This document shows positions 1-64,000 of a stretch of DNA of 64,000 bases, in pieces. Where the stretch lies: positions 181,412,001 to 181,476,000 of the forward strand of contig OZ024743.1 in the NCBI GenBank assembly GCA_964016885.1. The letters run 5' to 3'. This stretch comes from Eledone cirrhosa. Lineage: Eukaryota. Positions within the stretch are counted from its first letter, which is position 1. The number at the start of each line of letters is the position of its first letter. The notes below the pieces were generated by a model. It was not told where the DNA came from. It saw nothing but the letters and a program-made list of their open reading frames with translations, and ran no database searches. Made by a program: the position numbers and the translations under genes.

Positions 1-147
1 CTTCTTACTTCTCTCGTGCTTTTCAACAAGTTTCAGCATACAGTCGTTAGTTGTTTCAAGGTATTTGGCCAGTCCAATGATGGTGGTCTTGTAAGCAAGT
101 TCAAATTGGATCAGGCCAAGGCCTCTTTGAGTTATAGGGAGGTAAAG
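1..147 (-). mobile_element. R4/Dong-type non-LTR retrotransposon fragment (RT thumb region), 5'-truncated, runs off the window start
   Basis: Hand translation of the minus strand gives LYLPITQRGLGLIQFELAYKTTIIGLAKYLETTNDCMLKLVEKHE, matching the LYxxRxxGGRGL motif of R4/Dong RTs. It abuts (TTA)n at 148-166. Confidence 0.7.
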
Positions 148-166
148 ATTATTATTATTATTATTA

Positions 167-1117
167 CAGTTGCATTTATCTTGCCTTATGTTCATACGAG
201 TTATCACCAAGTCACAACCTCAAGAGACAAGGTCCGTCATGTTCAAGAAAGAACACACATACACACACACATGCATCTTTAGGTGTTTAGACTTGTGATG
301 TACTTATATTGACAGAATCTTCCTTAGTACATGGGCAGTTCCCATTAGTACTATATTTTGTATTTCTCCTATACGCGGGTTTCCTGGGATTTGCGATAAG
401 TAATCATTATCCCCCTTAGTTATCATTCCTAGAGCGCCTACAACCACTGGTATTGTTTTAGTTGTCAATTTCCACATTTTTCCAATTTCTATCTCCAGGT
501 CCTTATACTTGCTCAATTTTTCAAATGTTTTTATAGATACATTCTTGTCTATTGGAACGGGTATATCAATTAGAAGGCATACCCTCTTTTTAAAGTGCTT
601 CAGTAATATATCAGGTCTATTTGCATCTATTTTTCGGTCTGTTTGGATGCTAAAGTTCCACAAGATTGAGATGTGATCTTTTTCAAGTACAGGAGGTGGT
701 TGATTCTCCCACCAATTCTTTTGATGGGACAGGTCAAAATGGTTACACATTATCCAATGTATGTATTGTGCAGCTCTGTCGTGCCTGTTTAGGTATTCGG
801 TTGGAGCTATAGGACTGCACATTGAAATTATATGATCAATGGTCTCTGGTTGTTTTTTACATACACGGCATAATGGGTTGCATCCATTTTTGATTATGTT
901 GGCTTGGTAATTTTTTGTTGGTAGACACTGATCTTGTGCTGATATAATTAGTCCTTCAGTCTCCGATTTCAGTCCAGAGGATGCCAACCACTGATGGGTT
1001 AAAGTTTTGTCAACATCAGGATTGTTAGTTCTTTCTGGGTATTTTCCAAACAGAGGCTTTTCTTGCCATTTCTTAGCCAGTTTCTGTAGCAGTTCTTTCT
1101 TTGCAGTTACTTTTACA

Positions 1118-1119
<2 letters not shown>
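167..1119 (-). mobile_element. R4/Dong-type non-LTR retrotransposon, 5'-truncated (zinc knuckle, restriction-like endonuclease, 3' UTR)
   Basis: ORF 304-987 contains CRVC..ETIDHIISMC (CCHC) and NRPDI..LIDI.VP..EK..KY.DL (PD-D/ExK RLE), ending PVVVGALG. Flanked on both sides by (TAA)n on the element strand (148-166, 1120-1166). Confidence 0.9.

Positions 1120-1166
<47 letters not shown>
1120..1166. repeat. (TTA)n microsatellite shared by a Dong element (minus) and Tx1 copy A (plus)
   Basis: Direct reading. Confidence 0.98.
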
Positions 1167-1380
1167 GGCGACCTACGTAGGAAATCGTATCATCGTGAGC
1201 TTCGCAAAGGTTTGTTGTTTTCGTTTGTTTAAAATTGCCATTTATCGAAAATTTTTGTTGTTAGCTATTTATAAAGTCACAAAATTTGCTTTCTAAAAGG
1301 GACACTCAAAAAGATTGGGGCCTTGAGCCCAAAATTTAAACTTTTATAATTATCAAACAAAAAATTTATTAGAAAAAATC

Positions 1381-3288
1381 ATGGACGACTCACAGCTACA
1401 CCAAGTAGCTGAGAGCCTTCCACACAAACTAACACCTCACACCAACACCACCATTATAAATATTACTACGATTGCCAACACTAAAAATATAAGCAGTAGC
1501 AATAATTTAAATTTGTCTCATGCAGACATTCATTTCCCACCATTACCAATGACTGCAGGCATTGAAGCCGCCACCCCCACCCCCACCACAGCGACAACAG
1601 AAACAAAAGAAAAAAATAAATTATCTCGTGACATCGAAATGGATTCACCCAGAATGGACTCTTCCACACAGAACACCACTGACGCCACCACCACCACAAC
1701 TGAAACTAAAAATAACAATAACAAAAGTAACAATAACAACAACAACAACAACAATGAGAATAACAACATCGTGTCTTTTGCCAAAGCAGCTAAAACATGC
1801 AAAACAATCCAGGTAACTCAGGAGGAATTAGATGAAGCCAAGAAATTGGTAAAGAAAGATGGGTACAGGGTCAGCCTCACCCCCTCCCCCTAATAAAATG
1901 GAGCATCGGCGCCTATGCACCGTGTCTTATCGGACGATTAACATAAAATCGCGCCGAGAGGAACGGGCAACCGAGTCCCAAATCCAAAAAGCTTTGGGAC
2001 ATGTGTGGGCAAAAAAAAACCACATCAGATGTGGGCAGAAATATGGAACCGTGGACGTGTTCTTTGGAACACCACAGGAGGCCAGAGAACACTCCATGGA
2101 CCCATTAAGAAGTGACGACTTCACACTCGTCCCAAGCTATTGTGGCCAGAGACTCGTGAAGATCAGGGTGACCCACGTTCCAACGGCTATCGAAATTCCC
2201 TGGCTAATGGCTGCCGTCCTCGCCGGCATCGAGGCCAACACCAAGATAATCGAAATAGCTAAAGAAAAGCAGGGGAACGGGTCCGGATCTGGGATGGAGC
2301 TCCTGATCCAAGCGGACCAAAAAAGGATTGAGGAGATCCCAGAGGTAATAGACCTCACTGACGGCAGCCACCTCACCGTAATCGTCGAGGGCAGAAGGCC
2401 TATGTGTGTCGTTTGTGGTGAAGGAACCCACCTAAGGGCTTTCTGCCCTCAGGCTAAAAGGTTGAGGCCACCTCTCTTACCCACCCCAGTGACTCAACCA
2501 TCAACACTACCAGCAGCAGAAATGGCAGCAACAATTGTAGCAGCAACAACAGAAGCAACTGTAACAGCAACAACCCCAGCAACAGTAACAAAACCAACAC
2601 CACCACCCAACGCGCCAGAACTAGCACCAGCGCCTACACCATCCACCACGCCACAACCAAAACCAACGCCTGTGGAGGATTTTCCACTCCCCGACCTATC
2701 GCAACTGTGGACAGATTGTGACGACGGGGAGTGGGAAACGGTATCAGGAAAAAATAAAAAAATAAAAAGAAGCCAAAAAAGAAAAAATCCTCTTCCTTCC
2801 CCCTCCAAAAACAAAATACAGAGGGAAACAAATAAACTATCAAACAAAAAAGTTAGGACAGCTATGCCACCATCCACACCAGCATCACCAACCCCATCAC
2901 CACAAACACCAACACCATCACCATCATTAACCCCAACACCACAATCACCAACACCACAAAAGTCACCAAAAAGCGAAACAGAAAAAAAAACACAACAAAC
3001 GCAAACAAAACAAAACAACCAAAACGATACACACTACACAGCATTAAATTTGAACAACAAACAATTATTACACTACATCCAACACAACACCAGCATCACA
3101 GAAAAAGACTACACAACAACCCAAAAGTTCACACCATACAAATCACTCGCACCACACAGAAAACATACACGACACTAGACTTCCGACAAACACTCTCCGG
3201 GAGGATTTATAAGGACATCCTTCCGGAGGAGGCTACAAGCAGTGAAAAGGATGGACAAACCACCCTTCCTCTACAAGAAGTAAGGTAA
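1381..3288 (+). pseudogene. Tx1 copy A ORF1 (Gag-like, CCHC zinc knuckle, Pro/Thr-rich), frameshifted
   Basis: ORFs 1381-1893 and 1859-3178 plus a terminal frame ending ...LPLQEVR* at 3286-3288; motif EGRRPMCVVCGEGTHLRAFC. Confidence 0.85.
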
Positions 3289-3322
3289 GTGGTCTTTCCC
3301 ATCTTTTCCACTCCATTTCAAC

Positions 3323-6300
3323 AAGACCTCACTCAGAATAGGTAGCAGATATGCCGGTGGCTTGGGGTCGTCATGGAAGCAGGGCCACCTGCTCAACGAC
3401 CTCAGGTCACTAAACATAGATGTAGTGGCCTTCAGCGAGACCAGAATCTCCCAAGCACGGGCCTTCGCACCGATCTTCGGCGGCTACGATGTGTACGCAT
3501 CTCCCAGCCGTCCTGGATCGGGGAGAGGAGTTGCTGTGCTTTTTCGGAGAGGTTTGGATCTCGCCATACGGGCCATCTTCCTGGACCCAGAAGGTAAGTT
3601 GGTGGTGCTGGACGTGACCAGCGGAGACGGGCAAGCTTTCAGGCTAGTGGCCGTCTATGCCCCGACAGGAGCAGGGCGGGATGATTTCTTCCGGCGTCTG
3701 GAGACCTTTCTTGGAACGTCCTGCTCTTTAGTGTTAGTGGGCGACTGGAACGGGATCTTAGATGCACGCTGGGACTGTGTGGGATTAGCGAATAGGGGAA
3801 GAGGGTGAAAGAGCCTCACCAACCTGCTCAGGCGTTTTGAACTGTCTGACCGGTACCGATTGGATTTCCCGAATGTGCCAATGTCGACTTGGACAAACCG
3901 CATAGGGTCATCCAGATCATATCTAGATAGAGTATTTTGTAGGGAAATAGATAGGTCTAGCATAGACTGTCCACAATTCAAGATAGTCAGCTACACGGAC
4001 CACAAATTCGTGATCTGTGTGCTTGACTTAGATAGGCTTCATAGACGAGGAACCGGCTACTGGAAGCTAAACGCGTCCTTACCAGCGCGCAAGGCCTACA
4101 GAGACCGGATTAGCGAACTAGTTAAGCGGGCGTTGACGGGGGCCATCGTCAACAACAAGTGGTGGTTTGCTCTGAAAAGAGCGATTAGAATAGAGTTCAT
4201 TAGGTTTAGTAAGGCTTTAGCAATAGAGAAAAATAGAGCAGAGGGGAAACTAGTTAGAAATTTAGACGAGGCGCTTAGCAAAGGCATCGCGACCGACGTA
4301 CTTGCGGCGAAATTGGCCCTTGACCAATTCTTCAATGCAAAGCACGAAGGTTGCGTTGTCAGAGCTAGGGTGCGTGCTCTCAGACACGAGGGAACGAAAG
4401 CCGTTCAATGGGCCCGAGTGGCGGAGGCGCGTCGTGGCAACAAAGTCACGATCCGGTCTTTGGTGGACCACGACGGGTGCATGCTACTCGATCCCAGGCA
4501 AATGTGTGAAGCTTTTCAGCGACACTTCGCACAGCTGTTCGGGAGCAGCGGCGGGCCAGATCGAGGGATGGACTTTAGTGTCTACCTCGACGGACTGCCG
4601 CGGCTCTCGGCCACTGAGGTGGAGTGTTGCGAAAAGCCGATAACAGCCACTGAAGTACGGGAGGCAATGACTGGCTGCACAAGGGGTAAATCGCCTGGTT
4701 TGGATGGTCTGCCCTATGAACTTTACGTACAGATGCCAGACTTGTTCGGAGGCCTCTTGGTGTGATCTCTACTGCAACTGGCAACAGAACGGAAGAAATC
4801 CCAGCTCTGTGAGCCGAGTAGCTGTGGCGCTGCTGAGAAAGGATCCGAACAAGGGGGATAACGTAGATAATTTCAGGCCCATAACTCTGCTAAACACAGA
4901 GTTCAAGATTTTGGCCAAGGTGCTAGCAAAGAGGTTGGCGCTTTTCGTTGGTGGTCTGGTGGGAGAGGCGCAGACATGCGCCATTCCCGACAGATCCATC
5001 CACGACAGCCTCCACCTCATGCGATACATCGTGAAGAGGGTAGCTAAGGAACCTGGCACGGGTGAGTCCTTGATCAATTTAGATAGGTCGAAAGCTTTCG
5101 ATAGGGTCGACCATCGTTACCTAGCGGCAGTCCTGAGGGCGGCTGGCTTTGGGCCCGTCTTCAGAGGCTGGATCGCTGCCATGCACAGCGACATCAGCTC
5201 TGTGGTGAGAGTGAACGGTCACCTTTCGGAACCGTTCAACTTCATATGCTCGGTCCGCCAAGGATGTCCCCTCTCGTCCCTCTTGTACGTATTGACTCTC
5301 GAGCCATAACTGCACAAACTAGAGACGTTGAGGAGGATCCCGCGCGAACTAGGATGCGGAAGATCCGTATCAGCATATGCGGACGATGTCACCGTAGTGG
5401 TGTCGAACGCCAAACACATCGAGGCGATCGGCACTACACTAAGAGAATAAGAAGCGGTGAGAGGAGCAATGATCAACCAGGAAAAGTCAGTAGGCCTGCA
5501 GCTCGGCACCTGGAGAGGCAGGTCCATGCCGTCCAACAGCGTCGTCGGGCGGTGGACGGACGGACCGGTTAAATTGCTAGGGGTCTGGTTCGGTCCGGAC
5601 CTCCAGACGGACAAAAACTGGGACGAGGTGACGAGCAGGGTGGCTTCTCTCACCCAGAAATGGGCGGAGAGGAAGCTATCCCTGAAAGGTCGAGCGGAGG
5701 TGGCTAATGCGTACATCGCGTCCGTCATCTACTACCGCCTGACCGTCGTACCTTGTCCTAAGCCCCGCCTGACTGCGCTGGAGCGTTTGCTCTTTCGCTT
5801 TTTGTGGAAAGGATGCGCTCCGATGGTCAGGCGGTCTATCTGCTGTCAACACCCGCTACGTGGAGGGCTGAGCAAGCCGTGGCTGATGATGCGCAGACAC
5901 GCGCTCAGGCTACGACATCTCCACCTCTTCCTCGATGGTGATCAGGTGTGGTCGCCGTTTGCTAGACACGTCTTTCCCCAGCTCGTCTCCTTGGCGGGGC
6001 TGCAGTCCTGGGTCAAGCGAAGACCGAGAGGGAGCGTTTGGAGACTGGAATGCCTTCAGGCGCTCCTCACAGCCCTCAACCAATCGGGCAATGTGATCGG
6101 TGGAAACTCCAACTTGGCGTTCTATAGAGGATTAGTGGAGGGGAAGAACGACGACGTACTTGGAGAAACTCTAGCCGTCGATGAAAATCAACTAGCCAAT
6201 CTCTTCGGAAGGACTTTCGGGCCGGGGCCTATGGACAACTTCCAGAAATCCCTGGCCTGGCAGTGCTACCGAGGAGCCTTGCCAGTTCGGGATAAACTCT

Positions 6301-6746
6301 ACAGGCATGGAGGTGCCGTCAGCCGGGCATGTCCGAGATGCCCGCAGGGCGACGAAACCGTTCTGCACGCACTCGTCCAGTGTCCGAGCATTGCTGACTT
6401 GTGGGTTTATGTCGAACACCTGCTGTTACGTGTAGGACGGATCCAGCTATCAGCTGAGTCCATCGTGAGGATTGCCCCGCCCTCTTCCTTTAGCCGGGAA
6501 GGGCAGGCAGTTTTTATCTGTCTGGTGGCCATGGCGAAAGAGATAGTATGGTGGACACGTTTGAAAGGGCTGAAGACGAGCACTTACTTCTTCGGTGATG
6601 CCCTGATTAACTTTTTCAAATTTCATTTGAAAAGGAAAATCAGGGTAGAGAGGGAAGTTCTCTCTTCCCAGCATTTTGTTGAAAGATGGATGAGAGAAGC
6701 AAGTATGGCCCGAGTGAATGGGCCTACTCTGAGTATGTGTCTGTAA
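3323..6746 (+). pseudogene. Tx1 copy A ORF2 (APE endonuclease-RT-CCHC), inactivated
   Basis: Start codon appears mutated to AAG at 3323 (caacAAGacc vs caacATGgcc in copy C). Motifs FSET, GDWN, SYLDR, TDH, KSPGLDG, FRPITLLN, QGCPLS, AYADD, CPRC..ETVLHALVQC. Several stops and frameshifts. Confidence 0.92.
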
Positions 6747-6991
6747 ATTAAAGGTGGAAAACTGGGAGAGGACACTTGCCCTGGTGGTCAGGGTCACTGT
6801 GGCCTTTTAATGGGCTTTCTCCACAAATGTCCCTCGGAAGTCTCCCCCCTATTGAGGAATTTTTCATTGTTATTTTTTATTATATCCTCTGTTTTTTTTA
6901 CACGCAGAAATGCCCATTTGTACCGTCCTGTATTCTCCTGTACTGTCCTTAATGTCTACTTTATGTAAACCCTTGTGGTTAATAAAGAAAG

Positions 6992-7037
<46 letters not shown>

Positions 7038-8267
7038 GTGGAAGGGATGCGCTCCCATGGTCAGACGATCCATCTGCTGTCAACACCCGTTGCGTGGAGG
7101 ACTGGGCATGCCATGGCTTATGATGCGCAAACATGCGCTGAGGCTGCGACATCTCTGGTGCTTCCTTGACGGTGAACAGGTTTGGTCGCCGTTCGCCAGG
7201 CACGTTTTCCCACAGATCGTCTCCTTGACGGAGCTGCAGTCCTGGGTCAGGAAAAGACCTAGGGATAGCGCTTGGAAACTGGAATGTCTCCAGACGCTCT
7301 TGCCGCTCTGCCAGCTGGACACCAGTAGCGGTGGAACATCCACTTCGGCGTTCTATAGAGGACTAGTGGAGGGGAAGAGCGACGACGTTCTCGGAGAGAT
7401 CCTGGGCGTCGAAGAAGATCAGCTGTTTGCTCTCCTCCGGATAACTTTCAGCCCAGGGCCTATGGATAACTTCCAAAAATCCCTGGCCTGGCAGTGCTAC
7501 CGGGGAGCATTGCCGGTGCGAGATAAGCTATACAGGCACGGAAGTGCCGTCAGCCGAGCCTGTCCGAGATGCGCGCAGAGCGACGAAACCGTCGTGCACG
7601 CACTTGTTCAGTGCCCGAGCATTGCTGACTTGTGGAGCTATGTCGAACAGTTGCTGTCGCGTGTAGGACTGATCCGGTTATCGACTGAGTCCATTGTGCA
7701 GATGGTCTCGCCGTCTTCCTTCGAGGAGGAAGGGCAGGCGGTTTTCATCTGCCTGGTGGCCATGGCGAAAGAGATTGTGTGGTGGACAAGGTTGAAAGAG
7801 TTAAAGACAGACACTTTCCTCTTCGGCGAATCCCTAATTAACTTTTTCAAGTTTCACTTGAAGAGGAAAATCAGGGTGTTGAGGCAAGTGCTGTCTTCTA
7901 GCAAATTTGTTGAAAGGTGGGTGAATGTAGCGAAAATGGTCCGAGTGAACGGGACCGCTCTGAATATATGCTTGTAGTTTGAAGAATGGGGAAACAATTG
8001 AGAGAGGGCGCTTGCCCTGGTGGTCAGGGTGGCCGTGGTCTTTTGTGTGGTTTTCGCCACGAGTATCCCGCGGAGGCTCCCCTCCTCCCATTGGGGAATT
8101 TTTCATTGTTTCAATTTTCATTTTTATTATTTATATATATATTTCTGTCTTTTTTTCTTTTTCGTTTCTTATATAAATAATAAAAAACCTTTAACGCACA
8201 AAACCCACATCGTATCGTCCTGTGCCGTCTGTAATGTTTTTCTTGATGTCAGCCTTTGTGGCCAATT
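7038..8267 (+). mobile_element. 5'-truncated Tx1 copy A' in tandem behind copy A
   Basis: ORF2 C-terminus from WKGCAPMVRR to the stop at 7977, homologous 3' UTR, short (ATC)n tail at 8268-8278. Confidence 0.9.
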
Positions 8268-8461
8268 ATCATCATCATACTCTGCAATTGCGTCTTCCAA
8301 TTCACTGAGTAAAATTGTATTCTTAGGTTTACAATACTAATGGAACATAAGAAATGGCTTGGATTACAAAATATTTCCATTTCATCTCATAAACCAGGTG
8401 ATTTGCATTGAGTGCTGGATTGAGTTTGCCAACAGATTATTTTAAATCTTCAAATGCTAAC

Positions 8462-8463
<2 letters not shown>

Positions 8464-8542
<79 letters not shown>

Positions 8543-8545
8543 ACA
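8464..8545. repeat. (TA)n/(TG)n microsatellite
   Basis: Direct reading. Confidence 0.95.
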
Positions 8546-8700
8546 AATACATATATGTTTGTAAATACATATACACATATATGCATATACATGCATTTAT
8601 ATATATATAAATATATAAATATAATTTTTATTCTTCCCTTTGGCTTGACAAGTTGGTTAACAAGAGTTTAAAATCAAAAGTAATGGAAGAGACGAGAATA

Positions 8701-8787
<87 letters not shown>

Positions 8788-8788
8788 T

Positions 8789-9679
8789 GTTTCTTTATTT
8801 GCCACAAGGGCGCAAAAAGATGGGGACAAATACAGAGTGGGGAGTTTACATACATGCGTGTAAAAATATAGAATTAATAAAAATAACAAATAACAAATAA
8901 CAATTAACTATTGAAATCCCCAATAGGGAGAGGCGTTACACATGGGTTGTACACTTCCCGAAAAAATGTACAACCCTCATCTCCAAGAGCACCAAGAGTG
9001 AGAGCTCCTTTCCTCTCTTCCTCTTTTTTCTCAACCTACAGGTTTATATAAAGAGAAGGCCCAACCACTCGGGCCATCCTTGCCACATTCACCCACCTTT
9101 CGTAAAATTTGCTGGGGTGCAGCACCTCTCTCTCCACTCTGATTCTTCTTCTAAAATGATATTTGAAGAAGCGAACCAGTTGTTCGCCGAAGAAAAAGGT
9201 GTCTGACCTCAGCCCTTTCAGTCTCGTCCACGATATAGCCTCTTTCACCATAGCCATTACACAGAGAAAAACCGCCTCTCCTTCATTTTTAAAGGAAGGT
9301 GGCGGTTTGATCGCAATAATGGACTCGGTGGTCAACCGGATTTGTTCCACCCGTGACAGTAGTCGTTCTGCATAGCCCCACAGGTCGGTAACGCCCGGGC
9401 AGTGTACGAATGCGTGCGCGACGGTTTCCTCGTCCCGCACGCATCTCGGACAGATCTTTTTCGAGGGATCCCTGCCCGGGCGCCCGTGTCTGCAGAGCTT
9501 GTGTCGAACGGGTAGAGCTCCTCGGTAGCACTCCCAGGCCAGGGACTTTTGGAAGTTGTCCATCGGTCCCGGGCGGAATGTCCTACCGAACAGACTGGCC
9601 AGTTCGTCTTCCTCTACGCCTAGAGTTTCTCCGAGAGTGTCGTCGCACTTGCTGCGGACTAACCCTTTATAGAATGACG
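8789..9679 (-). mobile_element. 5'-truncated Tx1 copy B' between (AGAT)n tracts
   Basis: ORF 9036-9563 MDNFQKSLAWECYRGALPVR..CPRC; AATAAA-ended 3' UTR; (AGAT)n at 8700-8786 and 9680-9781. Confidence 0.9.
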
Positions 9680-9699
9680 AGATAGATAGATAGATAGAT

Positions 9700-9781
<82 letters not shown>

Positions 9782-9995
9782 TTCTTTATTTACCATAAAG
9801 GCATAAAAAGAAGGGACAAATACAAAGAAGGAGTTTATATACAATCGAGTAAAAAGGGTATAACATGAAAATAATCGAAAATAACCTCAAAAGGGAGGGG
9901 ACGTGATGGGGGTTGCCCACACCCCCGAAAAAGTGTGCAATCCTTTGCCCGGGGAGCACATGGAGAAGGTGCTCCCCACTCCTTTACTTCTTTAC

Positions 9996-12900
9996 CTACA
10001 GGATGGTATACAGAGAAGGCCCATTTACACGAGCCATTCTCGCCACTATCACCCACCTTTCATAAAACTGCCTGTGGCCAAGCACCTCTCTCTCCATTCT
10101 TATCCTTCTTCCGAAGTGATATCGGAAGAAGTAGACCAGACTATGGCCAGAGAGGAAGTTGCCTGACCTCAGACCTTTCAATCGTGTCCACCAAACAACC
10201 TCTTTCAACATGGCTATTACGCACAGAAAAACCGCCTTTGCTTCCTTTGTGAAGAGGGGAGGCGGTTTGATTGTCATCACGGACTCGGCGGTCAATTGAA
10301 TCGGCGCCACCCGCGACAGCAGTCGTTCGGCGTAGCCCCACAGATCAGCCACGCCCGGACATTGCACCAATGCGTGCGCAACGGTTTCTTCGTGACGCAC
10401 GCATCTAGGGCAAATCTTTTTTGAGGAATCCCTGCCCGGGCGCCCGTGTCTGTAGAGCCTCTCTCGAACGGGTAGAGCCCCTCGGTAGCACTGCCAGGCC
10501 AGTGACTTCTGGAAGTTGTCCATTGGTCCTGGGCCGAAAGTCCTACCGAACAGGCTGGCCAGTTCGTCTTCCTCCATGTCCAGCGACTCTCCAAGGGTGT
10601 CATCGCCCCTGCTAGCCACCAGCCCTCTATAGAATGATGAGGTAGATTCTCCACCGATGGCCTGGCCCGCTTGCCAGAGAGCCCTGAGCGCCTGAGCACA
10701 CTCAGTGTGCCAGTCTCCCAGTTTTCCGGATCTTTGCTTGACCCAGGACTGTAGCTCGGTGAGCGAGACGAGTCTCGGAAAGGCTCGTTTCACGAACGGA
10801 GCTCACACCGGTTGACCAGTGAGGAATACCTGTAGGTGCCGTAGCCTTAATGCATGCCTACGCATCATCAACCACGGCATCCCCAGCCCTCCTTTCGAAG
10901 GTTGTTGGCAGCAGATGGATCTTCTCACCATAGGAGGGCGCTTCTTCCAAAGAAATTGGAAGAGCATGCGTTCCATGGTGGTGAGTGTTTCCTTAGGGCA
11001 AGGCACGACAGTCAGGCGGTAGTAAGTGACGGACGCTATGTAAATGTTCGCCACCTCCGCCCGGCCTTTTAGGGACAGCTTACACTTGGCCCATTTCTGG
11101 GTTAGTGCAAACACCTTGTTCGTAACCTCGTTCCAGTTCTTTTCCACCTGGAGGTCCGGTCCAAACCAGACCCCAAGCAACTTTACCGGGCCCTCCGTCC
11201 AGTGTCCGACGACACCGTCGGGAGGCATCGGTCTGCCTCTCCACGTTCCGAGTTGCAGCCCGATGGATTTTTCCCGGTTCAGTTTCGCTCCTGACAACCT
11301 TTCGTAATCCTCCAGTAAGGTACCGATCGCCTCGATCTCCGAGTCGGTCGATACCATTACTGTTACGTCATCGGCGTAGGCCGACACCGCTTTGCTCAAT
11401 CCTGGTTCCAGGGGGATACCCTGCAACAACTCCAACTTCCTCAGTAAAGGCTCGAGAGTCAATACGTACAGAAGGGAGGAGAGAGGGCACCCCTGTCGAA
11501 TGGATCGTGTGATTTCGAACGGCTTCGAAAGGTAGCCGTTCACCTTGATCCTAGAACAGATGTGGTTGCTATGTAAGGCAGTGATCCAGCCTCTGAAAAC
11601 AGGACCGAACCCAGCCGCCGCTAGCACCGCATCCAGGTAACCGTGGTCGACCCTATCGAAGGCCTTAGACTGATCCAAGTTGATCAGGGCCCCACCGAAG
11701 CCGGGTTTGTTGCCAACCCTCTCTATGATGTATCGCATGAGGTGGAGGTTATCGTGAATGGATCTGGATGGGATAGCACATGTCTGCGCATCTCCCACCA
11801 GGCCACCCACGACAAGCGCCAACCTCTTTGCTAACACCTTGGCCAAAATCTTTAACTCTGTGTTTAGCAGGGTTATGGGCCGAAAATTATTTATACTATC
11901 TCCGTTGTTCTCGTCTTTCCTCACCAGCGTGACTACGCCCTTGGCTACAGAACAAGGAATTCTCCCGTTCTGCTGCCAATTGCAGTAGACCGCTTCGAGG
12001 AGTTCGGAGAAGAAGACCGGCATCGAGACCTGGAGATTTGCGTCTGCTGCATTGGCTCAGCGCATCTCCGATCTCATCAGCCGAGATTGGTCCCTCGCAG
12101 GACTCTGCCTCTTCGCTCGAGAGACGCGATAGGCCGTCGAGGTATGGACCGAAATCCACGTCCCCGCCCGGACCCTCGCCTCCCCCGAACAATCGGGCAA
12201 AGTGCCTTTGAAAGGCCTCGCACATCTGCTTAGGCTCCCGGATCACCCGTCCATCTTCGTCTTGCAACGACCGGATGGTGGATCGATTTCCACTCTTAGC
12301 TCCTGTCACGCGGGCCCAGCCAACGGCTTTGGCCCCCTCATTACCTAGAGCACGTATTTTACTTCGAATGACGCAGCCTTCGTGCTTTGCATCGAAAAAC
12401 TGGTTCAAGGCCGTCCTCAATGCCAGCACTCTGGCCACATCTTCGCTCTTGATTGCCTCTTCTAATTTACCTGTTAATTCTTTCTCGTTTCTATTCCTAT
12501 CGGCAGCTAACATCTTGCTATAACTTATTGATTCTGTTCTAATCTCTCTTTTGAGAGATGCCCACCATCGGTTGTTGACGATTGCACCCGTCAACCTCTC
12601 CTTAACTAATCTGCTAATCCGGTTTCTGTAAGTCTCTTTTGCCGGTAAAGACAAATTAAGTTTCCAGTAACCGGGACCCTGTTTATGTGTTTTCTCGAGA
12701 TTGACTACGCAGGTCACTAATTTGTGATCCGTGTAGCCAACCGTGCGCATTTCTGGACAGCTTAATATGTCCCTATCCTTACTTCTAACTAAGAATCTAT
12801 CTAAGTACGATCTAGATTGACCACTGTGGTTTCTTCAAGTCCAGGTAGGCACAGTTGGAAAATCTAGTCGATATCTATCGACCAAGTTAAAACGGTCGAG

Positions 12901-13404
12901 TAACCCCTTGAGGCTGTTACACCCCCCTCTATTAGGACATGCTCCTGCATAGTCCCAACGTGCATCTAGGATGTCATTCCAATCCCCCGCTAGAAGCAGG
13001 GAACGCGACGTTCCCAGAAAAGTCTCTAAACGCTGGAAGAAGTCGGGCCGTTCAGCTCCGAAGGGGGGGTAGACGGCGACCAGTCTTAAGGCCGCACCTT
13101 CACTACTACCAACGTCTAGCACCAACAAACGACCCTCCGGGTCCGAGTGCACAACCTGTACGGCAAGACCCAGGTGTTTTTGCAGCAGTACGACAACCCC
13201 ACCCCCACCTCCAGGTTGACAGAGAGATGCATGCACCTCAAAGTCATCGAAGGTAGGGGCCAGCTGCCGCACGACGCTGATCCGAGTCTCACAGATAACC
13301 ATTACATTTATACCACATGACCTGAGGTCATTTAGAAGCTTTGCTTGCTTCCAAGTTGAGCCCAGGCCACGTGCATTTAAACATCCTACTCTTAACACAT
13401 CCAT
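9996..13404 (-). pseudogene. Tx1 copy B ORF2 (APE-RT-CCHC)
   Basis: Starts MDVLRVGCLNARGL; motifs ICET, GDWN, TDH, FRPITLLN, QGCPLS, AYADD, CPRC. In-frame stop at 12835-12837; frameshifts near 12023 and 10800. Confidence 0.92.
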
Positions 13405-13437
13405 GTGGGCGGCAGAGCCAAAGGAGAGTGTAGAGAC

Positions 13438-15352
13438 CTACCTTTCCGCTTCCCGGGGTTCGGGTCGCACGACTTCCATGGGGTCCGGGGTGTTGGGTGA
13501 AGGGGTGTCTTGTGGTGGTGTGGGGTCATCAGTGTGTGGTGGGGTTGGGGTGTTTGGAGTTGTGTTGGGGAGGGGAAGGGGAGGGGGAAAGCTTTTTAGT
13601 AGGACGCGGTTTATGGGTTTGACAGAGGGTGGTCCTACGTCCTCCTTAAAATCCTTTTTTAGTTTTTGGTAGAGGTTCATTGGGATCTTTATTAATTTTA
13701 AATGTGGGTAGTTTTCTGAAGAAACAAAGTTTACACCTTCGGTTTGTACCGAAGGATTATTGTATATGAGTTCATTTAATTTATTATTGTTTCTGTTGAT
13801 GTAAGTATAGTGTAATGTCTTTTTTTCGGATGGTGTGAGTGTTTCGAAGAGGGGAGGGGCAGGTTTTGTTTTGTTTGTTGCTGGAGGGGTGTTTTCTGTT
13901 TTGTTGGATTGTGTTGAGATTTGGGTGGGGGTTGTTTGGCCTTGTGTGTTTTGCACATGTTTTCTTTTTTTTCCTTTTAATCTGTCTGAAGGACTCCGTT
14001 TCTTCCTCCGAATTCGGGGGGATTATCTTCAGTGTTGGAGGGAAGAGGTATGTTTGCTGGTAATGTTTCCGTGTTGGTTTTCTTTGTGGGGGAGATGGAT
14101 GTCACTATGTTGGACTGTGTTGTGTGTTGTGTCTGCGGTGGTTGTGTTGTTTTATTGAGTGAGGGGTTGGGTGGGCCTGTATTTTGTTTTGGGGTAATAT
14201 GTTGTGACTGTTTGTGTTGTGGTGGTGGTGTAGTTTTACTGAGGGACGGGTTGGGTGGGACTGAGTTTTGTTGTTTGTTTATCTGTTGTGGTGGTGGTGG
14301 TGGAGCTGGTGTTGGTAGCAGGGTTTTCTTTTTGTTGAGTTGGGGACAAGCGGCCTTCAGGTGCCCTCTGCCTGCACAGATATGACAGGATGGCCTTCTC
14401 CCCTCCACGCTAATGTTTATATACCCGTGGCCCTCTAATAGGATTCTGTCGGGTATTTGGGCGATGCGTTCAGGCTTCATTTGCACTACCAGCTCTATAC
14501 CTGTTCCACTGAACGCATTGCCTGTGGTTTTCCCAATGGAAATCACGTTGTCATTCACTGGATCGATGAAGCCAGCTATGAGCCAGCAGTAGTCCACATC
14601 TGGCATCATTGCATCCAGCCATATGCGTTGAGTTCTTTTACCCATATAAGATGGATAAAAGGTAAAATTTTTCGAACGAATCGGTGACAAAGCACATTTT
14701 TTTGCCGCCGATTCGTTCTTCATAATAATTGCTAGGCTTCCATAGAGTCTGTCTTTTCTTATGAAAGTGGTTTCATTAAGTACTTCTGTGAGTACTGTTT
14801 TGATATCTGCTTGAGAAGGCTGTTCAGGTTTTTTTAAAGTGTTGTTGATGGTGCGGAACACGACCGTTCTACTTTCAATGTCTTTGGTGAGTTCTTGAGG
14901 CATTTTAACCGATAAAATACCATTCTCTCCTTCACTTATGTATTGTTTGGCGTCTGTGATTCTTCGTGCCACATCTGAAATATTTTCGGGTATATATGTC
15001 AAAGATTTCTTTGTTTTTTGTGCAAATGAAATCTTGACTCTGTCGTCTGCTTTGCTTTCTGTTATGGTGTTATTTTCAAATGTTATTTTTGTGTTTGTTG
15101 TGTCTTTGTTTGTGGTGTTAGTATTGTCATGCAATTTTTCAAATTTTTTTTTTCGTTGTTGGAATCCATGTCCAGATTTGTGTTTTCGTCATTTTTCTCC
15201 GCAGATTCGTCTGTTTTTATTTTAATTTTTCTTTCCTTCTCTATGACGTTAGTTGGGAAGGAAGGGGGGACTAAAGCGTGCGAGCTTACAACTCTTACCG
15301 CTGTCCCCCCACCACTGTTTTCGTTCGCTTTTTTAAAAAACAGGTTTTTCAC
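13438..15352 (-). pseudogene. Tx1 copy B ORF1, frameshifted
   Basis: ORFs 15083-15352, 13977-15134 and 13438-13956; CCHC motif EGRRPSCHICAGRGHLKAAC. Confidence 0.85.
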
Positions 15353-15529
15353 CTCTAGGAGGGGTAAAAATGAGCTGACCCACCGTCTGACAGTTCAGAC
15401 GGGGGGTCAAGCTACACAATAGTATCAAAATTAAATTTGAACTCACAAAATTTCCGCAATAAATTTGAACAAAACTTCTGCGCGAAGTGAATTACATCCA
15501 CACTGTAGAACAGACGACAGCTGGATTGT

Positions 15530-15609
<80 letters not shown>

Positions 15610-16131
15610 GATAGGTAGGTAGGTAGGTAGATAGGTGGATAGATAATTGTGAAAGACAAACTGAAAGTCTAAAATCTATCTTATGAAGTATGTATTGCTA
15701 TTTCCTCCATATATATATATATATATATGTGTAAATATAATCTATTCTTGCCACTTCAGAGAACTATAACTACATAGAACACACTGGTTTACACACTCCC
15801 AGACATACACACACAAACAAACACAAACACACAAACACTCACGCACACACATACACACACTCGTGCGCACGCAAACACGCATACATTACACGCACGCACA
15901 CACACGCGCTCACGCATCACACACATACACACACAATCCGACCCAAATGATATAACCAGTCAATCTTCCTTATCTTTCTGGCCATAAACACAACTTATCT
16001 AATCCGCCATTAATTCTATGAATAAAAACATGGAAAACCTCATTCTGTGGTGAAATGTTAGACATATCTCCTTGAATAACGCCATTACAGAGAAGCTACA
16101 CATTTAAAGAACTATACAAGTATAACTCGAC

Positions 16132-16193
16132 AAGAGCGAAACTGTAAACAACGTAAGTATACCTCGACTTACGTGGTTTACAGTTTCGCCCTT
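16132..16193. other. 62-nt hairpin (27-nt arms, 25/27 complementary)
   Basis: aagagcgaaactgtaaacaacgtaagt-atacctcg-acttacgtggtttacagtttcgccctt. Confidence 0.8.
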
Positions 16194-16196
16194 TCA

Positions 16197-16430
16197 GGGT
16201 AGATAACATAAAGTACCAGTAACACACTGATCGATTTACTCGACTTTCCCCTCCCTCAAAATTATTGGCTATGTGCCTAAATCAGGGAACTATTATATGG
16301 CAAAACGCCGGATAGAATGCTTTGTGGTATTCGTTCCGGCTTTTTACTCTCTAAGTTCAAATCCCGCCGAGGTCAACTTTGCCTTTCATCCTTTCGAGTT
16401 GATAAAAAATACCAGTCAAATACTGGGTAG
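16197..16430 (+). mobile_element. Two tandem fragments of a tRNA-derived SINE
   Basis: gttcaaatcccgccgaggtcaactttgcctttcatcctttcgagttgataaaa..accagt (B-box plus conserved central domain). The same family recurs at 17985, 18578, 25350, 32085, 38340 and 44325. Confidence 0.75.
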
Positions 16431-16551
16431 ATTCTTCCTCTATATCTCTTTCTCACTTCTATTCTGTCACTCTTTCTATTGTATGCACACCTGGAGAGGA
16501 GATGGGCTCTGCCAGGTTTTAAAATGCCCTAGAAACTTAGGAATTACTGGA

Positions 16552-16614
<63 letters not shown>

Positions 16615-16946
16615 CATATAGAGCAAAGTTCACATGTAAGTAGAGCTTCTTAAGTTGAATGGTTCTGAGATGCTGTTTTTAGTGGTCTTTTGATCCATTC
16701 ACACCACTATGAGCTATGTAACACACGTTTTCTCTATGTACAATGCGTGTTTTCTTAGTATTAGAAGTACGGATTATATTGTATGTCCAGCTGCCGACGA
16801 GCCATCTACACGTTTTGTGACGAAACATACTTTAATTTGAGCATTTCCAGGTGTAATAGTTATGTGAATTATGTGAACTTCTCTCTATATACTGATTTAT
16901 TAAGAGCCCAGAATCTATTCCTTGAGCTCAGATGTCAACATTTTTC

Positions 16947-17126
16947 AGACATTTTTTCCAATTCCATCCCGCCCGTCCCCTTAATCTATTTTATTTCTCA
17001 TTCTTTCTTCTGATGAAAGACTAGCGTCCGAAACGTTAAGTCCCTCTTCCTGCTATATCGAGCGTTAACCTAATATATACCTTCCATATACCTGTACCGA
17101 TTGTGTTGTTATTTCTGTTTACCTTT

Positions 17127-17129
<3 letters not shown>
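16947..17129 (+). mobile_element. Penelope-like pseudo-LTR remnant with a minimal hammerhead (family H1)
   Basis: Homologous inverted copy at ~45404-45585; hammerhead core at 17006-17041; ends at (TA)n. Confidence 0.65.
17006..17041 (+). ncRNA. Minimal type I hammerhead ribozyme motif
   Basis: tctt-CTGATGA-a-agac-tagc-gtcc-GAAACGTT-aagt. The second copy (45489-45524, minus) has a perfect ggac/gtcc stem II and tctt/aaga stem I but core mutations. Confidence 0.65.
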
Positions 17130-17180
<51 letters not shown>

Positions 17181-17984
17181 TTATCGCTCTACAGGGCTGA
17201 ATACAATAAATGTAATCTGAGTTTTTAGAATATTAATAATAATATTAGATTCGTTTACAATTATGCAAACAACCTCTTTTAACCCATGTCAGTAGAATGA
17301 GCCCCTCATTCTTGCTCTTGTGTTAGCATGTAAACAGAATTGCAGACACTAATGTTTCTGGGTGATTACCCAGATTCATTTCGGAATCCTTAGGGTTATA
17401 ACTTGGGCAAGTGCCGTTTACCATAAACTAGAGTCAACATATTCCTTGGGAAGGAAATTGTGTTGATGGAAACTGTTGAGATGATTATCAGTTGGATTGT
17501 ACCTGTAATTCAATAGATTATCTTTGTCATACACTGTATCACGCTGAACCCCCTCCCCGAAAATAGTCTTATGGGTACAGCTGTATGTACAATACTTAGC
17601 CACTTACACTTTAACTTCATATATTGAACAACTAGAAAACTCATCGTCGCGTCTTACGAAGGTCCATTCCACATTACACATAATTTTGTTTAACGTCACA
17701 TCAGAGTTATTCGTTCGTATTCAAAGAGACAGTAGTAGCTTATATGTATCTATGTCATACGTAAATTCCGAACTATCTAATTTGAAAGACAAAGAAAGCG
17801 TTTGTAACCTGAATTATTTAATAGTACTACCCAGCAATATGATAAATAAATCTACGAAAGTGTGTTTTCAGTAAACACAGATTTAATCATTCTGTGATAA
17901 GTATAGACATTGCGTTTCACACCAGACTTTTTTTCTTTTACAGAGCTAAATCCCATAGTTTAACAATACTGTCTACTTTTCACA

Positions 17985-18136
17985 GGCTGTGAAATGACAG
18001 AGTCGTTAGAATGTCGGATAGAATACTTTATGGTATTTGTTCCGGCTCTCTGAGTTCAAATCCCACCGCAGTCAACTTTGCCTTTCTTCCTTTCGAGGTT
18101 GATAAAAAAAAAGTACCAGTCTAATACTGGGGTTGA
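17985..18136 (+). mobile_element. tRNA-derived SINE
   Basis: ggctgtgaaatgacagagtcgttagaatgtcgg...gagttcaaatcccacc...ctttgccttt..gataaaa..gtaccagt. Confidence 0.75.
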
Positions 18137-18580
18137 TTCTTCCTCTATATCTGTTTCTCATTTCCTCTCTATCACTTTCTATCTTTCTCTGGAAGAAATC
18201 TGTTGTACTCAGGCCTGGAGAGGGATGGGCTCCGCCATGCTTTAAAATGAGCAAGAAACGCCGTGTGTCAATACGGCGCCCCTTCCACTCTATCAGGAGT
18301 TACTTTTCACAGTGCAGATAAATATTCATCATTTATGAAATAAAAACATTCCATCGTTGATTTTCTTTAAGATGTCGTTGTGTAGTGAGCTCTATAAAAG
18401 TGTATTGCATTCATGGTCCTGTAACCCCTAAGTGAGTCGGAGGGGCGTCATATTGACTTAGGGCGTTTCTATGGCAATTTGTAAACCTGGCGGAGCCCAT
18501 CTTCTTTCCAGGTCTGAAGACAGCAGATTTCTTCCAGAGAAGGGTAGAGAATGAGAGAGAGGGGAAGGATAGAAAATGAG
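18137..18580. mobile_element. MITE-like fold-back element with ~165-bp imperfect inverted arms
   Basis: tctctggaagaaatctg..cctggagagggatgggctccgcca..agaaacgcc..gtcaatacggcgcccctt..gttac is mirrored by gtaac..gaggggcgtcatattgac..ggcgtttct..tggcggagcccatc..ccagg..cagatttcttccagaga. Confidence 0.75.
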
Positions 18581-18732
18581 AGTTCAAATCCCACCAAGGT
18601 TAGCTTTGCCTTTCATCCCTACGGGGTCGATAAAATAAAGTACCAGTAATGAACTGAGACGATTTAATCGACTTCCACTACCCCACCAAAAAAAAAACCC
18701 CAAATTGCTGGCCTTGTGCCTAAATCAAAAAC

Positions 18733-18733
<1 letters not shown>
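18578..18733 (+). mobile_element. SINE 3' portion ending at (ATT)n
   Basis: gagttcaaatcccaccaaggttagctttgcctttcatccctacggggtcgataaaataaagtaccag...gctggccttgtgcctaaatcaaaaacc. Confidence 0.8.
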
Positions 18734-18763
<30 letters not shown>

Positions 18764-18770
18764 GTTATTA

Positions 18771-19734
18771 CTCTTTGAGTCTCAGTCATTGATGTTAGTT
18801 AACTGGAAAGTTTGTTGAAATGAATATCAAGCCACTACCTGCAGCCTCAGATATTCAGGACGTATCGGAGGGTTCTTGCTGTTCCCATCAAGCATGCCTT
18901 TTGAAGCGTTCCAAAAAGCGTGAAGGGGCCAATTTTCTTTAACCATCCCTGGAAACTTTTTGAGATAGTCCCCAGTGCGCCTATGACAATCGGGATCACT
19001 TTGACTTCATGGCAGTTCCAAATCCTTTTTACCTCCCACTTTAAGTCCTGGTATCGGTTAATTTTCTCCCTCTCCTTCTCTTGCACTCTCGTGTCGAATG
19101 GGCAGGCCACATCCACAATCAGGCACGATCTTTTTTCTTTGTCCAAAACCACCAGGTCAGGTCTATTGTGTTCCAGTTTCTTGTCCGTCTGTATCCTAAA
19201 ATCCCACAGCATCTTCACCTGATCGTTTTCTATCACCGCCTCTGGCTTATGCTCATACCACTTCTCAGAATGTGGTAAATTGTTTACTTTTCATAGGTGC
19301 CAGTGGATCACCCTGCCCATCACATCATGTCTCCAGCCCTTATAGTGAGTCTGGGCTAGGTGTTTACACTCGGATACAATGTGAGCCACAGTCTCCTCTC
19401 TCTCTCCACAGATCCTGCACAGTGGGATAGCCTCCTCCTTGTAAATGTGGTGTTTCAACCACTTCGTTTTGAGGGCCTGCTCCTGCACAGCCATTAACAT
19501 TCCTTCTGTAGCCTTTTTAAGGTATCCTCTTTTCAACCAGTTCCATGTCTGTGGATCTCTAAATTCAGTTTTCTCAAAGAAGGTACTATGAAGGGATTTT
19601 TCCTGAAGGCTGCTCTTTCTCCTTGATGTTATTTCCTCCTTGGACATCCCCTGGCCTATTATCCCCTCCTTCAGTACAGTTCTGAGCATTGGCTCCTTAC
19701 TATCAGTCACGTATTTGTGTAGGTTGTTTTTCTC
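18771..19734 (-). mobile_element. R4/Dong-type non-LTR fragment (CCHC + RLE), 5'-truncated
   Basis: ORFs 19291-19710 (CRICGEREETVAHIVSEC) and 18847-19236 (NRPDLVV..IVDVACP..EK..RYQDL..PIVIGALG); (TAA)n on both sides (18734-18770, 19735-19787). Confidence 0.9.
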
Positions 19735-19787
<53 letters not shown>

Positions 19788-19995
19788 GAGTTTGAACGGA
19801 CGTCTTTTTTCTCGTTCTCGTAAGTTTATTTATTTACCTGTCAAAACTTATTTATTGAATTTTTTTGTTGTTGTGTAAGGCATACAAGCCCTTGGACTTT
19901 GCCCTGTGAAGGGGAAAGAATAATATTTGGGCCTTTTGGCCCAAATATTTGAACTCTTTTACATTTTTTTTTTTAATTATCGAAAAAAAAAAAAT

Positions 19996-21902
19996 ATGGC
20001 TGACCACGCCCCCCAGCGATATGTCTGCTGTCGTGCGACTACGACGTAGAAGTTGAGAGGAGCGCTACGGCGAAATTCACAGAAATTGATACAACAAACA
20101 CCACCACAAACAATGTAAACAAAGACACCAATGATAACAACACTGAGAACTCTAATTTTGAAAAAAAAATGACAGTTACAGCGACAATGAAAATACAGAT
20201 AACAAAAAAAATGACAAATGCAACAACAATATCAACACCACTAACATGAAAACAAATAGCGACAACACCAACAGCAACAATACCAACTGCACCGATAACA
20301 ACGGCGGCACCAAAGACAACAATGATAACAGTGACAGTGATAACAACAACAACACCAACAAGAACAACGACAACAACAACAACACCCCCAAAGACAACAA
20401 GAACACTTTCGCTGCGGCAGCAGCAAAAAAGAGGCCATACTTCAACATGGACCTCTCAAAGAAAGATGAAAAGTTGGCCCAGGCATGGAAGCTCATCAAG
20501 CAAGAGCAAACCTGGGCCAACTAAACGGTCCCGGTAGAAGCTATTGAGGCAGTGGAGCGCAGAACGGTGCATTATAGCTACATCTCAGCACAAACCAAAA
20601 GGGCAGCTTTAATCCCACAAGCAGATGTCGAAGTCGCGTGAGGTGCATCAGAGAAGACACCCAGTACATAGAGAGGGGCAGACAGTACGGCACCATTTCG
20701 GTGCTGTTCAAGTCAGAAGCCCTCGCTATGAGACACGCTATCCCACCAGGACTTGACATGTGGTGGCTTCTGGGATGTGTGATTGTGGAGGGGACGGATA
20801 CTGTCCCGATAGAAGTGACCAGAACGGCCAGAGAGGACTGGTCCGGGGTTGACTTGGAGATACTTCTCCAGATCAGACCGGAGAATGTGAAGACAATCCC
20901 GGACCACATCCGCCTTCAGAATGGGACTGTCATTCACATTATGACCGAAGCAGAAGGCCGCATTGTTTTGTTTGTGGGGGAAAAAAATCATTTGCGAGCC
21001 TTCTGCCCTCAACTGCTGAAAGATGCAAGGGGTCGAAATGCTCCACTGCTGCCGACGCCGGGGCGAGGACCACAACCAACACCAGCACCGGCAAAACGAC
21101 CAACAACAACACCAATAGAAAGACCACCACCAACATTGACCACCCAGGGGGAAAACGAGTAAAGTTGTCAAATTCCCCCTCCCCCAAAAATACACACACC
21201 AATAAAAACATAAACACACACACAGACACACTTACAGACACAGACCCCTCATCTACCAGTAGTGAAGATGAGGGAAAACCAAAATCCCCCAAAATACAAA
21301 AAAGGAAACACAATAAAGAAAGAAAAAAACTCAACAAAGCACAAAATCACCCACAATAAAAAAACGCAGACACCACCCACGCAAACATCTCTCCAATAAC
21401 ACCAACATCAACACCACCATCACCATCACCAGAATCCCCCAAACGCAAACAATCGAAACAGACGCAAGAACAAATATACACACAAACATCTGAAACCACA
21501 GACACTGCACTCACAACAAACACAGACACAACCGAAACAACACCACCAAAACCATCTCCACCACAGCCACGCAAACAAATAAAATCACACCAACAAAACA
21601 TACAAAACTTTGTGCTCGTCAGGAGGGCCAACAAGGAACTGATGGCCCTCGTAGCACGAAGTGAAAATATACAAAAAGAGGGGGAAATGTTTAAATCGAG
21701 CACATTTCGCGTGCCGGAAGATTTGGTTCTGGTGCGAATGTCGCTCGATTTATACAAAGAGATACGAGACAGCTTTCTTCGGGACGTGGGAACCCTGAAC
21801 GTAAAACCCACTTCAAGACTTTTAAAGGGGTTCCCAAAAGAAACCCCACCAACTATGGAGGTCGAACCACCCGACCTTCACAAGAGCCCGGAAGGTAAGT
21901 AA
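19996..21902 (+). pseudogene. Tx1 copy C ORF1, multiply frameshifted
   Basis: Fragments FAAAAAKK, RGRQYGTISVLF, HLRAFCPQL and PLLPTP are homologous to the ORF1s of copies A and B; ends ...HKSPEGK*. Confidence 0.8.
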
Positions 21903-21934
21903 ACCTCTCTTCTCTCTCTTTTTAACCTGCCAAC

Positions 21935-24900
21935 ATGGCCGTATTAAGAGTAGGAAGTTTAAATGTTCGAGGCCTGGGATCGTCCTGGAATCAGGGTCAC
22001 CTGCTCAACGACCTCAGGTCTCTAGAAATGGATGTAATTGCCGTCAGCGAGACCAGGATTTCCGACACGCGCGCACTAGCCCCAATTTTCGACGACTATC
22101 AGATCTTTGCATCTGTTAGCCGGCCGGGAATGGGAGGCGGGGCGGCAGTACTGTTTAGGAAAGGCCTGGATCTCGAGGTAAGGTCGATCTTCCGAGACCC
22201 GGATGGGAAGTTGGTGGTCCTGGACGTGAACAATAACGAAGGTGGTGCCTTTAGACTGGTGGCCGTCTATGCCCCTACTGGGGCAGGACGGCCGGACTTC
22301 TTTATACGCCTGGAAGCCTTTCTGGGTACGTCTCGCCCTTTGCTGTTAGCGGGGGACTGGAATGGCATCTTAGACGCACGCTGGGACTGTTTGGGAGTAT
22401 CCGATAGGAGCGGGGTGGGGGGGGGGGGGGTGCAAAAGAACCTGATCAGCCAGTTCCAACTGTCTGACAGGTACCGACTAGATTTGCCTAATGCGCCAGT
22501 GTGGACCTGGGCTAACCGCATAGGGTCATCTAGATCGTATATAGACAGGATATTCATTAGGAAAATAGACAGAAATAGTGTAAGCTGTCCACGTTTTAAA
22601 ACGGTCGCCTATTCAGATCACAAGTTTGTGATCTGTATGGTCGACCTAGATAAGACGCGTAGGTTAGGACCTGGTTACTGGAAGCTAAACATGTCATTTC
22701 CGGCACTTAAGGCTTACAGGGACCAGGTCAACAATTTAGTTAAGAAAAAGTTGACAGGGGGAGTCGTCAACAATAGATGGTGGGGGGGGGGGCTCTCAAA
22801 AGAGAGATTAAAGTAATGTCGATAGAGTTTAGCAAAGAAGTAGCGTTAGAGAAAAATAGAAAGGAGGAGTTGGTAGATAAGTTAGACGAGGCTATTGGTA
22901 GTGGCATTGCAACTGATGTGCTAGCGGCGAGAATGGCATTAGACCATTTCTTCAATGTGAAACACGAAGGTTGCATTGTCAGAGCTAAGGCGCGTGCTCT
23001 GAGAAACGAGGGAGCCAGAGCTGTTCGATGGGCCCGCGTGGCAGAGGCGCAGCGTGGTAATAAAACCACGATTCGGTCTTTGGCGGACCGAGACGAACAC
23101 GAGCTGAGCGATTCCAAGCCTTTCGCCAACAGTTTGCTCGGTTTTTCGGGGAATGTGGCGGGTCAAAGATGGTGGTGGACTTCAATCCCAACCTCGATGG
23201 CTTGCCGCATCTCTCGACGGCTGACGCTGGGCGCTGCGAAAGGCCAATCACTTCAGCCGAGATTCAGGATGCCATTGTAGGCTGCATGAGGCGCAAGTCA
23301 CCCGGTTTGGATGGTCTGCCCTACGAGCTTTACGTAAATATGCCAGACTTGTTCTCCAATCTCCTCGAAGCCCTCTACTGCAACTGGCAGCAGAACGGGA
23401 GTATTCCCAGTACTGTGAGCCGGGGCGTAGTGATGCTTATAAGGAAAGACGAGAACAAGAGGGATACATTAGACAACTTCAGGCCCATAACTCTGCTCAA
23501 CACAGAGTTTAAGATTTTGGCCAGGGTGTTAGCGAAGAGGTTGGCGCTTGTCGTCGGGGATTTGGTTGGGGAGGCGCAAACTTGCGCAATCCCAACCAGG
23601 TCCATACACGACAACCTCCACCCAATGCGATACATCATAGAGAAGGTAGGGTGTAAACCTGGCTTCGGTGGGGCTCTGATCAATTTAGATCAATCGAAAG
23701 CATTCGATATGGTCGACCATCGTTATCTGGAGGCTGTCCTCAAGGCGGCTGGCTTCGGCCCCGTCTTCAGAAGCTGGGTCGCTGCAATGCACAGCGGCAC
23801 CTGTTCGGTGGTCAAAATTAATGGCCACCTCTCGGAACCGTTTCAGGTCTCCCGATTGGTCCGTCAAGGGTGCCCTCTCTCCTCCCTTCTGTACGTATTG
23901 ACTCTAGAGCCTTTACTTCGGAAGCTGGAGCTGTTGCAGGGTATCCAGCTCGAAATGGGACGCACCGGTAAAGTTGCTCGGGCTTTGGTTCGGGTCAGAC
24001 TTCCAGGTGGATAAGAATTGGGAAGAGGTGACGGGTAGGGTAGCCAGTCTCACCCAGAAATGGGCTGGGAGGAAACTATCACTGAAAGGTCGAGCGGAGG
24101 TGGCGAACGCGTACATCGCGTCCGTCATCTACTACCGTATGATAGTCGTCCCTTGCCCCCGTTCGCGCCTCGCCATCTTGGAGCGGCTCCTCTTCAAATT
24201 CTTGTGGAGGGGTCAGGTTCCGCAGGTGTGGTCGCCGTTTCTCAGACGGGCCTTTCCGCAGCGCGTTTCTTTGACTGAGTTGCAGTGCTGGGTCAAGAAG
24301 AGACCGAGACTGGGTAACTGGCATCTGGAATGTTGCCAGGCACTCACTGCCCTCTACCAGGCGGGCAATGAGGTCAGTGGAACTTCCACTCTCGAGTTCT
24401 ATAGAGGATTAGTGGTGGGCAAGTGCGATGACGCACTCGGAGAGGCTCTGGGAGTCAACGAAGTCGAACTAACCAGTCTGTTCCGGAGGACTTTCGAGCC
24501 GGTGACGATGGATAATTTCCAAAAATCCCTCGCTTGGCAATGCTACCGGGGGGGGGGGGGGGGGGCACTGCCGGTTTGAGATAAACTCTACAGGCACGGA
24601 AGTGCTGTCAGACGGACCTGCCCGAGATGCGCGCAGAACGACGAAATCGTTCTGCACGCACTCGTTCAGTGTCCGTGCATTACTGACTTGTGGAGTTATG
24701 TCGAACAGCTGTTGTCGCGTGTAGAACGGACCCGGCTGTCGGCCGAGTCCATAGTGAAGATCGACCCGCCGCCTTCTTTTGGCCAGGAAGGGCAGGAAAT
24801 TTTCCTCTGTCTGGCGGCAGTAGCGTTAGAGGTTGTATGGTGGACGAGGTTGAAAGGACTGAAGACAGACACTTTTCTCTTCGGCCAATCCCTCATCAAC

Positions 24901-25034
24901 TTTTCAAGTTTCACTTGGAAAGGAAGGTGAGGGTGGAGAGAGAAGTGCTGCCCTCCAGTACATTTACTGAAAGGTGGGTGAATGTGGCGAGAATGGCCCG
25001 TATAAGTGGGCCTACTCTGGACATGCGCCTGTAG
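21935..25034 (+). pseudogene. Tx1 copy C ORF2, YADD region deleted
   Basis: Starts MAVLRVGSLNVRGL; motifs VSET, GDWN, SDH, KSPGLDG, QGCPLS; jumps from GIQLEMG straight to the PVKLLG-equivalent near 23960. Confidence 0.9.
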
Positions 25035-25268
25035 ATAGGTAAATTTGAGGAGGAGAAGGGTGCCCTTATAGGGTGCTCTCGAAGCGTCGGGTCGTTCAGG
25101 ATTGGTGGGGTACCTGAGCGAACCCTGGGAATTTTCTTGCTGTATTTTTATTGTTACTTTGTTATTGTTATTCATATTGTTTACTCGATTTTTCTGTAAA
25201 ACCCCACTGTCTTGGTCTTTTGTATTGTCCTCTATATGTCGGCCCGTGTGGCCAATAAATGAAATCAT

Positions 25269-25315
<47 letters not shown>

Positions 25316-25349
25316 TTTTGCAGCATAGAGCTATGTCCCTTTACAGCAG

Positions 25350-25466
25350 ACTGAGTTCAAATCCCCCCGAGGTTAACTTTGCCATTCATCCTTACGGGGT
25401 CGATAAAATAAAGTACCAGTAATGTACTGGATATTTGCTGGCCTTGTGCCAAAAGTAGAACCAGTT
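25350..25466 (+). mobile_element. SINE fragment
   Basis: ctgagttcaaatcccccgaggttaactttgccattcatccttacggggtcgataaaataaagtaccag. Confidence 0.8.
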
Positions 25467-25474
25467 ATTATTAT

Positions 25475-25510
25475 TACTAGCAGTGTATCCCGGCGTTGCA
25501 CGGGTAAGAA
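25475..25510 (+). mobile_element. Helitron/Helentron-like 5' terminus
   Basis: tactagcagtgtatcccggcgttgcacggg: ACTAG start plus a GC-rich subterminal hairpin (cccg..cggg). Confidence 0.4.
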
Positions 25511-25679
25511 CATTGGTAATAGCACCTCCAATGAGAAACGTTTATTTGTGAGTGCCTGTTAAAAACTCACAAACTGGACATGCTCACCGACATCCAGAGT
25601 TGACACTGCACTCAATGCTCCTGTGGGAGCGCCTGCATGGACACACTGGAAAAGGAAGACCGAATTTAACATGTGTTGA

Positions 25680-25792
25680 TGCCCTAAGGACTGACACTGG
25701 TCTGTTGGAGACGTAGGACATAGCAGCGATAATGATAGACAGAGACCGCTGGAGAGAACTCGTCCATGGATCTCGGGAATTTTACCCGCTCT
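25680..25792 (+). mobile_element. 3' end of an RTE-like LINE with (AGAT)n tail
   Basis: Translates LRTDTGLLET*DIAAIMIDRDRWRELV, similar to RTE ORF C-termini. Confidence 0.5.
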
Positions 25793-25905
25793 AGATAGAT
25801 AGATAGATTTTTATGTGTATATTTATATATATGTATATGTGTATATATATATGTGCATTTGTGTTTGTATATGTATGTATGTCTATATATACATATAAAA
25901 GTGAA

Positions 25906-26036
<131 letters not shown>

Positions 26037-26712
26037 AGAGATGTCGCAGCCTCAGCGCGTGTTTGAGCATCATCAGCCACGGCATGCCCAGCCCTCCACG
26101 CAACGGGTGTTAACAGCAGATGGAGCATCTGACCATGGGAGCACGTCCCTTCCATAAAAAAAGAGTTGGGCCGGGGCGAGGCACAACGGTTAGGCGGTAG
26201 CATTCACTACCTCTGCTCGACCTTTCAGGGACAGCTTCCTCTCGGCCCATTTCTGGGTGAGAGAGGCCACCCTGTTCGTCACCTCGCTCCAGTTTTTCTC
26301 CATCTGGAGGTCCGGACCGAACCAGACCCCGAGCAATTTAACCGGTCCTTCCGTCCAGCGCCCCACGACGCTGTCGGGCGGCATGGACTTGCCTCTCCAG
26401 GTGCCGAGCTGCAAGCCCACCGACTTTTCCTGGTTTAACTTTGCTCCTGTCACTGCTTCATATTCCTTGAGAGCGGTGCCGAGCATCTGGACATTTCCGG
26501 CGCTTGACTGGGCCCGCTCTGATTATGCGCCTGTAGACTGAGGAGTGGAAAACTGAGAGAGGGCGCTTGTCCTGGTGGTTAGGGTGGCCGTGGTCTTTTT
26601 TGTGGCTTTCGCCACGAGTGACCCTCGGAAGTTTCCTCCCTATTGCGGAATTTTTGAATTTTTTGATATTTCTATCTTCTTGTTATAACCTTTTTTACAC
26701 GGCCAAAACTCA
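26037..26712. mobile_element. Rearranged Tx1 fragment: inverted ORF2 piece joined to a forward ORF2 end and 3' UTR
   Basis: Minus 26037-26486 encodes LGTALKEYEAVTG..RHLWCFLDG; plus ~26510-26712 encodes GPALIMRL* followed by the copy-A-type 3' UTR. Confidence 0.85.
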
Positions 26713-27675
26713 CGCTGGAGAGAACTCGTCCATGGATCTCGGGAATTTTACCCGCCCTAGATAGATAGATAGATAGATAGATATATTTTTATGTGTATAT
26801 TTATATATAAGTATATGTGTATATATATATATATATGTGTATATGTGTTTGTATATGCATGTATGTATATGTATTTATGTATATATATGTGTGTGCATAT
26901 GTATATATGTGTATATATATGTGTATATATATATATATGTATATGTATATATATGCATATATATGTGTGTGTGAATGTGGCGAAGATAATACGTCAGCAA
27001 TGACGTGTTGGTCATAATGTCGTTATGCAGACAGACAGGCATACAGACAGATATTATAAGGGCGCGACGGAGATCGATAACCGGCGCTTAACACCCTTTT
27101 AACAACAGAAAATTGAAAAATAAAAGCTGCAGTTAATATCTTTAGACCGCAAGGAATATATGAATGCAAGTTTGAAGTCAATCGGAGTAGAAATGTGGAT
27201 TTGTATAGACTTTGCAAAAATGAGGACACACACAGACAACTACAGTTTTTACGTAACGCTTTTGTTCTGGCAGATGTTATGCCGATACTATAGCAAAAGA
27301 GCGAGCCATAGTCAATGACCAAAGGCTCTTTGAGTCATTCCTTCTCCTTCAACTTTCCAACACCCTTCTTAGATTGTTGGCCTTGAGCCTAAATCAGAAA
27401 CCATTATACCCCAATTTGTATAATTCTAACGACTATCCTAGGTTTTTAATTTGTTTATTTTGTGAAAGGGAAATGAGGAGGTACTTATTAACTGTTAATT
27501 TAATGATACTTCTAGAAAAGTGAGTTCTTTCTAGTAGAAACTAATAACTTTTAAAAAATTGCTATCATCGTGTGATTAGTGTGTTAAGTTCAAGGCTGTT
27601 GTAAGATATACTGAAAGGTTTGTTTAAGTATTTGAGCTTTTATCTAACACATTATGTAAGTAGGTGATATATTTC

Positions 27676-27676
<1 letters not shown>

Positions 27677-27723
<47 letters not shown>

Positions 27724-27995
27724 TTCTTCACCCACATATTCCTGAGAGGGTCGTGGGGGCAGAGTCCTCAAACACTCCTTCCAATGGGCCCGTCAGAAGC
27801 AACCGATTCCAACTGATCAAGATGTTTTAATGAAGACACGGGGTCTCTCACTCCACTGCTCCTCACAAAAAAGTACTTTATTGGATGGCAGTTGACTCTC
27901 CTGAGTTACCCCACACTTTGACGGGTTTTATTTTTCATCCCGCATGGTGTCCAAGATCCTCCTCCTCATCAATCAAGCTTGGTATGGGTTGCTGG
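27677..27995 (-). mobile_element. Short internally deleted RTE-derived element with (GAA)(TAA)n tail
   Basis: 5' part (27880-27995) resembles 39575-39680; 3' part (27722-27820) resembles the RTE 3' end at 38468-38570. Confidence 0.55.
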
Positions 27996-28139
27996 TTTAC
28001 ATACATACATATATGTATGATTATTTCTATGTCCCCGCGCATATATATACACATGTATACATGTATACACATATACATATATACACATGTATATACATCT
28101 TTACACATTTTTGGAAGGTCGTTGTCTCTTATGACTTCT

Positions 28140-28667
28140 TCCGCCCTACAGACACGGGATGAAGAAAAATCTTGACCTGGTTACAACGTTCTCAAAGGAT
28201 ATAGGAATGGAGTTTGGCCAAGATAAATGTTCATATATGATTGTAAAGCGGAACGAACTACAACCCAATCTAGCAATACTTGTATTAATGGACTAATTGT
28301 TTCACCGATATCTGACGAGGACTGCTACAGGTACCTAGGGATAGATGAGAATATATCCTATAATGGTATTTGTATTAAGGAACGCGTAACCAGGGAATAT
28401 TACACCCGATTAAGAAAAATATGGTCATCGGAATTCTCTGCGCACAGTAAAACAGTGGATCACAATGTGTTTGCTGTGCCTGTCCTAACACCAACGTTTG
28501 GAATACTCGAGTGGACGATAGACGAAATCCGAGCAATTGATGTTAAAACTCGAAAAATTCTAAACACCGGAAACTTCCACGTCAACAGTGACATAGACTG
28601 TCACTACTTGAAACGTAAGCAGGGAGGCAGAGGCCTAACATCGGCCCAGATAGCATTTAATGTGTGA
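28140..28667 (+). mobile_element. R4/Dong-type RT fragment
   Basis: DLVTTFSKDIGMEFGQDKC, YRYLGI, AVPVLTPTFGILEWT, YLKRKQGGRGL. Confidence 0.8.
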
Positions 28668-29087
28668 ATTCCAATGAGAGAGTCTTGTATCTATGTTAGA
28701 AACCGACACTCTCTATTGGTAAAAATTTGTGAAATTATAAAACCAGAACATACATACATATACACATAGGAAATTACAAGTACAATCCATTAATGGAACA
28801 GTAAAATATGTAAAACATTCCAAACATTCTGCATCTAATAACTCCATGTACACATGTACAGATACAAAACATATGCACATGCACACATATAACTCAAAAC
28901 AAACACATCCATACATACAATAACATCCATACCTGCACACACTCATGCATGCAGACATGCATACATATCTACCTAGTTGGTGTCGTTTAAATTCCAATGA
29001 GAGAGTCTGTGTTAGAAACCGAGTCTCTCTCTCTTTTGGTAAAAAATGTATAAGATTATAAAACCAGAAGAACATTCTTACATACAT

Positions 29088-29237
29088 ACCACGGATTCTA
29101 GCGTAGTTTCCGTTTATCTAATTTAAAGACGCGAGTTTCAAGACTTTGGTTGACCCGAATTTATGACAAAAGACACATTTGTAAGTGATTTGACTGTGTG
29201 GCTAAGAGACAAACATCTTAACAACACGGCCATTCCT
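29088..29237 (-). mobile_element. Decayed tRNA-derived SINE (second family)
   Basis: Minus strand gaatggccgtgttgttaag...gtgtctt..gggtcaaccaaagtcttg..acggaaact, ending at a (TATG)-like tail. Confidence 0.5.
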
Positions 29238-29418
29238 GATTAGATTTTGTTTCTGTTTTATCTTAAAATATGCTGTTATCAAGTGTGTTACTTTGAATTA
29301 CTCGATAGCTAGGTGATACAAGAAACGCCCTTGGATACTGGCAGGTTTAGCTGAATATCTGTAGTAGATAGATTTACGATATCGGATAGCAATGTATAAT
29401 TTTATGATCAACGAAGCA

Positions 29419-29705
29419 TGAAGGTGTGTGGTTTAGTGGTTAGAGTGTTTAGATCAAAATCGAAAAAGTCCTCAGTTCGATTCCAAGCGACGTATTGTGT
29501 CCTAGAGCTCAACACTTTATTTCACGTGGCTGTTGACAACTCAACTGGCAAATACGAGAGTTCAAATTATAATTCAAAGGTCTAACCTTGCCATAACTTT
29601 GGCACGAGAAATGCCCTTAAATACCGGTAGATACTGGGGAATATATTGTCGTAGTCAGATATACGATATAGGACATAAAGTTATGATTTCATGATCAACG
29701 AAGCA
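29419..29705 (+). mobile_element. tRNA-headed SINE with CORE-like segment
   Basis: ggtgtgtggtttagtggttagag..gttcgattcc..ttgtgtcctagagctcaacactttatttcac. Confidence 0.6.
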
Positions 29706-30229
29706 GAAAATTCGGATGAAGGAATTCAAACAACCACAACCTTTTTCTGACAAAATCAACCTGTTGAGTGGGTGGAGTTCACAAGTTTGGTGTTAGGCTT
29801 TGGGGAAAGTAGGAGTTTAGTGATATGGGTTGGTTAGTTGGTTTAGTGATAGTAGTAGTAGTAGTAGTAGTAGTAGCAGTAGATAGTAATGGAGAGAACA
29901 ATGGAAACATTGTTTTTTTGGTCCGATTTGATGAGTTCCACCCACTCGGTACGCGAACGAGGTCGGATCTTATCAGTCGATTTAAGCTTACGGCAATAAC
30001 TAGCAGAAAGAATTACTTTTATTATGTCTGTAATTTAGGGTTGTGTTTAAGGAACTCCAAGTCATTCTATGCTCTTTCTCTGGAATTATGTAAGAAAGTG
30101 TTGAGGTGAGTCTGAAATCATATATTATAAAATGGTGTAGAATATAAAATGTTGTAAAGCCTTTTGTTCGGCGCTCTACCGATTCTGACATCCAACTGCT
30201 AAGGCATGATAAATATCAGAACTTCATTG

Positions 30230-30465
30230 CATATAAGACATTCCAGTAATATGCAGAAAGAGTACATTATATTCGAGTCATAAAATACATTATATACTAG
30301 TCATATAAGACATTCCAGTAATATACAGAAAGAGTACCTTATATTCGAGTCATATATGACATTATATCCGAGTCATATAAGAAATTCCTGCAACATGCAA
30401 AAAGAATACATTATATACGAGTCATATAAGACATTCCTGAAATATGCAGAGAGAGTACATTATAG
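30230..30465. repeat. Degenerate minisatellite, ~4 units of 50-70 bp
   Basis: catataagacattcc..aatatgcagaaagagtacattatattcgagt repeated. Confidence 0.8.
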
Positions 30466-30729
30466 TCAGCATTTATAGATTTTACTCATCAGACAAAAAT
30501 ACAAAGAAATCTTTAAAGTAATAAATTATTCAATGAATGTACATTATTTCCTTTTGCTTAAAAGGTCAGTCTTCTACGACAACTGACTCCGAAACAGTGT
30601 TGGTCTTTGTTCATAGATTTATGTCTGGAAATAGAAACAGAGTGTCTTTACATCATCAACTTGTTGTGACGCAGTTGTTCAGTCAGGCTGACTACAATTT
30701 GTTCATTATGTACGAGTTATATATATATA

Positions 30730-31052
30730 TAAATGGAAAAAAATGAAACGAAATTTCATTTCTCACTCTTAGTACGGCTGATACTTAAATGTAAGTATGT
30801 ATGTATACGTACATACATATATGTATACAGACGTACAGACGTACATATATTGTTCCTGTGTCAGTGTTGAACAAAAAGGCGACGATGGTTATCTGAACAC
30901 TGTACGGCGTAATTCGGGCCGTTTGTTTGTTTACAAACAAACCCAACATTATAATAAATGTTCGGTAAACCCATACGTACATATATATATGTGTGCATGT
31001 ATGTATATATATACATACTACTGTACGTCTGTATACATATATGTATGTACGT

Positions 31053-31062
<10 letters not shown>
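30730..31062. mobile_element. Non-autonomous TIR (MITE-like) element; second copy at 43705-43975
   Basis: Left arm ...gtatacgtacatacatatatgtatacagacgtacag is mirrored at 31021-31060; internal sequence shared with 43707-43910; flanked by (TA)n. Confidence 0.7.
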
Positions 31063-31110
<48 letters not shown>

Positions 31111-31304
31111 ATATTTGTATGTATGTATGTGTGTATGTGTGTGTGTGTGTTCAACTCACCAAACCATCATGTGTCTGGTTTTGAAAAAATGAGAAGCAAT
31201 TGCCTTTTGAGCGAGCTTCGGTTAACTAAATCTTTCATACTTAAATGGTGTTAAATATGCTTATTTTTTATATCTATACAAATCTAGAGTCTAAAGTCTG
31301 TCTC

Positions 31305-31545
31305 GAGCCCGGTGGTTTCCGCGCCGTGAAGAGATTGATAGTACAAGACTTCCCTCTGGACAGGACACCAGTCCACCACAGGGTTAAATCCCCAACTATT
31401 GCTGGTATTCATTTTCAGTTAAGTATAGTGGAGCATCGTGAAATGAAGTGTTTTGCTCAAGAACACAACACACAACCATGAATCGAACACCCGACATTAT
31501 GATCATAAGTTCAATACCCTTGCCACTAGGTCACGTGCTTTCCCC
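31305..31545 (-). mobile_element. tRNA-headed SINE with CORE-like and V-like segments
   Basis: Minus strand gcacgtgacctagtggcaagg..gttcgattc..gtgttcttgagcaaaacactt..ccctgtggtggactggtgtcctgtccag..ggaaacc. Confidence 0.65.
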
Positions 31546-32084
31546 TAGTCTGTCATGGATTACTAGCTCTATATGGATGTTTTAATGTATTTTTTATTTT
31601 ATATTCACTTATCTCTGCATATCTTGTTTTTTGTTTCTCAATTATAAGATGTACTAGATACTTCCACTTTCCTATCATAGCTTACTAGCTCTATCCAGAC
31701 GTATAATTTGATTAAATAAATAAATAATTTCGTGGAAAATTGAATGTTTATACTTAGAGGGAAATCTTTTCTTTGATGTTAGGAAATGTGGTAGCTACGA
31801 ACATGTTTCGTTCCTCAGCTGATATTAAATTTCTGGGGCTTGGTACGTCAGTAGGGAAAACTTTTACAAGTAGAAATCTTTTTACGAAGATTTCTGTCCG
31901 GTATAATATATATAATGTCAAAATATGTGCCTCGATAGAAATAACTGTTGGGTCAATGACATTAAGTTAGAATATTTTCGGGGGGGGGGGGGGGGGCGAC
32001 AATGACAGACGCATAAAACATTCATTGAGTTGAAACTTGTCTCGTGGACAACTACGAAGACTACACGACGCTTTGATGATAAGG

Positions 32085-32212
32085 TAGAATGGTTTCTGAT
32101 TTAAGTCCAAGGCCAATAATTTCAGGGGCGGGAGTCGATTAAATTGACCCCAGTGCATTATTGGTGTTTTATTTTATCGACCCCCGCAAGGATGAAAGGC
32201 AAGCTTGTTGAA
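32085..32212 (-). mobile_element. SINE fragment
   Basis: ttttatcgacccccgcaaggatgaaaggcaag is the reverse complement of the SINE central domain. Confidence 0.7.
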
Positions 32213-32317
32213 TCCCAACAAATTAAATATAACCTCTTATCACTTTCTTATCACTTCACTATTCAAGGAAAACTTTCTTTCCTTGGTTATGTCAAAATTT
32301 ATAAAACAAACTTTGTA

Positions 32318-32374
32318 TTTTATCTGATGAAAGCGTACCAAAGTTTTGGTACCCTTGAAATTTATATAATAGAA
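32318..32374 (+). ncRNA. Type I hammerhead ribozyme motif (H2)
   Basis: ttttat-CTGATGA-aagcgtaccaaa gt tttggtaccctt-GAAA-tttata-TA-atagaa. Confidence 0.6.
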
Positions 32375-32616
32375 TAAATATGGTTTTATAAATATATATA
32401 AATATAAATATATATTCATTGAATATTATACTCCAGAAAAACTGTTGAGTGCTCTGAATCAGTTATAATCATTTATATTTGTTGGTAATTCAATTTGTTG
32501 GTAATTCAACAAATATAAATGATTATAACTGATTCAGAGCACTCAACAGTTTTTCTGGAGTATAATATTCAATGAATATATATTTATATTTATATATATT
32601 TATAAAACCATATTTA

Positions 32617-32673
32617 TTCTATTATATATATTTCAAGGGTACCAAAACTTTGGTACGCTTTCATCAGATAAAA
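32617..32673 (-). ncRNA. Type I hammerhead ribozyme motif (H2)
   Basis: Reverse-complement copy with palindromic ATATATAT stem III. Confidence 0.65.
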
Positions 32674-33280
32674 TACAAAGTTTGTTTTATAAATTTTGAC
32701 ATAACCAAGGAAAGAAAGTTTTCCTTGGATAGTGAAGTGATAAGAAAGTGATAAGAAATATAAACAACTAAATATAAGAAATATAAACAACTAATAATTG
32801 TAAATTATTTCTATTTCTATAATACTTATACATGCACAATTATTAATCTATATAGATATTTATATACTATTGTAATGTAATAAGATAAAATATACTTACA
32901 ACCATAATTCTTCATATAACCTAATTGATTATATATACAATATTATAACTCATAATATAGCTAAATAAATTTAAATTCTGGAATCATATTCCACCATTCC
33001 CCCAAATTGTTAATTCCTTTTAAATTAAGGTAAATACAAGCTCTTCTTCCTTTTTCTTCTTCCTACTCATACATACATGTATCCTAATTATTTAAATTCT
33101 GCATAGCGTCTAAAATAACGTGTTTTTTTTAGCCCTATACCTCAACCTCATTTGCATACTCATCTTAATAATTTGAAATATCTGACTTTTCTTCTCTTTT
33201 TCCTTCACTATCCAAAGAAAACTTGAACCATTAAGGTATCTTTTCTTGGTTATGTCAATATTTATAAAACAAACTTTGTA

Positions 33281-33337
33281 TTTTATCTGATGAAAGCGTA
33301 CCAAAGTTTTGGTACCCTTGAAATATATATAATAGAA
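33281..33337 (+). ncRNA. Type I hammerhead ribozyme motif (H2)
   Basis: ttttat-CTGATGA-(11/12-paired stem II)-GAAATATATATA-atagaa; 6-bp stem I. Confidence 0.65.
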
Positions 33338-33378
33338 TAAATATGGTTTTATAAATATAGTTTCCATTTATTTAATAT

Positions 33379-33427
<49 letters not shown>

Positions 33428-33569
33428 TATTTCCGAGGAAAATGTAAAGGAAAGAAGAGTGCTCTATGTATAGTACAGAGCTATTTAATTATTTATATAT
33501 ATATATAAATGCTTGGTTTTTAAAATTTGTTTTGCAAGATTTCTTATCTGAAAATGTGTGTTGAAACAG

Positions 33570-33902
33570 ATATTGTTATATTTTGGGAGGGTCATGTTAC
33601 CAATAAAAACACACGCGTCTGTTGGTTTTCACTTCAATTTATTAGAGATTTCCGGTTGGTTGGTTGGTTGGTTGGTTCAATAACCGGATGGTTGTTTATA
33701 TATAGTCAAAGCTCTTTCGTCATACATTTTGTGACCTCCTCAGTGACTGGGTTTTTATTTTCTTTCTCTCCTTTGTTCTGTCCTAAGCATCTTGTTTTTG
33801 TATCAAACCAACCAGCCGGAAATTTATAATAAATTGAAGTTAAACTCACCAGGTGCGTGTGTTTTTATTGGTAGCATGACCCTCTCAAAGTATAACAATA
33901 TG
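33570..33902. mobile_element. MITE-like fold-back with ~100-bp inverted arms
   Basis: atattgttata..gagggtcatgttaccaataaaaacacacgc..acttcaatttatta..atttccggttggttgg is mirrored at 33807-33902. Confidence 0.75.
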
Positions 33903-34239
33903 TATGTATATATATGGGGGGGGGGGTCTGTGTGTGTAGGCATATATGTAAAGTTATACGAAGATTTAAATGTAACAATATCATTTCAGCACAGTTGTGT
34001 TTATCAAGAATTAAATAAGTAAAACTAGAATATAAAGGGGAGATAATAAAACGCTAAAGAAACACAATGACCTACAATGAAGCTGTGTCGTCGTCTGCCT
34101 GTTGGAAAATAATACATATATATAAAATATAAATATAAAGATTAAAAGAAATAATCCCTAAACTAAACAAAACTGTCAACCACTTTAACTAGATTATATG
34201 CACATCATATTGACCTTATTTCTTTTAACTAGAGGGCTC

Positions 34240-34905
34240 TGGTGAATGGGGTGGTGGGGTTGTGTGGGGGGTTGGGGGGGGAGTATGTGGGGGCGATGGG
34301 GGGGATTGGGTGAGGTGCTGTATGTGTGTCTGTGTGGAGGTATGATTGTATGTATGGGAAGAGGTGGGTGCGTATTTGTGTATGCGTGTTTGTGTTTTCA
34401 TGTGTTTGTGTGTGACTTTGTGTATGCGGACGGGTGCGTATTTGTTTGTGCGTAGGTTTCTGTATATGTGTGTGGGTTTATGTGTGCTGATCTGTGTATG
34501 CATATGTGTGTGGGTTTGTGTGTGCGTATTTGCATATGTTTGTGTGTGTGCATTTTCGTGTGTGTATGTGTTTGCGTAAACCCCCTCTCTCTCTCTCTCT
34601 CACTCCCGTTCTCTCTCTTCTTTTCTCTTTCATCCGTCCCTCCTTTCTCTCTCTCTCACTCTCTCTCCCCAACTGCTTAAATGCAATCCTGTATAATAAC
34701 CCTCCAGCCTCATCACGACCACCACCGCCATCACCACCACCACCACCACAACCATCACTACCACTACCACAAACACCATCACCGCCACCACAACCAGCAC
34801 CACCACCAACAACACCACTACCAACAACAACAACAACAACAACAACACAACCTCCACCAACAACACCGCCACCATCAACAACAACACCACCACCACCACC
34901 ACCCT
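34240..34905. repeat. Low-complexity tract: G-rich, (TG)n-like, (CT)n, (CCA/CAA)n
   Basis: Direct reading. Confidence 0.85.
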
Positions 34906-35050
34906 GTATGGTAGTTACTGATACCATTCCTCACCCGACTCTATACATATCATTAAATCTTTCTTTTACCACAGTCACCAGCTTTATTACTTCAACTTAC
35001 TTCATCCATTAGAATAAAAAATAAATTCAAAAAATACATTTTAAAATGGC

Positions 35051-37310
35051 ATTTTAGTTCAAGGCCACATATATGTCGCTACCCAAACAGTTAAACGTTT
35101 TAGTTCAAGGCCACATATATGTCGCTACCCAAACAGTTAAACGTTTTAGTTCAAGGTCACATATATGTCGCTACCCAAACAGTTAAACGTTTTAGTTCAA
35201 GGCCACATATCTGTCACTACCCACACAGCCTAACGTTTTAGTTCAAGGCCACATATCTGTCACTACCCACACAGTTAAACATTTTAGTTCAAGGCCACAT
35301 ATCTGTCACTACCCACACAGTTAAACATTTTAGTTCAAGGCCACATATATGTCGCTACCCAAACAGTTAAACGTTTTAGTTCAAGGCCACATATCTGTCA
35401 CTACCCACACAGTTAAACGTTTTAGTTCAAGGCCACATATCTGTCACTACCCACACAGTTAAACGTTTTAGTTCAAGGCCACATATCTGTCACTACCCAC
35501 ACAGTTAAACATTTTAGTTCAAGGCCACATATCTGTCACTACCCACACAGTTAAACGTTTTAGTTCAAGGCCACATATCTGTCACTACCCACACAGTTAA
35601 ACGTTTTAGTTCAAGGCCACATATCTGTCACTACCCACACAGTTAAACATTTTAGTTCAAGGCCACATATCTGTCACTACCCACACAGTTAAACGTTTTA
35701 GTTCAAGGCCACATATCTGTCACTACCCACACAGTTAAACGTTTTAGTTCAAGGCCACATATCTGTCACTACCCACACAGTTAAACATTTTAGTTCAAGG
35801 CCATATATCTGTCACTACCCACACAGTTAAACATTTTAGTTCAAGGCCACATATCTGTCACTACCCACACAGTTAAACATTTTAGTTCAAGGCCACATAT
35901 CTGTCACTACCCACACAGTTAAACGTTTTAGTTCAAGGCCACATATCTGTCACTACCCACACAGTTAAACATTTTAGTTCAAGGCCACATATCTGTCACT
36001 ACCCACACAGTTAAACGTTTTAGTTCAAGGCCACATATCTGTCACTACCCACACAGTTAAACGTTTTAGTTCAAGGCCACATATCTGTCACTACCCACAC
36101 AGTTAAACATTTTAGTTCAAGGCCACATATCTGTCACTACCCACACAGTTAAACATTTTAGTTCAAGGCCACATATCTGTCACTACCCACACAGTTAAAC
36201 ATTTTAGTTCAAGGCCACATATCTGTCACTACCCACACAGTTAAACGTTTTAGTTCAAGGCCACATATATGTCGCTACCCAAACAGTTAAACGTTTTAGT
36301 TCAAGGCCACATATCTGTCACTACCCACACAGTTAAACGTTTTAGTTCAAGGCCACATATCTGTCACTACCCACACAGTTAAACGTTTTAGTTCAAGGCC
36401 ACATATCTGTCACTACCCACACAGTTAAACGTTTTAGTTCAAGGCCACATATATGTCGCTACCCAAACAGTTAAACGTTTTAGTTCAAGGCCACATATCT
36501 GTCACTACCCACACAGTTAAACGTTTTAGTTCAAGGCCACATATCTGTCACTACCCACACAGTTAAACGTTTTAGTTCAAGGCCACATATCTGTCACTAC
36601 CCACACAGTTAAACGTTTTAGTTCAAGGCCACATATCTGTCACTACCCACACAGTTAAACGTTTTAGTTCAAGGCCACATATCTGTCACTACCCACACAG
36701 TTAAACATTTTAGTTCAAGGCCACATATCTGTCACTACCCACACAGTTAAACATTTTAGTTCAAGGCCACATATCTGTCACTACCCACACAGTTAAACAT
36801 TTTAGTTCAAGGCCACATATCTGTCACTACCCACACAGTTAAACGTTTTAGTTCAAGGCCACATATCTGTCACTACCCACACAGTTAAACGTTTTAGTTC
36901 AAGGCCACATATCTGTCACTACCCACACAGTTAAACGTTTTAGTTCAAGGCCACATATCTGTCACTACCCACACAGTTAAACGTTTTAGTTCAAGGCCAC
37001 ATATCTGTCACTACCCACACAGTTAAACGTTTTAGTTCAAGGCCACATATCTGTCACTACCCACACAGTTAAACATTTTAGTTCAAGGCCACATATCTGT
37101 CACTACCCACACAGTTAAACATTTTAGTTCAAGGCCACATATCTGTCACTACCCACACAGTTAAACATTTTAGTTCAAGGCCACATATCTGTCACTACCC
37201 ACACAGTTAAACATTTTAGTTCAAGGCCACATATCTGTCACTACCCACACAGTTAAACATTTTAGTTCAAGGCCACATATCTGTCACTACCCACACAGTT
37301 AAACATTTTA
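35051..37310. repeat. 46-bp tandem satellite, ~49 copies
   Basis: Unit (a/g)ttttagttcaaggccacatatctgtcactacccacacagttaaac, head-to-tail with no spacers. Confidence 0.98.
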
Positions 37311-37404
37311 TAACGTCTGTTTGTTTAGTTGTTGCTATTCATCTTCATATTCTTCTTATTCTTGCTGTTGTTGCCCAGATTCCGTGTCTATTCCAAATTC
37401 TTTA

Positions 37405-37645
37405 GTTGTAACTTGTCCTATTTATCTACTCTATCTTTCACCCTTATCCTATTTGTGTACCCTATATGTAACTTGTCCTAGTAATGTACCCTATATGTAA
37501 CTTCACCTATTTATGTACCCTATATGTCTCCTATGTCCTATTTATCTAGCCTAAATGTAACTCGTCCTATTTATGTACCCTTCATGTCACCCTTGTCCTA
37601 GTAATGTACCCTATATGTCTCCTATGTCCTATTTATGTACCTTAT
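37405..37645. repeat. Degenerate ~27-bp minisatellite
   Basis: tgtaccctatatgtaacttgtcctattta-like units. Confidence 0.75.
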
Positions 37646-38339
37646 ACAGTATTGTACAGCGAGTGAGTAAAAATCCCAACCAACACTTGTGTTATACAAT
37701 CTATAGCCAGCGTTTGGTTTTTTTTTTTTTACTTATAAATGTCCTATCTGATTATGCTGGTCGCCTGGTAAATATTCCCAGTTTCCACAACTATTTGAGT
37801 CTTAATATATTTCAATGAATAGTCACAGCCATTGAAACAGTAATTATAAACACAGGATGAGACAAGTAGGATAGAGTAAATGGCAATAAAATATCTAACA
37901 AAACATCGCTGTGAAATTAGAAAATAAAATGGCAGTTACTGAAATAAATCATATAGCTTCTATTTAATAATAAATATGATTTACATTCAAACAATACAAA
38001 AAGACGTATGCATTGAAAGCATTGGTATTGGATTACTCCACAATATAATAGTTCTAAACCACTTTATCTATATAAAACTTAAAATACTTAACTGAAATGA
38101 CAAACGAAAGAAGATAAACACAATTGCAAGACACAAAGAATAAGATATAAATAAGAACTCACACAACAGATGGGAAAAATTGTTATATCTTTCAAATAAA
38201 AGTGAAGCCGCTCAAATATATATTAAAGGAAATAAAGTTAAAAAGAAGTATTTCTTTCTTTCTCTCTCAATGGAGATATAATTTTCTAACAGGCTGAAGC
38301 TGAAAGATATGACCTCTGGTGGGGATGAAGTCTTAACTG

Positions 38340-38467
38340 AATCGTATTTTATCGACCCGAAAGGATGACAGACAAAAAGCGATCAAAACTGGATTTGAAC
38401 TAGGAATGTAAAAATGACATACTTATGTTTCTTACGCCGTTCTATCGATTCTGCCAGCCGCCGCCGC
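38340..38467 (-). mobile_element. SINE copy
   Basis: ttttatcgacccgaaaggatga..ggatttgaac..cgattctgccagccgccgcc. Confidence 0.7.
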
Positions 38468-38842
38468 CTTCTTCTTCTTCTTCTTCTTGAGGGGATCGTG
38501 GAGGTAGAGTCCTCAAATTATCATTCCAGTGGATCCAAACAGAAGTAACTGTCTCCAACTAATCTGACTGGATCCCCAAGCGAGACCAACCAAGCTCATG
38601 GATGTTATCCAACCATCTTGCTCGTGGTCTACCCCTAGGTCTCCTGCTACGCCTAGGTTTTGCCTGTAAAATCTGTCCAGCGATCTTTTCCTGAGACATT
38701 CCAACCACGTAGCCGTAGTATCAGAGCTGTGATCTCTCAAATTGAAGAAGTAGCGGTTCTACCTGGAGTGACTCTCTGATCTCCGAGCTACGCACTTTAT
38801 CGAGTAACGTTACTCCAAAGATCTTTCAGAGGAACCCCAGCT
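38468..38842 (-). mobile_element. RTE-clade LINE 3' fragment with (GAA)n tail
   Basis: Minus-strand translation GVTLLDKVRSSEIRESLQVEPLLL..ERSQL..RPRGRPRARWLDNI. Confidence 0.8.
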
Positions 38843-39496
38843 TACTTAATATACAATTAAGACTGCTACCTCACCAGGAGGAATTCCAACCTTGGTTATA
38901 ATAAAGAAAATACTAATCTCTATTATGGTATTGCATACTTATTCTCGCAACCGACAATACTAAGCGAATATTTGTGCATCCACTGGTGAGTTCATCCGAC
39001 TTACTGCCTGCATATGTAGAGAAATCTAACATACAGGTATAGCTGTATAGTTAAGCATTTCAAGCGGCAACCTGTTGCAGTCTGCGACTAATCCAGGCTC
39101 TGCTTCACTTCAGGCCGAGGATGGTAAACTCTCCAAATGTCGGTCGCTCTCCGACAGGTTTTGCAGTCGAGCTCGTAGCAGTGGAGACTTCCGATGTCCT
39201 TGGCCCTAGGACCACCTCCCTACTCACCACCATATATACTATATATACAGTAGAGTCTCACATATATAATATATATACAGTAGGGTCTCACGCATATACT
39301 CTATAAATGGTATGGCCTCACGTATGTAATATAAGCAGCTACAAATGTTTTTTTAATTTTTTTATTAACTAATGTTTCGGCTCAGAAGTAAAGATCTGAA
39401 ACATTCGCTTGAGGGTGTTTCTTCTCTGAAGATCTGCTGTCCTGAGAGTTTCTTAACACTATAAGTAATTATTAGATATGTATGTATGTATGTATG

Positions 39497-40031
39497 TCAG
39501 GTCACCAATTGGTGCTACTGGTAACATGTATCCCAGTACAACGTGTCCCATGGTCGGGTCGTTGGCGACTAAACTGGCAACCCCACCAAGGTTTCTTGGT
39601 GAGGGGGGTGACTTTGGACATCCTGCAGGACTCAAAACAAAACCTGTCAAAGGCAGAATTCTAGGAGAAGGAAAACTCTGATATAACACCTGCAACCCTG
39701 ATGGTATTCAATGATGTTGACTTGTTCTTCTTTTTGGTAAATATCATCTTGGTTAAGAGAGTGGGACTGGCTTTGTGCAGTTCCTTTGCTCACTATAAAA
39801 GCTTCACGGCACAGGAATTGCTTTATATCTGGAGATCTCTCTGCACTTGTCGTCACATGGTACCAAGGGCCCAGCACTATGTGTCAATAATTGTCACAAG
39901 TGTAGTGTTTGTACCAGAGTTTTCAAGTCGCAGGCTGGACTAAAAAGTCACACACGTTCAGCGCATCGGTAGGAGTTCTCCTACATGGATATAAAGTAGT
40001 GGCCGTACTCGAAAACGAGTTGGCAGCCACC
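39497..40031 (+). mobile_element. Non-autonomous RTE-derived element in (ATGT)n
   Basis: (TATG)n on both sides; RTE-5'UTR-like ggagaaggaaaactctga; C2H2 remnant CSVCTRVFKSQAGLKSH; inverted copies at 45695-46083 and 46153-46403. Confidence 0.7.
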
Positions 40032-40086
40032 ATGTATGTATGTATGTGTGTATGTATGTATGTATGTATTTATATATGTATGAACA

Positions 40087-40476
40087 TAGGGGGCTGGGTT
40101 TGTGAGGTGTGTGGTCGTCTATTGCTCTCTAAATCTGGGGACATCACTCATTTAAAATCACATAAAAAGCCAACTGTATGCAGTTCTATCCCTCTAATGC
40201 TAGATGAGACAACATGTGTGGTGTGCAAAAATATCTGCAAATCAATCCCTGGTCTTAAAAGGCATATGAAGGTACATAAGGATGACATCCCACAAACTGA
40301 CCGAATTAATCCAATAGAGGGCATATCTTGTCTGTCACATTTGCTGCAGACCGTGCAAATCTAATGCTGGACTTAAAAGCCATCGAGGAGGCCATGAATG
40401 GACGTTTGGATATGGTGACGGTTGATGGAGGTGGAGAGAGAGATGGCAATCATCTGAAAAGATGAAGCAATCACCA
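40087..40476 (+). mobile_element. LINE (RTE-like) 3' end with three C2H2 zinc-finger remnants
   Basis: CEVCGRLLLSKSGDITHLKSH, CVVCKNICKSIPGLKRHMKVH, CHICCRPCKSNAGLKSH; ends cacc-atgtat like the preceding element. Confidence 0.65.
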
Positions 40477-40504
40477 TGTATATGTGTGTATGTATGTATG
40501 TATG

Positions 40505-40814
40505 TTTTCTCTTTCTCTTAATTTTGAGTATATTTTTTTGACCGGCCACCTTCCTGGTGGCAAGGTTGTAAAAGAAAAGAAATTGTCATCCCTTGAATCG
40601 CAAGAATGTTTTGCAAATTTTGAAGGTGCCAGCTATCGCAGCCATTTGTAGACTATGACTTAGGGAGCTGCGCTTTTTGTCCGAAAATCCAAGTTCAGTC
40701 ATACTTTGGTCCAAGCGGGTTGGTATATAACCCGTAGCACCAATAATGATGGGTATGAAGCTAAAGGTGTATCTTGGATACTGGATTTGTAAACTCCTCA
40801 TCAATGGTCCGTAG
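40505..40814 (-). mobile_element. 3' tip of an RLE-type non-LTR element between (CATA)n tracts
   Basis: YGPLMRSLQIQYPRYTFSFIPIIIGATGYIP...GTFKICKTFL (RLE C-terminal PIIIGATG motif). Confidence 0.7.
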
Positions 40815-41405
40815 ATGTATGTATGTATGTATGTATGTATGTATGTATGTATGTATGTATGTATGTATGTATGTATGTATGTATGTATGTATGTGTACAT
40901 GTATGTTTGCATGCATGTATATATGTACGTAGACGTATGAACGTATGTAAGTACATATACGTATGAATATAAGTATGTATACGTATGAATGTATGTATAC
41001 GTATGAATATAAATACATATATGAATGTATATAGGAATACGTATATGTACTTATATTCATACGTATGAATATATGTATGTATACGTATGAATATAAGTAC
41101 GTATACGTATGAATGTATGTGTGTAAGTATGTATGTAAGTATGTATATATCTATATGTATAAATATATGTATGTATACGTATGAATATAAGTACATATAA
41201 GTATGTATGTATATATGTATACGTATGTATGTATATGTGTATACGTATGTATGTATATATGTATACGTATCAATATAAGTATGAGTGTATGTGTGTATAC
41301 GTAATGTATGTATATATATCTATACGTATGAATGTATGTATGCGTATGAATATAAGTACATATACGTAAGAATGTATATATGTGTACGTATGTATGTATA
41401 GTATA
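40815..41405. repeat. (ATGT)n and derived cryptic TATG/TACG repeat
   Basis: Direct reading. Confidence 0.9.
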
Positions 41406-41634
41406 GTTTACATATCCTTAAGTGAAACTTAAAAAACCAGGCCAGTTTCTGTGTCAATGATGGTGTTGATTTTTGTTACATATTTGTTTGAAAACAACCG
41501 AAACAAAACAATTATACGTCGGATATGAAAATAAGAGATTTTCAACATTTTATTCATTTTGAAAAAGGAAAAACACAGAAAAATATGACATCAACTATTG
41601 TCCTAACGTAATTTCCGTTGGACTTTGTCAATGA

Positions 41635-41985
<351 letters not shown>

Positions 41986-42179
41986 CTTCTACCTGGAGTT
42001 GCGACCGATAGATAGTATTAGCAACTGGAAAGACCAACGGAAACATTGTTTCCTCGGTCCGATTTGACGAAAGTCGATCGACTGTCGATATATATATATA
42101 TTGCAAAAAATATTGATGTAATTCATTTCAAGAACTCAACGCACATTTCCCTCTCAGGAGTGACGGAGTATTATTAGAA

Positions 42180-42641
<462 letters not shown>

Positions 42642-42882
42642 ACCCTTAACCTCTAACTACCACCTGATAAACTGCATATACTTAAGACTTTCTACCCTCG
42701 TATTGTATCTAACCCCTTTAATTACCCACAATAACCAATACCTATATCCCTCCCTCCTCCTTCATTCCTTCTCTCTTTTTCTTTTTTCGTTTTCTTCCTT
42801 TCCTCTCTCCCTTATTTTTTTGCTATCTTTTCTTCCCCCTGCCCCCTCCTTTATTTTTATTTTTATTTTTATTTATATATAT

Positions 42883-42963
<81 letters not shown>

Positions 42964-43704
42964 ACTATAAACAATATAATTCTCTTTAACTCCCTACACT
43001 GTAAATCGACGACATGAAGTCTACGAATCAAAACTGATCGAGGAATCCTTCCACCTTTACCCCTTCCTCCATCTCCATTTGTCACTCTCCTTCCTAATTC
43101 TTCTACCTCTTCCTCTCTCTCTCTATACTACTCCGTTTGTCAATCTACTTTCTAATTCCTTTCCCCCTTCCTCTCTCTTTATACTAGTAAATACAATTCC
43201 AAAAAAATGTTTTTCTCTATATTAAGAACCTTTTAAGAGTAACGTATTCACTATTTTGAAAATTTGGAGGTGAACAACAATTATTATTGAGTGGCTGCTA
43301 TTTGCAGTATAGCAATATAAGGTTGTACTTACCAATGAAACGGTCGTAAATACCCGGATAAAATCCTTTTTTAATGCTTACCTGTGTTTTCTCTTTTATC
43401 CTCTATACTCCAAGATTGAACGTGATTCTTACAAACTTGAGTTACCCCTAACCGTACGTCGAAACCGTCCATGAAACTGGCTTTCTTAACCACGAGCTGG
43501 ATTACAATAAGCAATTTTCTGCAATTTTCTGCATTTTTTCCGTTTATCGTTTTCGCTGCACCCGGCCGATTAACCCACTCGATATGCAAATTGGGCTACT
43601 CAGCCGTTAATATGCATAAGGAAAGTATATACTTTCGGACGTTCAACAATCTGGCAGGAAGGTATACGTTGCTGACGATAGCTAACAAGCTTGAAACTAG
43701 TACA

Positions 43705-43967
43705 GCGTTCCTTTGTCAGTGTTGAACAAACGAGCAACGGTGGTTGCTAGACACTGCGGCTTTATACGGGATGTTTGTTTACAAACACACCGAGCATTAT
43801 AATAAATGTTTGGTGAATCCATACGTACATATATATATGTGTGCATGTATGTATATATATACATACTACTGTACGTCTGTATACATATATGTATGTACGT
43901 ATACATACTTATATTTAAGTAACAGCCGTACTAAGAGTGGGAAATGAAATTTCGTTTCATTTTTTCC

Positions 43968-43975
<8 letters not shown>
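43705..43975. mobile_element. Second copy of the MITE-like element, with complete right arm
   Basis: 43868-43975 is the reverse complement of ~30725-30838. Confidence 0.7.
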
Positions 43976-44008
<33 letters not shown>

Positions 44009-44324
44009 GATAAATCTACCAAAATGTACGGTAGTGTCCAATCCGTATGAAGAACTCAATGTAATCCGAATATCATGAAAAGAGATGTATTCATAAAATT
44101 TTTTTCGATGAAAAATACAGGAAAACAGTCAAGATAAATTAATAAAAATAATGAATAAACAAAGAAACAGTTCCGTATATTAAAAAATTCATCATTTTAC
44201 GATCGTTTCTAGGATATATATGTTAGTGTTGGTATGCATATCCTATAGATCTATGTAAAATGTTTACAAACTATCAGAAGGAATATACATACCTACACAT
44301 ATATATGCTGTCTTCAGAAATAAT

Positions 44325-44508
44325 TGTTTCTACTTTAGGCACAAGGCCAGCAATTACCCAGTGTATTACTGGTACTTTATTTTATCGACCCTGTAAGGAT
44401 GAAAGGCAAAGTCAACCTCGGCAGGATTTGAACTCAGATCGTAAAGGGACGTAACTATGCTGGAAAGCATGGCGTCCGACTCTCTACCGATACTGCCAAT
44501 CCACCGCC
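44325..44508 (-). mobile_element. SINE insertion with 13-bp target-site duplication
   Basis: cttcagaaataat at 44312-44324 and 44509-44521. Confidence 0.85.
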
Positions 44509-44848
44509 CTTCAGAAATAATGATATTTGTTTATTGAAAAAAACCAACAAAGATTTAATACAATAGGTCTGTTTGGGAACAGGTTTTGAATTGACCAATA
44601 GAAAGATAGTGAAGGTCAAGATGGTAAAATAGTAGTAAAAGAACCTTAATTTAGGGGTAGTGGAAGGTAGATTTCAGTTTTGGATGGAAAGAATATTATG
44701 AATGAAAGATTATTTTAGGGATGAAAATAGGTCATATGCTGTCTTCAGAAAGAATTATATTTGTTCATTGAATAAAACCAACAAAGATTTAATATAATAG
44801 GTCTATTATATTAAATCTTTGTTGGTTTTATTCAATGAACAAATATAA

Positions 44849-44980
44849 TTATTTCTGAAGACAGCATATATATGTGTAGGTATGTATATTCCTTCTGATA
44901 GTTTGTAAAAATTTTACATAGATCTATAGGATATGCATACCAACACTAACATATATATCCTAGAAACGATCGTAAAATGA
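44849..44980 (+). ncRNA. Type I hammerhead with ~100-nt stem II (H4)
   Basis: ttattt-CTGAAGA-[101-nt fold-back]-GAAACGATCGTA-aaatga; minus-strand partner at 44192-44323. Confidence 0.6.
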
Positions 44981-45403
44981 TGAATTTTTTAATATAAGGA
45001 ACTGTTTCTTTGTTTATTCATTATTTTTATTAATTTATATATATATATATATACAGGGGCGGTGGAAGCATTTCGGTATTGGAGGGTGGGGTAGCAATTT
45101 AGTTGTAGTGATTAGTTTAGCTCTTTGCACTCTCAAACTTCGATATACGATAAACATAACATGCATATATCCAAATAGATATATTTTGGTAGTTTGGGGC
45201 AAAATATGATTATTGGAGGGGATATGCCCCCCCCCCCCCCGCTCCCTCAGTTCCACCGTCACTGTATATATATTATTAAAACAAAATTATGCTTCGTGTA
45301 CTTTCCTAAGGGTTTAATATATCGAGCTTCTTCGCATATGGTAAAAAAATAATGGTATTATACCGAATTTATTCATCTCATATATATATATATGTATGTA
45401 TGT

Positions 45404-45585
45404 AAAAGGTAAACAGAAATAACAACACAATCAGTAGAGCATATGGAAGGAATATATTAGGTTAACGCTTGATATAGCAGAAAGAGGGTCTTAATGGTTC
45501 GGACGCTAGTCCTTCATTAGAAGAGAGAATGAGAAATAAGATAGATTGAAGGGGCGGGCGAGTTGGAATTAGAAAAAAAAGTCTT
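45404..45585 (-). mobile_element. Second copy of the H1 Penelope-like repeat
   Basis: Reverse complement of 16947-17129. Confidence 0.7.
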
Positions 45586-45694
45586 TAGATAAAAATAACA
45601 GGTCTATTCATGTTGACATCTCTTATATATATATGTATGTATGTGAGTGTGGGTAAGTATGCATACGTACATATGTACATACATACATATATAC

Positions 45695-46403
45695 ATGGTG
45701 GCTGCCAACTCGTTTTCGAGTAAGGCCACTACTTTATATCCATGTAGGAGAACCCCAACCAATGCACTGAACGAGTGTGACTTTTTAGTCCAGCCAGCGA
45801 CTTGAAAACTCTGGTACAAACACTACACTTGTGACAATTATTGACACATAGTGCTGGGCCCATGGTACCATGTGACGACAAGTGCAGAGAGATCTCCAGA
45901 TATAAAGCAATGCCTATGCCGTGAAGCTTTTATAGTGAGCAAAGGCACTGCACAAAGCCAGTCCCACTCTCTTAACCAAGATGATATTTACCAAAAAGAA
46001 GAACAAGTCAACATCATTGGATACCATCAGGGTTGCAGGTGTTATATCAGAGTTTCCCTTCTCCTAGAACTCTGCCTTGACAAAGGCTAAGGGGTCATCT
46101 TCCCGATACATACATACATACATACATACATACATACATACATACATACATACATACATACATACATACATACATGGTGGCCGCCAACTCGTTTTCGAGT
46201 ACGGCCACTACTTTATATCCATGTAGGAGAGCCCCTACCAATGCACTGAACGAGTGTGACTTTTTAGTCCAGCCAGCGACTTGAAAACTCTGGTACAAAC
46301 ACTACACTTGTGACAATTATTGACACATAGTGCTGGGCCCATGGTACCATGTGATGACAAGTGCAAAGAGATCTCCAGATATAAAGCAATGCCTGTGCCG
46401 TGA
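45695..46403 (-). mobile_element. Two tandem 5'-truncated copies of the (ATGT)n-associated RTE-derived element
   Basis: 45695-46083 and 46153-46403 match 39645-40031; separated by (CATA)n at 46107-46154. Confidence 0.85.
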
Positions 46404-47044
46404 TGTACACACATACATACATATACACACTTATTAATCTATCCCCGGCGAATTTTTTTCTTTTTACATCAAAAACTATACATCACAAAAAAAGTACATT
46501 ACTAGAAATCCTATTCGTTATGAAATAAATAGGATGGGTTGGGGTCGCACTATATAAACTAAACCACTAATTCTGGTTTTCAAAAAAAAATCAACGGAGA
46601 GAACCTAGAAAAATTAACGATACCCCGCTTATTCCACCCCAAACCCCATTATTTGGGACCCGAGAGTACATGTAAACATCATCATTCTCACAGATCTTGA
46701 AGGATCTGCGAAAGCCATGGGCAGACACCCCACCGATAGGCTAAACCAATAAAAAATAAACAACCCTCTGTATCTCACTTTCAACACCCACGCTAATCAC
46801 TCGACCTTTTTTTTTTTTGTTTTTGCTGTTTCAGAAAATGAAGGTCCCTCGACACCAACGTATTTCCTCCAGGTGCTCCCTAGCAGATGTTCAAGATAAA
46901 CACGTCATAAATGGTATCAGTATCACCAGTAGTGAGGGGAGGGGAGAGAACGTAACATGTACAACCTCATCCTCTAGAAGAAGACTTACAAATAGACTAG
47001 TACTTCATTCATTTCATTATAACCCACCAAATTACGAGTTGACT

Positions 47045-50000
47045 GTTTTTGTTATTGTTGTTGGAGGAGGTTTGGTGATTATGTTGTTGTGGTTGGTGGT
47101 GCGGGTGCTGGTGGTGGTTTGGAAATGTGTTGTTGGTGTTGTTGTTGTTGGAGGTTTGGTGATTGTGTTGTTGTGGTTGGTGGTGTGGTGGTGGTGGTGG
47201 TTTGGTAATGTGTTGTTGGTGTTGTTGTTGTTGGAGGTGGCTTGGTGATTGTGTTGTTGTTGTTGTTGTTATTGGTGGTAGTTTGGTAATTGTGTTGTTG
47301 TTGTTGTTGTTATTATTGGTGGTGGTTTGGTAATTGTGTTGTCGTTGTTGTTATTGGTGGTGGTTTGGTGATTGTGTTGTTGTTGTTGTTATTATTGGTG
47401 GTGGTTTGGTAATTGTGTTGTTGTTGTTGTTGTTATTGGTGGTGGTTTGGTAATTGTGTTGTTGTTGTTGTTGTTATTGGTGGTGGTTTGGTGATTGTGT
47501 TGTTGTTGTTGTTGTTATTATTGGTGGTGGTTTGGTGATTGTGTTGTTGTTGTTGTTATTATTGGTGGTGGTTTGGTAATTGTGTTGTTGTTGTTGTTAT
47601 TATTGGTGGTGGTTTGGTAATTGTGTTGTTGTTGTTGTTATTATTGGTGGTGGTTTGGTAATTGTGTTGTTGTTGTTATTATTATTGGTGGTGGTTTGGT
47701 AATTGTGTTGTTGTTGTTGTTATTATTGGTGGTGGTTTGGTAATTGTGTTGTTGTTGTTGTTGTTATTATTGGTGGTGGTTTGGTAATTGTGTTGTTGTT
47801 GTTATTATTATTGGTGGTGGTTTGGTAATTGTGTTGTTGTTGTTGTTGTTATTATTGGTGGTGGTTTGGTAATTGTGTTGTTGTTGTTGTTATTATTGGT
47901 GGTGGTTTGGTAATTGTGTTGTTGTTGTTGTTGTTATTATTGGTGGTGGTTTGGTAATTGTGTTGTTGTTGTTATTATTATTGGTGGTGGTTTGGTAATT
48001 GTGTTGTTGTTGTTGTTGTTATTATTGGTGGTGGTTTGGTAATTGTGTTGTTGTTGTTGTTATTATTGGTGGTGGTTTGGTAATTGTGTTGTTGTTGTTG
48101 TTATTATTGGTGGTGGTTTGGTAATTGTGTTGTTGTTGTTGTTATTATTGGTGGTGGTTTGGTAATTGTGTTGTTGTTGTTGTTATTATTGGTGGTGGTT
48201 TGGTAATTGTGTTGTTGTTGTTGTTATTATTGGTGGTGGTTTGGTAATTGTGTTGTTGTTGTTGTTATTATTGGTGGTGGTTTGGTAATTGTGTTGTTGT
48301 TGTTGTTATTATTGGTGGTGGTTTGGTAATTGTGTTGTTGTTGTTGTTATTATTGGTGGTGGTTTGGTAATTGTGTTGTTGTTGTTGTTATTATTGGTGG
48401 TGGTTTGGTAATTGTGTTGTTGTTGTTGTTATTATTGGTGGTGGTTTGGTAATTGTGTTGTTGTTGTTGTTATTATTGGTGGTGGTTTGGTAATTGTGTT
48501 GTTGTTGTTGTTATTATTGGTGGTGGTTTGGTAATTGTGTTGTTGTTGTTGTTATTATTGGTGGTGGTTTGGTAATTGTGTTGTTGTTGTTGTTATTATT
48601 GGTGGTGGTTTGGTAATTGTGTTGTTGTTGTTGTTATTGTTGGTGGTGGTTTGGTAATTGTGTTGTTGTTGTTGTTATTATTGGTGGTGGTTTGGTAATT
48701 GCTTTATTGTTGTTATTATTATTGGTGGTGGTTTGGTAATTGTGTTGTTGTTGTTGTTGTTATTATTGGTGGTGGTTTGGTAATTGTGTTGTTGTTGTTG
48801 TTGTTATTATTGGTGGTGGTTTGCTAATTGTGTTGTTATTGTTATTATTATTGGTGGTGGTTTGGTAATTGTGTTGTTGTTGTTGTTATTATTGGTGGTG
48901 GTTTGGTGATTGTGTTGTTGTTGTTGTTGTTGTTATTGGTGGTGGTTTGGTAATTGTGTTGTTGTTGTTGTTATTATTGGTGGTGGTTTGGTGATTGTGT
49001 TATTGTAGTTGTTATTATTGGTGGTGGTTTGGTGATTGTGTTGTTGTTGTTGTTGTTGTTATTGGTGGTGGTTTGGTAATTGTGTTGTTGTTGTTGTTGT
49101 TGTTATTGGTGGTGGTTTGGTGATTGTGTTGTTGTAGTTGTTATTATTGGTGGTGGTTTGGTAATTGTGTTGTTGTTGTTGTTATTATTGGTGGTGGTTT
49201 GGTAATTGTGTTGTTGTTGTTGTTATTATTGGTGGTGGTTTGGTAATTGTGTTGTTGTTGTTGTTATTATTGGTGGTGGTTTGGTAATTGTGTTGTTGTT
49301 GTTGTTATTATTGGTGGTGGTTTGGTAATTGTGTTGTTGTTGTTGTTATTATTGGTGGTGGTTTGGTAATTGTGTTGTTGTTGTTGTTATTATTGGTGGT
49401 GGTTTGGTAATTGTGTTGTTGTTGTTGTTGTTATTATTGGTGGTGGTTTGGTAATTGCTTTATTGTTGTTATTATTATTGGTGGTGGTTTGGTAATTGTG
49501 TTGCTGTTGTTGTTGTTATTATTGGTGGTGGTTTGGTAATTGTGTTGTTGTTGATGTTGTTATTGGTGGTGGTTTGGTGATTGTGTTATTGTAGTTGTTA
49601 TTATTGGTGGTGGTTTGGTAATTGTGTTGTTGTTGTTGTTGTTGTTATTGGTGGTGGTTTGGTAATTGTGTTGTTGTTGTTGTTGTTATTGGTGGTGGTT
49701 TGGTGATTGTGTTGTTGTTGTTGTTATTGGTGGTGGTTTGGTAATTGTGTTGTTGTTGTTGTTGTTGTTATTGGTGGTGGTTTGGTGATTGTGTTGTTGT
49801 AGTTGTTATTATTGGTGGTGGTTTGGTAATTGTGTTGTTGTTGTTGTTATTATTGGTGGTGGTTTGGTAATTGTGTTGTTGTTGTTGTTATTATTGGTGG
49901 TGGTTTGGTGATTGTGTTGTTGTTGTTGTTATCATTGGTGGTGGTTTGGTAATTGTGTTGTTGTTGATTGGTGGTGGTTTGGTAATTGTGTTGTTGTTGT

Positions 50001-51897
50001 TGTTGTTATTGGTGGTGGTTTGGTGATTGTGTTGTTGTTGTTGTTGTTATTATTGGTGGTGGTTTGGTGATTGTGTTGTTGTTGTTGTTATTATTGGTGG
50101 TGGTTTGCTAATTGTGTTGTTGTTGTTGTTATTATTGGTGGTGGTTTGGTAATTGTGTTGTTGTTGTTATTATTGGTGGTGGTTTGGTAATTGTGTTGTT
50201 GTTGTTGTTATTATTGGTGGTGGTTTGCTAATTGTGTTGTTGTTGTTGTTATTATTGGTGGTGGTTTGGTAATTGTGTTGTTGTTGTTGTTATTATTGGT
50301 GGTGGTTTGGTAATTGTGTTGTTGTTGTTGTTATTATTGGTGGTAGTTTGGTAATTGTGTTGTTGTTGTTATTATTATTGGTGGTGGTTTGGTAATTGTG
50401 TTGTTGTTGTTGTTATTATTGGTGGTGGTTTGGTGATTGTGTTGTTGTTGTTGTTATTATTGGTGGTAGTTTGGTGATTGTGTTGTTGTTGTTGTTATTA
50501 TTGGTGGTGGTTTGGTGATTGTGTTGTTGTTGTTGTTGTTGTTGTTATTGGTGGTGGTTTGGTAATTGTGTTGTTGTTGTTGTTGTTGTTATTGGTGGTG
50601 GTTTGGTGATTGTGTTGTTGTTGTTGTTATTATTGGTGGTGGTTTGGTAATTGTGTTGTTGTTGTTGTTATTATTGGTGGTGGTTTGGTGATTGTGTTGT
50701 TGTTGTTGTTATTATTGGTGGTGGTTTGGTAATTGTGTTGTTGTTGATTGGTGGTGGTTTGGTAATTGTGTTGTTGTTGTTGTTGTTATTGGTGGTGGAT
50801 TGGTGATTGTGTTGTTGTTGTTGTTGTTATTATTGGTGGTGGTTTGGTGATTGTGTTGTTGTTGTTGTTATTATTGGTGGTGGTTTGGTAATTGTGTTGT
50901 TGTTGTTGTTATTATTGGTGGTGGTTTGGTAATTGTGTTGTTGTTGTTGTTATTATTGGTGGTGGTTTGGTAATTGTGTTGTTGTTGTTGTTATTATTGG
51001 TGGTGGTTTGCTAATTGTGTTGTTGTTGTTGTTATTATTGGTGGTGGTTTGCTAATTGTGTTGTTGTTGTTGTTTTTATTGGTGGTGGTTTGGTGATTGT
51101 GTTGTTGTTGTTGTTATTATTGGTGGTGGTTTGGTGATTATGTTGTTGTTGTTATTATTATTGGTGGTGGTTTGGTAATTGTGTTGTTGTTGTTGTTATT
51201 ATTATTGGTGGTGGTTTGGTAATTGTGTTGTTGTTGTTGTTATTATTGGTGGTGGTTTGGTAATTGTGTTGTTGTTGTTGTTATTATTGGTGGTTCTTTG
51301 GTAATTGTGTTGTTGTTGTTGTTATTATTGGTGGTGGTTTGGTGATTGTGTTGTTGTTGTTGTTATTATTGGTGGTGGTTTGGTGATTGTGTTGTTGTTG
51401 TTGTTATTATTGGTGGTGGTTTGGTAATTGTGTTGTTGTTGTTGTTGTTATTGTTGGTGGTGGTTTGGTAATTGTGTTGTTGTTGTTGTTGTTGTTATTG
51501 GTGGTGGTTTGGTAATTGTGTTGTTGTTGTTGTTGTTATTGGTGGTGGTTTGGTAATTGTGTTGTTGTTGTTGTTGTTGTTGTTATTGGTGGTGGTTTGG
51601 TAATTGTGTTGTTGTTGTTGTTGTTGTTATTGGGTGGTTTGGTAATTGTGTTGTTGTTGTCGTTATTATTGGTGGTGGTTTGGTAATTGTGTTGTTGTTG
51701 TTGTTATTATTGGTGGTGGTTTGGTAATTGTGTTTTTGTTGTTGTTGTTGTTATTGGTGGCGGTTTGGTAATTGTGTTGTTGTTGTTGTTATTATTGGTG
51801 GTGGTTTGGTAATTGTGTTGTTGTTGTTGTTGTTATTGGTGGTGATTTGGTAATTGTGTTGTTGTTGTTGTTATTATTGGTGGTGGTTTGGTAATTG

Positions 51898-51928
<31 letters not shown>

Positions 51929-54718
51929 ATTGGTGGTGGTTTGGTAATTATGTTGTTGTTGTTGTTATTGGTGGTGGTTTGGTAATTGTGTTGTTGTTGT
52001 TGTTGTTATTGGTGGTGGTTTGGTAATTGTGTTCTTGTTGTTGTTGTTATTGGTGGTGGTTTGGTAATTGTGTTGTTGTTGTTGTTATTATTGGTGGTGG
52101 TTTGGTAATTGTGTTGTTGTTGTTGTTGTTATTGGTGGTGGTTTGGTAATTATGTTGTTGTTGTTGTTATTGGTGGTGGTTTGGTAATTGTGTTGTTGTT
52201 GTTGTTATTATTGGTGGTGGTTTGGTAATTGTGTTGTTGTTGTTGTTGTTGTTATTGGTGGTGGTTTGGTAATTGTGTTGTTGTTGTTGTTATTATTGGT
52301 GGTGGTTTGGTAATTGTGTTGTTGTTGTTGTTATTGGTGGTGGTTTGGTAATTGTGTTGTTGTTGTTGTTGTTATTGGTGGTTGTTTGGTAATTGTGTTG
52401 TTGTTGTTATTATTATTGGTGGTGGTTTGGTAATTGTGTTGTTGTTGTTGTTATTATTGGTGGTGGTTTGGTAATTGTGTTGTTGTTGTTGTTGTTATTA
52501 TTGGTGGTGGTTTGGTAATTGTGTTGTTCTTGTTGTTGTTATTGGTGGTGGTTTGGTAATTGTGTTGTTGTTGTTGTTGTTATTGGTGGTGGTTTGGTAA
52601 TTGTGTTGTTGTTGTTATTATTATTGGTGGTGGTTTGGTAATTGTGTTGTTGTTGTTGTTATTATTGGTGGTGGTTTGGTAATTGTGTTGTTGTTGTTGT
52701 TGTTATTATTGGTGGTGGTTTGGTAATTGTGTTGTTGTTGTTATTATTATTGGTGGTGGTTTGGTAATTGTGTTGTTGTTGTTGTTGTTATTATTGGTGG
52801 TGGTTTGGTAATTGTGTTGTTGTTGTTGTTATTATTGGTGGTGGTTTGGTAATTGTGTTGTTGTTGTTGTTATTATTGGTGGTGGTTTGGTAATTGTGTT
52901 GTTGTTGTTGTTATTATTGGTGGTGGTTTGGTAATTGTGTTGTTGTTGTTGTTATTATTGGTGGTGGTTTGGTAATTGTGTTGTTGTTGTTATTATTATT
53001 GGTGGTGGTTTGGTGATTGTGTTGTTGTTGATTGGTGGTGGTTTGGTAATTGTGTTGTTGTTGTTGTTGTTATTGGTGGTGGATTGGTGATTGTGTTGTT
53101 GTTGTTGTTGTTATTATTGGTGGTGGTTTGGTGATTGTGTTGTTGTTGTTGTTATTATTGGTGGTGGTTTGGTAATTGTGTTGTTGTTGTTGTTATTATT
53201 GGTGGTGGTTTGGTAATTGTGTTGTTGTTGTTGTTATTATTGGTGGTGGTTTGGTAATTGTGTTGTTGTTGTTGTTATTATTGGTGGTGGTTTGCTAATT
53301 GTGTTGTTGTTGTTGTTATTATTGGTGGTGGTTTGGTGATTGTGTTGTTGTTGTTGTTGTTGTTGTTATTGGTGGTGGTTTGGTAATTGTGTTGTTGTTG
53401 TTGTTGTTGTTATTGGTGGTGGTTTGGTGATTGTGTTGTTGTTGTTGTTATTATTGGTGGTGGTTTGGTAATTGTGTTGTTGTTGTTGTTATTATTGGTG
53501 GTGGTTTGGTGATTGTGTTGTTGTTGTTGTTATTATTGGTGGTGGTTTGGTAATTGTGTTGTTGTTGATTGGTGGTGGTTTGGTAATTGTGTTGTTGTTG
53601 TTGTTGTTATTGGTGGTGGATTGGTGATTGTGTTGTTGTTGTTGTTGTTATTATTGGTGGTGGTTTGGTGATTGTGTTGTTGTTGTTGTTATTATTGGTG
53701 GTGGTTTGGTAATTGTGTTGTTGTTGTTGTTATTATTGGTGGTGGTTTGGTAATTGTGTTGTTGTTGTTGTTATTATTGGTGGTGGTTTGGTAATTGTGT
53801 TGTTGTTGTTGTTATTATTGGTGGTGGTTTGCTAATTGTGTTGTTGTTGTTGTTATTATTGGTGGTGGTTTGCTAATTGTGTTGTTGTTGTTGTTTTTAT
53901 TGGTGGTGGTTTGGTGATTGTGTTGTTGTTGTTGTTATTATTGGTGGTGGTTTGGTGATTATGTTGTTGTTGTTATTATTATTGGTGGTGGTTTGGTAAT
54001 TGTGTTGTTGTTGTTGTTATTATTATTGGTGGTGGTTTGGTAATTGTGTTGTTGTTGTTGTTATTATTGGTGGTGGTTTGGTAATTGTGTTGTTGTTGTT
54101 GTTATTATTGGTGGTTCTTTGGTAATTGTGTTGTTGTTGTTGTTATTATTGGTGGTGGTTTGGTGATTGTGTTGTTGTTGTTGTTATTATTGGTGGTGGT
54201 TTGGTGATTGTGTTGTTGTTGTTGTTATTATTGGTGGTGGTTTGGTAATTGTGTTGTTGTTGTTGTTGTTATTGTTGGTGGTGGTTTGGTAATTGTGTTG
54301 TTGTTGTTGTTGTTGTTATTGGTGGTGGTTTGGTAATTGTGTTGTTGTTGTTGTTGTTATTGGTGGTGGTTTGGTAATTGTGTTGTTGTTGTTGTTGTTG
54401 TTGTTATTGGTGGTGGTTTGGTAATTGTGTTGTTGTTGTTGTTGTTGTTATTGGGTGGTTTGGTAATTGTGTTGTTGTTGTCGTTATTATTGGTGGTGGT
54501 TTGGTAATTGTGTTGTTGTTGTTGTTATTATTGGTGGTGGTTTGGTAATTGTGTTTTTGTTGTTGTTGTTGTTATTGGTGGCGGTTTGGTAATTGTGTTG
54601 TTGTTGTTGTTATTATTGGTGGTGGTTTGGTAATTGTGTTGTTGTTGTTGTTGTTATTGGTGGTGATTTGGTAATTGTGTTGTTGTTGTTGTTATTATTG
54701 GTGGTGGTTTGGTAATTG

Positions 54719-54749
<31 letters not shown>

Positions 54750-57700
54750 ATTGGTGGTGGTTTGGTAATTATGTTGTTGTTGTTGTTATTGGTGGTGGTT
54801 TGGTAATTGTGTTGTTGTTGTTGTTGTTATTGGTGGTGGTTTGGTAATTGTGTTCTTGTTGTTGTTGTTATTGGTGGTGGTTTGGTAATTGTGTTGTTGT
54901 TGTTGTTATTATTGGTGGTGGTTTGGTAATTGTGTTGTTGTTGTTGTTGTTATTGGTGGTGGTTTGGTAATTATGTTGTTGTTGTTGTTATTGGTGGTGG
55001 TTTGGTAATTGTGTTGTTGTTGTTGTTATTATTGGTGGTGGTTTGGTAATTGTGTTGTTGTTGTTGTTGTTGTTATTGGTGGTGGTTTGGTAATTGTGTT
55101 GTTGTTGTTGTTATTATTGGTGGTGGTTTGGTAATTGTGTTGTTGTTGTTGTTATTGGTGGTGGTTTGGTAATTGTGTTGTTGTTGTTGTTGTTATTGGT
55201 GGTTGTTTGGTAATTGTGTTGTTGTTGTTATTATTATTGGTGGTGGTTTGGTAATTGTGTTGTTGTTGTTGTTATTATTGGTGGTGGTTTGGTAATTGTG
55301 TTGTTGTTGTTGTTGTTATTATTGGTGGTGGTTTGGTAATTGTGTTGTTCTTGTTGTTGTTATTGGTGGTGGTTTGGTAATTGTGTTGTTGTTGTTGTTG
55401 TTATTGGTGGTGGTTTGGTAATTGTGTTGTTGTTGTTATTATTATTGGTGGTGGTTTGGTAATTGTGTTGTTGTTGTTGTTATTATTGGTGGTGGTTTGG
55501 TAATTGTGTTGTTGTTGTTGTTGTTATTATTGGTGGTGGTTTGGTAATTGTGTTGTTGTTGTTATTATTATTGGTGGTGGTTTGGTAATTGTGTTGTTGT
55601 TGTTGTTGTTATTATTGGTGGTGGTTTGGTAATTGTGTTGTTGTTGTTGTTATTATTGGTGGTGGTTTGGTAATTGTGTTGTTGTTGTTGTTATTATTGG
55701 TGGTGGTTTGGTAATTGTGTTGTTGTTGTTGTTATTATTGGTGGTGGTTTGGTAATTGTGTTGTTGTTGTTGTTATTATTGGTGGTGGTTTGGTAATTGT
55801 GTTGTTGTTGTTATTATTATTGGTGGTGGTTTGGTAATTGTGTTGTTGTTGTTGTTATTATTGGTGGTGGTTTGGTAATTGTGTTGTTGTTGTTGTTATT
55901 ATTGGTGGTGGTTTGGTAATTGTGTTGTTGTTGTTGTTATTATTGGTGGTGGTTTGGTAATTGTGTTGTTGTTGTTGTTATTATTGGTGGTGGTTTGGTA
56001 ATTGTGTTGTTGTTGTTGTTATTATTGGTGGTGGTTTGGTAATTGTGTTGTTGTTGTTGTTATTATTGGTGGTGGTTTGGTAATTGTGTTGTTGTTGTTG
56101 TTATTATTGGTGGTGGTCTGGTAATTGTGTTGTTGTTGTTGTTATTATAGGTGGTGGTTTGGTAATTGTGTTGTTGTTGTTGTTATTATTGTTGGTGGTT
56201 TGGTAATTGCGTTATTGTTGTTATTATTATTGGTGGTGGTTTGGTAATTGTGTTGTTGTTGTTGTTGTTATTATTGGTGGTGGTTTGGTAATTGCGTTAT
56301 TGTTGTTATTATTATTGGTGGTGGTTTGGTAATTCTGTTGTTGTTGTTGTTGTTATTATTGGTGGTGGTTTGGTAATTGTGTTGTTGTTGTTGTTATTAT
56401 TGGTGGTGGTTTGCTAATTGTGTTGTTGTTGTTGTTATTATTGGTGGTGGTTTGCTAATTATGTTGTTATTGTTATTATTATTGGTGGTGGTTTGGTAAT
56501 TGTGTTGTTGTTGTTGTTATTATTGGTGGTGGTTTGGTGATTGTGTTGTTGTTGTTGTTATTATTGGTGGTGGTTTGGTGATTGTGTTATTGTAGTTGTT
56601 ATTATTGGTGGTGGTTTGGTGATTGTGTTGTTGTTGTTGTTGTTGTTATTGGTGGTGGTTTGGTAATTGTGTTGTTGTTGTTGTTGTTGTTATTGGTGGT
56701 GGTTTGGTGATTGTGTTGTTGTTGTTATTATTGGTGGTGGTTTGGTAATTGTGTTGTTGTTGTTGTTATTATTGGTGGTGGTTTGGTAATTGTGTTGTTG
56801 TTGTTGTTATTATTGGTGGTGGTTTGGTGATTGTGTTGTTGTTGTTGTTATCATTGGTGGTGGTTTGGTAATTGTGTTGTTGTTGATTGGTGGTGGTTTG
56901 GTAATTGTGTTGTTGTTGTTGTTGTTATTGGTGGTGGTTTGGTGATTGTGTTGTTGTTGTTGTTGTTATTATTGGTGGTGGTTTGGTGATTGTGTTGTTG
57001 TTGTTGTTATTATTGGTGGTGGTTTGCTAATTGTGTTGTTGTTGTTGTTATTATTGGTGGTGGTTTGGTAATTGTGTTGTTGTTGTTGTTATTATTGGTG
57101 GTGGTTTGGTAATTGTGTTGTTGTTGTTGTTATTATTGGTGGTGGTTTGCTAATTGTGTTGTTGTTGTTGTTATTATTGGTGGTGGTTTGGTAATTGTGT
57201 TGTTGTTGTTGTTATTATTGGTGGTGGTTTGGTAATTGTGTTGTTGTTGTTGTTATTATTGGTGGTAGTTTGGTAATTGTGTTGTTGTTGTTATTATTAT
57301 TGGTGGTGGTTTGGTAATTGTGTTGTTGTTGTTGTTATTATTGGTGGTGGTTTGGTGATTGTGTTGTTGTTGTTGTTATTATTGGTGGTTGTTTGGTGAT
57401 TGTGTTGTTGTTGTTGTTATTATTGGTGGTGGTTTGGTGATTGTGTTGTTGTTGTTGTTGTTGTTGTTATTGGTGGTGGTTTGGTAATTGTGTTGTTGTT
57501 GTTGTTGTTGTTATTGGTGGTGGTTTGGTGATTGTGTTGTTGTTGTTGTTATTATTGGTGATGGTTTGGTAATTGTGTTGTTGTTGTTGTTATTATTGGT
57601 GGTGGTTTGGTGATTGTGTTGTTGTTGTTATTATTGGTGGTGGTTTGGTAATTGTGTTGTTGTTGATTGGTGGTGGTTTGGTAATTGTGTTGTTGTTGTT

Positions 57701-58773
57701 GTTGGTATTGGTGGTGGTTTGGTGATTGTGTTGTTGTTGTTGTTGTTATTATTGGTGGTGGTTTGGTGATTGTGTTGTTGTTGTTGTTATTATTGGTGGC
57801 GGTTTGCTAATTGTGTTGTTGTTGTTGTTATTATTGGTGGTGGTTTGGTAATTGTGTTGTTGTTGTTGTTATTATTGGTGGTGGTTTGGTAATTGTGTTG
57901 TTGTTGTTGTTATTATTGGTGGTGGTTTGCTAATTGTGTTGTTGTTGTTGTTATTATTGGTGGTGGTTTGCTAATTGTGTTGTTGTTGTTGTTTTTATTG
58001 GTGGTGGTTTGGTGATTGTGTTGTTGTTGTTGTTATTATTGGTGGTGGTTTGGTGATTGTGTTGTTGTTGTTATTATTATTGGTGGTGGTTTGGTAATTG
58101 TGTTGTTGTTGTTGTTATTATTATTGGTGGTGGTTTGGTAATTGTGTTGTTGTTGTTGTTATTATTGGTGGTGGTTTGGTAATTGTGTTGTTGTTGTTGT
58201 TATTATTGGTGGTTCTTTGGTAATTGTGTTGTTGTTGTTGTTATTATTGGTGGTGGTTTGGTGATTGTGTTGTTGTTGTTGTTATTATTGGTGGTGGTTT
58301 GGTGATTGTGTTGTTGTTGTTGTTATTATTGGTGGTGGTTTGGAAATTGTGTTGTTGTTGTTGTTGTTGTTATTAGTGGTGGTTTGGTAATTGTGTTGTT
58401 GTTGTTGTTGTTATTGGTGGTGGTTTGGTAATTGTGTTGTTGTTGTTGTTGTTGTTGTTATTGGTGGTGGTTTGGTAATTGTGTTGTTGTTGTTGTTGTT
58501 GTTATTGGGGTGGTTTGGTAATTGTGTTGTTGTTGTTGTTATTATTGGTGGTGGTTTGGTAATTGTGTTGTTGTTGTTGTTATTATTGGTGGTGGTTTGG
58601 TAATTGTGTTTTTGTTGTTGTTGTTGTTATTGGTGGTGGTTTGGTAATTGTGTTGTTGTTGTTGTTATTATTGGTGGTGGTTTGGTAATTGTGTTGTTGT
58701 TGTTGTTGTTATTGGTGGTGGTTTGGTAATTGTGTTGTTGTTGTTGTTATTATTGGTGGTGGTTTGGTAATTG

Positions 58774-58828
<55 letters not shown>

Positions 58829-59501
58829 ATTGGTGGTGGTTTGGTAATTATGTTGTTGTTGTTGTTATTGGTGGTGGTTTGGTAATTGTGTTGCTGTTGT
58901 TGTTGTTATTGGTGGTGGTTTGGTGATTGTGTTGTTGTTGTTGTTGTTATTGGTGGTGGTTTGGTAATTGTGTTGTTGTTGTTGTTATTAATGGTCGTGG
59001 TTTGGTAATTGTGTTGTTGTTGTTGTTGTTATTGGTGGTGGTTTGGTAATTGTGTTGATGTTGTTGTTGTTGTTGTTGTCGTTATTAGTGGCGTTTGGTA
59101 ATTGTGTTGTGTTGTTATTGGTGGTGGTTTGCTAATTGTGTTGTTGTTGTTGTTGTTGTTGTTATTGGTGGTGGTTTGGTAATTGTGTTGTTTTTGTTGT
59201 TGTTGTTGTTATTGGTGGTGGTTTGGTAATTGTGTTGTTGTTGTTGTTGTTGTTATTGGTGGTGGTTTGGTAATTGTCTTTTGTTGGTGTTGTTATTGGT
59301 GGTGGTTTGGTAATTGTGTTGTTGTGGTTGTTGTTGTTGTTGTTGTTATTGGTGGTGGTGTGTTAATTGTGTTGTTGTTGTTGTTATTGGTTGTGGTTTG
59401 GGAATTGTGATGTTGTTGTTGTTGTTGTTGTTATTGGTGGTGGTTTGGTAATTGTGTTGTTGTTGTTGTTGTTATTGTTATTGTTGGTGGTTTGGTAATT
59501 G

Positions 59502-59532
<31 letters not shown>

Positions 59533-60511
59533 ATTGGTGGTGGTTTGGTAATTGTGTTGGGGTTGTTGTTGTTATTGGTGGTGGTTTGGTAATAGTGTTG
59601 TTGTTGTTGTTGTTATTGGTGGTGATTTGGTAATTGTGTTGTTGTTGTTGTTGTTATTGGTGGTGATTTGTTAATTGTGTTGTTGTTGTTGTTATTATTG
59701 GTGGTGGTTTGGTAATTGTGTTGTTGTTGTTGATATTGGTGGAGGTTTACTGATTGTGTTGTTGTTGTTGTTGTTGTTATTGGTGGTGGTTTGGTAATTG
59801 TGTTGTTGTTGTTATTATTGCTGGTGGTTTGGTAATTGTGTTGTTGTTGTTGTTGTTATTGGTGGTGATTTGGTAATTGTGTTGTTGTTGTTGTTGTTAT
59901 TGGTGGTGGTTTGGTAATTGTGTTGTTGTTGTTGTTGTTATTGGTGGTGATTTGGTGATTGTGTTGTTGTTGTTGTTATTATTGGTGGTGGTTTGGTGAT
60001 TGTGTTGTTGTTGTTGTTATTATTGGTGGTGGTTTGGTAATTGTGTTGTTGTTGTTGTTGTTATTGTTGGTGGTGGTTCGGTAATTGTGTTGTTGTTGTT
60101 GTTGTTGTTATTAGTGGTGGTTTGGTAATTGTGTTGTTGTTGTTGTTGTTATTGGTGGTGGTTTGGTAATTGTGTTGTTGTTGTTGTTGTTGTTGTTATT
60201 GGTGGTGTTTTGGTAATTGTGTTGTTGTTGTTGTTGTTGTTATTGGGGTGGTTTGGTAATTGTGTTGTTGTTGTTGTTATTATTGGTGGTGGTTTGGTAA
60301 TTGTGTTGTTGTTGTTGGTATTATTGGTGGTGGTTTGGTAATTGTGTTTTTGTTGTTGTTGTTGTTATTGGTGGTGGTTTGGTAATTGTGTTGTTGTTGT
60401 TGTTATTATTGGTGGTGGTTTGGTAATTGTGTTGTTGTTGTTGTTGTTATTGGTGGTGGTTTGGTAATTGTGTTGTTGTTGTTGTTATTATTGGTGGTGG
60501 TTTGGTAATTG

Positions 60512-60542
<31 letters not shown>

Positions 60543-61215
60543 ATTGGTGGTGGTTTGGTAATTATGTTGTTGTTGTTGTTATTGGTGGTGGTTTGGTAAT
60601 TGTGTTGCTGTTGTTGTTGTTATTGGTGGTGGTTTGGTGATTGTGTTGTTGTTGTTGTTGTTATTGGTGGTGGTTTGGTAATTGTGTTGTTGTTGTTGTT
60701 ATTAATGGTCGTGGTTTGGTAATTGTGTTGTTGTTGTTGTTGTTATTGGTGGTGGTTTGGTAATTGTGTTGATGTTGTTGTTGTTGTTGTTGTTGTTATT
60801 AGTGGCGTTTGGTAATTGTGTTGTGTTGTTATTGGTGGTGGTTTGCTAATTGTGTTGTTGTTGTTGTTGTTGTTGTTATTGGTGGTGGTTTGGTAATTGT
60901 GTTGTTTTTGTTGTTGTTGTTGTTATTGGTGGTGGTTTGGTAATTGTGTTGTTGTTGTTGTTGTTGTTATTGGTGGTGGTTTGGTAATTGTCTTTTGTTG
61001 GTGTTGTTATTGGTGGTGGTTTGGTAATTGTGTTGTTGTGGTTGTTGTTGTTGTTGTTGTTATTGGTGGTGGTGTGTTAATTGTGTTGTTGTTGTTGTTA
61101 TTGGTTGTGGTTTGGGAATTGTGATGTTGTTGTTGTTGCTGTTGTTATTGGTGGTGGTTTGGTAATTGTGTTGTTGTTGTTGTTGTTATTGTTATTGTTG
61201 GTGGTTTGGTAATTG

Positions 61216-61246
<31 letters not shown>

Positions 61247-64000
61247 ATTGGTGGTGGTTTGGTAATTGTGTTGGGGTTGTTGTTGTTATTGGTGGTGGTT
61301 TGGTAATAGTGTTGTTGTTGTTGTTGTTATTGGTGGTGATTTGGTAATTGTGTTGTTGTTGTTGTTGTTATTGGTGGTGATTTGTTAATTGTGTTGTTGT
61401 TGTTGTTATTATTGGTGGTGGTTTGGTAATTGTGTTGTTGTTGTTGATATTGGTGGAGGTTTACTGATTGTGTTGTTGTTGTTGTTGTTATTGGTGGTGG
61501 TTTGGTAATTGTGTTGTTGTTGTTATTATTGCTGGTGGTTTGGTAATTGTGTTGTTGTTGTTGTTGTTATTGGTGGTGATTTGGTAATTGTGTTGTTGTT
61601 GTTGTTGTTATTGGTGGTGGTTTGGTAATTGTGTTGTTGTTGTTGTTGTTATTGGTGGTGATTTGGTAATTGTGTTGTTGTTGTTGTTGTTATTGGTGGT
61701 GATTTGGTAATTGTGTTGTTGTTGCTATTATTGGTGGTGGTTTGATAATTGTGTTGTTGTTGTTGTTATTATTGGTGGTGGTTTGGTAATTGTTTTGTTG
61801 TTGTTGTTATTGGTGGAGGTTTGGTAATTGTGTCGTTGTGTCGTTGTTGTTGTTGTTATTGGTGGTGGTTTGGTAATTGTGTTGTTGTTGTTGTTGTTGT
61901 TATTGGTGTTGGTTTGGTAATTGTGTTGTTGTTGTTGTTATTGGTGGAGGTTTGGTAATTGTGTTGTTGTTGTTGTTATTATTGGTGGTGGTTTGGTAAT
62001 TGTGTTGTTGTTGTTGTTATTATTGGTGGTGGTTGGGTAATTGTGTTGTTGTTGTTGTTATTATTGGTGGTAGTTTGGTAATTGTGTTGTTGTTGTTATT
62101 ATTATTGGTGGTGGTTTGGTAATTGTGTTGTTGTTGTTGTTATTATTGGTGGTGGTTTGGTGATTGTGTTGTTGTTGTTGTTATTATTGGTGGTGGTTTG
62201 GTGATTGTGTTGTTGTTGTTGTTGTTGTTGTTATTGGTGGTGGTTTGGTAATTGTGTTGTTGTTGTTGTTGTTGTTATTGGTGGTGGTTTGGTGATTGTG
62301 TTGTTGTTGTTGTTATTATTGGTGGTGGTTTGGTAATTGTGTTGTTGTTGTTGTTATTATTGGTGGTGGTTTGGTGATTGTGTTGTTGTTGTTGTTATTA
62401 TTGGTGGTGGTTTGGTAATTGTGTTGTTGTTGTTGTTATTATTGGTGGTGGTTTGCTAATTGTGTTGTTGTTGTTGTTATTATTGGTGGTGGTTTGCTAA
62501 TTGTGTTGTTGTTGTTTTTATTGGTGCTGGTTTGGTGATTGTGTTGTTGTTGTTGTTATTATTGGTGGTGGTTTGGTGATTGTGTTGTTGTTGTTATTAT
62601 TATTGGTGGTGGTTTGGTAATTGTGTTGTTGTTGTTATTATTATTGGTGGTGGTTTGGTAATTGTGTTGTTGTTGTTGTTATTATTGGAGGTGGTTTGGT
62701 AATTGTGTTGTTGTTGTTGTTATTATTGGTGGTTCTTTGGTAATTGTGTTGTTGTTGTTGTTATTATTGGTGGTGGTTTGGTAATTGTGTTGTTGTTGTT
62801 GTTATTATTGGTGGTGGTTTGGTGATTGTGTTGTTGTTGTTGTTATTATTGGTGGTGGTTTGGTGATTGTGTTGTTGTTGTTGTTATTATTGGTGGTGGT
62901 TTGGTAATTGTGTTGTTGTTGTTGTTGTTATTGTTGGTGGTGGTTTGGTAATTGTGTTGTTGTTGTTGTTGTTGTTATTGGTGGTGGTTTGGTAATTGTG
63001 TTGTTGTTGTTGTTGTTATTGGTGGTGGTTTGGTAATTGTGTTGTTGTTGTTGTTGTTGTTGTTATTGGTGGTGGTTTGGTAATTGTGTTGTTGTTGTTG
63101 TTGTTGTTGTTATTGGGGTGGTTTGGTAATTGTATTGTTGTTGTTGTTATTATTGGTGGTGGTTTGGTAATTGTGTTATTGTTGTTGTTATTATTGGTGG
63201 TGGTTTGGTAATTGTGTTTTTGTTGTTGTTGTTGTTATTGGTGGTGGTTTGGTAATTGTGTTGTTGTTGTTGTTATTATTGGTGGTGGTTTGGTAATTGT
63301 GTTGTTGTTGTTGTTGTTATTGGTGGTGTTTTGGTAATTGTGTTGTTGTTGTTGTTATTATTGGTGGTGGTTTGGTAATTGTGTTGTTGTTGTTGTTGTT
63401 GTTGTTGTTATTGGTGGTGGTTTGGTAATTATGTTGTTGTTGTTGTTGTTATTGGTGGTGGTTTGGTAATTGTGTTGCTGTTGTTGTTGTTATTGGTGGT
63501 GGTTTGGTGATTGTGTTGTTGTTGTTGTTGTTATTGGTGGTGGTTTGGTAATTGTGTTGTTGTTGTTGTTATTATTGGTCGTGGTTTGGTAATTGTGTTG
63601 TTGTTGTTGTTGTTATTGGTGGTGGTTTGGTAATTGTGTTGATGTTGTTGTTGTTGTTGTTGTTGTTGTTATTAGTGGCGTTTGGTAATTGTGTTGTGTT
63701 GTTATTGGTGGTGGTTTGCTAATTGTGTTGTTGTTGTTGTTGTTGTTATTGGTGGTGGTTTGGTAATTGTGTTGTTTTTGTTGTTGTTGTTGTTATTGGT
63801 GGTGGTTTGGTAATTGTGTTGTTGTTGTTGTTGTTGTTATTGGTGGTGGTTTGGTAATTGTCTTTTGTTGTTGTTGTTATTGGTGGTGGTTTGGTAATTG
63901 TGTTGTTGTGGTTGTTGTTGTTGTTGTTGTTATTGGTGGTGGTGTGTTAATTGTGTTGTTGTTGTTGTTATTGGTGGTGGTTTGGGAATTGTGATGTTGT
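47045..64000. repeat. G/T-rich ~41-bp compound satellite, ~17 kb, open at the window end
   Basis: Unit GGTGGTGGTTTGGT(A/G)ATTGT(GTT)n(ATT)m. Confidence 0.98.

Follow-up and report, generated by a model that had tools for sequence, protein, structure and literature searches.

LINEs at the locus

The window (the whole stretch of Eledone cirrhosa DNA analysed, 64,000 nucleotides) contains three decayed full-length LINEs and two 5'-truncated copies, all of them set in microsatellites:

1167..6992, forward strand: element A, decayed full-length Tx1-like LINE, flanked on both sides by (TTA)n tracts
7038..8200, forward strand: A2, 5'-truncated copy of a related family, without the junction, ORF2 ending in TAG
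8788..9679, reverse strand: B2, 5'-truncated copy of a related family, without the junction, ORF2 ending in TAG
9782..15529, reverse strand: element B, full-length LINE, flanked on both sides by (TAGA)n tracts
19788..25268, forward strand: element C, full-length with internal deletions, (TTA)n before and (TAG)n behind

ORF2 is laid out as an N-terminal APE endonuclease, a reverse transcriptase (RT) and a C-terminal zinc finger, and pieces of it match PF03372, PF00078 and PF13966. ORF1 is separate from ORF2; a Pfam search of the window elements returned no match for it, and a Cys/His knuckle (CxxCxxxxHxxxxC) was found in A and B. Elements A, B and C are each inserted between microsatellite tracts, the target preference of the Tx1 clade, and together with the ORF2 domains and the separate ORF1 this supports assigning the window elements to that clade (L1 group). 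Their ORF2 DNA is 68–73% identical and their RT identity is 76–79%, so that A, B and C share a common ancestry and are not three independent draws. The ORF1 reading frame is broken in all three, and its terminal frames were therefore placed by homology, clearly for B and C and more weakly for A.

The family of element B is high-copy in public DNA runs, and a named gene model of Octopus bimaculoides carries an ORF2 start 60% identical to a window element. An O. bimaculoides gene model, P0241, joins pieces of elements; it is a prediction and was not counted as evidence of splicing. Rfam gave no match at gathering score in the window and none that was credible in four loci of the second host described below.

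The donor motif at the ORF1–ORF2 junction

The sequence AG/GTRAGT (slash at the splice point) is the 5' splice donor consensus that pairs with U1 snRNA. The sequence-only reading had placed a motif of this kind at the ORF1 stop of all three full-length elements:

3282..3290, forward strand: donor consensus of A, AAG/GTAAGT, ORF1 stop TAA at 3286–3288
3291..3325, forward strand: spacer of A and its decayed ORF2 start (AAG at 3323), within the 5' arm (about 3279–3342) of a predicted duplex
13436..13444, reverse strand: donor consensus of B, AAG/GTAGGT, ORF1 stop TAG at 13440–13438, ORF2 ATG at 13404
21892..21900, forward strand: donor consensus of C, AAG/GTAAGT, ORF1 stop TAA at 21900–21902, ORF2 ATG at 21935

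The motifs are present in the sequence at these coordinates and on these strands, and we recovered the same distances of 38, 37 and 40 nt from the GT to the ORF2 start in A, B and C, the start of A (3323–3325) being placed by homology because its codon has decayed to AAG. The pyrimidine-rich spacer behind the motif is likewise there in all three, and is also free of AG downstream of the motif. Overlap with the ORF1 stop holds in each element, but in C it amounts to the last base of the motif only.

Donors were scored with a donor weight matrix, by which three other sites in the 17,013 sense positions of A, B and C score at least as high as the weakest motif (about 1% per 60-nt window). The junction motif is the sole strong donor in the 5.7 kb of element B; element A carries an identical 9-mer inside ORF2 as well, at 3591. 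Donors in the 5' UTRs are weak and inconsistent (scores 0.9–5.6). Divergence among A, B and C affects the spacers and the ends of ORF1 but has spared the motif.

DNA contigs from four public runs, aligned to the B junction, carry no variant at a frequency of at least 5% between 13381 and 13452, so the motif of B is the usual form of its family. Loose ends of contigs in public DNA runs (three samples, two organisms) revealed three more families with a junction donor. In these other families GAG/GTAAGT precedes the ATG by about 27 nt (run X1) or 28 nt (X4, X5), and GAG/GTAGGT (X5) is apparently in phase 0 without an overlapping stop, its frame being read from a 30-letter end.

More distant relatives were found in a second host, represented by two prokaryote genome bins holding apparent animal DNA (68 loci, 67 of them from one bin); one of the bins contains tandem arrays of intact relatives. 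Compared with the window, this second-host DNA gave matches to microsatellites alone. Their RT identity to the window elements is 54–59%, and they form one clade with A, B and C (support 1.0) in a FastTree phylogeny of 118 RT segments, with no named reference element among them; in the same tree a U2-flanked, Keno-like locus (L106) falls in the sister group with support 0.85. Among described Tx1 elements Kibi and Koshi target microsatellites and Keno targets U2 (PMC4494074); the domain layout, the insertion into microsatellites and the U2-flanked element in the sister group all have counterparts there. The window elements differ in their targets, (TTA)n and (TAGA)n, and in their motif, the available text of that account mentioning no splice signal at the ORF junction.

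In the main lineage of the second host the ORF1 stop comes first and the donor follows (TAA G/GTAAGT); the ATG lies 13 nt further on, and the spacer lacks a pyrimidine tract. The 9-mer is identical in 64 of 64 reads from overlapping loci, against five variants of the next 7 nt. The motif is non-coding in this lineage and yet invariant, which bears out the earlier argument that protein constraint does not explain it. The view that it is a selected RNA signal of U1 donor type also gains from this invariance, and the variants that do occur stay within GTRRGT. In the other bin GAG/GTAAGT lies 11 nt ahead of the ATG in one decayed copy, and the GT is gone from another. A second lineage of the second host (L057, three loci) has a TAATG stop–start overlap and no junction donor; one member of the clade thus does without it. 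These second-host and other-family arrangements indicate that the motif is independent of stop phase and of distance to the ORF2 start (11–40 nt), and it is kept across lineages at 54–59% RT identity whose flanks are unalignable. Comparison of these sequences therefore gives good support for a real motif, not due to chance, selected as a U1-type site.

The same reading had implied a reach across Tx1 families at large, which was not borne out. A metagenome scan confirmed 509 loci, of which the best 80, drawn from 9 of 64 parts of the collection, were evaluated; an ORF2 start is present in 61 of the 80 (some of them copies of a single family), and a comparable site occurs in one of these 61 distant loci. 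This exception, L128, has a donor of score 5.9 within 80 nt upstream of the ORF2 start, where about 1% is expected per locus. Near the stop, the best donor score was 5.1 in 49 distant loci with an ORF1 call, some of these calls being doubtful. We therefore reject the junction donor as a general Tx1/L1 trait; on the loci compared, it is confined to one LINE branch. In a viral contig collection, alignment searches gave no match with the endonuclease and three loci with the RT.

Predicted pairing with the end of ORF2, and a second donor

The junction of each full-length element is predicted to pair with the end of its own ORF2, 3.4 kb away, through the following 3' arms:

6722..6785, forward strand: 3' arm of the duplex predicted for A; it contains the ORF2 stop, TAA at 6744–6746
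9954..10020, reverse strand: 3' arm of the duplex predicted for B; it contains the ORF2 stop, TAG at 9998–9996, in a weak acceptor-like context
25010..25075, forward strand: 3' arm of the duplex predicted for C; it contains the ORF2 stop, TAG at 25032–25034

Predicted energies are -57.5 (A), -53.8 (B) and -55.1 (C) kcal/mol. The ORF2 end was the best of 221, 218 and 208 windows, respectively, and 0 of 300 shuffles reached the duplex energy in each case. Every junction has its own ORF2 end as best partner, the end of A coming close for the junction of C (-51.7 kcal/mol), and matching changes occur on both arms across A, B and C among the bases after the start codon. The donor lies inside or at the edge of the predicted duplex in each case, with its GG core always paired; in element A eight donor bases are paired without a break, the complementary sequence CACTTGCC lying at 6773–6780 (forward strand) in the 3' arm. 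In the predicted fold the pyrimidine spacer is matched by a purine run past the ORF2 stop, and the start region by the bases at that stop that resemble an acceptor. The pyrimidine make-up of the spacer would be explained by its position, with the motif, in one arm of the predicted duplex.

For the second host the windows initially chosen gave poor energies (-17 to -29 kcal/mol) and were re-centred after a sliding scan, which put the best pairing site 60–95 nt before the ORF2 stop (in L016 tied with a site elsewhere); with re-centred windows the elements reach -51 to -60 kcal/mol, and L057 -41 kcal/mol. In the duplex predicted for the main lineage, pairing of the motif is limited to GGTA and one G, and since the unpaired motif bases are also invariant, pairing alone does not explain the motif. 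Covariation in this lineage is thin, with 2 compensatory and 7 one-sided changes in 44 predicted pairs (12 distinct units, including two with a one-base shift). As a general trait the duplex was rejected, as the ORF2 end ranked first in 0 of 17 distant loci with both ends present, three duplicates and loci lacking one end having been left out.

With the partner arm present, predicted accessibility of the donor falls from 0.33 to 0.13 in A, from 0.34 to 0.26 in B and from 0.54 to 0.46 in C; of the three second-host elements, two show a rise and one no change. Equilibrium folding therefore does not yield a clean masking switch, the change being inconsistent across A, B, C and the second host. 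What the folding models do predict in this branch is a long-range duplex between the junction and the ORF2 end.

Both second-host lineages carry a second GTRAGT 17–43 nt downstream of the ORF2 stop. Its 112 matches in overlapping loci conform to GTRAGT with A or G at +3, in six variants of which one is weakened. In L026 and L027 it lies at the ORF2 stop itself, the reading frame running on, and it is kept in L057 too, though unable to remove ORF2 there. With one donor at the junction and another after the ORF2 stop, donors occupy the non-coding gaps. The DNA behind the second donor is retained in 38 of 38 distinct 3' segments. Window elements have only weak donors after ORF2 (scores 0.1–3.8).

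Possible roles of the junction site

The evidence supports well a motif that is real, selected and limited to one branch, and the mechanism that we attach to it is a proposal. We tentatively favour, at somewhat less than even probability, a U1 docking site that is mostly left unspliced in full-length RNA. U1 would bind the donor on the growing transcript and help full-length RNA to survive early polyadenylation, as at the donor of the Arabidopsis element EVD, where U1 both splices and represses early termination (PMC5580714). Once ORF2 had been transcribed the duplex would close over the donor, keeping it unused, and would hold the ORF2 start so that ribosomes finishing ORF1 could reinitiate there; a minor spliced product alongside docking is possible. 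Consistent with docking, AATAAA occurs three to four times in each of A, B and C, 250–720 nt upstream of the donor. Against it, there are few poly(A) signals downstream of the donor for U1 to repress: ORF2 of A and B is without AATAAA, and no poly(A) signal is conserved between the donor and the element end. L057 has an AATAAA 139 nt before its ORF1 stop and no donor there, and an unused donor causes nuclear retention in human cells (PMC11629677), a cost that would have to be overcome. The candidate acceptor of the second host and the rebuilt ORF1 stop in B and C, both considered next, also speak against docking.

A close rival, which we regard as possible, is that the motif is a true regulated donor through which ORF2 is lost as one intron in some transcripts, leaving an ORF1-only message; the acceptor would be at the ORF2 stop in the window families and within the 3' UTR in the second host, and the duplex would set the balance. 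A strong donor at or at most 5 nt from the ORF1 stop is in keeping with this, as is YTGTAG at the ORF2 end in four of the five 3' ends in the window; joining the donor to the ORF2 stop would rebuild an ORF1 stop, immediately in B and two codons later in C. The second-host 3' UTR keeps a pyrimidine tract and TAG 140–280 nt past the second donor, in nine of nine subfamily groups and also in L057, which looks like a real acceptor. Yet copy A ends ORF2 in TAA, L026 and L027 have lost the AG and keep the donor, the ORF2 stop has weak pyrimidine tracts, 13 of 17 in the best case, and most of the acceptor-like bases there are predicted to pair with the ORF2 start. Strong acceptors downstream of the donor number none in B or C and two in A; none is conserved in the window families and, with branch points judged by eye, none across the clade. 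Splicing would seem unneeded for an excess of ORF1 in a LINE with a separate ORF1 stop, and in G001 the ORF1 ends adjoin the ORF2 start in 40 of 40 listed, of 68 candidates, the arrays being homogenised. No spliced joint was found at the donor among 15 of 233 joints listed (DNA contigs on element B), or at the B junction, for which 2 joints and 24 of 102 loose ends were listed; as contigs show presence and not absence, these missing joints were not counted as evidence.

The precedent for excision is again EVD, which with the shGAG of plant Ty1/Copia elements shares with the window LINEs a conserved U1-type donor ending the structural gene (PMC5580714). EVD, however, is an LTR element with one Gag-Pol frame in which splicing creates the stop, and its intron is short and RNA-mapped (PMC5580714), whereas the window LINEs have candidate acceptors only, with the site in a predicted 3.4-kb duplex. 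Stop creation of the EVD type is not seen here, ORF1 having its stop unspliced in A, B, C and G001. Since the EVD donor does both (PMC5580714), docking and excision are not exclusive. Docking is favoured because donors lie in both non-coding gaps, one of them unable to remove ORF2; because no acceptor is conserved across the clade; because ORF1 has its own stop; and because the would-be introns are retained in every copy examined.

A more elaborate scheme, which we consider rather unlikely, is a check on completeness. U1 would ride on the donor during transcription of ORF2; only RNA that had reached the ORF2 end could close over the donor together with the ORF2 start, avoid both splicing and nuclear retention and then be copied, and unzipped RNA would be spliced to an ORF1-only message or destroyed. 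If true, a LINE would possess a splice switch gated by structure and extending over a whole gene.

As a precedent for the favoured docking reading, human L1, with its splice donors and SpIREs, is likewise a LINE with a conserved donor; most L1 RNA evades splicing despite conserved sites, and structural masking has been proposed (PMC5860796). The human donor lies in the 5' UTR inside a RUNX3 site and that of the window LINEs at the ORF junction, and spliced retrocopies are known for human L1 (PMC5860796), whereas none was seen for the window families among the joints listed.

It is improbable, in our estimation, that the motif is kept only for the RNA duplex or as an ORF2 reinitiation signal, its likeness to a donor being incidental. 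The paired GG core in every predicted duplex and the eight unbroken pairs in A would fit such a role, as would L057, which keeps the predicted duplex (-41 kcal/mol) with its TAATG overlap and without a donor. In SART1 (UAAUG) and mammalian L1, ORF2 is translated by termination–reinitiation, and the coupling in SART1 requires RNA structure (PMC5972666); the window elements resemble both in having two ORFs on one RNA with a short spacer, and L057 shares the TAATG overlap, although the available text of that account mentions neither a donor nor a duplex spanning ORF2. However, the partner bases vary between lineages where the motif is constant, unpaired motif bases are invariant, and the second donor, outside the junction duplex, obeys the same consensus.

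That the 9-mer is the binding site of a transcription factor or other protein, with the donor merely contained in it, has a proposed precedent in the RUNX3 site around the human L1 donor (PMC5860796) and is very unlikely here, as at each of two separate sites the variation tracks the donor consensus, with A/G at +3 and +4 and -3 left free. There is hardly any probability left for a short intron of 51–59 nt fusing ORF1 in frame to ORF2 through an AG in the first ORF2 codons: in-frame AGs exist in A, B and C (read by eye), but they belong to Arg-Val-Gly codons, an ATG of its own opens ORF2 in B, C and the second host, spacers can be as short as 11–13 nt, no such joint was among the two listed (contigs on the B junction), and fusion is excluded in the second host, where the ORF1 stop lies ahead of the donor. 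Chance or unselected shared descent, for which the relatedness of the families and the second 9-mer in ORF2 of A might be cited, is equally remote and largely refuted by the expectation of about 1% per window and by conservation between lineages of 54–59% RT identity whose flanks do not align.

The usual view is that LINEs avoid splice sites, splicing being harmful to them. A near-perfect donor kept across deep divergence and predicted to pair with the ORF2 end would point to unrecognised control of full-length RNA and of the ORF1:ORF2 ratio. We found no description of a donor or long-range duplex at a Tx1 junction in the available literature, subscription papers, Repbase Reports and supplements lying outside its scope; a paper on octopus repeats reports 13 recently active L1-Tx1 families, and the term 'splic' is absent from its available text. 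As the family is abundant in the octopus genome, each full-length sense insertion would bring a strong donor into host genes.

Donor-like sites elsewhere in the elements

In the second-host relatives of A, B and C (loci L001-L068), a second donor consensus lies 17-43 nt downstream of the ORF2 stop and is followed in the 3' UTR by a pyrimidine tract and TAG, an arrangement kept in every copy examined. Donor-like sites also flank the 408-nt spacer of L128, a distant locus, one at the ORF1 stop (score 5.1) and the other 31 nt upstream of ORF2 (score 5.9); among the distant loci, L128 alone has such sites at both spacer ends. Copy A, a decayed Tx1-like element, carries another AAG|GTAAGT within ORF2 (window 3591-3599, codons E-G-K-L), which B and C lack at the equivalent place.

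Second-host arrays and elements outside the window

Contigs of G001, a bacterial genome bin, hold intact elements of several subfamilies in head-to-tail arrays with a period of 6.4-6.9 kb (e.g. L001, L031, L057), and no Rfam target was found between the array units. The L057 lineage, which lacks the junction donor, has its stop and start overlapping as TAATG (L057:3993-3997), like those of SART1. The sister-group locus L106 begins with a U2 snRNA 5' piece (L106:1-87), and the element follows immediately behind it, a Keno-like arrangement. In Octopus bimaculoides, the predicted kinesin gene model P0241 has element-derived sequence at its end, including the ORF2 start.

Other repeats and fragments in the window

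Two further coding pieces were recorded:

window 26020-26495, minus strand, additional ORF2 fragment
window 304-822, minus strand, unrelated 172-aa ORF

The 172-aa ORF looks like a piece of another retroelement, as an impression only. A tandem array of 49 copies of a 46-bp unit (97% matches) occupies window 35052-37310, and a satellite with a 41-bp unit (~405 copies), its plus strand nearly all G and T with GC skew near 1, fills window 47109-64000 and continues past the window end.

Follow-up and report, generated by a model that had tools for sequence, protein, structure and literature searches.

Two questions about LINEs await an answer: how one RNA gives rise to very unequal amounts of ORF1p and ORF2p, and how that RNA survives with 3-4 kb behind its first stop codon. 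Reinitiation is the sole proposal made for L1 and SART1 in the available text of PMC5972666. Both questions are raised by a group of two-ORF LINEs in a 64,000-nucleotide stretch of the Eledone cirrhosa genome (contig OZ024743.1; hereafter the window, to which all coordinates refer), for which the initial annotation had proposed that ORF2 may be excised as an intron. The account favoured here over excision of ORF2 is a clamp between the two ends of ORF2, which would fold the poly(A) tail back towards the ORF1 stop, bury the ORF2 AUG and mask both splice signals; we judge the chances that it is correct to be about even.

The window elements and their relatives

Full-length copies (A, B and C) and truncated copies (A', B' and D) were identified in the window, as follows.

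1168-6990, plus strand: full-length copy A, inserted in (ATT)n
3281-3283 and 6744-6746, plus strand: ORF1 stop and ORF2 stop (TAA) of A
7033-8260 (3' end approximate), plus strand: A', 5'-truncated, head-to-tail behind A; ORF2 stop TAG at 7975-7977
8790-9687, minus strand: B', 5'-truncated, sharing the (GATA)n tract of B; ORF2 stop TAG at 9038-9036
9781-15530, minus strand: copy B, a full-length, degenerate two-ORF LINE in a (GATA)n tract (ORFs; Pfam EN, RT and zf-RVT; GATA on both flanks)
13438-15188, minus strand: ORF1 of B (start approximate; one frameshift near 14022), with a CX2CX4HX4C knuckle and the C-terminal end E-R-TAG
9996-13404, minus strand: ORF2 of B (EN-RT-zf), with its ATG at 13404 after a 33-nt spacer from ORF1; the frame is interrupted near 12020 by a frameshift and elsewhere by two stop codons (12835-12837, 10803-10805)
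9781-9995, minus strand: 3' UTR of B, with AATAAA 205 nt 3' of the stop
19789-25268, plus strand: copy C, full length
21900-21902, 21935 and 25032-25034, plus strand: ORF1 stop, ORF2 ATG and ORF2 stop (TAG) of C
26014-26710: D, truncated, its 5' part inverted (26014-26482, minus strand) and its 3' end on the plus strand; stop TAG at 26534-26536

In copy A, AAG stands at 3323, the position of the ORF2 ATG of its relatives. Copies A and B are flanked on both sides by (ATT)n and (GATA)n, respectively, with A' and B' piled in those tracts. The two flanks of C differ, one being (ATT)n and the other (TAG)n. An Rfam search of the window gave no match.

The elements appear to be Tx1-like LINEs. The ORF2 Pfam domains were PF03372, PF00078 and PF13966 (EN, RT and a C-terminal zinc domain), and the best solved relative of ORF2 was human L1 ORF2p (E 1e-50), far ahead of R2. 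A CCHC zinc knuckle in ORF1 is a feature of the Tx1 group; the motif CX2CX4HX4C was present in ORF1 of A, B, L011 (a distant donor-bearing family from another host) and L001 (a second distant family) and was not found in the degenerate copy C, while the zf-CCHC profile scored above the cut-off in L011 and below it in L001. Insertion into microsatellites agrees with the repeat target preference expected of this group. In an RT tree of 25 rows (one of 26 was left out as too short), with no named Tx1 reference among them, the clade bearing the duplex described below was well supported, and every tested duplex-bearing row fell within that one clade (support 99/100).

The closest database relative of the window was P0001, to which ORF2 of the distant donor-bearing family was ~42% identical. 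The related loci comprised 62 from other hosts, 49 of which were parsed for their ORF2 ends. An ORF1 protein search gave no match, and no relative was found in metagenome scans or viral scans. An annotated Octopus bimaculoides protein opens with a fragment of this ORF2, a sign that parts of these elements may enter gene models. ORF1 ends in G001 recurred mostly at ~6.4-6.6 kb, and one 5.3 kb unit was without part of ORF1.

Splice-like letters at the two ends of ORF2

A 5' splice-site motif was found at the ORF1 stop of each full-length copy.

13436-13444, minus strand: motif AAG/GTAGGT of B, overlapping the ORF1 stop, with GT at 13441-13440
GT at 3285, plus strand: donor AAG/GTAAGT of A
GT at 21895, plus strand: donor AAG/GTAAGT of C

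The motif matched 8-9 of 9 consensus letters in all three copies, in three different codon registers, and its pairing with U1 ranked first in A, C and L011 and second in B (of 291 GT sites), each element having ~290-360 such sites. In the L011 family it was located 3' of each of the 98 matches to the ORF1 end (from overlapping loci, with copies counted repeatedly); it was absent from L001, and as a control occurred beside 20 of 1075 other stop-like triplets. The donor is commoner than chance, and there is good support for conservation of a 5' splice site-like motif where ORF1 stops; most families of the group keep a strong donor there. Its GT is complementary to U1, as in U2-type introns.

The donor ranks and the 98 matches favour the view that ORF2 is a regulated spliceosomal intron. 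On this view an ORF1-only mRNA would arise when the donor is joined to the AG of the ORF2 stop, or to another AG close by, and the duplex would serve as a bridge or switch controlling how much of the RNA is spliced. We consider this possible, if doubtful, and are similarly tentative about its fuller form, in which the reverse transcriptase gene would be a switchable intron, the U1 donor and an RNA zipper of 3.4 kb range choosing, during transcription of the 3' end, between an ORF1-only message and a locked full-length template with a buried ORF2 start. If splicing is true, it would provide a purpose-made ORF1-only LINE message and a route to ORF1-only non-autonomous elements.

When the letters were checked, the six ORF2 ends were as annotated (TAG in B, B', C, A' and D; TAA in A), and the joins predicted from them held. 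Joining GT 13441 to AG 9996 in B removes 3446 nt and keeps E-R-stop, leaving the ORF1 end unaltered; in C, G-K-stop becomes D-R-stop (i.e. E-D-R-stop), with two residues altered; in A, the donor is 3' of the ORF1 stop and ORF1p is unaltered by the join. These outcomes count towards excision, as do TAG at five of the six window ends, at two more in-register loose contig ends (TAG/G) and at 42 of the 49 related intact loci, the AG-free runs before the stop of B, C, A' and B' (41, 26, 30 and 30 nt, respectively), and the expectation that an exon junction at the stop codon would escape junction-triggered NMD. The likeness to the spliced gag mRNAs of Ty1/copia elements drawn by the initial annotation is loose: copia, too, conserves the donor rather than the acceptor, a further point for excision, yet in copia the intron is short and goes together with premature termination (PMC5580714).

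Free use of TAA or TGA as the ORF2 stop, which had been held to speak against splicing, was seen in part, as the other seven of the 49 loci comprised five with TCG at that place and a later TAA, and two, of another family, with TAA. The expected ORF2-less copies with ORF1 fused to the 3' UTR (HAL1-like, i.e. ORF1-only retrocopies) did not appear: no such jump was found in the 62 related loci, a small sample from other hosts, when compared with two reference units, nor was any found in the window. No RNA run was among the 18 sequencing runs listed as carrying these sequences, which speaks neither for nor against splicing. When contigs of four of these runs were aligned to B, the joint of 9995 to 13442 was absent among the best 15 of 253 joints, and one contig of run X4 (kind of run unrecorded) spanned 9996 without a break; contigs show presence only, and so neither observation counts against splicing.

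The AG of the ORF2 stop is weak evidence for an acceptor, and no excess over chance was demonstrated. Only 2 of 98 downstream YAG sites were richer in pyrimidines than the stop AG in B; in C the figure was 15 of 112, with 12 tied (the acceptor of D was left out of scoring). The pyrimidine tract was unremarkable in C, L011 and L003, and the AG was missing at that place in A, L035/L045 (TCG) and L001, both of which argue against excision. The caveat that a terminal Leu codon plus TAG yields YTGTAG automatically was borne out, CTG and TTG making up 120 of the 250 Leu codons (48%) in the ORF2 pieces. YTAG stops were also frequent in distant elements lacking the donor: all six that were scored, from one other host and five of them of one clade, ended ORF2 in YTAG with no strong donor before ORF2. 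In B and C, a donor-like GTAA is directly behind the AG (GTAAAG after the stop in B), and a donor 3' of the ORF2 stop was present in outgroup families too, L001 included. The in-frame stop that follows the join is supplied by this GTAA and, with such a donor present in L001 as well, requires no splicing design.

In favour of excision, pyrimidine-rich YAG sites occur 51-54 nt 3' of the stop in the L011 family; in the 3' UTR of B, no YAG was found 3' of the ORF2 stop. Two other acceptors were rejected. A strong one in the distal 3' UTR of A, 161 nt after the stop, was considered as a common partner and was not found in A', B, C or D, and the pyrimidine-rich spacer, which might have served to accept splicing into an ORF2-only or circular RNA, is followed by no AG before the ATG in B and C.

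Use of the strong, conserved donor with some other partner, either an acceptor inside ORF2 with early termination (as in copia) or a downstream host exon, seems improbable. A pyrimidine-rich YAG 415 nt into ORF2 is common to B and C, and the Octopus bimaculoides protein begins with an ORF2 piece, as such use might predict; the +415 site, however, was not one of the five best-ranked YAG sites in A, L011, L003 or L001, and host acceptors would vary by insertion site and place no selection on the donor of the element. Signs of copia-type early termination upstream of the pol domains were also lacking, with canonical poly(A) hexamers absent from ORF2 in five of six elements (0.6-1.3 expected) and no early acceptor shared. 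As ORF2 is nearly hexamer-free, a need to guard it against premature cleavage hardly explains why the donor is kept, a point against the clamp.

Predicted pairing of the ORF2 start with the ORF2 end

RNA around the ORF2 start was found to be complementary to RNA around the ORF2 end, 3.4 kb away, with the following predicted arms.

13370-13447, minus strand: 5' arm of B, covering the ORF1 end, spacer, ORF2 ATG and first codons
9961-10030, minus strand: 3' arm of B, holding CTG-TAG (stop 9998-9996), then GTAAAG
3283-3344, plus strand: 5' arm of A, with 44 pairs to 6721-6781
6721-6781, plus strand: 3' arm of A
21894-21955, plus strand: 5' arm of C, with 46 pairs to 25010-25070
25010-25070, plus strand: 3' arm of C

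The energies of the cognate arms in A, B and C (-60.3, -58.7 and -51.6 kcal/mol, respectively) were reached by 0, 1 and 0 of 500 dinucleotide shuffles that kept the purine/pyrimidine skew. When the ATG +/-40 window was compared with 340-391 target windows per element (~9 of them at the ORF2 end), its best partner was the ORF2 end in all six clade elements (A, B, C, L011, L035 and L001), with rank 1 obtained in 25 of 30 cases over five window settings; the same partner was best in nine of nine related representatives of two families. The duplex came first in none of 16 distant LINEs: it ranked 65 of 355 in the control L059, and no scored distant locus had it at rank 1 (0 of 15; best 9 of 256), five of 20 loci having been dropped (two at contig edges, two with no usable start, one with a short ORF) and the start codon being doubtful in four of the 15 kept (L073, L076, L080 and L081). 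Seen directly in the sequence are the complementarity, its confinement to a single clade and the U1-type donor in most families.

The register of pairing varied by lineage, the window copies pairing across the stop into the 3' UTR and the L011 family within the last codons. Six core positions around the AUG paired in all three window copies, both partners having changed at two of them, and the G of TAG paired with the C four bases 5' of the AUG in B and C. Among 36 pairs in the L011 family, 25 were invariant, one had changed on both sides, five had changed on one side and still paired, and five varied only by breaking. The duplex was kept in L001, which has no ORF1 donor, a TAATG overlap and a TAA stop, and in L035/L045, with TCG in place of TAG. 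The signal comes from three independent lineages only, and both arms are largely protein-coding, so that changes are also constrained by the protein. Stability was ordinary, the junction windows ranking 15-78 of 166-177 when set against the best partner of every window, and the 60-nt junction windows of B and C had better partners elsewhere. The global minimum-energy fold contained the duplex in three of five elements (A, L011 and L001; not B or C), and with the non-coding parts alone the cognate pair was best for A and C, not for B.

That both signals are inherited accidents (an Arg or Lys codon plus stop giving GTAA or GTAG, Leu plus TAG giving YTGTAG, and skew mimicking complementarity) is very improbable and, for donor and duplex, largely refuted: the frequency of YTG among Leu codons, the ordinary duplex energy and the relatedness of the copies, whose counts are not independent, speak for it, but the donor holds across three codon registers at 61-68% spacer identity and is rare beside control stop triplets, skew-keeping shuffles almost never equal the duplex, and the duplex recurs with other sequence and register in two outgroup families (fixed window) and is absent from the 16 distant elements.

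The duplex also bears on excision. In the window copies the donor and AG are predicted to be within the helix (7, 7 and 5 of 9 donor letters paired in A, B and C, respectively) and not free beside it, and L001 has the duplex without the donor, both of which tell against an intron. Pairing would also account for the acceptor-like letters, as the predicted partners of the ORF2 start are the last codon, the T and G of the stop codon and the pyrimidine run upstream. What stands of the annotated intron is its conserved donor-type motif where ORF1 ends; for its acceptor no excess over chance was demonstrated, and the duplex offers an alternative for the letters.

Under the favoured clamp model, full-length RNA would close a 45-60 bp clamp between the ORF2 ends, which probably accounts for the acceptor-like CTG-TAG. 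ORF2 would be looped out, placing the poly(A) tail ~200-450 nt from the ORF1 stop as against ~3.7 kb, and this shortened distance would shield the two-ORF RNA from long-3'UTR nonsense-mediated decay (NMD), as engineered foldback constructs do; poly(A) tail foldback suppresses NMD (PMC2689704). With its AUG buried, ORF2 would be made only once ribosomes ending ORF1 open the helix, and this opening would set the ORF1p excess at translation. The donor may bind U1 during transcription of ORF2, with donor and AG becoming masked once the 3' arm exists, and the clamp would retain ORF2 in the RNA instead of allowing it to be spliced; conserved long-range pairings are depleted at active splice sites and enriched at inactive ones (PMC8052449). 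The role of U1 at the donor is the weakest step of the model, and against the clamp, a near-perfect conserved donor is most simply accounted for by use in splicing. If correct, the model would describe a natural end-to-end clamp over ORF2, kept in families ~42% identical in ORF2. No report of an ORF1-stop donor or a start-to-end duplex in LINEs was found in the literature searched, outside of which lay most subscription papers and Repbase reports.

Comparison with known systems

The window elements resemble the Tx1 group in their two ORFs, zinc-knuckle ORF1, EN-RT-zf ORF2, microsatellite insertion and head-to-tail piling; L1-Tx1 is among the recently active families in Octopus vulgaris (PMC13282606). 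Whereas the named Tx1 LINEs target (TC)n (Kibi), (TTC)n (Koshi), (TTCC)n/(TTTC)n (crocodilian Tx1) or U2 genes (Keno) (PMC4494074), the window copies lie in (GATA)n and (ATT)n. Neither an ORF1-stop donor nor a start-to-end duplex is mentioned in the available text of these two papers, and the U2-adjacent relatives L059 and L073 were without both.

Human L1 SpORF2 (PMC2896524) and SpIREs (PMC5860796) demonstrate that LINE RNA can be spliced and that spliced forms can retrotranspose. These forms lose 5' UTR or ORF1 sequence and keep ORF2, and the available text of both sources describes no exact ORF2 removal; SpIREs are described as dead ends (PMC5860796). Arabidopsis EVD (Ty1/Copia shGAG) likewise has a conserved U1 donor ending the structural-protein gene, with a U1 role beyond splicing, but it is an LTR element, and RNA data establish that its intron, which centres on the protease region, is linked with premature termination (PMC5580714). 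The intron proposed here would be the whole 3.4 kb ORF2, with a shared 3' end.

In the termination-reinitiation of SART1 and L1, the ORF2 start is close behind the ORF1 stop, as it is here (TAATG overlap in L001), and in SART1 a structure downstream of the junction is required (PMC5972666). That structure is 3' of the stop-restart site, with no far partner named in the available text (PMC5972666), whereas the pairing predicted here is long-range, to the ORF2 end. The NMD-suppressing foldback constructs also pair a segment just 3' of the upstream stop with one close to the poly(A) signal, using an engineered 26-nt duplex in human cells (PMC2689704); the duplex predicted here is natural, imperfect and 45-60 bp in length, and ends ~160-450 nt before the poly(A) signal.

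LINE copies in the window and their relatives

The DNA of the window is AT-rich, animal and rich in microsatellites, and was found to carry three full-length, degenerate LINE copies:

Full-length LINE copies
1168-6990, plus strand: copy A
15530-9781, minus strand: copy B
19789-25268, plus strand: copy C

Three 3' LINE fragments (A', B' and D) are also present. Endonuclease, RT and zf-RVT domains were found in the ORF2 pieces and a zinc knuckle in ORF1 of A and B, while (ATT)n or (GATA)n tracts surround the insertions. These features fit the Tx1 group as described in PMC4494074, although the tree includes no named Tx1 reference.

Elsewhere the window holds a ~2.2 kb tandem array with a 46-nt unit (35050-37310), and a satellite with extreme G/T strand skew whose units of roughly 41-44 nt span at least 17 kb (47040-64000). 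Pieces of another LINE type with a zinc domain lie at 1-1120 and ~18800-19730 (minus), both adjoining the (ATT)n tract directly before copies A and C; they also carry a motif of the restriction-like endonuclease kind (Dong/R4-like). The 5' part of D (26014-26710) is inverted relative to its own 3' end, the usual sign of twin priming. A piece of the window LINE's ORF2 makes up the first ~40 residues of a protein predicted as a Rho GEF in Octopus bimaculoides (P0010), through either exon capture or an annotation error; this match makes an octopus the likely source of the window.

Outgroups were drawn from a scan of prokaryote assemblies, which yielded 62 loci. Of these, 58 (L001-L058) are tandem LINEs, the majority intact, and come from contigs of a single assembly under a bacterial label (Arenicella, G001), where 6.4-6.9 kb units form head-to-tail arrays; these contigs probably represent sequence of an animal host that was binned with the bacterium. 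Their ORF2 is ~42% identical to P0001, the closest database relative of the window LINEs, and they comprise a larger (L011-type) and a smaller (L001-type) family. Assemblies G002 and G003 also contain many LINEs. Distant relatives end beside U2 genes (Keno-like) or U1 genes (L059 6985-7155; L071 255-435; L073 99-272; L068 298-461; L070 311-474), and L059 lies within a U1/5S/U2 gene repeat.

Splice-site motifs at the ORF1 and ORF2 stops

A match of 8-9 of 9 positions to the donor consensus was found no more than 5 bases from the ORF1 stop in A, B and C, in three codon registers: 3' of the stop, within the last codon and in the codon before that, respectively. When strength was scored as pairing with the 5' end of U1 from the U1 gene in L059, this donor ranked 1/282, 2/291 and 1/288 among GT sites, and a comparable donor neighbours only 20 of 1075 other stop-like triplets. 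L011-type ORF1 ends read TAA G|GTAAGT, as in copy A (U1 rank 1/357 in L011), and the donor was carried by all 98 ORF1-end matches in these loci, which overlap. On sequence grounds, the donor at the ORF1 stop is judged to be real. In the L001 family ORF1 and ORF2 overlap in a TAATG, and the ORF1 end lacks a donor (U1 rank 232/362); a top-four U1 site preceded ORF2 in none of 15 scored distant LINEs.

It had been proposed in the initial annotation that ORF2 may be an excisable intron, this donor being joined to the AG of the ORF2 stop. The six ORF2 ends were as described, with TAG in five and TAA, which may result from decay, in A. The join in B removes 3446 nt and keeps E-R-stop, and in C it replaces E-G-K-stop with E-D-R-stop. 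In keeping with splicing, no AG occurs in the 26-41 nt before the stop of each of the four scored copies, and two further in-register TAG|G ends occur among loose contig ends. Against it, the regained stop of B and C is supplied by a GTAA that directly follows the AG, and the two outgroup families likewise have a donor motif past their ORF2 stop. The letters of the acceptor-like YTGTAG were borne out, but their value as splice evidence is weak: YTG accounts for 120 of 250 Leu codons in the ORF2 pieces, and the stop AG is exceeded in pyrimidine content by 2 of 98 downstream YAG sites in B, 15 of 112 in C, 28 of 121 in L011 and 25 of 117 in L003. Free use of TAA or TGA had been named as evidence to the contrary; of the 49 related loci that were parsed, 42 have TAG, which is thus the usual stop, five have TCG and a later TAA, and two, of L001 type, have TAA. 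In the 42 the TAG occupies the loop of a hairpin formed locally, as the TCG does in the five.

Further motifs were observed. A second strong donor lies 15 nt past the TAG/TCG position in L011, L003 and L035 and 41 nt past the stop in L001, where it is the best U1 site; a pyrimidine tract and AG follow 24-40 nt later, likely too close for splicing. In L003 and L035, ~750-1000 nt past the ORF2 stop in the next unit's 5' UTR, a G|GTAAGA donor precedes its exact 14-nt complement, with a strong TTTCAG acceptor ~200 nt beyond; this may be a second masked donor in the clade. The 5' UTR of B contains a 58-nt GT...CTAAC...TAG segment (15241-15298, minus) that resembles a short intron and includes a perfect branch motif; its donor is predicted to be paired within a local hairpin.

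Predicted pairing of the start and end of ORF2

The ORF1 end/ORF2 start (5' arm) is predicted to pair with the ORF2 end (3' arm), 3.4 kb away, at -60.3 (A), -58.7 (B) and -51.6 kcal/mol (C), energies matched by none of 500 dinucleotide shuffles for A and C and by one for B. When the window was fixed at ATG +/-40, the ORF2 end was the best partner within the element for each of A, B, C, L011, L035 and L001; across five settings of the window it ranked first in 25 of 30 tests (expected ~2.5% per test), and nine of nine outgroup representatives, from two families only, agreed. It ranked 65/355 in the U2-adjacent L059 and first in none of 15 scored distant LINEs. All five duplex-bearing tree rows tested belong to a single nine-member clade (support 99/100), whose remaining four rows are proteins without DNA. 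Both the donor and the start-to-end complementarity are conserved and clade-specific, and literature searches listed neither for LINEs.

Bases around the AUG are predicted to pair with the last codon, CTG, and with the stop's T in all three window copies, and two neighbouring pairs show changes on both sides; the pyrimidine run upstream of the stop would pair with ORF2 bases 13-20, and in B and C the G of TAG with C at -4. Because TAG is the sole stop ending in G, pairing and the need for a stop can together yield CTGTAG. The L011 family differs in having its 3' arm within the last codons and not across the stop; of its 36 pairs, 25 are invariant, one changed on both sides, five changed on one side and five vary only by breaking.

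Compared with every window's best long-range partner, junction windows did not stand out (rank 15-78 of 166-177), and those of 60 nt in B and C found partners elsewhere. A window of B just upstream of the junction had its partner at the beginning of the 3' UTR (rank 3); with non-coding parts alone, the B spacer had no preference for its own 3' UTR. The global minimum-energy fold contained the duplex in A, L011 and L001, and not in B or C. The case for the duplex rests on partner position in three lineages, not on energy.

Proposed role and comparison with known systems

The 5' arm is predicted to start at the ORF1 stop or slightly upstream of it, and to cover both the donor and the ORF2 AUG. 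Donor and AG would both lie inside the helix, the donor being free only during transcription of ORF2; in human genes, long-range pairings are depleted at active and enriched at inactive splice sites (PMC8052449). In copia EVD, U1 on the donor additionally prevents premature termination (PMC5580714), but a canonical poly(A) hexamer is absent from ORF2 in five of six elements here. The nearest one before the donor is 242 (A), 252 (B), 317 (C) and 398 nt (L011) upstream, and L003 has none upstream.

The function of the donor is the least explained part of the model, and for that reason removal of ORF2 as an intron is retained as a less likely alternative to the proposed role of the duplex; the two readings can also both hold, with a minor spliced fraction.

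For the duplex, the distance from the ORF2 stop to the poly(A) hexamer is 205-234 nt in window copies and 434-467 nt in outgroups, and closed arms would bring the tail within a few hundred bases of the ORF1 stop, a geometry like that of the engineered poly(A) foldback RNAs in which NMD was suppressed (PMC2689704). The AUG would stay hidden until a terminating ribosome opened the helix, which would suit the reinitiation proposed for SART1 and L1 (PMC5972666).
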